A stretch of 64,000 bases of DNA from Squalus acanthias (Eukaryota), in NCBI GenBank assembly GCA_030390025.1, contig CM059431.1, forward strand, positions 113,214,001-113,278,000. The letters run 5' to 3'. How positions within the stretch are numbered: position 1 is the stretch's first letter; every line of letters starts with the position of its first letter. Both the position numbers and the translations under genes were made by a program. The notes under the pieces are model-generated. The model had not been told where the DNA came from. It worked only from the letters and a program-made list of their open reading frames with translations, and searched no databases. Shown piece by piece: positions 1 through 64,000 of the stretch.

Positions 1-199
1 GTCTTTCTTTACATATACATGTTGTGGCCCGATGACATCATTGAGACCCGACTGTAATTTTAACTCAGGCCTGAGGGTATATCACCTGGAGTTAAGATCG
101 GGCCACACACTGTTAAGAAAAGAGAAAATTGAACATTTTATAAGTGTGCATTCCTTTGTACATCCAGTCAAGCGTAAATCATGTAGGCTATAAGGTTAG

Positions 200-335
200 G
201 TAGATATGCTGATAGGGTTAGAGATAGGCTGATAGGGTTAGATGAAGTAGAGTGGGAGGAGGTTCATGTGGAGCATAAACACCGGCATAGACCAATTGGG
301 CTGAACGGCTTGTTTCCGTGCTGTTAGTTCTATGT
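200..335 (+). mobile_element. CR1 LINE 3' end fragment
   Basis: 3' UTR (GTGGAGCATAAAC..CGGCAT.GACC..TTGG) and TTCTATG tail, homologous to 51428-51660. Confidence 0.6.
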
Positions 336-823
336 AAGATATTCTGGAGTTTTGCTTGATTTATCTTTGGAGGGTAAAGGTAAATGTTATAGAATTTTAC
401 CTCGGCAGATGGAATGGGTTAAAATGAAATCCATGACAGAGCGATGGTATGTGGTCTACAGAAAGTACAGGCTATTGGACCAGGGTCTTGTTCCGTGCTT
501 ATTCTGTTCTTGAAGTGATAGTTTTAGAGCCTGGAAGTGGATGGCTATTAATCACCACCTGAGAGGATGAGGGTGCTAACAGTCCCCAGATTCTGCACAT
601 ATTCTATAAACTTGGGTTGAATAGACAGTATGCATTCTTGCTAATATAATCAATCAGAGCTTTAGAACAGACTGTAGCATCCAGATAGAATCAATATTAT
701 TTTCTTATAAATAATTTTTGACGTCAACTATTTTGCAGTTTATTTTCTTATTCCACAATCAAATTTGGATTCCCACAAGAGGCTGAGCGAGGTTGCCAAG
801 CAAACCAACATGACTTTCCTAGT

Positions 824-1058
824 ATAAAAGCAAAATACTGTGCATGCTGGAAATCTGAAATAAAAACAGAAAATGCTGGAAATACTCAGCAGGTCAGGCA
901 GCATCTGTGGAGAGAGAAACAGAGTTAATGTTTCAGGTCAATTACCTTTCGTCAGAACTCTGATGAACGGTCATCAACCTGAAACATTAACTCTGTTTCT
1001 TTCTCCACAGATGCTGCCTGACCTGCTGAGTGTTTCCAGCATTTTCTGTTTTTATGTT
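824..1058. mobile_element. Penelope-like (PLE) pLTR-derived fold-back mini-element with two divergent hammerhead motifs
   Basis: 14-bp direct repeat ATGACTTTCCTAGT at 810-823 and 1059-1072 (TSD). The two halves are reverse complements centred near 958. Homologous to the pLTR of the GIY-YIG element at 23442-24557. Confidence 0.85.
923..993. ncRNA. Pair of degenerate minimal type I hammerhead ribozyme motifs (minus 923-959, plus 957-993)
   Basis: Plus strand CTGATGA-ACGGTCATCAACCT-GAAACATTAAC; minus strand CTGACGA-AAGGTAATTGACCT-GAAACATTAAC. Stem II is imperfect and the ACGT palindrome has become ACAT. Confidence 0.6.
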
Positions 1059-1352
1059 ATGACTTTCCTAGTTGTCATTTGGAGGTATTTGTTTTGCAGC
1101 AGTCTACATATGATTATCACCAAGCTAGATAAATAGCCATAAACTCCAGGCTAAATAGTAAGAGAGTCTAGACCTCTTTACAATTAACAAATGCTTGAAA
1201 GAAATGTATTCCTCCTTTTAATTTGAATAAATTGATCCAAAGACTGTATCTGAGCCTTTCTTATTGATTTATTAATGTGGAAGAATCAAAAATCATCTAG
1301 TAAATGATTATGGGTCCATATTATGTGGTCTACATACTCTTCTACTTTCCAG

Positions 1353-2186
1353 TATTACACAAAGGACAAACATCAAGATTTGAGCGGGAGATAAGGGAAC
1401 ACAGCACTAGACAACAAATGTCCATCGCTCTCTTATTCTCTTGATTTGACTCTTGACTCGGGCTGAACTCTTGCTTATTATTCTCTTATCTGGCTGATGA
1501 CTGCTGAACTCTTATTCGCTTGCCGCTTCATGGACTCGCTTGACTGGTGAGCTTTTAATTGTCTCTCTGGACTTCTACAACCATGTCCAAGCACTGTCGA
1601 GTTCTTCATGACAACGGGGAGCCCAGCCTGCTTGCCGGAGCAGCGAAGATAAACAAGTGGGGTACAGAGACCCCTTCAAACACGTGACAGTCAGGCGCTG
1701 CAGCGAAACGAGCCGAGTGCCTTACTTTAAAATTCTCCGAAGTATCACGAGTGGTGAGCATGTTTCCTCGATCCTACAAATCTAGATTAGTGTAGGTATT
1801 GATAGGGGAGGGTAGTTTTATTAAGGATAAATATAATGTGTCCCCCTTTTTACGATGTGCCGTGCGTTCCTCATTACCCTAGACCAAGTTTTATGAATGT
1901 ATGTATACTTGTACTGTCATTAATTTGTGCCTATGACATGTACTTCATGATTTTGGACATTATGCAATAAAGATTTCCATTTCGTACTATTCAACCGGGT
2001 CTATTTGAGTTTTCTCTGCATTACTGCTCTCGCACCTAAATCCAGTGTTAGAACCGTAAGGGCGAGTGGGTCGAACCACTCACAGGTGCTTATTGCAACA
2101 AGGCTGGCCGGAGATCAGAGCAAGCAATAGTATTAGGCAACGAAGGCCTAACCTCGCACAAGCACCCTGAACCGAAACCCCTTACA
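1353..2186 (+). mobile_element. possible solo LTR
   Basis: CpG-retaining segment with AATAAA near 1966, ending in ...TTACA. No convincing TSD or 5' TG; boundaries uncertain. Confidence 0.25.
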
Positions 2187-4609
2187 GGTGCCAGGCCAGC
2201 GCTCTGTCCAGCTCAGTCCAAAAATGGCATCGGGGTCCTACCTACGCCAGAGGACCCCAATTAGCATTTTAAATGGGCCTACCACCTGACTCGAGGTTGC
2301 TCCAGCCGCCTAGTGGTGATGCCGTGGAAACATTGCCACGGCAACAACTACGGTGGCAACGGGCCGGTAGGTCATTGCTCAACATTTTTGGGGCACTACT
2401 GGCCCATTTTCCCCAGGCAGGAGGCCTAAAAACCCACCCCAGTGTAGTGCATTATCCAATTTACCTTCAGCAACGTCACAAGTGTGAAAAAGATTTCAAG
2501 GGACATTTGGAATCATTAGCCATATTACATACTTACTATTTTCTCTAAATTGAAATTTGCTCACTTCTTTTTTTTACTCCGAAGGTTATCATAATCTGAA
2601 AGGCTTCAAAACAATCGTGGTCTGCATGCAAGAAAGAAGAAACAGTGGGTCATAATTTTACAGGTTATTACTCTGGATTATTAATTACAGTATGACTTCT
2701 TTCAGATAAGGCTGTGGTATTAGAAATAGTAAAGCAGCATGGCATGGGAAAGCTTCCAGACAAAGGCTTTTTACACCGTAATTGTTAAGTTGTTTGTTGG
2801 TTTTGTGCCTTAGACCATCACATTGAGTTCCCTGAGAAAGCAAACAGTAGAGGGAAAAGCAAACCCTTCCATATTCACTGCTCCTGCACATGCTAAACCC
2901 CGCTCATCAATACCTTTTTATTTTAACCCGTTGCGTTCTGACTTGTAACGACCTGTTTGAAATTCCTATTATTTTCAGTGTCTCCCCAGACATTTCAGCA
3001 CTTAAAGGTCAGATAAAACTTTCTACCCATTGACTAGGAATGGCCAGAACCTGCCCTATTTCAATGGAAAAGAGAATCTGGCTGCCGATTGGCTATCGCC
3101 CGATTTGTGTTACTGCCCAAGACCAATTTCAGCCCCGACGTACCAAATGCGGCACAGATAGGAACAGGAGTAGGCCATTCAGCCCCTTGAGCCTGTTCCA
3201 CCAGTCAATTAGATCATGGTTGATCGGTAGCTTTGTTACATGGTTTACCTCTGCACACACAAAGTTAGTCAGTTGACCTATACTGTATAGAGATTACACC
3301 ATAAAAGACAATGGAATTCCATACTTGTCACCGCTCCAGAATCTGAAATAAGGACACCGCCCTGCCATACACTAAAACATTTGTAGTACATTATTATTTT
3401 GATTTTTAAAAAGGACAATTCAATTTATTATAAATTATGATTGTACCTTTATGATAATCAACTGCTGCTTATCATGCCATAAACTTGCAATGCTTAAATT
3501 GCAATTGTTGAGCCTTCTGTTTGGATATCATTCTGTATCATTTACATGTAATATCTCAGTTATTAATGTGTGGGATGACACATGATACTGGTTAAAAAAT
3601 ACCCTGAAATAACAGAATAAAACTTTTTTTTACCAGAACTCATGATCTTTGTTCATGTAGTTAAAGGAATGCCCCAGGATAACATCCTACAATGAACTTG
3701 TTCTCAAGTAGTATTTTGCAAACTGTTGTCTTGTACCTAATTTAGTAATTGAGCACACTGCACAAAGAAAATAGATAGGAGGCAGTGGAAAAAATCAAAT
3801 TGCTGATATGAAGCAATCTCTGTTATGGACAGCTACCTCTCTATTTTAATATTTTGAGTTGTATTGGTACTAAAACTCTCCACCTATACCTAAGCTTGGT
3901 AGGAAGCAAAGACAGCGCAGTTTGAAGGTGGGGAACATTTTGAAGTTCAGACATGTTAAGAGGAGAAGGAGGATTTCAGAGATGTGGTGGTAGGGACATT
4001 AGAGGGATAAGAAGTAGTCAGGGAGATCTTTGAACACATAAGAACATAAGAAATAGGAGCCGCAGTAGCCCATAAGGTCCATTCAATAAGATCATGGCTG
4101 AACTTTTACGTGAACGCCACTTTCCTGCCCTATCCCCATATCGCTTGATTCCCTTAGTGCCCAAAAATCCATCGGAACAGACAGAGAACCTTGAGAAATG
4201 TAAAGGATAAAAGGAGGAATTTTGGAGGCATGGAATGGTAAGAATTTGAAGAGGGTAGTAGCCTATGCCAATGAAACCACATGCTGCCGAAACTTCAAGG
4301 ATAAGGTGATAGTGTATTATCTGAGAGTATTCCTTTAGCATTTTCCCTTTTAAAATTTCATTATCTTTTCTATGAATTATAGCCTTCAGTTTTACTATTT
4401 TATTTTAACAGTCTTTCTGGTGGTCATTCCATGACCTTGAATCTTCTTAGGATGTTATTTCAGTAGCTCTTTCCTTGCCATCATTTCTGCCAGTTCTGAC
4501 CACTTTGTACATGATGCAAAGTGAGATTATCAAATGTCCAGGAAAAATAATCTTCTTATCATACTTGTGTGAAGTAATACCAGTGAAATAATTGAAATAA
4601 ATGTCACAA

Positions 4610-5010
4610 GCTTGCCTCAGTTGCTAGTACCTTCGCTTCAATTCAAATGGCTGTAGGTTCGATATCCATTCTAGGATTTGAGAACAATAAATAGGCTGGC
4701 AATATAGTGCAGTAATAAGAGGGTCATTGTCAGAGATGCCATGATGCAGTGAAAGGTTAAACCAGTGCTCCGTCTACCTGTTGCAGTGGTACCGGTGAAG
4801 TTAAAGATCCCAAGGCACTATTTGAAGAATGCAAAGAGTTGTCCTGATGTACTAACCAGAATTTCTCCATTAACTAATACCACCAAAAACAGACTGACTG
4901 GTAATTCATCTCATTGCTATTTGTGGGATCTTGTTCTGTATAAAATGGCTGCTATATTGGCCTACAGAATGACACTCACACAATTTCAAAGTGATTCAGT
5001 GATGTGAAAT
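4610..5010 (+). mobile_element. old degenerate Deu-domain SINE
   Basis: Diverged match to the 13712-14190 SINE (AAAGATCCCAAGGCACTATTTGAAGAA; CATTGCTATTTGTGGGATCTTG). Confidence 0.65.
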
Positions 5011-5502
5011 ATTTTGAGAGACATTGTAGGGCTAGCTAAATATGTGTGAGCATTTTATTAAAATTTTGCCCTTTATATTTACACTAGAATATCACATTAC
5101 AGTTACTTTTCTTGAGCCACAGGGACTTTACTAAAAAATTAAAAACAGCACCCTGATAGGATAAATATCTCTATTTATGAAGACCACAGTAACCCATTGA
5201 AGACTTACCTGGTCAAACCTACTTGTGGAGCTTTTTGTGCTATCTTGGGTGGATTATGATATGTATTCATTACTTGGGTACAACAAGTTCTAAAACAATT
5301 AAATTGACCCCTGCCAATATTTTTTTGTTATGCAGACTCATTTCACATAATGAAAGAAAAAAATGAAACAAAGGAAATTACGTCCTGTCCTTCAAAATAG
5401 CTATCCTCAACAAGGGAGGAAACCACTTCAGACATTCTAAACAGTACAGCGTGCTGGCCCCAAGAGTTTATATTGTACTGAACTTCTACCCTAGAGTAAA
5501 AA

Positions 5503-5684
5503 TAACGTCATTATAAAACAGTACCCTGTTTAAACTCATCCTGTATTAGTGCATTTAATGTAAAATATAATGTACTTTACACAGGAAATTAAAATGAATT
5601 GAGAAATAAATGGATTTGGAGAAAGTACATTAAATGTACTAATACAGGATGAGTTTAAACACAGTATCATTTTATAATGACGTT
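5503..5684. repeat. imperfect inverted repeat, ~60-bp arms (MITE-like hairpin)
   Basis: AACGTCATTATAAAA..TGTTTAAACTCATCCTGTATTAGT.CATTTAATGTA (5503-5562) is mirrored at 5626-5684. Confidence 0.75.
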
Positions 5685-5795
5685 TAATGGCGCTTATCCC
5701 CTGAATGAGTTAGGCCGCACATTAACAAGATAGGGAAAAAAAAATCAGTGTTTAAAACCTAATGTTACCTAATTTTTCTTTTTCAGCCAGATACA

Positions 5796-5896
5796 GGGAG
5801 GGGATTTCCTCTGTGTGCGAGGTGTAGTAAAAGCACAATCACATTTCTAAGAAGTACATTTTTGCTGCACCTGGCACAGAGAGGGAATCTTCCCCC
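5796..5896. mobile_element. ~100-bp hairpin MITE with Harbinger-like G-rich ends
   Basis: Left GGGAGGGGATTTCCTCTGTGTGCGAGGTGTAGTAAAA vs right reverse complement GGGGGAAGATTCCCTCTCTGTGCCAGGTGCAGCAAAA; flanks ACA/ACT. Confidence 0.55.
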
Positions 5897-6429
5897 ACTG
5901 TGCCCAGTGTCGAACCTTTCCTTTACTGATTCTCATAAACCTTGCACTACAATTACATGTTCTGGTCTTTAAAAAAGATTGCTTTGGCTGTGGGATTGTT
6001 TTGAAATCTGTTCAACCTCTTTGTAGAAAAACAATTTTCCCCCTTGTAGTCATTATATGGTTGACAGCCTCCGTGTTGCTAATTATGATTACATTAAATA
6101 CTCTTATGGGCCAGTTATACTGCAGTTTCTGTGTTGATGCAACACAGCTTTTGCATCACATTAATGCCAAAAACACTGCCGTGTAACAAAGTAATGAAGT
6201 TGCTGGCCCAATATTTTATTAGAGGCAACTTTCTTGCACCACTTTGTTCTGTTTTAACTGCTCCAACTGCAGTTTAGCTGAGGAAAAGTGAACTTAAAAA
6301 AAATTCTCAGTTAAATCAGCTAACTGTCCCAGCTGCTCTCTGCTAACATTAAAAAATGTAACCAGAATTTGAACACCAGTGAGCTTTGCTTGAACTGATT
6401 GGAGACCAATTTAACCTGGCAGAATAACC

Positions 6430-6760
6430 ATAGATAGAGAGAAATTGGCAGAAGGGTCGAGAACCAGAGGACACAGATTTAAGGTGATTGGCAGAAGAAC
6501 CAAAGGCGACATGAGGAAAAACCTTTTTACGCAGCGAGTGGTCAGGATCTGGAATGCACTGCCTGAAAGGGTGGCGGAAGCAGATTCAATCCTGGCTTTC
6601 AAAAGGGAGTTGGATAAGTACCTGAAGGAAAAAAAATTGCAGGGCTACGGGGAAAGAGCGGGGGAGTGGGACTAGCTGAAGTGCTCTTGCAGAGAGCCGG
6701 CACAGGGTTGACGGGCTGAATGGCCTCCTTCTGTGCTGTAACCATTCTATGATTCTATGA
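6430..6760 (+). mobile_element. CR1 LINE 3' fragment
   Basis: ORF2 C-terminus RTRGHRFKV...FTQRVVRIWNALP...FKRELDKYL and (TTCTATGA)n tail. Confidence 0.9.
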
Positions 6761-6809
6761 ACTCAGCAGTGGTGGCTTGCACCACTTTACGGGCACATTT
6801 ACACTTCAT

Positions 6810-7338
6810 GGGAATAATTTTGACTTTTGGTGATAGTGTAAAATGGGTGATATCGATTTAGAAAGAAAGACTTAAAGAAAGACTTGCATTTATATAGCGC
6901 CTTTCACGACCACTGGACGTCTCAAAGCGCTTTACAGCCAATGAAGTACTGTCACTGTTGTAATGTGGGAAACGCGGCAGCCAATTTGCGCACAGCAAGG
7001 TCCTACAAACAGCAATGTGCTAATGACCAGATAATCTGTTTTAGTGATGTTGGTTGAGTGATAAATATTGGCCAGGACACCGGGGATAACTCCCCTACTC
7101 TTCTTCGAAATAGTGCCATGGGATCTTTTACGTCCACCTGAGAGAGCAGACAGGGCCTCGGTTTATCGTTTCATCTGAAAGACGGCACCTCAGACAGTGC
7201 TGCGCTCCCTCAGCACTGCAGATTTAGCCACCTGTTATACACCTCTCCTGGGAATGAAAATCAGGAGAGATGTATAACGGGCAGCTGAATTGATATTTCG
7301 CCCATTGTGCACCATCACCCAAAGTCAAAATTGTCCTC
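6810..7338. mobile_element. small hairpin MITE (52462-52630 family) interrupted by a SINE
   Basis: Ends GGGAATAATTTTGACTTTTGGTGAT / ATCACCCAAAGTCAAAATTGTCCTC match the intact copy at 52462-52630. Confidence 0.65.
6862..7220 (-). mobile_element. 5'-truncated Deu-domain SINE (SacSINE1-like)
   Basis: Deu domain and (TTTC)n tail; flanked by GATTTAG at 6855-6861 and 7221-7227. Confidence 0.85.
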
Positions 7339-8162
7339 CGTAAGTTTAGGATCAGTGCAAAGCCCACCTGCTTCGCACAGATGCTAAACCTGGAATGTAA
7401 ATTGAGCCCGAGTGTATTCACTGGTTTCCTCCTTCAAGGAGTCTCAATCATCTTCCTTCCAGTGTCAGGTTGGGTCCAGATACCAGATTCAGGTTGTTTT
7501 TGCACTGCAACTACAGCATCAGAATAAAGCCAAACTGCTGCACCCTAACGCTACAGTTGGAGTTTGAAAGCACCTTAAGACAGGTACCTGTGTTAAGCCA
7601 GTTTCAGGAAAATGGGCCGGGGTTATGGTGGGGTCATAGCAGTGGGCGGAAGTCCCACCCGGCCAACAATCCAGCTGACTAAGTTTGTTTTTCTCCATAA
7701 AACAGAGTTGCTATTGTAACTAGAAATAAGCATACATTAAAATGACAACTTAACAAAGATGAAGTCTGACTCTCCATTGACTAAGTTGAGTGAAAATGAA
7801 CACTTTGCGTAGTTACAGTAAATGTCTGTTACTATACAGCAGTGTCTATTGTATCATGCCCTGGTTTAATTTAGCTGTGTTCATAATTTTATGCCCCAGG
7901 CCTCAATATTTTACTGAAAGTTCCTCATGAACTGATTCTACATTGTTCTGGGATGAGAAACCCAGTTTCTAATAATCTAAATGATTTAACTAATAACATT
8001 ACACCACGAAAAATAATGAAGAAAAAAAATTGGCTTGCGAAGATGCTAATGTAGTGACCTGCAGTATATCACTAGCATCAAGAATATTATCTTATTACCA
8101 TTCTGCAATAAATTAAAATGAGAGTAAGAAAAAAACATTTGAGCAGAAATCTATACCGTTGA

Positions 8163-8350
8163 TATAGAATCATACAGCACCAGAGGCTATTCAGCCTATC
8201 ATGCCTGTGCCAGCTCTTTGAAAGAGCTATCCAATTAGTCCCACTACACGGCTCTTTCCCCATAGCCCTTCAAGTATTTATCCAATTCCCTTTTGAAAGT
8301 TACTGTTGAATCGACTTCCACCACCCTTTCAGACAGTGCATTCCAGATGC
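8163..8350 (-). mobile_element. CR1 LINE 3' fragment
   Basis: IWNALSERVVEVDSTVTFKRELDKYL in the minus frame plus CR1 3' UTR. Confidence 0.85.
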
Positions 8351-8875
8351 ATTCCAAACAGAATGGCCGGAATTTTCTGGGGTCCGTGCGGGCGTGATTG
8401 GAGGCGGGTCGGGTGGGAAATTTGAAATAAGTTGCAGCGGGTCGGGAACCCGCCGTCATCCCGCCCCCACGCGACCCAACCGGCAGAGGCGGGCAACCTA
8501 ATTCAAATCAGTTGTCAGTTGTCAGACCCTTAAACGCCTTTTTCAGCCTACCTTTTGAATTTCCCCGGCTGCACACGGGATTCACACAGCTCTGGAACCA
8601 TGACTGTCAGCCTGAGGCGGGAGTTGAGTGCCCATTGCTCCAGCTGATTAGATGACAGCATGAAATGTTCTATAAAAGCTCCCCCCTCACAGCTGGTCAC
8701 TTTCTTCAGGCAGAAGCTGTTGCTGACTGCATTCCCAGCACACATTTAGCTTTCTACAGGCTGCAAGTGCTTCCAACAAAGTTGCCATCCAGTCTCACCT
8801 CATTGGTTGAACCTATGACACCATTGACAGCTTGCTCCTCTGATCTCTACTTGACCTGTCATCTATTACATCAGC

Positions 8876-10102
8876 ATGGGTGCCGTTTATACTGTGTCAC
8901 CTTGGTCCTCAGAATCGGACCACAATGAGCCCCAACACCAGCAGCACCAGGCACACCAGCAGCACCAACAACAACAACACCAACCTTCTCCTCAACGATC
9001 TGATGCTCCACAGGGCAGAGGGTATCAGCACAGGGCTGCACCTCGCCGGAGGCGATACCCCCAACACAGGGTATATAGGCAGAGGATGAGCTTTCTCAAC
9101 ATGACTGAGCAGCAGTGCCAAAGGAGGCTCAGGCTATCGCGCCAGGTCATTGCAGATATTTGCAGATTGCTGGAGCAAGACCTGCAGCCCAGAGCAGCGG
9201 GTGGACACGCCTTACCAGTGGCTGTCAAAGTCACCAGCACCCTCAACTTCTTCGCCTCAGGCTCCTTCCAGGGATCTGCAGCAGACATTTGCAGCATCTC
9301 GCAGATGGCCGCCCACAGATGCACCACGCAGGTCACCGATGCCCTCTTTCACAAGTCAGCCAATTATATCAACTTTGCCACTGATGAAACCAATGTTACT
9401 GAGCGGGCGCTCGGCTTTGCCGCTCTGGCTGGCTTCCCACAGGTGCAGGGCGTCATTGACTGCACACATGTGGCCATCAGGGCACCCCATCATAACCCAG
9501 GAGTGTTTGTGAACCTCAGGGGCTCCCACTCCCTTAATGTGCAGCTGGTCTGCAACCATAGAAAGATCATCATGCATGTATGTGCCAAATTCCCTGGCAG
9601 CTGCCATGACTCTTCCGTCCTTCACCAGTCCACCCTCCCTCAGCTCTTCACTCCTCCAAACAGACTTTCCAGCTGGCTGCTTGGAGACAAGGGCTGTCCA
9701 GTGAAGATGTGGCTCATGACACCCTTGAGGAGGCCAAGTACTGAGGCCCAGGAGAGATATGATGAAAGCCACATTTCCACCAGATGTGTCATAGAGCAGA
9801 CAATAGTCATGCTCAAAATGCGCTTCAGATGCCTTGACAGATCTGGAGGAGTCCTTCAGTATGCACCAGCCAGTGTCTCCAGAATCATCGTGGTCTGTTG
9901 CGCCCTGCACAACATAGCGCAGCAGCGAGGATTAGCGCTGCATGAGGAGCAAGGCACTGAGCACACAGCCTCTTCAGAGGAGGAGGAGGAGGAGCATCAG
10001 CTGGAAGACGAGCAGGAGCTGGAGGAACCTGAGGTCCAGGTCCCACCAGCACCCGAGCACTTTGCTACCAAGGATGGCCTCATCATGGCCAGATTTACTT
10101 AA
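8876..10102 (+). CDS. Harbinger DDE transposase (HARBI1-like), 408 aa
   Basis: Motifs [39 protein letters not shown] and acidic C-tail. Substitutions at positions kept in the other copies (GDKGY>GDKGC, NRKG>NLRG) suggest impaired function. Confidence 0.92.
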
Positions 10103-10389
10103 CTTTACGCAGTACACCCATATGGCTGCCACATGCTGTGCCAGGTTGGCACCACCCCACAGCAACACCATAAAGGATCCCTACAATGCCCAAGCCATTC
10201 CTTTCACACTGACCACCATTGCTGGAGGTACCATTATGTCTCACTATTCACTGCAACTCACTAAGCCACTTCCAAAGGTGCACATAAATTTGTCAAAGAC
10301 AGGAAAGTGGCGAAAATAAAGATTTTTATGGTTGACAATACATTAACGGAAACTTGACACTAACGTTGAATAAAATACTCAAGTGGATA

Positions 10390-12287
10390 CCCTTGCGAAT
10401 CTACCTGTGTGTCATCTTTCTCCTCCGCATGCTTCTACGAGGTGCTACCCCTGTGGCTTCAGCAGAGGTAGTGGCAGCCTGCTCACTTCCCTGCTGCGAC
10501 TGCTTAGACACTCTTGGCGGACGTCCTCTGGGTTTTGGAGCCTGTGAGGGCCCTGCCAAAGTCTGCTCCTCCTGCGACTATGCAGGGGAAGACTCGACCA
10601 TCGCGATCCGAGGAGGCATCTGGGGCTCTGACTGAGGGAGAGGCAATGGGGGAGAAGTGTGAGTGCTTTTAGAGGAGCCCACACTTCCAATTCCCCTCTC
10701 ACCGTCATATGTCTCATGGGCCACCCACACTTCACTGCTAGCAAGGAGCTGGAGAGCACCTTGCTGCACATCAGTGGGGCCATGAGGACCCACGTCTCTG
10801 CTGACATCCCTGCTAGACAGGAGGTCTATGACTCTCTGCCATCTATGCTCCATAGATAGTCATCTATTCTCTATAGAGACCATGTGCTCCTGTGAGTGGC
10901 GCATTAGCTGCTCCATGCAGGTGACCATCCCTCCATGGAAGAGCCTACAGTCACCATCGCCTGTGAGACGGTGGTGCTCATGTTGGAGATGGACTCCTCC
11001 ATTCTCTGAACATTTGCAGACATCGCGATCACAAAACCTGTCAGAGACCCCTGCACTTCTTTTGGCTACTCCAGGATCGCCCTCTTTCTGGATGGCCCCC
11101 GAGGCCCAACGTCTGCATGCAGCTGAGCGGAGCTAGGAGAGTCCTGCGCCCTCTGGCGAGGAGTCTCCACTGCTGTCTCTTTCTCCACCATCTGCTCTTG
11201 CTCACTTGTGAGTTGTGAGACACCAGGTGACACTACTCTATCTTGCGTGGCACCCACCGATGTGTGTGCATCTGCGCTGGTGCTGGGTGCACTCGTGTCT
11301 GCTGACGCTGGGGCCTCAGAAGCTGGAGGATCCTCTGAGGAGTCGTCTTCCTCTTCCTCCTGGACAGTGGGATGAAGCTCTTGATGGACCTGTGGAAGAG
11401 TAAAGAGGTGAGTTAAATATGCCATATGAAGAATGGGTACAGATACCATTGTGCACATGATGACCATTCAGTGGCTGCTGACATCAGTCCCCATATGAGT
11501 GACTGCTGTATGGCATTTAGCTGTATGATATGTAATTCTGTCACCAGGTTGCTGAGATGTCCCCCATCTCCGTCTCCCACTTCCAGCTGCTCGGCCACTC
11601 CTGATACTTTCAATGCAGCCTCCTCTGCTATTGTGAGGGTGGCAAATGATGGAGGCCCACCTCCAGTTCTCTCCCTCGCCCTCTTATTTTGCACTCTCTT
11701 TTCCTGCAAGGAGGGATAGAAGAGAAGGTTGAGTGAAAGTGATAGAATGAGTGTAAGGAATGGATGTGTTTCATATTTAGAGGGTGACTATGATGGATTG
11801 GGGTGGCAATGTCAAGTGACCTCCTTGTGTGTTGGTAGTTGGTATGGTTGCATTAGGATGAGGGTGAGTGTGAGGGGTGGCTAGTAAGATGGGGATGTGA
11901 TAATGTAGATAGAGAGAGAGGGATGGGTGGACGCGCAAGGTATGTTGGTGTGAGTAAGGATGTGCAGGAGTAGGCTTGGGAAGGCAGAGTGATGGGGATG
12001 TGATGACAGGCACAGCAGGATGAAGTTGTGTGTGGCTTTGCACTCACCTTTTCTAATCTAATGGGATTATTGAAACGTTTGCGGCACTGCACCCAGGTCC
12101 TCCTGAACACATCCCTGCTGTTGACCTCCACTGCAATTTGGAGCCAGGCTCTTTTTGTCTTCTGGGGAGGTCTCTTCCACCCATTGGAAGGGAAGAGGAC
12201 CTCCCTGCGTGCTCTGACTCCCTCCACAAGCGTATGGAGGGAGTCATCGGAGAACCTGGGTGCAGCCCTCTGCCTCTGTGCAGTCAT
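10390..12287 (-). pseudogene. Harbinger Myb/SANT-like gene, 3 exons (12287-12048, 11703-11545, 11389-~10390), exon 3 disrupted
   Basis: Exon 1 APRFSDDSL..W..IA..RTWVQCRKRFNN; donor AAG|GTGAGT, acceptor TTGCAG|; exon 2 ERTGGGPP; premature TAG at 11066-11068 and a later frameshift. 3' end approximate. Confidence 0.85.
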
Positions 12288-13711
12288 CTCTCCAACTGTT
12301 TGGAGCAATCAGAACCTCCAGTGCAGTGACTGCACACTCCTAGATGAAACTTCAAATGCAACGTGGCCATGGCTCCTGTAACTATCCCGGCTGAAAACGT
12401 GTTATTGATGACGTCATCAGACCTGCACCATTTAATTGGGCCGGTAACACACAGGCCCCATTAGCGCAAAGTCGATCTCAGCAGCGGGATGGAAGCAACA
12501 ACGAGGTATCGACCCGCCATGCCGACCGCCCGCACCCGACCCGCCCAGGTACAGAAAATTCCGCCCAATAAATCAGGTCCTGATGACCCCCCATGTCTCT
12601 TGGTTCCTGCACCCCGTTTAAAATTGTATCATTTAGTTTATAATGCCATGTGTAGAATCTGGTAACAATTTAATTTTTTGGTCCTGATTCATTGCCTTTT
12701 CCTTCTTACATGAGGTCATTAATCTAAGTTCTTAGATCTAATGCCAGAGAATCATTTACCGAGTTCTTTTGTTTTTTTCATAACATACGACTCGCTTTCT
12801 TTGGAGAGTCAAATTTTGTGCAAGTCAAGGTTTAGGAAATTATTGGGACCTTTCAACTTTGTCAGTTTCATTGCTTATTGTGCAAGAACAGTACAGACCT
12901 TTGGCTGCAGAGAGCGTGGTTTATACGGTGGCTTATGTTATTTGTTATGTTTGAGATTTAGTACACAGTGATCATCGATGCAGCTCTGAAATCTAAGTGC
13001 AAACGTGTCACTGAAGCACAGGCAGGAGCTCGACCTCAACAAGGTGCTAGTTTTGCCGTGGATTAGCTTTGCATCAGCTTCAATCGTTCATGAAGAGCTA
13101 ACACAACGACCCAGAAAAGATTGCAGATGCATGATGTGCTCCTCGATCTGATGACTTTGCCCCCCTGCACCTTCATGATACTTATTGACAAATGCAAGGC
13201 GATCTCGTTGGATACACTCTGATGAGACTTTCCCTTACACAGCTCAATTATACCAGGAGTACACACAGGACTCTGCAGCTCCTTCTGATATTGAGATCAC
13301 CATGATCAGCTCTGCCACATGTGTGCATGATACATAAATACCATGTGCACATACATGGTATATTTAATGGTGATCCTTCTGACTTTGAGGGAGCATTCAG
13401 GCTATGTGCCTAGTACAACTGGTTGGTGTCATTTGTCAGGATTTGAACTCGATTAGTTAGACTGAGGCCAGAAGGTGATTACAAGCCATGCAAAGGAAGA
13501 TATTGGATACTTGCTTGAAAATGGGGAGAGCACAGAAAGGTAAATCTGGCAGGGTAGATCACATGCCTCTTACAGAACCTACTGGATTTCCCTTATTGAT
13601 CTGTAAGAATATTGGGGAAGGGAGTAAAAGTTATAACTTTTGCTGCCTACTTTACCATCATGCCTTACGTAGTCAAATAGACCTAGTTTAAACTGAACCA
13701 GCAAATACTGA

Positions 13712-14190
13712 TGTCAACTGTGGCTCAGTGGGTAGCATGCTCGCCTCTGGGTCTAGAAGGTTGTGGGTTCAGAATCCCACTCCAGGGACTTGAGCACAAA
13801 AATCTAGGCTGACATTCTGGTGCAGTGCTGAGGGGGTGCTGCATTGTCGGAGGTGCCGTCTTTCGGATGAGACGTTAAACCGAAGCCCCGTCTGCTCTCT
13901 CAAGTGGACGTAAAAGATCCCATGGCACTATTTCAAAGAAGAGCAGGAGAGTTATCCCCAGTGTCCTGGCCAGTACTTATCCCTCAACCAACATCAGTAA
14001 AAAAACCAGATTATCTGGTCATTATCACATTGCTGTTTGTGGGACCTTGCTGTGCGCAAATTGGCTGCCGTGTTTCCTATATTACAACAGTGACTCCACT
14101 TCAAAAGTACTTCATTGGCTGTAAAGTGCTTTGAGACGTCCGGTGGTCGTGAAAGGCGCTATAGAAATGCAAGTCTTTGTTTCCTTCTTT
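13712..14190 (+). mobile_element. full-length tRNA-derived Deu-domain SINE (SacSINE1-like)
   Basis: A box TGGCTCAGTGGG, B-box-like GGGTTCAGAATCCC, Deu core GGTGCCGTCTTTCGGATGAGACGTTAAACC...AAAGATCCCATGGCACTATTTC, tail GGCGCTATAGAAATGCAAGTCTTT. Confidence 0.9.
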
Positions 14191-14265
14191 AAGAGAGAAC
14201 AAAGACTATTGGAACTTGCATAGTCACATCAGGAGGTCATCATCAGATAGGGAAGTGCTCGTATC

Positions 14266-14707
14266 TGTGATTACCTGAAACAATGGGGTAAACAGATGGC
14301 CCCTAATCATAATAAACGTCTGGGCTGTGGGTGAGGCATCTCATGCTTTTCTGATATGCCAAGAGGAAACTTAAAGGTTAACTTGATCAAGCAGCCAGGT
14401 CAGAAAACAGACAGTATACACACTGCCTGATAGGGAAGACGACACTGGGAAGGATGTGTTTTGATGGTTTGGAGGTCACGTGACTGAAAGGGGTATAAGA
14501 ACACAGATGAACCAGCTTCTAGTTGTAAAGCTCGAGATGCCACACCGGAAGAACCAGCTGGACTACGTGCTCCATCCAGAGGAGGAACGGCGGGGTAATA
14601 TCGTTTTACTTCTCTGTAAATTACTGCTTAAATACTGAAAATACTCACTTGTGCTTGAAATAAAAGAATGTTGTCCCCAATTTGGTGTCACCTCAGAATC
14701 TATTACA
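14266..14707 (+). mobile_element. probable solo LTR (442 bp)
   Basis: TGTGAT...ATTACA termini, TATAA near 14494, AATAAA near 14659, imperfect 4-bp TSD TATC/GATC. Confidence 0.5.
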
Positions 14708-15873
14708 GATCCTCCCCAACAGATTTTCCTCTCTGCCCAAGTGTTGCTTCATGTCATAAAGGCCATAAAGGTGAAAGTTTACTCCATGGTTTCTTTTAGC
14801 TACTTTTACATAAGCAAAGTAAAAGCAATTCAACAATAACGATGCCATAAAAATCGTTATATCAGAGCTTCATTCATGTGCAAATGACTCTTATCCCAAA
14901 TACTTTTTTAAAAATAATAATGACTGCGGGGGAACAAAATGGAATGAAATGAGGACTGGCAGTTTGGCTAAATTTTTCAATCAATCTGGAGATTCAGTTC
15001 CAACCGACAGTGCCGAATGTGAGTACATTGTAGCATTTCTTTACTTAATATTTATTATGGGAATAATTCTCTGGGAAGCTAGTAAAGAAAAGTGACAAAG
15101 GAATTTGCTGTTAATCTAAGTTTTATTCACTGTCTAAAATGGGTATACGAATACCAAAATAAAAGAATAGAGGGGAATATGTGCTTTTTAAGAGTTTGTT
15201 AAGGACGCTGAAGGCTTTGTTAAAGGCCAAATCATGAAGAAATCATGCAGTTTTAATTAAGGGAGAATGGAAATGAAAACAGTATCCTGAATTCCTGGTT
15301 AGGGTGGTGATTGGTCATGTGAAGGAAGGGCACAAGCAGCACATTTAGTATTTATTGCTTAGAAATAATCTGTGGCAGATTTAGAGAAAATGTGTCTGCA
15401 TCCCCCTTATTAACCCAAGATCAAATGGTTCTCCTGACTTAAATCCCACAGCTTTGACCTGCCCCAACTCAACTCCCACTGGCAACTTTGATATTCATTT
15501 GCCACTCAGGCAAATCACTCATTAATTTCTCCGTGTGAGTGTTTTGAAAACAAATTAACTTTATTAATGACTCCTGTAATAAAATGACATTAAATACTAC
15601 ACTCCATTAGCAGGTGGAGGGGGAGTCAGGCTCATGGCAGTCAATACCGCTTCTATGGGGGGGTTCCCCACCGCCAGTGTGTAATCAGAAAAATACCTCC
15701 ATGTTTTCTACTCTACAATAAAGCCCGAGTCAAATAACTTGCTTGCTGCACATTATCCGTACCCCTCCACATTTTAAAGGCCTGGCTTATGTCCCCTCTT
15801 GATCATCTTTTCTTCAGTGAAAACAAGTTCACTTCTGTGAGTCTCTTTTAATGAACGTTGTGGAATCGTCAAT

Positions 15874-17359
15874 GACCCGAATTTTGCGGTCAGCGGTGAA
15901 CAGGGCAAGCAACTGCCCTTAACCAATCAGATTGAAGAATCCTTACTGAGATGAACAGAGTCTAAAGTGTAAGTTAGAATAATGAATTCAATGATAAATC
16001 ATGTAAAGAAAGCAAAATAAAGAGAGGGAAAGAAAGGTGGGCTTAAGAGAGAGAGATAAAAGATACAGAAAGAAAAAGTAAAATAAAGGGGGAAAAATTC
16101 AGTATCGCCCCGTTTGGGGCGCGATTATCGGCCGGGCGCAAAGTTTAGCGCCTGGCGCTAATTATCGCCTCCGACTGCAAACTTGGCTTTTATCACCCCT
16201 GGAGGTGATTGGAGTGCTAAATCAGGCGCTTCACACCTGTCTTAAGGCGCAAAGGCCCAGGAGCGAGGAACTACCTCAGAGCGCTGGCGAAGCTCATGTG
16301 ATGTCAGTCAGCAATGGAACACAGACACAATGGCGCCGGCCAGTTCTTAAAGGGGAGGGTTGATCTTGCTCTCCATCCACATCCTGCTCATTGCAGCCTT
16401 GAATCTCGGCCTGGAGAGACCTGTACATCAAATCTGCTGGAAAGAACAATGGAGAGAACCAGGGAAAGAGCTCAGAGTGCAGCCCCCACAGTCTCTTCTA
16501 AATCGATACAAGGAAGGGCAAATCAAAATGAACCTGCAAAGTGCTGCTCAGTACCCAAAGCTCCTTCACACAGCGTTGAATCTCTCCACAAGTCTCTCTC
16601 TCTCTCAGAATGTGTGTGCAAAAATGTCACCAACAAAAAAAGGCAGGAAGTGTTTGCCTTTAAATAGCGCTCCCCCAGTCCCTTCCTGACTGCAAAATGC
16701 TCCCCTCAACCTGTCGTTGCTAGCGGCAGGTGGTAAGGCAGGGGGCGCCACTCAATATCCGGTCCGGGGCGCTACCGGGGCGTTGCGCACTCGACTGACG
16801 TCACGATCTGCCAGCGCAGGAGATCGTGGGGTAGTGTTTTGCGCCGCCGCAAAATGTCTAGTTAATTTCGTGAGCGGCGCAAACATCGCCGCACACTGGT
16901 GCTAGTTGCTTTGCGCCCCATTAGCGCCCTCTTAAGGTGCTAACGGGAGGCGCAAACCAACTGAATTTTTCCCCCAAAATGTTTTAATTTTAAAAAATCT
17001 CCAACAATAAATAGGAATGAGACTCCACACTTGTTAAAGTTCATTTTCAGTGCCAGAGAGGTTGTTTGATAGTAATTAAGACTTATCACACAAGGCCTAG
17101 CTTTTTCTGGTATGCTCAGTGAGTATCCAATGGGTAAGTACAGCAACTTCAGGCTCTTCCATGTGTTTCAATGCCAAGATTCTCGGTGAGGTACCGGTAT
17201 AGCAAAGCTTCTGGAGGAGCAGGGCAAATCGGTCAGCAACTTCCTGATTTCTGCATTTAACTGCACATGTGCGGTCGCCGGAAGTTACTGTCCAATTTAC
17301 TCTTTAATAACGGTGAGTGCTGATAGCCTCACCATTATCCTTACCGCAAAATCCAGGCC
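15874..17359. mobile_element. older non-autonomous Harbinger-like element hosting a younger MITE
   Basis: TIRs GACCCGAATTTTGCGGT / reverse complement GGCCTGGATTTTGCGGT (14/17); flanks AAT/ATT. Confidence 0.65.
16088..16975 (+). mobile_element. 888-bp non-autonomous Harbinger derivative of family B
   Basis: Perfect TIR GGGGGAAAAATTCAGT, TSD AAA; both subterminal regions align with 31934-36011. Confidence 0.95.
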
Positions 17360-17459
17360 ATTTTGTTCTCTGAACTCTCTACTGCATCATAATCCTCTTG
17401 GGGAGTAATCTAAATAAGGCCTTTACCAATGAGGAATATAGGAATAAAGTATCTTGATT

Positions 17460-17577
17460 TTCGTTTCCCACATTACAACAGTGACTCCACTTCAAAAATA
17501 CTTCATTGGCTGTAAAGCGCTTTGAGACGTTCGGTGGTCGTGAAAGGCGCTACATAAATGCAAGTCTTTCTTTCTTT
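17460..17577 (+). mobile_element. Deu-SINE 3' fragment
   Basis: Close match to the tail of the 13712-14190 SINE. Confidence 0.8.
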
Positions 17578-18145
17578 TACAATCGAATGCTCCTGAGATG
17601 CATTTTAGTAGATTATTAATCTTATTGTTAACATCTAGACATTGACTGGATGCTTTCACTGAATGCTACAGGATGGCCACTAAGATTACATTTAGCACGA
17701 CTGTGGTTTATATTGGCAGTAAACAGGAATAGTCTTCACAAAAACTGTTTGCCAGCCATATCACAAAATGATGTAAGCTTTGTTTAAAAGCATCATCCCA
17801 TCTCTTGCGCACTATGATATTAATGACTCAATTCTCTTTGGCTATTCCAAACCTTCCCCAAAAAAGTTTGACAAACATTTTTTCATGAATGTAGCACATT
17901 TACTATTTGAGCGACCATGCACACAAATGTGTTTTGCCTGGATTGCTTTTGCTTCATGAAGCCATAAACTTATCATACAGTCTGAACATCAAAAATAAGT
18001 GAGTTAGATTTGCAAGGTCAATAAATCTTAAGAGATTTAGGGAGGCTCTCTAAGCTAAAACATTTGTATAATTTCTCAGGCAAAATAATATTGTAATAAT
18101 TTCATTTATGAGGGTGAATTTTTTATTAGCACACAGGAAGTGTAA

Positions 18146-18878
18146 TGGGGAGCACAGCCAGAACACTTCGCACCGCAACAGTGGCTCTCGTCTACTCTGC
18201 TGCAGAATGCTGCTCTGCCTCCTGGTCCTGCAGCCACCACACGAAGATCGTGGACGTGCAGCTAAACGCTGCCATGAGGACGGTGTCGGGGACGCTCATG
18301 TCCACTCCAACTGAGTGGCTCCCAGTGCTGTCCCACATTGCCCCGCCTGCCACTCACCGCAACGCCACCGTGCTCCGTGAGATGGAAAAAGTCATGAGCA
18401 ACACTGACCCTCCCATTCACAAAGACTTGAAAAACCCGCCACGAAAGCGCTTAAAGTCGCGCCGACCATTCTGGGAAACAGCAGCCAATATTCACGCAGC
18501 TGGTATCGACCCACTATCCAGGTGGACGGAATCGTGGGATGCACGCAACATAAAGAACCAACGCCTCATCACTGACCCAACAACAGAGGACCGTGGCTTC
18601 GATCTCCCTTGAAGACAGTGGACAGGCTCAATCCAATCCGCACAGGGCATGGACGATGCGGCCACCTGCTCCACAAGTGGAAGATGAGAGACGACCCGAA
18701 GTGCGACTGTGGCCATGAGTCCCAGACCATGGAACACATCACATCAACCTGCCCACTGAGATCTGTTGTGGGAGGCACCTCAATTCTCCACTCGGCATCT
18801 CAGGAGGCCGTCGAATGGATAGCGAAATTAGGCATCCCGTTATAAGCTTTTCCTGTCCTACAAAAGTAGTAGTAGTAG
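18146..18878 (+). mobile_element. 5'-truncated non-LTR retrotransposon, Vingi/Ingi-like (RT C-terminus + zinc knuckle)
   Basis: WG..ARTLRTATVALVYSAAE..W..S.H...D..LN.AMR.VSG...TP.EWLPVLSHIAPP; frameshift near 18610; CDCG..QTMEHI...CP; no RNase H; short UTR and (TAG)n tail. Confidence 0.75.
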
Positions 18879-19149
18879 TGTGTTAAATGGAAGTAACAAT
18901 TTTCTCCCTTTTTTAATCCATTGCAGGGAAGCACAACTTTATGCCGTATACTTTGAGGAAGCCTGGATGCAATAGAATGCACTAAAACTAATGCACAACT
19001 GAGTGATAAATTGGAAACCACCTGCAATAATTCTGATGAACTGACTACGCAGACCCCTAATCAATATAAATAGTGTAGAGTGGGCAAACCTAGCCGTGGA
19101 GTTTGCAATTTCTGAGCAAAATGGAGAGAGAGAGAGAGAGAAAAACAAA

Positions 19150-19480
19150 AGCAAGCTGGCTGATCCTTGCCAAGTGCTTAGCCGTTGTCTGGAAAACGTC
19201 TAACAAAGAATGTTGAGCGGTGCTTATATTGCTACTTGGCTGTACATCTGGTTCCACGAGACGGTATAAATCATCTATGGTTTCCTTGGTGAGCTGTAAA
19301 TCCTCACATGATGCTATTTGGTGAGGTTGAGGCTGCTTCAGCGCAGGCAGAACACATGCTTCCTGTTCTAGTAGTGTGTCCAAGTGGTCCATTTTCTATG
19401 GCTTTGGTTCTCCCTGGACCTTCTCTGCCGCTTCTACTATTCTTCTCCTCCAACAATCCAACAAAGGGAGACATTTATGC
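19150..19480 (-). pseudogene. highly decayed Harbinger transposase N-terminal fragment
   Basis: LQLTKETIDDLYRLVEPDVQP resembles LRFSKEVVTELCHLLQPDLQP. Confidence 0.5.
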
Positions 19481-20599
19481 CTCCCGGGTACATATATAGA
19501 CTTAACACAGTTGCGCGTCTTGCTCTGCTCCATGCTGAACTTCTGTTGCCTCTTTCCATTGCCTTGATACAACCTTTAATTTGGGTGTCGTTAACCACCA
19601 ATTGTATTTCAAGATCAACACGATCAAATTGGCATGTTGCCCATTGGCATGTTGCCCATTAAATGCTGGTTAGAAAAGCTCTAACAAGCAAAAAAATGTA
19701 TTAACATCAAATCAGCGTGTTAATGTGCATTAAATCAGTTTGCTCCCAGAAGCATGGACAGATATTAATGTAGACAATGACTACACTTTAATGTATGCTT
19801 AGCGTGTGCACTAGCCCTAACATAAAAAGCAATCTTTCCACCCCCCCACCCCGAGATTATCTAACTCTGAGGTCCTTATTTTACTCAGGCTGCTAATAAG
19901 CACATCAGTACTCATAATGATCATAATACCCAAATAAAACAATCTATTTACTTTTATTATCAAACTATGTAGCCTTAATTTGGTAATACGGCTTGGCATT
20001 TGTGGTTCTCTTGTGTCATTTTCCTTTTAACATTCAAAATTGCTGGTTTTGTACAATATTTGGTCAGTGCAACAACAGCACTCTGTTTGACTTTGGCTTA
20101 TCAATGAATCTTACCTATATATGGCCTAATTGTGGGCTTCTGATGGTTGAATATTTCCCCCCTCCCCCCTCCCCAAAACATGAATTTATAACCTGAAGTG
20201 CATGATATTTGATTTGTTGATTAGCCTGTAGTTAAACGAATGATTGTTCCTGGAATTCTTGATTAGTACATGCACTGTTAAATTAACTATAGATCATTCA
20301 TGTACTCCATTTGTGAAATTGTTTGAACTTGCACAATAGTTCATCAAGTAGTTCATGGCTGCTTATACATATCCATGAACATTAAATTATACCAATTAAA
20401 ACTGAGTTCTGCAGTTCATTTGGTTCCAGAGCCAGAAGCAGCCTTTCATACATTTGCAAATGAAGCAGCCAATGGATATGATCATGATTTGTAGTGATAA
20501 CTGTGCACTTAAAAGGTTCTTGTTGGTTTAATATTACCTAATCAACTCTTCTGGACAAACTGCACAATGAAAGTCATGTTGTTATTTTAACAAATTACA

Positions 20600-22620
20600 A
20601 AAACAATGCCAATAACTACTTGCACTAATATAGCGCCCACGTCACTTCTCAGAAGCATAATCAGACAAAAATTGACACCAAGTCAAAGAAGGAGATATTA
20701 GGAGGGGTGACTAAAAACTTGGCCAAAGAGGTGGGTTTTAAGAAGGGTATTACAGGAGGAGAGAATAGAGGAGAGGTGAGGTGAGCAGGACGAGAAAGAG
20801 ATTGGCGAGACTTGCTCCCAGTGGGTGCGCTGGGCAGGAAGGTTGGTGAGAGAGTTGGAGCAGGTAATTGCTCATAAGGAGGCAGTGACGAGTGCCTCGA
20901 GGGGCCCTTCAGAGAATGCTAAGAGAGGCACAGAGAGTAGCTGTATGCTTATCCAAGGGGGATTCAATCCTGGGATGGCAGCAAGAGAGTAGGAATGCAG
21001 AGGAATAGTGAAGGGTTGGGGTAGGAATTTGAGGGGTTGGGGGAGCAAAGTACCTGAGAGGGGAGAAATGAAAGGTGACATGGCTGAGTGACAGAAAGGA
21101 GAGGAAACAGGAGAGAAGGGCCCAAGAGGGGTGAGTGGAAGAGGAAAAAAAGAAGATAGATGTAATGGGCTCTGGTCTGGAGTGGCAGCCAAAATGCACA
21201 TGCGAATGGGCACAGATGGAATTCCGGTTATTTCAGCATGACAAATATTGGGATAGCTATGTCCTGTTTGTAAGCAGAGGATAGAGAAGACACGTGAGAG
21301 TCCAAAGTTAAAGTCAGAGGATAAAGTTGACTTGTAGACAGGGTGGAGCATAGAGGAACCAACGTCCAGGTTTGAAGACAGTTGTGGCGGGCGAGTGAGT
21401 CCTGGAGCTGTTTGAGGGGCAGAATTACAGTGGGCACTGTGGTGGAGGTTCTCAACACAAGAACATGCAACCTCAACTTGGAGCACACTGTATAAGTCAT
21501 CCCTTTGCTTCTGTTCTGCTATGAGCCAGCATAGGTTGATCCAGGGGTCTAGCGGAGGTGAGTAGTGGTCTCGAAGATTAGTGCACACAAGCAGATCCAG
21601 TATACCAGCAGAGGAGCAAGTAGTAGTGGGATTAAATCCAATGGCTGAGAGCAGTAAAGTGGAGGGAGTCAGGGAACGGCGAAAGGTAAATCCACAGGAT
21701 CAGTACAGACGAGGAAGCTGGTGCGAGAAACATCTGTAGGGAAGTGAGGAGCACACAAGATTGGGAGCAGCAGTGGGATCTTGAGGAAGCCGTCCAACGA
21801 AGGGTGATGAAGAAGTTTTGAAGGATGAGTGCAGTCGGCAGCCACAGGAAGTAAGTGGAAAGCAGCAAAGCAAAGGTCATTTGGCGCAGGATATACATCA
21901 GCAGGAGAAGATCTGAGGTCATTCATGGTAAAGTGAAAATTTCCTGGAAGAGGAGCAGATAACTGAGGACACAGGAGTAGACCAGGTACTATAGAGGTAG
22001 CCAAGCAGTCTCCATAGAAAGTGGTGGCGACAGTGGTGGTCGCTATAAGGCCCAGGAGCCAGTGGAGAAATGGACTTCGGCCCAGGAGAAAGTGGATTTC
22101 TGTCCAGGACCTACATAACAGCAAAGTAAACCTAAGACACCAGCAGTGTATTGAAGTACAGTCAGAAGCTCAGCAAGTAACAGCAGCTGGTGGGGAATGG
22201 GCTGTCGGTTACAAAAGGTTACTATAAAACCTTGTGGGAGTGAGTAGCAGCGCAGAGTCACATTAGCCAAGTCTTACAGCATAGTCTAGCAAGAGAAGTG
22301 TACTCCCGATGACAGAGGAATCCAGGAGTCCAGGAAGTCAAATTTGAGCAGAGTTCCAGCCGTTGAAAAGAGCACAGTAAAAACAGAGACAAGTAGGTTT
22401 GGGGATGTGCTCTGTATGGGTAGTTTTAAACTTGTAGCTTGAACTTGTAGTTTAGAATAAATGCACCCATTATTAGCAGCAGAGGATCTTAAGCAGTGGA
22501 GGAGAGGAGATTGCTGGGGGGAGATAGTGGGGGGCGGGGAGAAGGATGGCAATGGATGGCCAGTGATAGTGTTGCAAAGGAGAGGAGTACAATAAGGAAC
22601 TGCTAGCCAGCACAGGAGCC
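20600..22620 (-). mobile_element. decayed, internally deleted L2 LINE
   Basis: 20600-20780 matches the L2 3' ends at 51050-51250 and 57480-57663; the rest is pyrimidine-rich on minus with an APE-like LTRPP motif. Confidence 0.6.
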
Positions 22621-22736
22621 ATTGAAACAACTGTCTGAATTAATCCAAAAGAATTAGGTACTGAGATTAGACCATTGAAGGCGACAAAAAAAATCTATAA
22701 TCCTTTCCAAGTTTTAGGTGGATTTGAGTATATAAA

Positions 22737-23120
22737 ATGTAACAGTATAGAAACTGGCCATTTGGCCCATCAAGTCTGTACCAGTGTTTGTCTCCACATA
22801 GACCGTCTAGTTGTGCCCCATACACTATAATATTCCTCCGTTTCATGAAACTATCTAATTCCCTTTTAAAGGAATTTATAGATTCTGCTTCAACAATAGT
22901 TTGTGGCAGAAAATCCCACATTCAAAGCACCCTATGTGCAAAGAATATTTTTCTACCCTCCCCTTTAAGTTCTTTTGCGATTACATTTTTGCCCTCTTGT
23001 TACCATCTCACTGACCATTAGAAACAAGCTATTACTATCTATTTTATTGTAACATTCGTAGTCTTGAAGACCTCTGTCAGGTTACCCTTTAACCTTCTCA
23101 GCTCTAACGAGAAAAGCCTT
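22737..23120 (-). mobile_element. old CR1 3' fragment
   Basis: WDFLPQTIVEAESINSFKRELDSFM plus CR1 UTR. Confidence 0.75.
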
Positions 23121-23505
23121 AATTTGAAGTCAATGGAAAGTAAAATCAGACGAGGTGTATAATGGTGATCCGAGTTCGCCCGTTTTAAACTATTGCAAAA
23201 AGTTAAAATTACCCCAAGGAAGGGAGGAAAATCATGGGAGAATCATCCTGAGGCTGCCCTTGCACACCTTGTTATATGAAGTAATGGCAGGGGCTGAGAG
23301 TACTCAATTCACTTGCTATTGTAAGTATCAGCTCAACTCAGTTAGTAACATTCTCAATGACATGAATCTTGTCATTCATGTATGAAGTAATACTGGGCGG
23401 CCTGCTGGTGGCGCTGTCCAGGGAGAGTATAAATACTCAGGAATAACAACAGAAAACGCTGGAAAAACTCAGCAGGCCAGGCAGCATCCGTGGAGAGAGA
23501 AAGAG

Positions 23506-23542
23506 AGTTGACGTTTCAGGTCGATGACCTTTCATCAGAACT
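23506..23542 (-). ncRNA. minimal type I hammerhead ribozyme
   Basis: AGTT CTGATGA A AGGTC ATC GACCT GAAAC GTC AACT on the minus strand. Confidence 0.8.
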
Positions 23543-23819
23543 GGGAAGAGCTGGAAATCAAATAGATTTAAGGCCAGGGTAAAGCTGGGAAAAGGGGGAG
23601 GGGATAAAGGAACAAAAGAGGAGATGAAGAGACATTAAGAGACATTAAGAGATATGCAAGGCTAGAGGTGGTGTTAATGTGACAGATTAAGGCTGAATGA
23701 AGTGTGAAATCTACTGGCAGAATGAAGGACAGCTGCCAGCTTCTAGGAGGAAAAAAAAGGGTGGGGGGGACAAATAAAAGGGTGGATTAAATAAAATATA
23801 AATGTGATTGGAGCTGAGG

Positions 23820-24089
23820 TTATGATCTAAAATTGTTGAACTCGATATTGAGTCCAGAGGGCTGTAGCGTGCCTAAACGAAAGATGAGGTGCTGTTCCTC
23901 GAGCTTACGCTGAGCTTCCGTGGAACAGTGTATTAGGCCGAGGACGGTGAGGTCAGAGTGGGAGTGAAGCGGTGAATTAAAGTGACAGGCCACCGGGAGC
24001 TCGGGGTCCCCCTTACGGACTGAACGGAGGTGTTCCGCAAAGCGGTCACCCAATCTGCGTTTGGTCTCCCCAATGTAGAGGAGTCCACA
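23820..24089 (-). pseudogene. Penelope GIY-YIG endonuclease C-terminal fragment
   Basis: CGLLYIGETKRRLGDRFAEH...VACHFN...H...RKLEEQHLIFRLGTLQPSGLN; the N-terminus of the listed ORF comes from the inverted arm. Confidence 0.92.
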
Positions 24090-24427
24090 TCGTTTAGGCA
24101 CGCTACAGCCCTCTGGACTCAATATCGAGTTCAACAATTTTAGATCATAACCTCAGCTCCAATCACATTTATATTTTATTTAATCCACCCTTTTATTTGT
24201 CCCCCCCACCCTTTTTTTTCCTCCTAGAAGCTGGCAGCTGTCCTTCATTCTGCCAGTAGATTTCACACTTCATTCAGCCTTAATCTGTCACATTAACACC
24301 ACCTCTAGCCTTGCATATCTCTTAATGTCTCTTAATGTCTCTTCATCTCCTCTTTTGTTCCTTTATCCCCTCCCCCTTTTCCCAGCTTTACCCTGGCCTT
24401 AAATCTATTTGATTTCCAGCTCTTCCC

Positions 24428-24464
24428 AGTTCTGATGAAAGGTCATCGACCTGAAACGTCAACT
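24428..24464 (+). ncRNA. minimal type I hammerhead ribozyme
   Basis: AGTT CTGATGA A AGGTC ATC GACCT GAAAC GTC AACT: stem I AGTT/AACT, stem II AGGTC/GACCT, palindromic ACGT in place of stem III, GUC triplet. Confidence 0.8.
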
Positions 24465-25576
24465 CTCTTTCTCTCTCCACGGATGCTGCCTGGCCTGCTG
24501 AGTTTTTCCAGCGTTTTCTGTTGTTATTTCGGATTTCCAGCATCTGCAGTATTTTGCTATAAATACTCAGGCATGGGCCCAGCTTGCTTAGGACATTCCT
24601 CAACAGGAACTAGTGAAGGACACAACTAGATCTCCATGTTGAAAAACAGTTGATTAAAGCTTTGTTTAACGCTTAGACCAAGTGCCTAGTAGTTTTCTTA
24701 CGTCACTCACCTCTGTCAAAAGATTTGTGGATTCAAGCCCCACTCCGGGACTTGGGCACATATTCTAGGCTGACACTTCAGTGTAGTATTAACAAGGTGC
24801 TGCATCAAATCATAGAAATGATAGTACAAGAAGGAGGTCATGTGTCCTTTTGTCCCCGTGCTGGTGCTAGCTACTCTAATCCTACATTTTTCCTTTTCAT
24901 ATACTTATCCAAATCCAAATCCAGGAGCACAAATTTATAACGTTACCCCCTGCATGAATGCAAGTTCTTTCTTTACTCAGCTACCCAGATAGTGCTAATG
25001 TGAAGAAAGGAGAAGAGTACAAAACAATACATTAAAAGGAAGTTGTCTCACTATCAAAAGCAAAACAGACGCTCTACAAGCCTATCTGGAATACATCAGT
25101 AAGCTGGAATTATTGCAGGCGTGTTAATCATATTTCTTTTCTATTTTGTAGAAACTCTGAGGAGGAACATGTTTGGCTTTAGTCGCTTTGGAGTAAAATA
25201 TTTCTGTGGAAAGATTATGGGGTAAAAATTAGGTCGCGCCCCATTTGGGGCGCAAATATCGTCTGGACGCAAATATTAGCGCCTGGCGCTAATTATCGGC
25301 ACTGACAGGAAACTTCACTTTTACCGCCCCGGGAGGTGAGTGGAGCGCTAAAGCAGGCGCGGCACACCTGTCTTAAGGCGCAAAGGCCAAGGAGTGAGGC
25401 GCTAACTCAGCGCACGAGCGCAGCGCAGCTGCTGCCAGTTAGCGAGGGAACACAGACACACTGGCGCCGGACACTTCTTAAAGCGGGGGGGGGCCACTTG
25501 CTCCCCAGCCACACCCTGCTCATTGCAGCCTTGAATCTCAGCCTGGAGAGACCTGTAATCCATTTTGCTGCCAAGC

Positions 25577-27509
25577 ATGGAGAGGGTGAGAGAACGCGCT
25601 CATCTCTTCACCGAGCGGGCCTTGGATGCTCTGGTTGACGCAGTGGAGCGCAGACGATGCATGCTGTTCCCGGAGAGTGGCAGGAGGCCTTTGCCACGCG
25701 AGTTCAGAAGAGTGTGGAGGGAGGTGGCTCAGAGCGTCTCCTCCAGGAGCATGGTGCCCAGGACCCATGTTCAATGCCGCAAAAAGTTCAACGACCTCAC
25801 TCGGGTCGTCAGGGTGAGTGGCTTTTTCTCAATACCTCTCCATCCCTCCATCTCAACCTCACTCTATGGCCAGAGGGTCTTAAAACCCCAATGCACAACA
25901 CTCATCCAACACCTATGGCCCTTTCATCAAACACACACACACATTCTACACTTTGCATACAGTAAGGGCTATTCACCTATGGGAGGCACATCAGGCAAGA
26001 CCATGGCTGTATATTGTAAGGGCTATTCACCTATGGGAGGCACATCAGGCAAGACCATGGCTGTATATTGTAAGGGCTATTCACCTATGGGAGGCACATC
26101 AGGCAAGACCATGGCTGTATATTGTAAGGGCTATTCACCTATGGGAGGCACATCAGGCAAGACCATGGCTGTATATTTACTCAGATGCTGTCCTTTTTCT
26201 TGCAGGCTAAACTGGCTCATAATCGGAGACAGCAGCAACGGACGGGTGGAGGGCGGCTTCAGCTGCAACCCCTCAGCGATCTGGAGGAGCGCGTCCACAG
26301 GATTGTGGCAAGCCGGGTGATCGGTCCCGTCGCCACTGGAGACGCCGACCCCGTTCTGGACAGCAATGGTAAGGTCATCACCTTTTTGTCCTCTGTCCTT
26401 CCACTTGTCCCTCACAATACCAGCCTTTGACACTTTCAATCCAACTTGCTAACTCGCTGCACTTATTCCTCCCTTACTGCCACCCTGTCCTCACGCTAAA
26501 GCCACTCTTGTACCTCCCTGCTTTCAGATGGTGATTCACCAGCTGAGGAGACGGGCCCTGAAGCTGCCACTGGGAGTGATGCTGCAGCTGAGGAGGAAGA
26601 GGAAGCCAGAGCATCAGTGCCACCCTCTCCCGAGGAAGCCCATGCCCACACTGGGAACACGCCTTCCCCGGAGGGGAGCAGGGGGGAAGGGGCTGATGAT
26701 GGTGAAGCTCCAGGACCCAGCGGGCTGCAGCAACGCCATGGGGGGGGGGTAGGGAAGAACGGGGGCCTTCTCCCCAGAGGGAGAGTATGCCAGACACTCC
26801 TACTGCAATGGACGCAGAGGAGGAGCGGCTGATTGCAGAAATGAACACCCAGGCGGTGGGCATGCACACTGAGCTCATGGGTGCAGTGGGAAGGGTGCCC
26901 GAATGCATTGAGTCACTGGCAAGGAGTGTGGAGCACTTCGCTGTAGCACAGGCGGATGCCACACTAACGCTTAGTGCTGCAATTCAGTCACTGGCTGCCG
27001 TGATCCCACCTCTGACTGCTCTCATACAGACTCAGATGGAGGCCACGCGAGCACAGACTGCTGCCAACCTCGATGGTTCGTGCACATGTCCCCGGGGCTG
27101 TCACCGCGCCGCAGCAGGCCAGCAATCTATTCTCCGGCAGATTGCTCCGGATGCTGAAGTGCTGCCCCGTGGGAGTGCCAGTGTGTCGGGCGAGCAGGGA
27201 GTTGCTGTCCTCTCTCACGATGACAGCATTCCTGCTGCCAACACTGTCACTTCTCCACTGCACTTGCCACCGCCTGTAGGACAGACTGCTGCCGCCCATG
27301 CAGAGTTGGTGCAGTCTGCAGCCGGGCCCTCCAGGCCCAGAAGTGGTCGAGGCCGTCCTTCAGGGGCATCTGCAGTGTCAGGGTCTGACGAGCAGCAGCC
27401 TTCCACCAGCCTTGCTGCAGCCACTGAGGTCCCATTACGGAGGAGCAGTAGGGTTAGAAGGGGGGAAGTGCGCAAGGGAAGGAGATCACCCTCGAAGGGC
27501 AAAAAGTAG
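25577..27509 (+). pseudogene. Harbinger Myb/SANT-like gene (exons 25577-25813, 26206-26368, 26528-27509) with a poly-G frameshift
   Basis: RAHLFTERAL..W.EVA..RTHVQCRKKFNDL; GT-AG introns in phase 0 and 1; G10 at 26740-26749 vs G5 in the sister copy shifts exon 3. Confidence 0.88.
25962..26177 (+). repeat. 54-bp x 4 perfect tandem repeat in intron 1
   Basis: Unit GTAAGGGCTATTCACCTATGGGAGGCACATCAGGCAAGACCATGGCTGTATATT; single copy in the sister element. Confidence 0.97.
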
Positions 27510-27803
27510 GAGGTGTGCCAAAATGCTGGTCATTTTTTTATTAAAGGCCGAGGTTCATGGTCGAACTTTTGTTTAGTGTTTTGGACATTATCTCCAGGTT
27601 GTGAGAACCAGTTATGTTATTGACTGTTTTTTTGTGTTTATTTCTATGAGTTTGTCATGAGGAATTGACACACACAGAGTTTGTAAAATAAATAAGTTTC
27701 TGTATTCAAAATATACATGGCTGGTGGTTGGAATTATTGGTGCCTTGGCCGGCTTAGGGGTTGCGTGCTGGGTTGATTAGTGTTTGTAGCAATGGCAGGG
27801 GCC

Positions 27804-28964
27804 CTAGAAGCGGCTTGCTATTAGTCGTTGATGGACGGCCCTTGCAGTTTGACCATTGTGGGCCGCCCTCCTGCCTTGGTGCTGCTGATGATCATCGTCC
27901 TCGTCCTCTTCCTCCTCTTCCTCCTCCTCCTCTGGTGGGGCTACAAGGCCTGGTGGCATTGGCTGGGTCCTGAGGATTGCCATGTTGTGCAACATGCAGC
28001 ACACGAATACGAAGTTCGAAACTTGCTCCGGCGAGTACTGCAGGGCTCCTCCGGAATGGTCCAGACAGCGGAACCGTTGTTTCAGCACGCCGCTTGTGCG
28101 CTCAATAATGTTCCTGGTTGCTTGATGGCTTTCATTGTACCGCAGCTCAGCAGGGGTGTTTGGCGTACGGAGCGGTGTCATCAGCCAGGTGCTCAATGCG
28201 TACCCCTTGTCCCCCAGAAGCCAACCAACTGGCTGATGCGATGCCTCGAAAACTTCTGCCACAGTAGTCTGGCGCAGGATGAAAGCATCGTGGCAGCTGC
28301 CCGGATAGTGGGCATTGACAGCGAGTATCACCTGTCTGTGGTCACAGACCAACTGCACATTCAAGGAATGGAACCCCTTTCTGTTCCTGAATTCCTCTGC
28401 ATTCTCTCGCGGAGCACGCAAAGCCACATGCATGCAGTCAATGGCGCCCTGCACCATGGGGAAGCCCGCTACCCTCGCAAAGCCCAGAGCACGGTCACGC
28501 TGCTTGTCTGGGGTCATAGGGAAAGAGATGAAGTCTCGTCTCCTTCTGAAGAGGGCATTGGTGACCTGCCGGATGCAGCGATGCACCGCAAACTGGGAGA
28601 TATTGGCGAGGTCCCCAACAGCAGCTTGGAATGAGCCAGTGGCGTAGAAGTTCAAAGCCACTGTGACCTTCACTGCCACCGACAGAGACGTCCTGGACCT
28701 CAGCTGAGGCTGCAGATCTGGCTGCAGCAGGTGGCAGAGCTCAGTGACCACCTCCTTGCTGAATCGCAGCCTTCGCAAACACAGCTCCTCGGACATATGG
28801 ATGTAGGAGAGCTGTTCACGATATACCCTGGGAGGGTAAGCTCTCCTGTACATGCGCCTGATGGCCCTCCTCCGTCTGGCCATCATTGCCACTCTCTGTC
28901 TGCGTCTCGGTATCCTCCGATTCAGCTGGAGCAGGACGACGCCCCCAATCATTGCAGCCCCCAT
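27804..28964 (-). CDS. Harbinger DDE transposase, 386 aa, open
   Basis: [58 protein letters not shown], acidic tail. Confidence 0.95.
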   Translation of the reverse strand: MGAAMIGGVVLLQLNRRIPRRRQRVAMMARRRRAIRRMYRRAYPPRVYREQLSYIHMSEELCLRRLRFSKEVVTELCHLLQPDLQPQLRSRTSLSVAVKVTVALNFYATGSFQAAVGDLANISQFAVHRCIRQVTNALFRRRRDFISFPMTPDKQRDRALGFARVAGFPMVQGAIDCMHVALRAPRENAEEFRNRKGFHSLNVQLVCDHRQVILAVNAHYPGSCHDAFILRQTTVAEVFEASHQPVGWLLGDKGYALSTWLMTPLRTPNTPAELRYNESHQATRNIIERTSGVLKQRFRCLDHSGGALQYSPEQVSNFVFVCCMLHNMAILRTQPMPPGLVAPPEEEEEEEEEDEDDDHQQHQGRRAAHNGQTARAVHQRLIASRF

Positions 28965-29681
28965 ATTCTCTTTGCCAGAAAAGTAATGAGGTACAGCAAC
29001 TAAAGTAGCAACAAAGTTAGGATGAACTAGGCAAAACTACCTCACAAAGCGTTGAGTCAATGTAGAAGTCTCTCTCTCTCTCTCTCTCTCTCTCAGAACG
29101 AGTGGTGCATAAATGTCGACCACAGAAAAAGACAGGAAGAGGCCCCCTTTAAATAGCGCCCCCCCCAGCCCCACACCGATTGATAACGTTCCAGTCTTCC
29201 GGTCGTTGGAAGCGCCAGGCGGTAAGGCAGGGGGCGCCACTCAATTTCCGCTCCGGGGCGCCCCAAGGGCGTTGCACCATGGAATGACGTCACAATCTGC
29301 GCGCGCAGGTGGTCGCAGCGGTAAGTTTTAGCGCCGCCGCACAATCTCAAGTTAAGTTCTCGAGCGGCGCAAACAGCGCTGCGCCCGGGCGTTAGCGGCT
29401 TAACGCCCCATTAGCGCCCTCTTAAGGCGCTAACGGGAGGCGCAACCAAGTGAATTTTTACCCCTATGAATTTTCTACACCAACTCCAACAGCAGGTGTT
29501 TATCAATTGTAGTCTGGAACTCATTGTCAGGATTAAGCTAATGCTGGAGATATTCTGTGGGATTGTTGCTTGACACATACTTCCTGCCTATTTTTTGCAT
29601 ATTGCCAAATTCCAGCTGAGGGGAAATGTGTTCTGTGTGCAACAGAATGGAGGACATGTTGAGAATTAACCCTGATACTGA

Positions 29682-30160
29682 AGAAAAGAAAGAAAGACTT
29701 GCATTTATATAGCGCCTTTCACGACCACCAGACGTCTCAAAGCGCTTTACAGCCTATGAAGTGCCACTTGGAGTGTAGTCACTGTTGTAATGTGGGAAAC
29801 GCGACAGCCAATTTGCACACAGCAAGCTCCCACAAACAGCAATGTGATAATGACCAGATAATCTGTTTTTGTTATGTGGATTGAGGGATAAATATTGGCC
29901 AGGACACCGGGGATAACCCCCCACTGCTCTTCTTAGAAATAGTGCCTTGGGATCTTTTACGTCCACCTGAGAGAGCAGACGGGGCCTTGGTTTAACGTCC
30001 CATCTGAAAGACGACACCTCCAACAGTGCAGCACTCCCTCAGCACTGCACTGGTGTGTCAGCCTAGATTTATGTGCTCAAGTCTCATGGAGTGGGACTTG
30101 AACCCACAACCTTCTAGACATCAGAGGCAAGTGGGCTACCCACTGAGCCACAGCTGACAG
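29682..30160 (-). mobile_element. full-length Deu-domain SINE
   Basis: Reverse complement of the 13712-14190 family, with A/B boxes at 30090-30155. Confidence 0.9.
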
Positions 30161-30514
30161 CATAATAGATATTAAAATGGAAAGTGTACCAGAGGGGTGA
30201 TTCATACTGTGTGAGGTTGCATGTCCTTGTGTTGAGAATTGTTGCAATACACATTTGCTGATTGTAACTACAGCATACATCATAAGTGTCCCCATTGAAA
30301 GAAAGCATTTCTTGTCTAGGTGACCTATTCTCATTACTTTGCATCTTTGAGTATTAAAAGAGTTAATAGAGAACTTTATTCCATGTGCAATTTTTGACTT
30401 TGGCAGATCTCTTCAGCTGTGACTGGGTAAATTTTCATCTTTAGTGCAGAACTTCATGTGCCACGGGAGCATGTTAGGAATTCAGCCTCAATAATTTTCC
30501 GTCCATTAATTTAA

Positions 30515-30781
30515 TTAACGAAAAATGACAGGGAACATATGCCTGAATTCCTGATGTGTGTTCTTGGTGTGCAAAACTCTGCAAGTGAATGCTGAAGTAA
30601 AGTACCCCAGCAGTTTTTTCCCCTGTCTTTTCAGCTCCTGTTTCTCCCATACACATCGGGGTGGGAGGGGGGAACAAGCATTAGTCCCATGAAGTATGGT
30701 ATTTCTCTCCCTGACTCCTTCGAGTAGGGTTTTCAGCACCTGGTCAGTAAACCTGGCTATTCTCATTCTGCAACATTCCAC
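30515..30781 (-). pseudogene. decayed Harbinger Myb/SANT exon 1
   Basis: RIARFTDQVLKTLLEGVRERNTILH parallels AAPRFSDDSLHTLVEGVRARREVLF. Confidence 0.6.
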
Positions 30782-31503
30782 TCTTCACCAATATTGTCCA
30801 GTAAACAATTGCCTTCAGCTCCCCTGTACTATCTCAGCTGTCTAAGTGGCTCAAAATTATATTTCACAGCTGATTGTCAAAATTATTGATTCTGTTTTAT
30901 CACAGTTCCAGGGAATAATAAAATGGGCGATGGGGGGTTTACCAGCGTGCTTAGTAACTCTTGACAACTTAACTAATGCTCAGTCAACTCCTTAACAGAA
31001 CACCGATAGGAATTAGATCTTAGATCAACTTCTCAGCCGGATTAATCAAAGCCAATTGAGTCCAAACTTGCAATTCGTCAGCCACAGACTGGATCAGTAT
31101 TAAATTTTGCAGGCCCACAGGATTCCTTCTTTTTCACATTCATATAGAAAATATTTCCTCTACAATAATGTTCTCCATTAATCTATTAAAGTATCATTTA
31201 AAGAAAATTGTGAATGTGTACAGGCTTATTTAATAATGGGTTGCCAAAATGATCAATGGATAGTAGTTTTTAGCAGATCTAATGTTATTTCACCTCTGTC
31301 AATGAGCTAGTATCTGTTACATGGAGATCCTGCCTTTCACTGAACACCGACCCTGAGCTCAGATAATGCTTCGAGTCATTATTTTTGATTCCTAACATGC
31401 TTTCTGTTGATTTAATTATGAATGCTTTTCTGTACATGACTGCACATCAAATAATCTTGAACAAATCCTGTCAAGAAATATATTGGATTTTGTTAAGTAA
31501 CAC

Positions 31504-31527
31504 TTTCCAGCATCCGCAGTATTTTGC
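31504..31527 (+). mobile_element. solo Penelope 3' tail (24 nt)
   Basis: TTTCCAGCATCCGCAGTATTTTGC matches the tail at 24534-24557 (one mismatch); flanked by TAACAC on both sides. Confidence 0.65.
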
Positions 31528-32294
31528 TAACACATTATGGGTAGTTCATTAATTGTTATGGACTCTTCCTCAACGTTTTTGAAGTAACATCAATGCCACT
31601 TCAGCAGGATGGGCAAGTTCATTATGGGGCCATAATTGGATGCACTGTTAATTACAGCGATGATCAGGCAAGTGGAAGGGTGGGACGTGCTATTGGGTAA
31701 GCAAGTCTTAGGCCTATTTCTCACCAAAAGCACACAGAACATCTTAATACAGTCAGGCTGTGATTTAAGAACAGAGGACGGACATACTTTTCATTCAATC
31801 CTCTTTTTAAGCCTTTGAATTGATGGAAATTCATTGAAAGTACTTGTTGCCAAAAATTCGTTTGCTCAACACTGGGAATGTGCTGAAGTCAATCAGCGCT
31901 CATTCAAAACAGACATTGTTTTGAAGAGTCATAGGGGGAGAAATTCAGTATCGCCCCATTTGGGGCGCAATTATCGGCCGGGCGCAAAGATTAGCGCCTG
32001 CCGCTAATTATCGCCACCGACTGCAAACTTGACTTTTATCGCCCCTGTAGGTGATTGCAGCGCTATATCAGGCGCTACACACCTGTCTTAAGGCACAAAG
32101 GCCGAGGAGCGAGGCGCTAACTCAGAGCGCGGGCGCAGCGCAGGTGCTGTCAGTTAACGATGGAACACAGACACACTGGCGCCAGACAGTTCTTAAAGGG
32201 GAGGGTCGATCTTGCACTCCAGCCACACCCTGCTCATTGGAGCCTTGAATCTCGGCCTGGAGAGACCTGTGCCTAAATCTTCCAGCCAAGGACT

Positions 32295-34039
32295 ATGGAG
32301 AGGGTGAGAGAACGAGCTCAGCACTTCAGCGAGCGGGCCTTGGATGCTCTGGTTGGCGCGGTGGAGCGCAGAAGATCTATACTCTTCCCTGAGAGTGGCA
32401 GGAGGCCTTTGCCGCGCGAGTACAGAAGAGTGTGGAGGGAGGTGGCTCAGAGCGTCTCCTGCAGGAGCATGGTGCCCAGGACCCATGTACAATGTCGAAA
32501 AAAGTTCAACGACCTCACTCGGATCGTCAGGGTGAGTGGCTTTTTTTCAATACCTCTCCATCCCTCCATCTCAACCTCACTCTATGGCCAGAGGGTCTTA
32601 AAACCCCAATGCACAACACTCATCCAACACCTATGGCCCTCTCATGAAACACACACGCACATTCCACACTTTGCATACAGTAAGGGCTATTCACCTATGG
32701 GAGGCACATCAGGCAAGACCATGGCTGTATATTTACTCAGACGCCGTCCTTTTTCTTGCAGGCCAAGCTATCTCATAATAGGAGACAGCAGCAACGGACG
32801 GGTGGAGGGCGGCCTCAGCTGCAACCCCTCAGCGATCTTGAGGCGCGTGTCCACAGGATTGTGGCAAGCCGGGTGATCGGTCCCGTCGCCACTGGAGACG
32901 CCGACCCCATTCTGGACAGCAATGGTAAGGTCATCACCTTTTTGTCCTCTGTCCTTCCACTTGTCCCTCACAACACCAGCCTTTGACACTTTCAATCCAA
33001 CTTACTAAATCGCTGCACTCATTCCTCCCTTACTGCCCCCCTGTCCTCACGCTAAAGCCACTCTTGTACCTCCCTGCTTTCAGATGGTGATTCGCCAGCT
33101 GAGGAGACGGGCCTTCAAGCTGCCAGTGGGAGTGAAGCTGCAGGCGAGGAGGAAGATGAAGGCGGAGCATCAGTGACACCCTCTCCCGAGGAAGCCCATG
33201 CCCACACTGGGAACACGCCTTCCCTGGAGGGGAGCAGGGGGGAAGCGTCTGATGAGGGTGAAGCTCCAGGACCCAGCGGGCTGCAGCAACGCCATGGGGG
33301 TAGGGAAGAACGGGGGCCTTCTCCCCGGAGGGAGAGTATGCCAGCGACTCCTACTGCACTGGACGCAGAGGAGGTGCGGCTCATCGCTGAAATGAACACC
33401 CAGGCGGTGGACATGCACACTGAGCTCATGGGCGCAGTGGGAAAGGTGCCCGAATGCATTGAATCACTGGCAAGGAGTGTGGAGCACTTCGCTGTAGCAC
33501 AGGCGGATGCCACACTAAAGCTTAGTGCTGCAATTCAGTCTCAGACTGCTCTCATGCAGACTCAGATTGAGGCCACGCGAGCACTGACTGCTGCCATCCT
33601 CGATGGTTCGTACACATTTCCCCGGGGCTGTCACCGTGCCGCAGCAGGCCAGCAATCTGTGCTCCAGCAGATTGCTCCGGATGCTGAAGTGCTGCCCCTT
33701 GGGAGTGCCAGTGTGTCGGTCGAGCAGGGAGTTGCTGTCCTCTCTCAAGATGACAGCATTCCTGCTGCCACCACTGTCACTTCTCCACTGCACTTGCCAC
33801 TGCCTGTAGGACAGACTGCTGCCGCCCATGCAGAGTTGGTGCAGTCTGCAGCCGGGCCCTCCAGGCCCAGAGCTGGTCGAGGCCGTCCTTCAAGGGCATC
33901 TGCAGTCTCAGGTTCTGACAATCAGCAGCCTTCCACCAGCCTTGCTGCAGCCACTGAGGTCCCATTACGGAGGAGTAGTAGGGTGGGAAGGGGGGAAGTG
34001 CGCAAGGGAAGGAGATCACCCTCGAAGGGCAAAAAGTAG
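32295..34039 (+). CDS. Harbinger Myb/SANT-like DNA-binding protein, spliced (32295-32531, 32762-32924, 33084-34039), 451 aa
   Basis: Donors AGG|GTGAGT and ATG|GTAAGG, acceptors TTGCAG| and TTTCAG|. 237+163+956 nt join in frame without stops: Myb/SANT domain, RTGGG motif, helical region, basic C-terminus. Confidence 0.9.
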
Positions 34040-34338
34040 GAGGTGTGACAAAATGTTGGTCATTTTTTTATTAAAGGCTAAGGTTCGTGGTCAAACTTTT
34101 GGACATTATCTCCAGGTTATGAGAACCAGTTCTGTTAATGACTGTGTTTTTGTGTTTCTTTCTATTAGTTTGTCATGAGGAAATGACACACACAGAGTTT
34201 GTGAAATAAATAAGTTTTTGTATTCAAAATATACATGTTTGGTCTTTGGAATCATTGGTGCCTTGGCCGGCTTAGGGGTTGCGGGTTGGTTTCATTCATG
34301 TTGTTCTCAATGGCAGAAGCCATTTCCTCAGCAGGGGC

Positions 34339-35499
34339 CTAGAAGTGGCTTGCTATCAGCCGTTGACGGACGGCCCTTGCAGTTTCAACATTGTGGGCCG
34401 CCCTCCCGCCTTGGTGCTGCTGATGATCCTCCTCCTCCTCCTCTTCCTCCTCTTCCTCTTCCTCCTCTGGTGGTGCTCCAAGGCCTGGTGGCATTGGCTG
34501 GGTCCTGAGGATTGCCATGTTATGCAGCATGCAGCACAGAACTACGAAGTGGGAAACTCGCTCAGGCGAGTACTGCAGGGCTCCTCCAGAATGGTCCAGA
34601 CAGCGGAACCGTTGCTTGAGCACGCCGATTGTGTTCTCAACGATGTTCCTGGTAGCTTGATGGCTCTCGTTGTACCGCAGCTCAGCAGGGGTGTTGGGCG
34701 TACGGAGCGGTGTCATCAGCCAGGTGCTCAGTGGATACCCCTTGTCCCCGAGAAGCCAACCAACTGGCTGATGCGGTGCCTCGAAAAGTTCTGCCACAGT
34801 AGTCTGGCGCAGGATGAATGCATCGTGGCAGCTGCCAGGATAGTGGGCATTGACAGCGAGTATCAGCTGTCTGTGGTCACAGACCAACTGAACGTTCAAG
34901 GAATGGAACCCCTTTCTGTTCCGGAAATCCTCGGCATTCTCATGCAGAGCACGCAAAGCCACATGCGTGCAGTCAATGACGCCCTGCACCATGGGGAAGC
35001 CCGCTATCCTCGCAAAGCCCATAGCGCGTTCATGCTGCTTGTCTGGGGTCATGGGGAAAGAGATGTACTCTCGTCTCCTTTTAAAGAGGGCATTTGTGAC
35101 CTGACGGATGCAGCAATGCACCGCGAACTGGGAGATATTGGCGATGTCCCCAGCAGCAGATTGAAATGAGCCAGTAGCATAAAAGTTCAGAGCCACTGTG
35201 ATCTTCACTGCCACCGACAGAGACGTCCTGGACCTCAGTTGAGGCTGCAGATCTGGCTGCAGCAGGTGGCAGAGCTCAGTGACCACCTCCTTGCTGAAGC
35301 GCAGCCTTCGCAAACACTGCTCCTCAGACATATGAATGTAGGAGAGCTGTTGACGATATACCCTGGGAGGGTAAGGTCTCCTGTACAGAGGCCTGTTGGC
35401 CCTCCTCCATCTGGCCATGATTGCCACTCTCTCTCTGCGTCTCTGTGTCCTCCGATTCAGGTGGCGCAGGACGACGCCCCCAATCAGTGCAGCCTCCAT
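34339..35499 (-). CDS. Harbinger DDE transposase, 386 aa, intact motifs
   Basis: [60 protein letters not shown]. Confidence 0.96.
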   Translation of the reverse strand: MEAALIGGVVLRHLNRRTQRRRERVAIMARWRRANRPLYRRPYPPRVYRQQLSYIHMSEEQCLRRLRFSKEVVTELCHLLQPDLQPQLRSRTSLSVAVKITVALNFYATGSFQSAAGDIANISQFAVHCCIRQVTNALFKRRREYISFPMTPDKQHERAMGFARIAGFPMVQGVIDCTHVALRALHENAEDFRNRKGFHSLNVQLVCDHRQLILAVNAHYPGSCHDAFILRQTTVAELFEAPHQPVGWLLGDKGYPLSTWLMTPLRTPNTPAELRYNESHQATRNIVENTIGVLKQRFRCLDHSGGALQYSPERVSHFVVLCCMLHNMAILRTQPMPPGLGAPPEEEEEEEEEEEEEDHQQHQGGRAAHNVETARAVRQRLIASHF

Positions 35500-36083
35500 A
35501 GTCTCTTAGCAAGCAAAATTACGAAGACCAAAAACCAAAGTACCTGCCAAGTTATGATCAGTAGCCAAAACTACCTCACACAGCGTTGACTCAATGCAGA
35601 AGTCTCTCTTTCTCTCTCTCCGAATCTCTCTCTCTCTCTCTCAGAACGAGTGGTGCAAAAATGTCAACCACAGAGAAAGACAGGAAGAGGCCCCCTTTAA
35701 ATAGCGCCCCCCCAGCCCCACAGCGACTGGTAGCGTTCCAGTCCTCCGGTCGTTGGTTGCGCCAGGCGGAAAGGATGGGGGCGCCACTCAATTTCCGCTC
35801 CAGGGCGCCACAAGGGCATTGCACCCTCGTATGACGTCAAGATCTGCGTGCGCAGGAGATCGCGGCGGTAAAGTTTAGCGCTGCCGCAAAATGTCTAGTT
35901 AAGTTTGCGAGCGGCGCAAACATCGCTGCGCCCAGGCGCTAGTTGCTTTGCGCCCCATTAGCGCCCTCTTAAGGCGCTAACGGGAGGCGCAACCAACTGA
36001 ATTTTTCCCCCATAGAGTTATACAGCACAGAAAGAGGCCCTTCGGCCCATCGTGTCCGCGCCGGCCATCAAGCCCTGTCTATT

Positions 36084-39000
36084 CTAATCCCATTTTCCAG
36101 TACTTGGTCCGTAGCCTTGTATGCTATGGCATTTCAAGTGCTCATCTAAATGCTTCTTGAATGTTGTGAGGGTTCCTGCCTCTACCACCCTTTCATGCAG
36201 TGAGTTCCAGATTCCAACCACCCTCTGGGTGAAAAAGTTTTTCCTCAAATCCCCTCTAAACCTCCTGCCCCTTACCTTGAAACTGTGCCCCCTGGTTATT
36301 GACCCCTCTACTAAGGGGAAAAGTTCCTTTCTATCTACCCTATCTATGCCCCTCATAATTTTGTACACCTCAATCAGGTCCCCCCTCAGCCTTCTCTGCT
36401 CTAAGGAAAACAACCCCAGCCTGTCCAGTCTCTCCTCATAGCTGAAGTGCTCCAGCCCAGGTAACATCCTAGTGAATCTCCTCTGCACCCTCTCCAATGC
36501 AATAACATCCTTCCTATAGTGTGGCGATCAGAACTGCACACAGTATTCCAGCTGTGGCCTAACTAGCATTTTGTACAGCTCCATCATAACCTCCCTGCTC
36601 TTATATTCTATGCCTTGGCTAATGAAGGCAAGTATCCCATATGCCTTTTTAACCACCTTATCTACCTGTCCTGCTGCCTTCAGGGATCTATGTACATGCA
36701 CACCAAGGTCCCTCTGATCCTCTGTCCTTCCTAGGGTCCTACCATTCATTGTGTATTCCCTTGCCTTGTTAGTCCTCCCAAAATGCATCACCTCACACTT
36801 TTCAGGGTTAAATTCCATTTGCCACTGTTCTGCCCATCTAACCAACCCGTCTATATCGTCCTGTAGCCTGAGGCTTCCCTCCTCGCTATTTACCACTCCA
36901 CCAATTTTCGCGTCATCTGCGAACTTAATGATCATACTTCCTACATTCATATCTAAATCATGAATGTACACTACAAACAGCAAAGGACCCAGCACCGATC
37001 CCTGCGGTACACCACTGGACACAGGCTTCCAGTCACAAAAACAACCTTCGACCATCACCCTCTGCCTTCTGCCACTAAGCCAATTTTGGATCCAATGTGC
37101 CAAGTTGCCCTGGATCCCATGGGCTCTTACCTTCTTGACCAGTCGCCCATGTGGGACTTTGTCAAAAGCCTTACTGAAGTCCATGTAGACCACATCACGG
37201 TGGCATAGTGGTTAGCACTGGTGCCTCACAGCGCCAGGGACCCGGGTTCGAATCTGACCTCGGGTGACTGTCTGTGTGGAGTTTGCACATTCTCCCCGTG
37301 TCTGCGTGGGTTTCCTCCGGGTGCTCCGGTTTCCTCCCACAGTCCAAAAATGTGCAGGTTAGGTTGATTTGGCTGTGATAAATTGACCCTTAGTGTTAGG
37401 GGGGGATTAAATATGTGGGGTTATGGGGATAGGATGGGATATGTTAGGGGGAATTAAATACGTGGGGTTACGGGGGTAGGGTGGGATATGTGTACTGTGG
37501 GGATTAAAGCAGGGACAGGGTACTGGATTTGGATGATCAGCCATGATCGTATTGAATGGTGGAGCAGGCTCGACGGGCCGAATGGCCTACTCCTGCTCCT
37601 AGATTCTATGTTTCTATAACTGCACTACCCTCATCCACACACCTAGTCACCCCCTCGAAAAATTCAATCAAATTGGTCAGACATGATCTCCCCCTGACAA
37701 AGCCATGCTGACTATCCTTGATTAATCCTTGCCTCTCCAAGTGGAGACTAATTCTGTCCCTCAGAATTTTTTCCAATAATTTCCCTACCACTGATGTTAG
37801 GCTCACTGGCCTGTAATTCCCTGGTTTATCCCTACTACCCTTCTTGAATAATGGTACTATGTTAGCTGTTCTCCAGTCTTCTGGCACCTCCCCTGTGGCC
37901 AGAGAGGTTATGAAAATTTGTGTCAGAGTCCCTGCAATCTCCTCCCTTGCCTCACACAGCAGCCTGGGATACATTTTGTCTGGGCCTGGGGATTTATCCA
38001 TTTTTAAGCCCGCTAAAACCACTAGTACCTCCTCCCTCTCAATATTAATTTGTTCAAGTATATCACAATCCCTCTGCCTGATTTCTATGCCTACATCGTC
38101 CTTCTCCATAGTGAACGCAGATGCAAAATATTCATTTAAAACCTCACTTACATCTTCTGGCTCTACACACAGATTGCCACTTTGGTCCCTAATGGACCCT
38201 ACTCTTTCCCTGGTTATCCTCTTGCCCTTAATATACTTATAAAACACCTTGGGATTTTCCTTTATTTTGCCCGCCAGTGTTTTTTCATGCCCCCGCTTCG
38301 CTCTCCTAATTTCTTTTTTAAGTACCCCCCTGCAGTTTCTATACTCCTCTAGGACTTCCACTGTTTTTAGTCCTTTGTATCTGCCAAAAGCCTCCCTTTT
38401 TTTCCGAATCCATTCTTATATATCCCTTGACATCCAGGGTTCCCTGGGCTTGTTGGTCCCACCCTTGACCTTTACGGGAACATGATGCCTTTGTACTCTC
38501 TCTATTTCCTTTCTGAAAGACTCCCACTGCTCTGATGTGGATTTTCCTACACGTAGCTGATCCCAGTCTACTTTGGACAGATCCTGCCTTATCATATTAA
38601 AATCGGCCTTCCCCCAATTTAGAACCTTTATTTCCGGTCCATCTTTGTCCTTTTCCATGACTACTTTAAATCTCACCGAATTATGGTCACTGTCACCAAA
38701 ATGCTCCCCTACTGACACTTCTACTACTTGCCCGACTACATTCCCTAGAATTAGGTCCAGTACCGCCCCCCTCTCTTGTAGGACTTTCTACATGCTGGCT
38801 CAAAAAGCTCTCCTGGATGCACCCTCTAAGCCTTTTACACTCTGACTATCCCAGTTAATATTGGGGAAGTTGAAATCCCCTACTATTATTACCCTATTAT
38901 TTCTACACTTCTCTGAGATTTGCCTACATATCTGTTCCTCTATCCCCCCCTGACTGTTTGGGGGCCTATAGTACACTCCCAGCAAAGTGCTTGCCCCCTT

Positions 39001-39303
39001 TTTGTTTTTAAGTTCTACCCATATGGCCTCATTAGAGGAACCTGCTAAGATATCATCCCTCCTTACAGCAGTAATTGACTCCTTGATTAATATTGCGACA
39101 CCCCCTCCTCTTTTACACGCCCCTCTGTGTCGCCTGAAGATTCTATACCCTGGAATATTGAGCTGCCAGTCCTGCCCCTCCCTCAACCATGTCTCTGTGA
39201 TAGCAACAATACCATACTCCCATGTGTTCATCAACACCTTCAATTCATCTGCCTTACTCGCAAGACTCCTTGCATTAAAATAAATGCCATCCAGCCTTGC
39301 CAT
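36084..39303 (-). pseudogene. CR1 ORF2 (AP endonuclease + reverse transcriptase), disrupted
   Basis: YFNARSL, ITETW, VYYRPP, GDFN, SDHN, NYRPVSLTS, DFSKAFDKVPH, GVPQGSVLGP, FADD; frameshifts near 38800-38340, SINE insertion, in-frame TGA at 36528-36530. Confidence 0.93.
37197..37617 (+). mobile_element. V-domain SINE (HE1-like) with CR1-type tail
   Basis: A box TGGCATAGTGG, B box GGTTCGAATC, V domain TGTGTGGAGTTTGCACATTCTCCCCGTGTCTGCGTGGGTTTCCTCCGGGTGCTCCGGTTTCCTCCCAC; tail GAATGGCCTACTCCTGCTCCT..TCTATG. Confidence 0.92.
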
Positions 39304-39408
39304 ACTCGCTTGTGCTCTGCCTTCCAGGCTGACTTGTTTTCTCCTTTATATTTGGCTGTGCATCACTCCCTACTATAACTCCACTCCGTATCCCATCCCC
39401 CTGCCAAG

Positions 39409-40365
39409 TTAGTTTAAACCCCCCCCCCCCCCCAACAGTACTAGCAAACCTCCCTGCAAGGATGTTGGTTCCGTTCGGTTCAGGTGCAACCTGTCTGACT
39501 TGTACTGGTCCCACCTTCCCCAGAAGCAGACCCAGTGATCCAGGAAACTAAAGCCCTCCCTCCTGCACCAACTCTTTAGCCACGCATTCATCTGCTCTAT
39601 CCTCCTATTCCTATACTCACTAGCACATGGCACCGGGAGTAATCCAGAGATTACAACCTTTGAGGTCCTGCTTTTTAATCTGCTACCTAGCTCCCTAAAT
39701 TCTTGTTGCAGGACCTCATCCCTCTTTCTACCCATGTAGTTGGTACCAATGTGAACCACGACCTCTGACTGTTCGCCCTCCCCCTTCAGAATGCCCTGCA
39801 GCCGTTCAGTGATATCCTTGACCCTGGCACCAGGGAGGCAACATACCATCCTGGAGTCACATCTGCGGCCACAGAAATGTCTATCTATTCCTCTTACGAT
39901 AGAATCCCCTATCACTATTGCTCTCCCACTCTTTTTCCTCCCCTCCTGTGCAGCTGAGCCACTCGTAGTGCCACGGACCTGGCTCTTGCTGCATTCCCCT
40001 GAGAAACCATCTCCCCCAGCAGTATCCAAAATGGAAAATCTGTCGGAGAGGGAGATGGACCCAGGGGACTCCTGCACTACCTTCCTATTTTTTTTACTCT
40101 GTCTGGCGGTCACCCATTTCCTGTCTGCCTGTGCACTCTTTACCTGCGGTGTGACCACCTCATTAAACGTGCTATGCACGAAGATCTCAGCTTCGTGGAT
40201 GCTCCACAGTGACTCCAGCCGCAGCTCCAGCTCCGAAACGCGGATTTTGAGTAGCTGCAGCTGGAGACACTTCCTGCACATGTGTTCGCCCTGGACACCG
40301 AAAGTGTCCCTGACTTCCCACATAGCACAGGAGGAGCATTCCACGCAGCCGAGCTGCCCTGCCAT
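39409..40365 (-). CDS. CR1 ORF1 (zinc finger, coiled coil, SGNH/GDSL esterase-like domain); C-terminus frameshifted
   Basis: CxxC...CxxC, VIGDSIVRG, CLPGA, VVHIGTN, D.LHLN. Confidence 0.88.
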   Translation of the reverse strand: MAGQLGCVECSSCAMWEVRDTFGVQGEHMCRKCLQLQLLKIRVSELELRLESLWSIHEAEIFVHSTFNEVVTPQVKSAQADRKWVTARQSKKNRKVVQESPGSISLSDRFSILDTAGGDGFSGECSKSQVRGTTSGSAAQEGRKKSGRAIVIGDSIVRGIDRHFCGRRCDSRMVCCLPGARVKDITERLQGILKGEGEQSEVVVHIGTNYMGRKRDEVLQQEFRELGSRLKSRTSKVVISGLLPVPCASEYRNRRIEQMNAWLKSWCRREGFSFLDHWVCFWGRWDQYKSDRLHLNRTEPTSLQGGLLVLLGGGGGLN

Positions 40366-40762
40366 GTCCTACCCTTAATTTGCTCCCTTTACTTCCTTTA
40401 AATTAAAGAATATTAAATACACTAGGGACCTTACTTCCCTTTAAACACTACTTACTCTAAACTAGAGAGCTTACTTTTAATTTAACGACTGGAGTGTAGA
40501 AATACTATGGAAATACTCACCGCTGGTTCTCTGTCACCTCTTGTGCAGCTTTTTAGCTCCTGCTCTCCTGGAAGCTGACAAAGATAGAAAAAGAAAGGAA
40601 CACCTCCCTCCCCAAACTCCCTCACTCACCAAAGACTCTTTCAGCTATTTTGGACATAGCACTCATAAAGCTTTATTAGCTGTAGAATTTTATTTTGCTG
40701 CAGTACTCATTGTTCATTTGTTTTTTTGCATTTGTTGCTGATTTTGGTTGTGCCCCCTTTTT

Positions 40763-41385
40763 CATAGAATTATAGAATGGTTACAGCACAGAAGGAGGCC
40801 ATTCGGCCCTTCGAGCCCATTCCGGCTCTCTGCAAGACCATTTCAGCTAGTCCCACTCTCCCGCCTTTTCCCCATAGCCCTGCAATTTTTTTTCCTTCAG
40901 GTACTTATCCAATTCCCTTTTGAAAGCCATGATTGAATCTGCTTCCTCCACCCTTTCAGGCAGTGCATTCCAGATCATAACCACTCGCAGCATCAAAAAG
41001 TTTTTCCTCGTGTTGCCTTTGGTTCTTTTGCCAATCACCTTAAATCTGTGTCCTCTGGTTCTCGACCCTTCCGCCAATGGGAACAGTTTCTCTCTATCTA
41101 CTCTGTCGAGGTCCCTCATGATTTTGAACACCTCTATCAAATCTCCTCTCAACCGTCTCTGCCCTAAGGAGAACAACCCCAGCTTTTATAATCTATCCAT
41201 GTAACTGAAGTTCCTCATCCCTGGAATCATTCTCGTAAATCTTTTCTGCACCCTCTCTAAGGCCTTCACATCCTTCCTAAAGTGCGGTACCCAGAAATGG
41301 ACACAATACTCCAGTTGAGGCCGAACCAGTGTTTTATAAAGGTTCATCATAACTTCCTTGCTTTTGTACTCTATGCCTCTATTTA
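40763..41385 (-). mobile_element. 5'-truncated CR1 (second subfamily)
   Basis: LYKTLVRPQLEYC, RRLRGDLIEVFKI, TRGHRFKV, tail. Confidence 0.92.
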
Positions 41386-41419
41386 GCACCATTTAAATTG
41401 CAACAGGCATCATTCTCAA

Positions 41420-44045
41420 GATGGACATCTCATTTGGTATACCTCTCTATCTGCCGATTTCTAAGGAGGAAGAGGAGATCAGCAAAGGCATGAGAGAGAG
41501 GAGCATTTATGCCAACAATGGTCTTGCTGCAGCCACCTTTACTCAGTCTCTCGTGTCTACAAATCCAACTTGACACATCCGGAGAAATGTTCATTCACCA
41601 CCTATCCATCACGATGGAGGCAGTCACAGAAATATGTCGTCTCCTTGAACCAGACTGTTCGATGACGGGGACAGCTCTCCTAGTGCCTGTCAAGCCTTGA
41701 ACTTCTTTGCGAATGGATTATTTTAAGCAACGGCAGAGGAAATATAGCAATTTTGCAACCAATAGTGTACTGATGCATCAAGCAGTTGCTTTGCTAATCA
41801 AGTCTATCTCCTTCATGCCTTCTTTATAGAGACTGGGCAGCAGCCTGACAGAGCACTGCACTTTCTCCATTTTGCAGGTTTTCCCAAAGTGGAGGGCAAA
41901 ATTGATGGCATGTGTGTGGCCATACAGCGTCCATACTTCCAATCCCACAGCCTTCATGAACAGAAAGGAAATCCACTGCACTAATGTGCACCAACCTGTG
42001 ACCATAGGCAGAAAATTATACATGTAAATGACCATTCCCTGGTAGCAATCATGACTTCTTCATTTTATGCCAATCTGCGATGCTATCATTATATCAAGGG
42101 CAAGACTGAATCGATGGCTCCTCGGGGAGCAAGGTACCTTTCACAGACCTGGTTCATGACCTCCTTGAGACTGCCATGACCAAGTGCTGAGGAGCGATAA
42201 ATTGAGGTACACATAGCCACCAGGATTCTGGTCAAATATATCATTAGAATGTTGAAACAAAGGGCTGAATTTTGCTGGCGCTCAGAGGGCGGGGTTGGAG
42301 GTGGGTCCGCTGTCAAAATAGCAAAGAATGACAGCAGGTAGGGAACCCGCTGTCAACCCGCCTCCACACGAGTCTCCCAGGTGTCGGGTCTGTCGGCGCT
42401 GAACAGACCCGACACCAAGCGGCGGGGGAGGCAATTCACATCATTAAATGGGTTGTTAACATCCAATTAACTGTTATTTTAAGCCTGCTATCTATTCCAT
42501 TAGCATCATTGCCCTTGAAAATATCTCACCTTGGTCCTCAGAATCCCACCATGATCAGCCTCAACACCAGCATCACCGGGCACACCAGAAGCAATAACAA
42601 TAACACCAGCCTTCTCTGCAATCAACTGATGCTGGACAGGACACAGGGCTTCAGCACCCGACCACATTGCCGTCCGGGACCCAGGGATGGCCTCAGCATG
42701 GCCAGATTTACTTCACTTGACGCTGTACACCCTGAATTCCAAATGATGTGCCAGGTTGGCACCACCCCACACCAACACCATAAAACATCCCTACAATGCC
42801 CAAGCCATTCCTTTCACACTCATCACCATTTGGGCGGGGGGGGGGGGGGGGGTGGTTACCGTTATGTCTCACCATTCACTACAACTCACTAAGCCACTTC
42901 CAAAGGTGCACACAAATCTGTCCAAGAATGGAAAGTGCTAAAAGTAAAGGTTTCAATGTTTGACAGCATATTACCAGAAACTTCACATGAACATTGGCTA
43001 AACCACCCATGTGTCTACCCTTGTGTGTTGTTAGTTGATATGCTTGCAGTAGGGTGAGTGTGAGGGGTGGCTAGTGAAATGGGGAAGTGATAATGTAGAT
43101 AGAGAGGGATGGGTGGAGGTGCAAGGTAAGTTGGTGTGAGTAAAGATGTGCAGGAGTAGGGTAGGGAAGGCAGAGTGATGTGGATGTGCTGAGTGGCACA
43201 GCAGGATGAGGTTGAGTGTGGCTTGGCAGTAACATTTTGTGATCTACTCAGATCATTGAAAGGCAGCCTGGTCCTCCTGACGACATCCCTGCTTGTGCCC
43301 TCCTGTGCAATGTGCAACCAGGCTGCGTTGATCTCCTGGGGATGTCTCTTCCGCCCATGGGAAGGGCAGAGAACCTCCCTGCGTGCTTTGACTCCCTCCA
43401 TAAGCATATGGAGGGAGTCATGAGAGAGCCTGGGTGCAGCCGTGCACCTTTGTGCAGTGCTTGTCAGTGTTTGCAGCACCTCAATGCTGTAGAATACTGA
43501 CAGCAGAACTGTCAAGATCAATTTGGTCATGGCCCTTTTAAGGAAACCGGCTGATGACACGTCATCAAATGACCTCGTCAGACCCACTTCCTTTTAATTG
43601 GCCGGGAACCTCGCAGGGCGGGCTTAACTAGCCCAATCAGAGGAAAATCACTTGGAGAGTGCGGGCTGCAGTAGGCAGCGGGCTGGGACCGCGACACCGA
43701 CCTCGGCCGCACTGGACTCGCCTCGGTCAGTGAAATCGCGGCCAAACGTTCAGATGCTTGGGCAGATTGGTGGGTTGCAAAGGTGTTCCTGTATAGCCCT
43801 TCTTCTTTCTCAAAGATCATTGTAATCTGTAGTCTGCTGCCTGTTGCACAACCTCACTGTTCAAATGGACATTACCACGAGGCAGGTAGGAGAGGAAGCC
43901 CAGGCACAACTATTGACAAAGAACACGGCGATTCAGCCGGAAGACATGTCTCTTGAAACTCAATTGCAAACAGGATGGGTTTAAAGGGAACTCCTGATGA
44001 ATGAAACCTTCACAGAAGTGCCTGCTCCATTAGTCAATCTGCGTA
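41420..44045 (+). pseudogene. old decayed Harbinger transposase split by the 42262-43743 insertion
   Basis: Remnants TEICRLLEPD, AGFPKVEGKIDG, NRKE, PGSNHD, WLLGEQ; flanks rejoin as TTG AAA CAA A|CG TTC AGA TGC TTG (LKQTFRCL); later LHNL. Outer boundaries approximate. Confidence 0.75.
42262..43743 (+). mobile_element. internally deleted Harbinger related to family A
   Basis: TSD AAA; weak TIR (10/16); colinear blocks homologous to ~8899-9030, 10070-10395 and 11825-12440, including Myb exon 1 (AAPRLSHDSLHMLMEGVKARREVL). Confidence 0.85.
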
Positions 44046-44055
44046 GGAAGTATAA

Positions 44056-44507
44056 AAAGAAAGACTTGCATTTATATAGCACCCTTCACGACCTCAGGAC
44101 GTCTCAAAGTGCTTTACAGCCAATGAAGTACTTTTGGAGTGTAGTCACTGTTGTAATGTAGGAAACGCAGCAGCCAATTTGCACACAAGCTCCCACAAAC
44201 AGCAATGTGATAGTCTGTTTTTTAGTGATGTTGATTGAGGGATAAATATTGGCCAGGACACCAGGGATATCTCCCCTGCTCTTCTTCAAAATGGTGCCAT
44301 GGGATCTTTTACATCCACCTGAGAGAGCAGACGGGGCCTCAGTTTAACATCTCAACTGAAAGACAGTACCTCTGATAGTGCAGCACTCCCTCAGTACTGC
44401 ACTGGAGTATCAGCCTAGATTTTGTGCTCAGGCCTCTGTAGTGGGACTTAGAACCCAGAACCTTCTGAATCAGAGGCGAGGTGCTGCCAACTGAGCCACA
44501 GCTGACA
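44056..44507 (-). mobile_element. full-length Deu-domain SINE
   Basis: Same family as 13712-14190. Confidence 0.9.
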
Positions 44508-45859
44508 TAAGCCTTGATGTGGAAATTTGTAAAAGGAACTGACCTCACAAAATGAAAACAAGGTTAGCTATGCAAGCCATATGCGCAATTAGTGGCATAG
44601 TCAACCCTTATGTTGCTACTTAGTTATCTAATGTCTTTGAGTTCTACATTTTTGAAATTAGAGGCTACATTTTCCATTCTTGTTTTGCTGGTGTAGAACA
44701 TCACAAACCAGGACCACATATTGAAATCCCAAGCACAGAGGATAGCATAGCCCATCCAATTTTCCATCCATCTAAAGTTTTAATAAATGGATGGAGAATT
44801 GGATTGGTTGTGTAACAGGCGTGTGATGCTGTGTGCCTAGTATTCCAATATGTGCTCCTTGCGTGCAATGCTCTGCGCCAGAAGTACAAAAGCAGAAAAT
44901 TACCCCACAAGTTTGTATCCAAACAATGAAAAAGGCTGAATTTAATTTCATTAAAAAAGCTGGACCGTTATTTTTGTAAAAAAAAATCCTTTAATCCATT
45001 AAAATGATGGATGTTTATTAAAAGCTCATTAAAAACTCAGGTAATGGAACCCATATGACCATTGAAACAATGGACAAGACTGCTCTGATTTACTCCTGTT
45101 AGCCAGAAACCTGGTTAGTATAACAGAACTGCTTGTGTTTAGTAGTTTGTGGGGATTGCTGTAAAACACTATTTAGATACAATGATAAAGTTATAATTTG
45201 TAACAAGCTGCTGTTCTTTCAATATGCCAAATTATGAATTCCATTCAACACATGCAATAGTTAATTCAGTAACAGTGATTGGCAACCACATCTTTATTTA
45301 AAGACTGCATTCAGAGCAAATTCTATTTACATGGCTTTGCTTCTATATGCCTGATAGTTTTGGTACATTTCTTGGTACTGTTTGCACATAGTCTAAAACC
45401 AGATGTAGATCTTTTTACAATTACACTTGCTGTTTGCACACTGCAGGAACTCTGGGAGATGTGCAATTTGTTTCTCTCACGCATGCTTCAACACTTTATT
45501 TACGTCTGTGGAAGGAACAGTCTTGATGAGCAAAACAGCCTTTTCTCTACCCCCTCCATTCTGAGTGAGATTGTCAATTAGTTCTTAAAAAAAGGTTTCG
45601 GTATTTTAAACTAAATCTGTTAACACCGAATTACTTAAAGAACTGAATATGTGAATTTTGAAAACAGCAGATGATTCACATTTCTTAGCAGGCAAGATGG
45701 ATTTTAAACTCAACCAGGTCATGTTTGCTATCCAGTGACATGAGTGGATACAAGTGGGAACAGTATCTGGTGCGCCTGTGATGCCCTCCATCCTACAATA
45801 GCTTGCCATCATTCACTATCTCGACTCACACTAGAAGATTGGCCACATGGGTGAGGTGA

Positions 45860-46313
45860 AGAAAGACTTGCATTTCTATAGCACCTTTCACGACCACCAG
45901 ATGTCTCAAAGCGCTTTACAGCCAATGAAGTACTGTTTGGAGTGTAGTCACTGTTGTAATGTAGGAAACGTGGCAGCTAATTTGTACACAGCAAGCTCCC
46001 ACAAACAGCAATGTGATAATGACCAGATAAGCTGTTTTAGTGATGTTGATTGAGGGGTAAATATTGGCCAGGACACCGGGGACAACTCCCCTGCTCTTCT
46101 TCGAAATAGTGTCATGGGATCTTTTACATCCACGTTTGAGAGAGCAGACAGGGCCTCGGTTTAACGTCTCATCCGAAAGACGGCATCTCCGACAGTGCAG
46201 CACTCCACTGGAGTGTCAGCCTAGATTTATGTGTTCAAGTCTCTGGAGTGGGACTTAAACCCACAACCTTCTGACTCAGAGGCGAGAGTGCTACCCACTG
46301 AGCCACAGCTGAC
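45860..46313 (-). mobile_element. full-length Deu-domain SINE
   Basis: Same family as 13712-14190. Confidence 0.9.
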
Positions 46314-46885
46314 ACTGTATTTGATTACTGTGGGCGCCTTTGGAACAGTATCCCGGCAGGAGATAGCATTAAATGCAAACTGTTGTCGAGTCAACGCTGT
46401 CAGCAAAGGTAGGGAGAAAAAGCAAAAAAATTGGAAGAATTTTTTTTTAGAAGTATAAAACTCGCTGATATTCCATGGACCATTGATAGATCCATCGCTT
46501 GAGGTCCCCTCACTTATTGATATTATATAATAATTCCCATTTATACCTTCCCCCCTTTTTGTCACATTTTCTTGTTCATCAGAAAATATTAAGATGAGTA
46601 TAAAAGGGGTAGTTTTCTGACTTGGTGCTATCGTATCCTTGCCTACCAGGCGTGCACATCAGAAAATCAGGCACATAATGCCCACATTTTCTGATCATTC
46701 AGGAAATCATGGGCACTGCACGATTTCCGACATGTGTTCCTGGCAGGCAAAGCTCCTCGCTGGGAGTGCGGACTCAAAAATTATCCTCAAGAGTCTCAGA
46801 TGTTTATGTACGATGCAGCATGCATCACAAAAATACAAAATGAGGTGAGGTTTGATTGTAGACTTCTGTAAACTGTTGTCATCTG

Positions 46886-47427
46886 CGTGCAGTTCCGGTC
46901 ACCACATTACAGGAAGGATGTGATTGCACTAGAGAGGGTGCAGAGGAGATTTATGAGGATGTTGCCTGGGCTGGGGAATTTTAGCTATGAGGAAAGATTG
47001 GATAGGCTGGCGTTGTTTTCTTTGGAACAGAGGAGGCTGAGGGAAGACCTAATTGAGGTGTATAAAATTATGAGGGGCCTAAACAGAGTGGATGGGAAGG
47101 ACCTATTTCCCTTAGCAGAGGGGTCGATAATCAAGGGGCATAGATTTAAAGTAATTGGTAGGAGATTTAGAGGGGATTTGAGGAGAATTTGTTTTCACCC
47201 AGAGGGTGGTGGGGGTCTGGAACTCACTGCCTGAAAGGGTGGTCGAGGCAGAAACCCTCATCACATTTAAAAAGTACTTGGATATGCACTTGAAGTGCCG
47301 TAACCTACAGGTCTACGGACCAAGTGCTGGAAAGTGGGATTAGGCTGGATAGCTCATTGTTGGCCGGCATGCACAAGATGGGGCCCAATGGCCTCCTTCT
47401 GTGCTGTAAATTTCTATGATTCTATGA
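46886..47427 (+). mobile_element. 5'-truncated CR1
   Basis: SPHYRKDVIALERVQRRF...RRLREDLIEVYKI and (TTCTATGA)n tail. Confidence 0.92.
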
Positions 47428-48340
47428 TAGACAGCCCCTTTTTGCCTGGGCTATATGCGATCAAATAATTCATGAGCGATACCAGTCACCTCGACCACAA
47501 CTCCCCATTCACCAACGGTTCCACACTCCTTACCTTTCCTCTGTCACTGACCATTGTATCGTCCTCTTTCCGACAACGTAAAAATAAAAGCCAACAGAAA
47601 ATGCACATTCCAAGCAATGTTCCCTCTAATCTGAGGTCTAAGTGCGCGGTCCCATTAAATTTGTTGCACGGCCACACATGCTCGGTATCTTCCCGCGGCA
47701 GCAGCTGGTGAGTGGCCTGCTTGGGACCTTCCAATTGGTGCGCGACCGCATCAGGTCCAATCCAAGTTTATAAATTAAATCATGAAACAATGCATACAAA
47801 ACTAAACTGATCACCCTTGTGCATTCCCTGAGTGCCTGTCTTCCGTGTGTCTTTGCCTCTCCTAGTGCTCCTAAGAGGTGCTTCCCCAGTGCCAGCAGCA
47901 TGGGTGATGGAAGGCTGCTGACCTTCAATTGAGGAGACTGCAGATGGCCTTGGAGGGCCACCTCGAGCAGCTCTGGGACTAGAAGGCCCAGTTTCAGACT
48001 GCACCATCCCAGCCTGGGCTGGCTGGCTGACAGGCAACAGCAACGGCACTGGCGGAGTGGCAGGGGTGGTAGCACGAATGCTGTCATCCTGAGAGAGGAC
48101 AGCCATTTTGTGCTCCATGGAGCCACTGCCAGTCTCCCGGTGCGGCATCTCAGCAATCCTAGTAATCTGTTGGGAACAGATTGCTGGACTGCTGTGACAC
48201 CCTGGAAGGCCCTTTGATCACTGGTATCAAGAGTCATGATGGCAGCAGTCTGAGCTTCTACAGCAGCACCTAGACCTTTGCTGGAAGCTGCTTGTGCTGC
48301 AATGGAAGCTGAGACATTGGCCATCAGATGCTGCATCATG

Positions 48341-48769
48341 CTCAGTATCAAGAGGAAAGTGGGAAATGGCTCCCTGGAGCAAACCAAGGGCACGGGTGCC
48401 GCGGGCTCGTTCAGGCTCGCTAAGAAGGAATCCCAGTGGAAAGAGGGAAAGAAGGTGAAGAAACCAGCAGCCAAGAAATCTGCAGTAAAGAAACCAGCAG
48501 TCAAGAAATCTCCAGCTAAGTAACCAGCAGCCAAGAAATCTTCAGCTAAGAAACCAGCAGCGAAGAAAACGAGCACCAAGAAGGCACCATCTTCAAAAAA
48601 GACAGCAAAAGCGGCGGCTAGGAAGAAGAAGGCGGCGGCGAAGAAGCCCAAGAGCCCCAAGAAGGCCACAGGCGGAATGGTGAAGGTGGTCAAGAAGGCG
48701 AAAAAACCGAAGGCCAAGGCCAGGCCCAAATCAGCAAAGCCTCAGAAAGAAGCACCCAAAATAAAATAA
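48341..48769 (+). pseudogene. H1: histone H1 fragment (end of globular domain + Lys/Ala/Pro-rich tail)
   Basis: [29 protein letters not shown], then [11 protein letters not shown] repeats; one in-frame TAA (48521-48523); natural stop 48767-48769. Confidence 0.93.
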
Positions 48770-48794
48770 AAAGGGCAACTTGTAAACATCTGAA

Positions 48795-48840
48795 CCAAAG
48801 GTTCTTCTCAGAGCCACCTACGTCTTTCCAAAAAGAGCTG
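48795..48840 (+). promoter_or_regulatory. histone 3' stem-loop and histone downstream element (U7 site)
   Basis: CCAAAGGTTCTTCTCAGAGCCACCTA (consensus CCAAAGGCTCTTTTCAGAGCCACCCA) followed by AAAAGAGCTG at 48831-48840. Confidence 0.9.
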
Positions 48841-50146
48841 ATCGCGGAATCAAATGATCCATGTCCTGGGGCTGGGCTCAGATTCTAGATTGAAATCATT
48901 TCAAATGAACCCAGGATCCCTGGTGACTCGCTGACATTCGCTGCACCCACCCCTCCCCCAGTGTCTGCAGTAAAACAGAGAGAGAATGGGATGTCCGGGC
49001 CGAGCCTTACTGTAATTGGGGGTAAGTTCCACAGGTGTGCTGATGTAGGTGACCACCCGCTCCATGTTGGAAAGGATGAGCTCTGAGCTCTGCACCAAGA
49101 CCTGTGCCAAGTTGGTGCTTGACTCCTCCACGCTCCTTGACATTAAGAGTAGCCTTTCTGGCAGGCTTCCCAGTGTGCCAAACATTTGGGTGTGTACACC
49201 CATCAGCACTTCTTCTGTATCCTGGCCCAGCGAAGTCCTCATCTGAGTCCTCTGCAGCAAAATTAGTGTGCAACCTCACCCTCCGGCGAGCTTGCACCTG
49301 CTCTAGCCTTTCCCCCCGCCCTGGCTCCTGTGCACTTGTGCACTGAGTCTCACCACGTGCAGATCCCTCCTCTATCCTAGCTTCTAAAATACGTGCAGTG
49401 TCAGTATCTGAGCTGGTGGCTGCGAGTGTAAGATTGAGTGACGGTGTCTCTTTATTGTCACTGACTTCTTCCTCTTCCTGCATTGCCTGGGCAGGTTAAA
49501 GTTCTTGGGTATCTGAAATGAAAAAGGGACAAAGGTTGGGTTGTGGTGAGGGGAGAGGAGAAAGTAAGAAGTGTGTGCTTACACCCTCAGCAGCTTCTCA
49601 CTCAGAAGAGATTGAGGGATGAGGGAGAAGTGGGATGGGAGACGGAGGATTAGGTATGCGCATACCCTCATCATCAATCGCTTCAGCGCCGCCAGTGGCC
49701 ATGGCCTCAGTGATACCCCTTCCCATGATGGTCCGCACTATCTCCTCTATGCATGTTAAAACATGCAGGCGCGCTGGTCCTCCTCCAGTTCTTTGTTTCT
49801 GCCTAGTGTTGTGTGCCATTTTCTCCTGCAAGAAAGGGGGAAGAGTGACAGTGAGTGTCGTGCAAAATGTTTGGGTGATGTGGCTGTCCTGGTTGAATAG
49901 CTGCCAGTGTGTGCGAGCTGTAAGTTGTGGGTGGGAGGCTTGCAACAGTGCTAAGTGTGTAAGTGTGAAGTAAAGCACATGAATGTTAGGGTTGAGTCCT
50001 GATTGATAGAGATTGTTGGTAGGTGAGTGATGGGGATGTAGTGAATTGAGCAGTGGATGAGGCTATTGGTGTAGTTGGTAGGATATGCCATTTGAAGATG
50101 AAGTCACTTACCTTGACAACTCGTGTGAGATCATCAAACTTCTTCC

Positions 50147-51253
50147 TTTCAAAATCTTTCAAGATCCCAACAGTCTAGTCTTTGGCCCTCCATTCACCAC
50201 AACATTTCTGCAGCTACCGATCTGCTCAACCACACCCTCACCTCCACCTTTGATGCCCTAGTCCCCATTAAAACCATTACTCTCTCTCACCCTTTCCCCC
50301 TGGTATGGCCCTCAACTCCGCTCCCTTAAGTCCAAGGGACGCAGACTTGAAAGTATATGGCGGTCTAGCAATATCCAGTATTGGATGCGCAGAAATTTCC
50401 TCCAACTAAATATTGGGAAGACCAAAGCCATTGTCTACAGTCCCCGCCACAAACTCCATTCCATATCTACCAACTCTATTACTCTCCCTGGCAACTGTCT
50501 GAGGCTGAACTAGACTGTTCGCAACCTTGGTGTTGTATTTGACCCTGAGATGAGCTTCCGACCACATATCCATACTATCACTAAGACCGCCTACTTCCAC
50601 CTCTGTAACATTGCCTGACTCTGCCCTTGCCTCAGCTCATCCGCTGCTGAAACCCTCATCCATGCCTTTGTTACCTTTAGACTTGACTATTCCAATGCAC
50701 TCCTGGCCAGCCTCCCAACTTCCACCCTACATAAAGTTATCTCATCCAAAACTCTGCCGCCCGTATCCTAACTCTCTCCAATTCCCGTTCACCCATCACC
50801 CCTGTGCTCGCTGACCTACGTGTGCTCCCAGTTGAGCAATGCCTCGATTTAAAATTCTCATCCTTGTTTTCCAATCCCTCCATGGCCTCGCCCCTCCCTA
50901 TCTCTATAACCAGCTCCAGCCCTACAACCCTCCGAGATCTCTGCACTCCTCTAATTCTGGCCTCTTGCGCATCCCCTGATTTTAATCGCTCCACCATTGG
51001 TGGCCGTGCTTTCAGCTGCCTGGGCGCTAAGCTCTGGAATTCCTTCACTGAACCTCTCCGTCTGTCTACCCTTCACTGCTTCTTTAAGACGCTCCTTAAA
51101 ACCTATCTCTTTGACCAAGCTTTTGGTCACCCATCCTAATGTCTCCTTACATGGCTCGGTGTCAAATTTTATTTGATAACGCTCCTGTGAAACGCCTTGG
51201 GACGTTTTACTATGTTAAAAGCGCTATATAAATGTAAGTTGTTGTTGTTGTTG
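50147..51253 (+). mobile_element. L2 LINE 3' portion with internal deletion
   Basis: QLNIGKTKAI, RNLGVVFD, LDYSNALL, TIGGRAFSCLGAKLWNS, FKTLLKTYLF; (TTG)n tail. Confidence 0.9.
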
Positions 51254-51427
51254 AGATCCATTATCATGGGGCTAAAATCACCAGCATTATAATAAGCAAA
51301 GGAAAAAGTACAAAGACTTGATATTATAGAAAATCTTTGACCTCAATGTACAGTGTACATAATTTAGGGTGTAATTTCCTCTGATAATTCTTTTACAAAA
51401 ATGTAGAAATGCACCATCAGGAGACAC

Positions 51428-51660
51428 CCAGAGAGTGGTTAGAATGTGGAACTCGCTACCACAAGGAATAGTTGAGGCGAATAGTATAGATGCTTTTAAG
51501 GGGAATCTAGATAAACACATGAGGGAGAAAGGAATAGAAGGATATGTTGATAGGGTGAGATGAAGTAGGGTGGGAGGAGGCTAGTGTGGAGCATAAACAA
51601 CGGCATCGACCAGTTGGATCAAATGACCTGTTTCTGTGCAGTAAATTCTATGTCATTCTA
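51428..51660 (+). mobile_element. CR1 3' fragment
   Basis: TQRVVRMWNSLPQGIVEANSIDAFKGNLDKHM plus UTR. Confidence 0.85.
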
Positions 51661-52132
51661 GTACCCATGGAAAGTGTTCATTGAGGATTTATCTATATTA
51701 AGTGCTCTTCTGAGTGTTGCTCCTAGCCAAAACTCGATTTTAAAAGTAAAAAGAGGACAACTTTTACTTGTGAAGGCCCTGTTAAGGATCAAGTTATAGA
51801 CTAATTCTGAAATACCTGTGCAGAATTACATGAAGAGAGGGGCAGCAATGACAAGTGCGTTCCGAACTCCTGGTCAGATATTTAGTCAATTGGACGAAGG
51901 GCAAGATTTCAGGGTACCATTATAACACTGACAGAAGTGAAGAGTACAGAGAGGTTTTCAGTCCCAGAGCAATGGGTGTAGCATATACTGCTGAGTACCT
52001 CTTAGTGTGGCAGGCTCAGGGTAAGAACATGTCTCGGGGGTGCAGAGAGTATAGATGATGCAGAGTTACAGAACAAAATGTCCCAGGCATCATTGCTACC
52101 GTAACAGAGTTAGACAGATGAGTGAACTTCTA

Positions 52133-52277
52133 CAAAAGCAAAAGGCTGCGGATGCTGGAAATCTGAAATAAAAACAAAAAATGCTGGAAATACTCAGCCG
52201 GTCAGGCCGTATCTGTGGGGAGAGAAACATGCTGCCTGACCTGCTGAGTATTTCCAGCTTTTTCAGTTTTTATTTTG
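52133..52277. mobile_element. Penelope pLTR-derived fold-back lacking the hammerhead core
   Basis: Same tail and arm sequence as 824-1058, folding back near 52228; no clear TSD. Confidence 0.75.
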
Positions 52278-52461
52278 GTAAACATCTAATTGTTTGCACC
52301 ATGTTTTTAGTGGCAAGGATCAACATGACAGGTGCACCACCAATGACTGGTTTTCTGATGTTTCAACTAATTAAATCGTACTGCACAGAATCATCGGTTT
52401 AAAAAATGCACAAACTCACTATTTTGTTAATAGGGCATCATAAACTATGAAAGGAGAGCAG

Positions 52462-52630
52462 GGGGTAATTTTAACTTTTCATGATGGTGTAAAACGGCCG
52501 CCCGTTATACACCCTGCCCGATGTTCCTCTCTATTGAAATCAACGGGAAAGAGAAGGGGGCGGGATATATAATGGGCCGTCGATCAGATATCGCTCGTTT
52601 TACACCATCGCCCAAAGTTAAAAATACCCC
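52462..52630. mobile_element. 169-bp hairpin MITE (Harbinger-like)
   Basis: GGGGTAATTTTAACTTT..GATGGTGTAAAACG / CGTTTTACACCATC..AAAGTTAAAAATACCCC; TSD CAG. Confidence 0.8.
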
Positions 52631-53299
52631 CAGCATTTTGAAAAGAGAAGAGGAAAGTATACCCCCTAAGTACAGCACCACTAGATGGCCCTCCAGCATA
52701 AGAGCTTGTGCGCACAATTTGCAAATTCAAATGCTTTTGAATTGAATTTGTGTGAATATGATTGTCACATAATAGCAATTAATCTTTCATTACTGTACAT
52801 TGTGATAATGCTGTTTATAGACACACGCAGACAACTTTGATCGCACAATCTCTTCTGATTTACACTCAGATTAAAATGATGCAGGTCTATGGTTTTTTTT
52901 AAAGAAACTGGCTGAAAATGTTGTTTAATCTTCACATCCTGTACTCCTGTGAATCACAACACTGAAACAATGAGAGGGGAAAAGCTCCAGGTGGGTCCAT
53001 ATTAACACCCAAAGCATGTTTTGGGTGTTAATATCCTCCAACTTTACACATTGAAAGAGTCAAGTAAATGTTACTTGCACGTGACCCATAATCAGCAAGT
53101 GTACTGAGGTAAAGTGGAATTTCGATTCCTCATGGGGACTATGATAGAATTTAGTTCCAAAGTGACCGTTGCAATCAACGTAAGAGATTGTTTGCAGCTC
53201 CCATAAGATACAAAAAATGGTTCTGTACAATTTTCTAGTTTCGACTTTCTACATTGTACCTTTTGACATAATTGCCTAGCAAGTCAATTGCGACGCACC

Positions 53300-54360
53300 C
53301 GTTTTTCAGGCGGTAGGAAGTGCGCGCTCATTGCGAGCCGCAAGTGCGCCACCCGCCATATTGGATTGGACTTCTCCATAGGCGTCCAGGGCAGACGCCA
53401 GAACTGTGGAAAACACTGAATAATGTTTTCAAATTAGGGTGCCGTGCTTGTTAACCCTTTTCTGTTATTGGGCTGCTTCAGCACCTGACTCGTCACCTGA
53501 TAGACTCGCCCAGCATCTTGTGGCGCTAACAGGCAGGAAGGACCCTTCACCAGCGCTATTTAAAGGGATCGTTCAGTACTTACAGGTGAGTTGCTGGGTT
53601 GTCATTTCAGGCTGCTGGTTAACTTCTGGGTGTTTTTTTTGGCCTGTTGTCTGACTGTGGAAAGTAAATTTTGACTGCTGAGAAGAAGATTTTGCTGGTG
53701 TTGCACTGTTTTTGGCTGCCTTCTGAACAGTTTGACTGCAGTCATGGGTGGTCTGGTAGGGCAGCCTTTTACTGAAGGAGGGGGAGCAGCAAGGAAGACA
53801 GGAGAGAGCAACTGTGACAAGAGGGAGTCGGAGGAAGGCACTGCGTAGGAGGCCATAACCCACAGCAGGGTGCACATCGCCTGCAGTAATTTAACTCAGG
53901 AGCAATGTATGAGGCACCTACGCTTCACCAAAGAGCCTGTCACTGAGCTATGTCACCCGCTGCAGCCACAGCTCGAGTCTCGCACCAGGGCTTGTGGGCA
54001 GTCACTGCCTGTGGCTATCAAGGTCACCGTGGCCCCTTAACTTTTATGTCACGGGCTCCTTTCAGGCTGCAGCAGGTGACATCAGCGATCCCAGTTCGCA
54101 GTACACCGTTATAATAGGGAGGTCACCGAGGCTCTCTCCGCCAGGAGGAACACCTACGTCTCGTTCATGGACAGAGCGAAGCAGGACGAGAGAGCACTAG
54201 GCGCCGCACACATGGCAGGCTTCCCCAGGGTGCAAGGTGCCATAGACTGCATCCACATTGCCTTGCGTGCTCCCCATAACCAGCCTGGCAGCTTTATCAA
54301 TCAAAAGGCTTTCCACTCCCTCAATGTACAGCCAGTTTGCAACCAGGGGCAGCACGTCAG
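53300..54360 (+). pseudogene. truncated, frameshifted Harbinger (subterminal region + 5' half of transposase)
   Basis: EQCMRHLRFTKEPVTELC, LPVAIKVTVA, FYVTGSFQAAAGDIS, AGFPRVQGAIDCIHIALRAP, FHSLNVQ. Confidence 0.85.
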
Positions 54361-54726
54361 CAGTTCCGTCCCCGGATCAACACTACAATGACGGTATAAA
54401 TGTAGCCTGAATCAATTACTTTAGCTATGGTTCCGCTGTTTTGTGAGTGGCTTGCTTGTGGTACCAGTCTGCCAGCAGGTACTCATTCATGCAGTGTTCA
54501 GGTTCCACTGATGAGATCACAGTGCACTGTAACTAAAACATGTATGAAATTTGTGAACCATGATGCAAAACATTAATTAGATATTATTTACAAGAAGAAA
54601 GTGTAGGCAGTGAACTCCATAAGAAATGGTGGGGAAGGAAAGGTCAGTGTAACTTGTCTGCTTGGTATTGCTCAAAGAATTCTGTCAGATTCCTTTTGCC
54701 TTCTCTTTCCAGCATTAACACATTAA

Positions 54727-55479
54727 GGGAGAAAAATTGGGTTGCTTTGCGCCTCTCATTAGCACCCTAAGAGGGCGCTAACGAGGGGCGCAAAGCAACT
54801 AGCGCCTGGGCGCGGCGCCGCCCACGCCTCCCACGAAATTCAGCGTGAGGTTAGCAGCGGCGCTAACTGGTCGCGCCCTGCGGTGCTGTGCCACCGGCGA
54901 TGACGTCATCGCCGTGCGCAGCGCCCCGCTCGCGCCCCGCTCGCGCCCCGCTCGCGCCCCGCTCGCGCCCCAGCCGTGATCTTCGGGAGCGGCCCCTGAC
55001 TTACCGCTGGACGCTATGTCCGACGGGGTCAGGGGAGCCTACCTGCGGCCGGGGAGGTGCTATTTAAAGGCGAGGGGTGGGGTGGCCATTTTTGTTGCTG
55101 GCCGCCTGTCAGCACCTGCCCGCATTGAACGGCGCCCCCCGCGGAGTGCCGGCTGCGCTCCAAGAGCCCGGCACTTCTCTTGAGTGCCGGGCTCTTTTGC
55201 CGGCACTCCCGATCCCCGGGGGCCCAGCTGGGTCCCGGGTCATGCTGCAGAAAGCCCCTCCCCTTTAAGAAAAGGGGAGGAAGGCTTTCAATGCCGCGAC
55301 GCTGCGGCACGTAGCACTGCGATATTGACTCGCAGCGCCCCAAGAGGGCTGCAGGGCGCTTCCAGTAGCACCCTGCTTCCCTCTTGGGTCGCAACCACTC
55401 AATTTCCGGCGCGGGGCGCTAATTTTAGCGCCCGGGCGAAGTTAGCGCCCCAAATGGGGTGCTACTCAATTTTTAGCCC
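54727..55479 (-). mobile_element. 753-bp GC-rich Harbinger MITE related to family B
   Basis: TIR GGGAGAAAAATTG / reverse complement GGGCTAAAAATTG; TSD TAA; shares TTAGCGCC/GGCGCTAA subterminal arrays; (GCGCCCCGCTC)x4 at 54921-54964. Confidence 0.88.
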
Positions 55480-56109
55480 TAAAGGCTGTAAAATTTCAAA
55501 ATGCAGAGCAAACTTTGATAGTTCTTGTATTGTACTCTGAGGAAAGAAAGAAAGGACTGCATTTATATATCACCTTTCACAACCTCAGGACGTTCCAAAG
55601 TGTTTCATAACCAATGAAGTATTTCTGAAGTGCAGTCACTATGTAATGTAAATGTTCTATGTGTCTATTAGAAAATACCAAGCTGCTTTCGTATACCTCC
55701 TAACGTCTAATTGGATAGCTCTGTCAAAAGAGCCAGCGCGGGTACAATGGGCCGAATGGCCTCCTTCTGTGCTGTACGATTCTACGATCTGGTTTTCGAG
55801 CAATATTGATGACGGCCTGGGACAGTTTGTCCACCAACCCACCTACTTGGCCAAGAATAGTGGATGGCACAGTGTGATCAGAAAAGGGGAGAAAGTGCAT
55901 TTTAAAAGGAGGGTGATCTAATCCTCAAAAAAAAACTAAAATATGTGACTGAAACCACTTGTTTACCAAAAAGTCTTTAATGCTTGATAGATTCTCTAGC
56001 ACATTTGCCTATGCAATATTCCTAAGCAAATGTCTTCATGCACTGAAGAGTTTCTTTTTAGCAATTACATTAAGATAAATTTTATTCTTATGTTAACATA
56101 ACTGTATCA

Positions 56110-56430
56110 ACAACAACAACAACAACATGCATTAATATAGCAACTTGAAAACATTCCATGACGCTTCACAAGAGCGTTATCAAACAAAATTTGACACCGA
56201 GCCACATAAGGAGATATTGGGGCAGATGATCAAAAGCTTGGTCAACGAGGTAGGTTTTTAAGGAGCGTCTTAAAGAAGGAGAGAGAGGTAGAGAGGCGGA
56301 GAGGTTTAGGGAGGGAATTCCAGAGCTTAGGGCCTTGGCAGCTGAAGGTACAGCTGAAGGCACGGCCATCAATGGTGGAGCGAATAAAATCAGGGGGGGG
56401 AGTGCAAAAGACCAGAATTGGAGGAGCACA
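56110..56430 (-). mobile_element. L2 3' fragment
   Basis: STIDGRAFSC..GPKLWNSLP..FKTLLK; (TTG)n tail. Confidence 0.85.
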
Positions 56431-57097
56431 GAGCCATTTAATGTGATTACACACAAAAGCTGATGTACTGAGTGAACATCTACTTAGAATCAACCAGAGG
56501 TGACACTGTTTAATTGTATCCTTCTAACTAGCACTATGGACCTCATTGCTCACTCAGAACAACAGGTATGACGTGATTATAAGTTAGTCTATCTGGGAAA
56601 CCTGCATTAACAATTTGTATGATTGGTTTGCAGAAGCCTAGCACTCTGAAATTCCTTTTAAGCTTAACTGTTGTAATTTGTGGGTTGTTTCAAAAAGATG
56701 CGTGTAGGATTATAAATGTTTTCCAAGCTTTTTTCCATTGAGACAACCACGGGTGAAAAAAGCTACTGTGCATCAGATTTTCATCCATTCATAGCCAATG
56801 TGTGGACAATTCCAAAGTTTTGAAGCCCTATGACTTGCATAGTTTCTTGGCTTCCATAGTAAATCTAGCAAGGCATTTTTTCTTGACTGAATTCTGACAG
56901 TCAGTATTTTTGTTACTTATTCTACTCAGTAGTCCAATGGCTTGTCCTAAATCATTTTCATGAAAGTATTTTTTTTAAAGTTTTCGAGCCCAGACTCAGT
57001 GCATTGCACGAACAGCGAACAGAGAGGCCCGAGGCCATCCTAAAATTGGGCCTCAGGCCTTATCTGCATCTTTGGAGCGAGCTGCCAAGTCCCATTC

Positions 57098-57663
57098 ACC
57101 CAATGTTCTCCTGGCCGGCCTCCCACCTTGCACCCTCCGTAAACTTGAGCTCATACAAAACTCTACTGCATGTATGGTAACTCGCACCAAGTCCCGTTCA
57201 CCCTTCACCCCTGTACTCGCCGACCGACATTGGCTCTCGGTCTGGCAAAGCCTTGATTTTAAAATTCTCAACCTTGTTTTCAAATCGCCTCATGGCCTCG
57301 ACCCTCCCTATCTCTATAACCTCCTCCAGCCCTACAACCCTCAGAGACCTCTGCGCTCCTTCAATTCTGGCCTCTTGCACATCCCCGATTTTAATTGCTC
57401 CACCATTGGCGGCCGTGCCTTCATCTGCCTAGGACCTATGCTCTGGAATCCCCTCACTGAACCTCTCCACCTTTTGACCTCTCTCTCCTTTTTTAACATG
57501 CTCCTTAAAACCTATCTCTTTGAACAAGCTTTTGGTCACCTGTCCTAATATCTCCTTATGTGGCTCGGTGTCAAATTTTGTTTGATAACGCTCCTGTGAA
57601 GCACCTTGGGACAGTTTATAGGTTAAAGGCGTTATATAAATGTAAGTTGTTGTTGTTGTTGTT
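57098..57663 (+). mobile_element. L2 3' fragment
   Basis: LLAGLP..LRKLELIQNS..HWL..FKIL..GGRAF..LWN..LKTYLF; (TTG)n tail. Confidence 0.9.
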
Positions 57664-59021
57664 GCCGGAGCCGGCCGTGCCTCCACCAACTCCTCGCCCC
57701 ACAAGAGAAATGAATTTTGGGCTACCGGCAGCAGCCTTCAGTTAAGTTCCAGGAGGGTGGGTTGGATCGGGCAACTGGAGGGCCGATTTCAGGAGTGTGG
57801 AGTCAGCAGGGGGAAGCACTCCTGCACTCTTGGCTCTACACAAAGATTTTTTTCAATGAAAAAATGTTTTATAAACTTACCGTTTTCTGGCGGTCACGGA
57901 AGAATCCTGAGAGGGGCAGGCCCACTCTTTGTGCGCTCAATGGGAACAAATTTTATGGAGGGGTCGTTCAACAGGCGTTAGGCCTTCATTAACGTATTTA
58001 AGGGGCTGAATGACTGTTATAGGTGTCTGCCCGGGACACCTGTAAAAAATGGTCCTCACCAATTTAGGAGTGGTACCAAAGCCTGCGCAGGCTTCCCCAC
58101 TGCGAAATTGGTGTACTTTGCACCTGATTTACGCCTGAACAATGGGCAACAAGTACCAATTTCTACTCTATAGAATTTACCAACCATGGCCTTGAAACTA
58201 CGCTCTGTAAATATTGCCATATAAATGCTTAATGCACTCATACGAAATAATAATCTTTGCTATTGTCAGAGAGCTGCTAACACACTTATCTTAAAACAAG
58301 TTGATGCCTCCATTGGATTGGACTACAAAAGAAGTTCATGGCAATGAGTTCAGCATTTTTACACTAGTATTCACACAGCATAGTTTCAAGGTCCAGTTCG
58401 AACTCTGGTGGTGATGGGAATGTTGCCTTTCACATACGCTTGTACCATGTCCATTAATTCTCCTCCGCACAAAATATAGTAAAATCTATAAATGTTTTGA
58501 AAATAGAACAGTTGCGGATTTCATAATGCCCGTGGAAGATATTTTGCACATTTTTTTGAGAATTGAATTATGTCTTCCTGGAAGTTGTTTATTTTTAGCC
58601 TGCTATCTTCGACAAATGCTCTTAATTTCTGTAAGTGAAACAAAAATAAATTACCTTGTAAATTATCCAATCGCAAATAGCACAGCCAATAAGAAAAACT
58701 TAAAGTAAAAATTTGTAAATGTGTGTGTATTTTCTATCCTTGTTTAATTTACTGTCTGTGACTTTTTTCAATGCCTATCCTGACTTTATGGAACTATTTC
58801 TACCTTAGAGCAGTTACTTTTAGCTATGAATTTATATCTATAATACTAATAGTGGAAAACAATGTTTGTATTTCTCTATCAGGATTCCCCAGGTTACCTT
58901 TCTTGCTCCTTACTTTAAATTCATCTGTGCTCTAATCCACAAATTCCAATCTCTGATGCAAAAACGCTGGTGTCGGGCCCTTTGCATACAAGCTATGTGA
59001 GCACGTAATCTAGGATGAGGC

Positions 59022-59366
59022 TTCAGTGCACTGAGGGAGTGCTGCACTGTCGGAGGCGCCGTTTTTCAGATGAGATCCCGTTTGCCTTCGCAGGTGGACT
59101 TTAAGGATCCCATGACACTATTCAAAGATGAGCGGGTGAGTTCTCCCCAGTGTATTGGCCAATATTTATCCCTCAACCAACATCAATAAAACAGTTTATC
59201 TGGTCATTATCACATTGCTGTTTGTGGGATCTTGCTGTGTGCAAATTGGCTGCCGCGTTGACTACATTACAAAGTGACCACACTTCAAAAATACTTCATT
59301 GGCTGTAAAGTGCTTTGGGATAGCCTGAGGTCGTGAAAGGCGCTATAGAAATGCAAGTCTTTCTTT
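59022..59366 (+). mobile_element. 5'-truncated Deu-domain SINE
   Basis: Deu core and tail. Confidence 0.88.
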
Positions 59367-61717
59367 TATAAAATGATTGAAAAATAAGAAGTTACATTTA
59401 TGGTAAGCCATAGTAACAATATGTAGGATTACAGTTTCTTGAAGAATTGTATGAGGTTTCCCCTCAATATTTAATTAATAAATGAAAGTTGGTGCTATAG
59501 AATTTTTGGATAAAATCACAATATAATTTAATATAAAAGATTGTGCTAATTATGAAGTAATATGGATTATTTGCTTTGCCTCATAAAATTAATTTTCAAT
59601 TCATTGATGTGAATTTGATTCATTATGTTTGACTGTACATGTTTTTAATCATATGCCCTTTACCCTAACATTTGGTGTCTTGCCAAATTTGGCCATTTTC
59701 TATAGAAGTAATGTCAAAAGTATTAATGTTCACTGAAGACTAGCCCTCAGGGTCTTGACAATAGTCATATGGCCATCTGAAAGACAGTTTTGTATTGACA
59801 AAACAGAGCTTTCTTTAGATTGTACCCATTTTTAATGGTCCTCTGAAAGAATGAATGCTGTTTTGTTTCTGACTTTAACATACTGGCTCATTTAAGAGAA
59901 ATACAAAGAGACTGATTCTTGATCTCTTCATTCACTGATGCAGTTTTCTCACTAGGGTTATTGCCTATGAATGGATCATTATACTGAGCCTGCTTGTAGG
60001 TTTTATATTAATCAGCAATTTGGTCCCCTTTAAATTATGACATTTTATCAAAGGCCACCTTTACTTGGTATAAATTACCAAATTTTATTATGAAAAAGTA
60101 ATTAAACTGTTTTTGATTTAACTTTATCTGTCAAACAAAGCCTGCATATTCACAATGATCAGTTTACAAGCTTTAAGCATTTAGTGGTGAAAACTCTTTT
60201 AAGACACCAGTATATATTTAAAATACATTTGTGTATCATATCGCTTTGCAACCATTGCAATTCTGGCAAAAACACCAATAAAGAAGATCCTAATAGACCA
60301 TTCTTCATGTTACATTTTGTGCAGGCACTGGGATTTCATTGACGTTAATGAGAAACAAAAGTAGCAACACAAGCCTTTCTGTCTCTTTTTTACTTTATTT
60401 CAAGGTGCGTTTCATACCTACTAAAATATATAGAAAATAAAACAAAATGAGTTTGAATATTACTGAACCATTTTTTAGGACTACATGCAGTTTATGATAT
60501 CGTGTGTCCTCAGTTTTAAAATGCGCAATGCAAAACTCTATTAACACTAAAGATTTGCTGGGCACGAAAAACCACAAACTAAATTTCAGCAGTCTTTCCA
60601 AATGCGTCCCTGCAATTTTACTAGGTTAAGTTGTTGCTGTGAAATGGCTACTGACTACTTTATTATTATTATTACTCTTCCTAATCACCATCTCTGAAAT
60701 AATAATGATCAAACACTGTGATCTGCATTCAAGTGCCTTAAGTTAAGTGTCGCCATGAAACCAAAATCAGGCCCCATCCAGCCTGCAGTTACAGTTTAAC
60801 CAAAACTGCTTTGCACCAATGCTACAGTTTTAGTAAAAATGCACCCTTAATGGCAAATTCAGTGAGCTATTGTGGCCATCTTGTTTTAGTTGCTTCAAAA
60901 GTCAGTATGTAAAAAATGCCCTAATTACAATCCATACTGTAAACCATATGATTGTCATTGTATGCAAAGGGCTAACTGGCTCTTTCCAGCTGGCCTTTGA
61001 GGTTGCTGGTAGGTGTGTAGCTTCTGCAAAACAGTTTGTTCTGACTATATGGCCATTTCTATATTTGCTCTAAAAGAACGAAGCCACGGCCTGATTCTTA
61101 TCGGTGCTCAGCTGCTCCTGTTCGCGTCTCCCATTCACTTTCAATGGCGATGTCAATGTGAGGTTAGTGAACATTGATTACCACTGAACCCCAGGTCATC
61201 GATCTGCTCTTCAAGACCGGGTGGCAGAGCTAAATGAAAGACGTAATGGTAGCGCTTACAAACATAATCAAATGAAAGGCATGAATGAAAACATCAAACG
61301 ATTGCTTGTTTGATTTTATTTTACGTACTAGGAACCTATGGAAAAGTACGGCCTGATTAAAAATAGTCATTTCTTTTCGAGTTTTCTTCCCCTTCGGTTC
61401 CACAGGTGTCAGGTGCGCTCCAGTGGATGCTCCGATTGCCATTCTTTGTGGGTAAGCCTATCAGTATTGGCAGTAAGCTTTACCGCGTGGTAGCACAGCT
61501 GAGCTTGAATCTGTCTTCAGTTGACATCTACATTGTACGCTTTCTATTAGGACTCACTAGATCGTGATCAGGAGCTGGAATTTTGCCTGGCTTCTCCTTT
61601 GCCACTCTTTGGTTCAGGTCTATTGAGATGAATTGTAATCCCTCCACTGCCACCCCTGTCGATCATCAGCTAACTCAGCACAGGGCAGGGATCCCACCTT
61701 GCTGATCCATTGGTCAA

Positions 61718-61868
61718 TTGAAAATTTCAAAATTGAGATTGATAGGCAAGGGTATTAAGGGTTACAAATTCAATACAGGTAGATGGAGTTACGATTCAGA
61801 TCAGCCATGATCTAATTGAATGATGGAACAGGCTCGAGGGGCTGAATGGCCTACTCCTGTTCCTATGC
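61718..61868 (+). mobile_element. CR1 3' UTR fragment
   Basis: GATCAGCCATGATCTAATTGAATG..CAGGCTCGAGGGGCTGAATGGCCTACTCCTGTTCCTATG. Confidence 0.8.
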
Positions 61869-63044
61869 TCCTTAGTACAACATCAGGCACTACATTAGCT
61901 CACTAATCCATTAGGAGAGCAAGGCAAAACAAAGGATCTTAATGAAGCCTTTTTGTCCCTTGGAACCTATATCTACTCTAACTAAATCTAATATTCTGTG
62001 GCGTATGCACGATTATTTTTGGTAATCACAAGAGTTAACTCCAATTAATTCAAAATTGTTTTTTGCACTTAAAGAAATTAAATTATCCAGTAATTAGAAT
62101 TAAGCGACTTTGATTTAAAAGGAGTACACTGTATTTTTTGTTTAAGAGTAATTCAGCTGATAGTCAAGTGCTCAAATGAATGAGCAATTGGCTTCAAACA
62201 GCAATTATGGATTTGAGTCACTTGATCTCATTTACCTGAGCTCGGTCAATGTTTGTTTGGCCAATTTTTGTTAGCCAGTCATGACATAAAAGGGAAATGT
62301 GTTGTGGGAAACAGAAGCTGATGCCTGGCTTGAACTGAACTGCTTAGCAGACAATGACAGGGTAGAATTGATGGAGGTCACGGAGATGTCTGTGATCCTC
62401 TCATCCTGGCCTCTTGTGGTGAGCAGACTGCAAAAGGGGAGAGTTATAAGGAGGAAAAAAAAATTTTAAACCTATTTTCAGCTGTATTAATAGCACTGTG
62501 CATTTGTGGTTATGCAAATGTGTTTGAGCGGAAACCTGAACCAAAACTTCATTTCAGAAAAGTAGCAATTTGAGCCCCGATTGCCGATTGTGCCCAGAGC
62601 AGAAACTCTACCCCATTATATTTAATGATTTTCTTATTAAGAATATTGTATAGGAACCAGCTGAATTGTCTTCTAACAGAAGTAAGAATGACAATTCAGA
62701 ACAATTTAGTGATTAGATTCAGGGCCCTCCTTTGTAAATTTAAGATGCATATATATCAATCTTCAGTGTGTCCTGTTCACAGTGTTTGGGGCTCAGTCAG
62801 TGTGTCACCACTTTCTGACATAAATCAGCATGCACTGAGCTCTGTCTCCTCAGTACTACTACTCCTGTCTTTCCTACTCTTAGTCTCACCCGCGCGGACC
62901 AGAGTTGAGGTGATAATGCACCAGACCAATGCCACTAATGACAGTGATATCAGCTGCTGTACACCTTCTTGTGAAGGGGAGGACTTTTGGCTTTTGCTGG
63001 ATGGATGAATTAGGATATGCTGAATGGTCTTCCTCATCTGTAAT

Positions 63045-63231
63045 AACAACAGAAAACGCTGGATAAACTCAGCAGGCCAGGCAGCATCCGTGGAGAGAGA
63101 AACAGAGTTAACGTTTCAGGTCGAAGACCTTTCGTCAGAACTGGAAAAAAGCAGGAAATGGAATAGATTTTAAAGCAAGTTTAGGGGCTGGGAAAAGGGG
63201 GAGGGGATGAAAGAACAAAAGGGAAGGTCAG
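63045..63231 (-). mobile_element. single-arm Penelope pLTR fragment
   Basis: 15-bp TSD TTCCTCATCTGTAAT (63030-63044, 63232-63246); homologous to 23442-23620. Confidence 0.9.
63106..63142 (-). ncRNA. minimal type I hammerhead ribozyme
   Basis: AGTT CTGACGA A AGGTC TTC GACCT GAAAC GTT AACT on the minus strand. Confidence 0.75.
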
Positions 63232-64000
63232 TTCCTCATCTGTAATTATCTTGAGATTTTGCGACATGTCCAGAGAGGATTGGTGGGCAATAAATGCGAA
63301 CCCTGAGGTGAGGATTGGTGCTTATGTAATATTTCAGGTCCAGTTGCACCTTTTTTTTGTCCTCTCAGAAACTGATAATCTTCCAAACCTGGAGCGTTCT
63401 TGGAACTCCTTCAAAAACGTCATTGAACCCCCAAAGGAATACCCATCCTGCCCACTTTGGTTGTTGCAAGGGAAATAACTAGATGTAAAATTTGGATTTG
63501 GAAATAAAAGTCTCACAGTGCAATAAAATGAGGCCTAAACAGCAACAAAAATTAATACGCCAATAAAATGCAGATAAAGAAAAAGAAAACCTTGCATTTA
63601 TATAGCGCTTTTCACGACCACCAGATGTCCAAAAACGCATTACAGCCAATTGGCCTGTTTCATATCGGGTGCCTGAGCTGACATGTCTGATTTCCAACCC
63701 GAGCTTGCCCTCCTTGAGAATTGCAACTGCCAGCATGGCCTCACAAAATCAGGGCTAGGAAGTTTAAATAAATGTTCCCACTAATTTACATTAATCATAA
63801 GCTGCGGCTACCAACAGATCCAAGAACTTCTGATCGAGGATTTATCTCACAGTGAGGCTTGAACACTATGGACAGCCCTTTATAAACCTATAGGCCTACA
63901 GAATTCAAACATGCCAAGCTGGCGAGTAAGAACTGCAAGTCCAAGTAGAGCTGAGTTGTCTGAGGTTCATGGACCAGATCGCTATTATTTCACATGGCCA

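Follow-up and report, generated by a model that had tools for sequence, protein, structure and literature searches.

A truncated histone H1 segment inside a dead Harbinger Myb-like gene of shark-like DNA, probably a single break-repair insertion

How does part of a histone H1 gene, together with its RNA-processing signals, come to lie inside an exon of a DNA transposon? The window studied here, by which we mean the whole stretch of 64,000 nucleotides of shark-like, repeat-rich DNA that was analysed, holds such a piece in antisense orientation within exon 3 of a minus-strand Harbinger Myb/SANT-like gene. A first-pass annotation had read it as H1 DNA captured by gap repair, perhaps in a Pack-type element that then multiplied. 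We favour a single, transposition-independent insertion in which H1 chromosomal DNA filled a gap during break repair with no help from a transposase, and we put the probability of this reading at about 0.65. Contigs from 4 of 23 public sequencing runs were compared with the region 47800-49600. The insert consists of the following features.

48341 to 48769, plus strand: 5'-truncated H1 coding piece, comprising the last third of the globular domain and the lysine-rich tail (Pfam, translation, protein matches)
48800 to 48815, plus strand: histone 3' stem-loop (Rfam RF00032, fold, variant row at 48802)
48832 to 48840, plus strand: purine-rich stretch like a histone downstream element (HDE), of the U7-pairing kind, 16 nt after the stem (by sequence)
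48841 to 49020, plus strand: flank downstream of the H1 gene, past the mature mRNA end (multi-copy depth in 4 of 4 runs; a contig over 48775-48934)
49021 to 49025, no strand assigned: five ambiguous nucleotides, either host (codons L-T) or donor flank (contig joints, and tblastn matches reaching 49021)

The frame at 48341-48769 matches the Pfam Linker_histone domain (PF00538) over positions 46-74 of 74 (E 2.8e-6) and encodes the end of the globular domain and the whole basic tail. Its best protein matches are shark H1-like proteins (best E 4.4e-34), and the nearest named H1 proteins come from Pristiophorus japonicus and Heptranchias perlo. The insert begins at about residue 78-80 of full-length H1 proteins of 211-228 aa, which leaves the last ~140 codons; the piece is H1, as had been proposed, and the "C-terminal half" of the earlier description is nearer two-thirds. 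In a tree built from 36 of 121 rows (shark and ray matches plus the insert), it groups with Pristiophorus H1 at a weak 85/66, a placement that would go no further than "shark-type H1". Among the 120 H1 protein matches, none carries host-derived sequence at its N-terminus and three extend outside the H1 frame. Sequence and tblastn comparisons with the rest of the 64 kb found nothing else that matches the insert, and no H1 donor. Translation places a premature stop at 48521-48523, ahead of the normal stop at 48767-48769, and 5 of 18 sites fit CpG decay, these sites being hand-picked from the 40 variant rows listed. The patch most likely makes no H1 protein and has decayed since its capture, as its stop codon and a wobble in its stem (below) suggest.

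Replication-dependent histone mRNAs acquire their mature 3' end by a cut between the stem-loop and the HDE. The Rfam Histone3 model (RF00032) scores 29.4 bits at 48795-48840 (E 5.4e-6), which is below its gathering score of 34, and the whole window holds no Histone3 match at the gathering score. The predicted fold has a 6-bp stem and a 4-nt loop, and as a 27-mer it is unusual (z -2.87; 2 of 200 shuffles as good), while a longer 51-mer around it is not (z -0.61). One C-G pair of the stem is a U-G wobble in the window, and the family contigs that cover 48802 have C at this position. By its consensus, we take 48832-48840 to be the HDE, and the insert continues for about 180 bp after it. Rfam, fold and sequence thus bear out the stem-loop, HDE and downstream flank that had been annotated in the insert. 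A metagenome scan with the motif returned nine loci. Apart from weak stretches of low complexity, each matches the insert over no more than 20-27 nt around the motif, and we rejected all nine as chance.

Is this flank the flank of a real H1 gene? P0036, a Pristiophorus H1-like model with a frame that continues beyond the usual coding end, gives a match at 48792-48854 that spans both the stem-loop and the HDE (14/21 residues, E 2.6e-7; one of 120 proteins tested). Record 28 of run X6 bridges the cleavage site over 48775-48934; it differs at 20 positions and by one gap, and the final 21 letters of the contig do not fit. Across the four runs, median post-HDE depth is 471, 263, 3215 and 12630 versus 1116, 520, 2370 and 2305 in the H1 coding bins. 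The flank is therefore multi-copy like the H1 gene; the last pair, from run X10, has the flank deeper than the coding part, which speaks against an H1 flank throughout, and in that run the deeper part may be a separate repeat. The variant and indel rows listed for the flank extend to 48981, with the last 40 nt beyond that range. The proposed colinearity with an H1 locus thus stands for the near flank, to about 48981 at most. Run X6 also contains a joint 48538>48943 (one contig, depth 99, short side 24 nt) that links H1 tail coding sequence to flank 404 nt further on, perhaps from an internally deleted H1 copy.

These results bear directly on the template. The colinearity of stem-loop, HDE and near flank with further H1 copies of sharks means that either genomic DNA or a transcript not yet cleaved served as template, as the first-pass annotation had suggested. 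A copy of mature histone mRNA is excluded, since the insert runs past the cleavage site and the HDE, and the earlier verdict that this is not a processed pseudogene of such an mRNA stands with it. Splicing is no help in separating a DNA from an RNA template here, since the H1 piece is intronless.

The host of the insert lies between two LINE-like fragments and is laid out as follows.

46883 to 47427, plus strand: LINE-like 3' fragment, left limit of the host remnant (self-BLAST repeat)
47430 to 47809, no strand assigned: probable host region past the Myb stop (by eye, uncertain)
47810 to 48340, minus strand: host exon 3 downstream of the insert (tblastn P0124, E 2.8e-39; resembling Myb genes carried by two complete Harbingers of the window)
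49026 to 49512, minus strand: host exon 3 upstream of the insert (tblastn P0122, P0123, P0124; splice edge by eye)
49666 to 49825, minus strand: host Myb-like exon 2 (tblastn; splice edges by eye)
50112 to 50147, minus strand: last 12 codons of Myb exon 1 (tblastn, 10/12 identical, E 0.024)
50150 to 51253, plus strand: LINE-like fragment, right limit of the host remnant (self-BLAST repeat 50692-51253; left edge by eye)

The LINE-like fragments have no Pfam match; we take the left one to be of CR1 type and the right one of L2 type. Host exon 2 matches its counterpart in two Harbingers, at 26131 and 32687 (tblastn E 7e-13 and 2e-11). The family assignment follows from related full Harbingers, which carry PF13873 and PF13359 (DDE_Tnp_4), and from the relative P0125, which has PF13873; the proteins closest to the host come from Heterodontus, Heptranchias and Pristiophorus. 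The copy is heavily damaged. Exon 3 has a frameshift near 48173 (indel rows) and, in its upstream part, an in-frame stop near 49497 and an extra, frame-shifting base near 49208, and the rest of the Myb domain is absent, residues 1-80 of full-length P0125 finding no tblastn match in the host. A transposase C-terminal tip may be seen by eye at 47432-47485, where tblastn gives no match, and the tblastn search for transposase across 44000-53500 was equally negative. Searches of 44500-53500 and 47400-50200 found no inverted repeat around the host, and a scan of 44000-56000 for terminal inverted repeat (TIR) motifs gave five matches, none at the host's ends. The apparent lack of terminal repeats is a good but not absolute negative; the 25 longest pairs of the inverted-repeat scan include the 16-nt TIR of the element at 31934-36011, and lack that of the element at ~25220-29464. 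Without the TIRs, the 3-bp target-site duplication (TSD) or the transposase of a PIF/Harbinger element, the host copy is a dead remnant.

Three further observations concern the host. At about 47615-47758 a possible small foreign insert lies in the remnant, flanked by an 8-bp near-duplication (7/8); its start resembles that of hAT-type elements, and no matching right end was seen. A protein search with the upstream host piece matched 0 of 54 candidates, and a crude exon scan for a gene around the host gave four candidate intervals, none convincing or near. The annotated Heptranchias model P0123 has a SAMD1 winged-helix domain fused to sequence from exon 3 of a Harbinger Myb gene, either as a gene-model artefact or through a transposon exon taken into a host gene.

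The point of insertion can be read almost to the base. Across the site, the intact host relatives P0123, P0124 and P0127 read VE-PT-MM and P0122 reads MD-PS-MM, where the window reads VE-LT, the insert, and (S)MM; in tblastn, P0123, P0124 and P0127 match the host over 49206-49021 and then from 48342 on. The empty site is present in the sequencing runs too. The joint 48340>49026 occurs in all four (4, 4, 5 and 3 contigs, in some of which four different letters intervene), and among the joints listed 48342>49026 occurs in three of the four (two letters between where shown), as does 48339>49021 (one shared base). In addition, 179, 129, 241 and 228 records have loose ends at 48340 that go on as host sequence. 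The host thus lost 0-4 nt, and the left junction has an overlap of 1-3 nt, a length not beyond chance. Because 49021-49025 could be host or donor flank, the insert measures 681-685 bp. The annotated position inside Myb exon 3, in opposite orientation, is hence correct to within 5 nt at the right edge. Between the two junctions there is no exact direct repeat, only off-register 3-mers, and the 3' junction has no A/T run of at least 5 and no AATAAA or ATTAAA after the stop; the absence of a TSD and of poly(A) noted earlier is confirmed on both counts.

The same junctions might in principle have been made by the assembler, as a chimera of two repeats, a Harbinger and a histone cluster. Both partners are high-copy, and among the contigs listed for the four runs none bridges either junction. 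However, both junctions fall within 0-4 nt of one host position and no Ns are present, the insert has a decay pattern of its own, and a single-copy contig of an independent run is 318/325 identical to it. We regard a chimera as very improbable.

We therefore return to a genuine insertion, for which a repaired break is the preferred origin. We envisage that a double-strand break struck one copy of a very abundant Harbinger family and would have been patched with a copy, about 0.68 kb long, taken from the chromosomal DNA of one H1 gene in the tandem histone clusters, either by template switching or by end-joining with a DNA patch, the transposase being uninvolved. Such a patch would begin mid-gene and pass through the stem-loop and HDE into spacer DNA, its capture presumably falling after the host had settled and its decay coming later. 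Gap-repair capture, as first proposed, agrees with junctions that look like gap or break repair; its other half, Pack-type mobile amplification, finds no support. The choice of site needs no special cause, since Harbinger-like DNA makes up about three tenths of the window (20,223 of 64,000 bases, ~32%, in six spans with edges set by hand). One point against a DNA gap-fill is that no H1 donor lies in the window, versus 57% of sources within 15 kb for the animal Pack-TIR elements described in PMC8277862 (Tan et al., 2021).

Another point against it is that an open reading frame truncated at its 5' end, with the 3' region whole, fits reverse transcription as well. An uncleaved, nascent or read-through H1 transcript could have been copied by a LINE enzyme at an existing break, giving a 5'-truncated tailless copy, with internal priming about 200 nt beyond the normal 3' end. 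LINE-like fragments are frequent in the window, experimental templated insertions are described as enriched for transcribed sequence and fewer with reverse transcriptase inhibitors (Onozawa and Aplan, 2016; PMC5110952), and read-through histone transcripts are reported from Drosophila mutants in which processing is slowed (PMC4896052). Against this, wild-type flies are described in the same source as having little Pol II downstream of histone genes, and the insert has no TSD, whereas tailless copies were required to show one of 8-35 nt in the study that describes them (Noll et al., 2015; PMC5322556). Neither an A-rich priming site nor a poly(A) signal is present in it. We consider an RNA patch unlikely, though the likeliest competitor of the DNA patch that we prefer.

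Whether the insert arose once or was multiplied depends on its relatives. The window holds near-intact relatives of the host: two near-complete Harbingers at 25220-29464 and 31934-36011, ~90% alike over 3.4 kb, look like members of a recently active family. Each has a Myb domain and terminal inverted repeats and, judged by eye, seems to be bordered by a 3-bp target duplication. Their transposase frames of 389 and 385 aa are free of stops and match DDE_Tnp_4 at E 2e-37 and 5e-39. The host family is also extremely abundant in the runs. H1 could have been captured by an element with its ends still in place and then transposed, leaving several junction copies.

The depths and the insert's own alleles point the other way. 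In the four runs the ratio of host to H1 depth is 80, 154, 43 and 8 (summed contig depth, a rough guide only). At the premature stop (48521), all covering contigs (6, 1, 15 and 16 in the four runs) have the intact allele, and at 48382, 48409, 48867 and 48873 every covering contig differs from the window. Run X1 is the most informative. Its record 2 (325 nt, depth 9.45) has seven differences from the insert, lacks the premature stop and is seemingly the sole carrier of seven window alleles, as judged from total-minus-variant depth at the rows listed; its record 3 (depth 14.4) is identical to host 49049-49250, with 0 of 202 differences and the frameshift base included. Organism A, the source of run X1, thus has this same host copy and about one copy of the insert lineage. 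Record 2 could represent either the insert's orthologue or the gene that donated it; a Fisher test of its differences (7/325) against those in the neighbouring host contig (0/202) gives p 0.047 on selected contigs. Organism A may be a sister species, because even the best run contains a fraction of 0.43 of the region's words, and none reaches half. Contigs lose rare variants, and none of those listed bridges either junction; both points weaken the evidence for a single copy from the runs.

In the four runs, then, there is no sign that the transposon amplified the insert, whose alleles are at single-copy depth or missing, and we infer that it is single-copy in the window's own genome as well. 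Several insert copies are not borne out by these depths, and nor is an amplified, mobile H1-carrying element by a host without terminal repeats, nearly all of Myb exon 1 or a detectable transposase. The first-pass annotation had held that a junction present once would reduce the case to a one-off insertion, and alleles found only at single-copy depth lead to that outcome. An amplified Pack-Harbinger is further opposed by the host's frameshifts, by the absence of high-depth insert alleles from organism A despite its possession of the same host copy, and by a protein search across the left junction, a weak test, in which 1 of 304 candidates matched and proved to be an uninterrupted host relative. 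Multicopy cases are in any event 4 (1.4%) in PMC8277862. We judge amplification highly unlikely and retain the single break-repair insertion.

Other elements illustrate how crowded the window is. A ~54 bp unit is repeated in tandem at 25954-26177, in Myb intron 1 of the first near-complete Harbinger, and apparently not in the second. A third, older Harbinger of another subfamily (8366-12566) has Myb and transposase genes that face each other and a nearly open transposase frame, and further decayed Harbinger remains, in which transposase and Myb match in part, lie at 41400-43750 and 52850-55480. A 177-bp element at 52458-52634, with 39-nt inverted arms and Harbinger-like ends, is a MITE. Finally, a 439-bp inverted repeat, 100% identical, at 23442-23880 and 24090-24528 surrounds 209 bp. 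A minus-strand frame there resembles a GIY-YIG endonuclease end, and the whole of 23442-24528 suggests a young Penelope-type insertion.

What does the locus mean? Most likely it is one more dead templated insertion of an ordinary, known type, carrying little weight by itself. It is nevertheless a clean chondrichthyan example, with its empty site known almost to the base, and it teaches that an insert in a transposon need not be a transposon capture where elements fill a third of the DNA. In the literature, an H1 piece in a Harbinger or in sharks was not found among titles or abstract openings. A bolder reading, for which we see very little chance, is that an H1 3' cassette was captured while the Harbinger was mobile and carried to other loci in the shark lineage. 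This would be a vertebrate Pack-Harbinger family spreading a complete histone stem-loop/HDE processing signal, a dispersed cassette that could cut host transcripts wherever it inserted in sense orientation; junction copies elsewhere would make it a rare animal multicopy Pack element with an RNA-processing signal. Less bold, and doubtful rather than far-fetched, is the idea that the locus is a fossil of germline break repair templated by uncleaved nascent histone RNA.

Comparison with known systems places the insert among several described phenomena. In animals, 370 Pack-TIRs have been described from 100 genomes, four of them multicopy; single-copy cases have a median microhomology of 2 bp, and most formed in elements that were already in place (Tan et al., 2021; PMC8277862). 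As in a single-copy Pack-TIR of that survey, non-TE DNA within the range of 100-5000 bp lies at an internal breakpoint of one TIR-transposon copy; the gap is tiny, the microhomology short and the copy apparently single. A human case in the survey comes from a histone (H2B) locus, and the word Harbinger is absent from the survey's main text. The same TIR element flanks our insert on both sides, the host being contiguous in all four runs and in P0122-P0124 and P0127. The definition given there requires both flanks to include at least 10 bp of the element termini, whereas the host termini are lost here, and a unique parental copy of at least 90% identity, for which X1 record 2 (318/325) may be either donor or orthologous insert. 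Unlike many Pack-TIRs, the insert has no source inside the window. Because the termini are gone it falls outside the formal definition, and it works like a single-copy Pack-TIR.

The insert can also be compared with dispersed histone genes. An orphon is a dispersed piece of a tandem gene family (definition and citation of Childs et al., 1981, in PMC3225859), mussel H1 orphons appear among the titles in the reference list of PMC4477615, and large histone clusters are described from elasmobranch genomes (bioRxiv 10.1101/2025.06.08.657570). With the H1 family at depths of hundreds to thousands in the runs and no other H1 in the 64 kb, the insert is an H1 orphon fragment. Like histone orphons, it derives from a tandem histone family, lies away from the cluster and includes spacer DNA; unlike them, it is partial, dead and nested in a transposon remnant, and circle reintegration and template switching are both conceivable. 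The human tailless histone retropseudogenes, which are L1-dependent and have TSDs of 8-35 nt (Noll et al., 2015; PMC5322556), resemble it as 5'-truncated histone copies without a poly(A) tail. They differ from it in that the insert has no TSD and extends ~200 nt past the mature 3' end, and by that definition it is neither a processed nor a tailless retropseudogene.

In junction structure the insert also resembles the class 2 templated sequence insertions, which Onozawa and Aplan (2016; PMC5110952) prefer to derive from RNA templates. These are patches from a distant locus, known as human polymorphisms, with no TSD, poly(A) or cryptic signal and with microdeletion, microhomology or untemplated bases at the junction, and in each junction feature tested the insert is like them.
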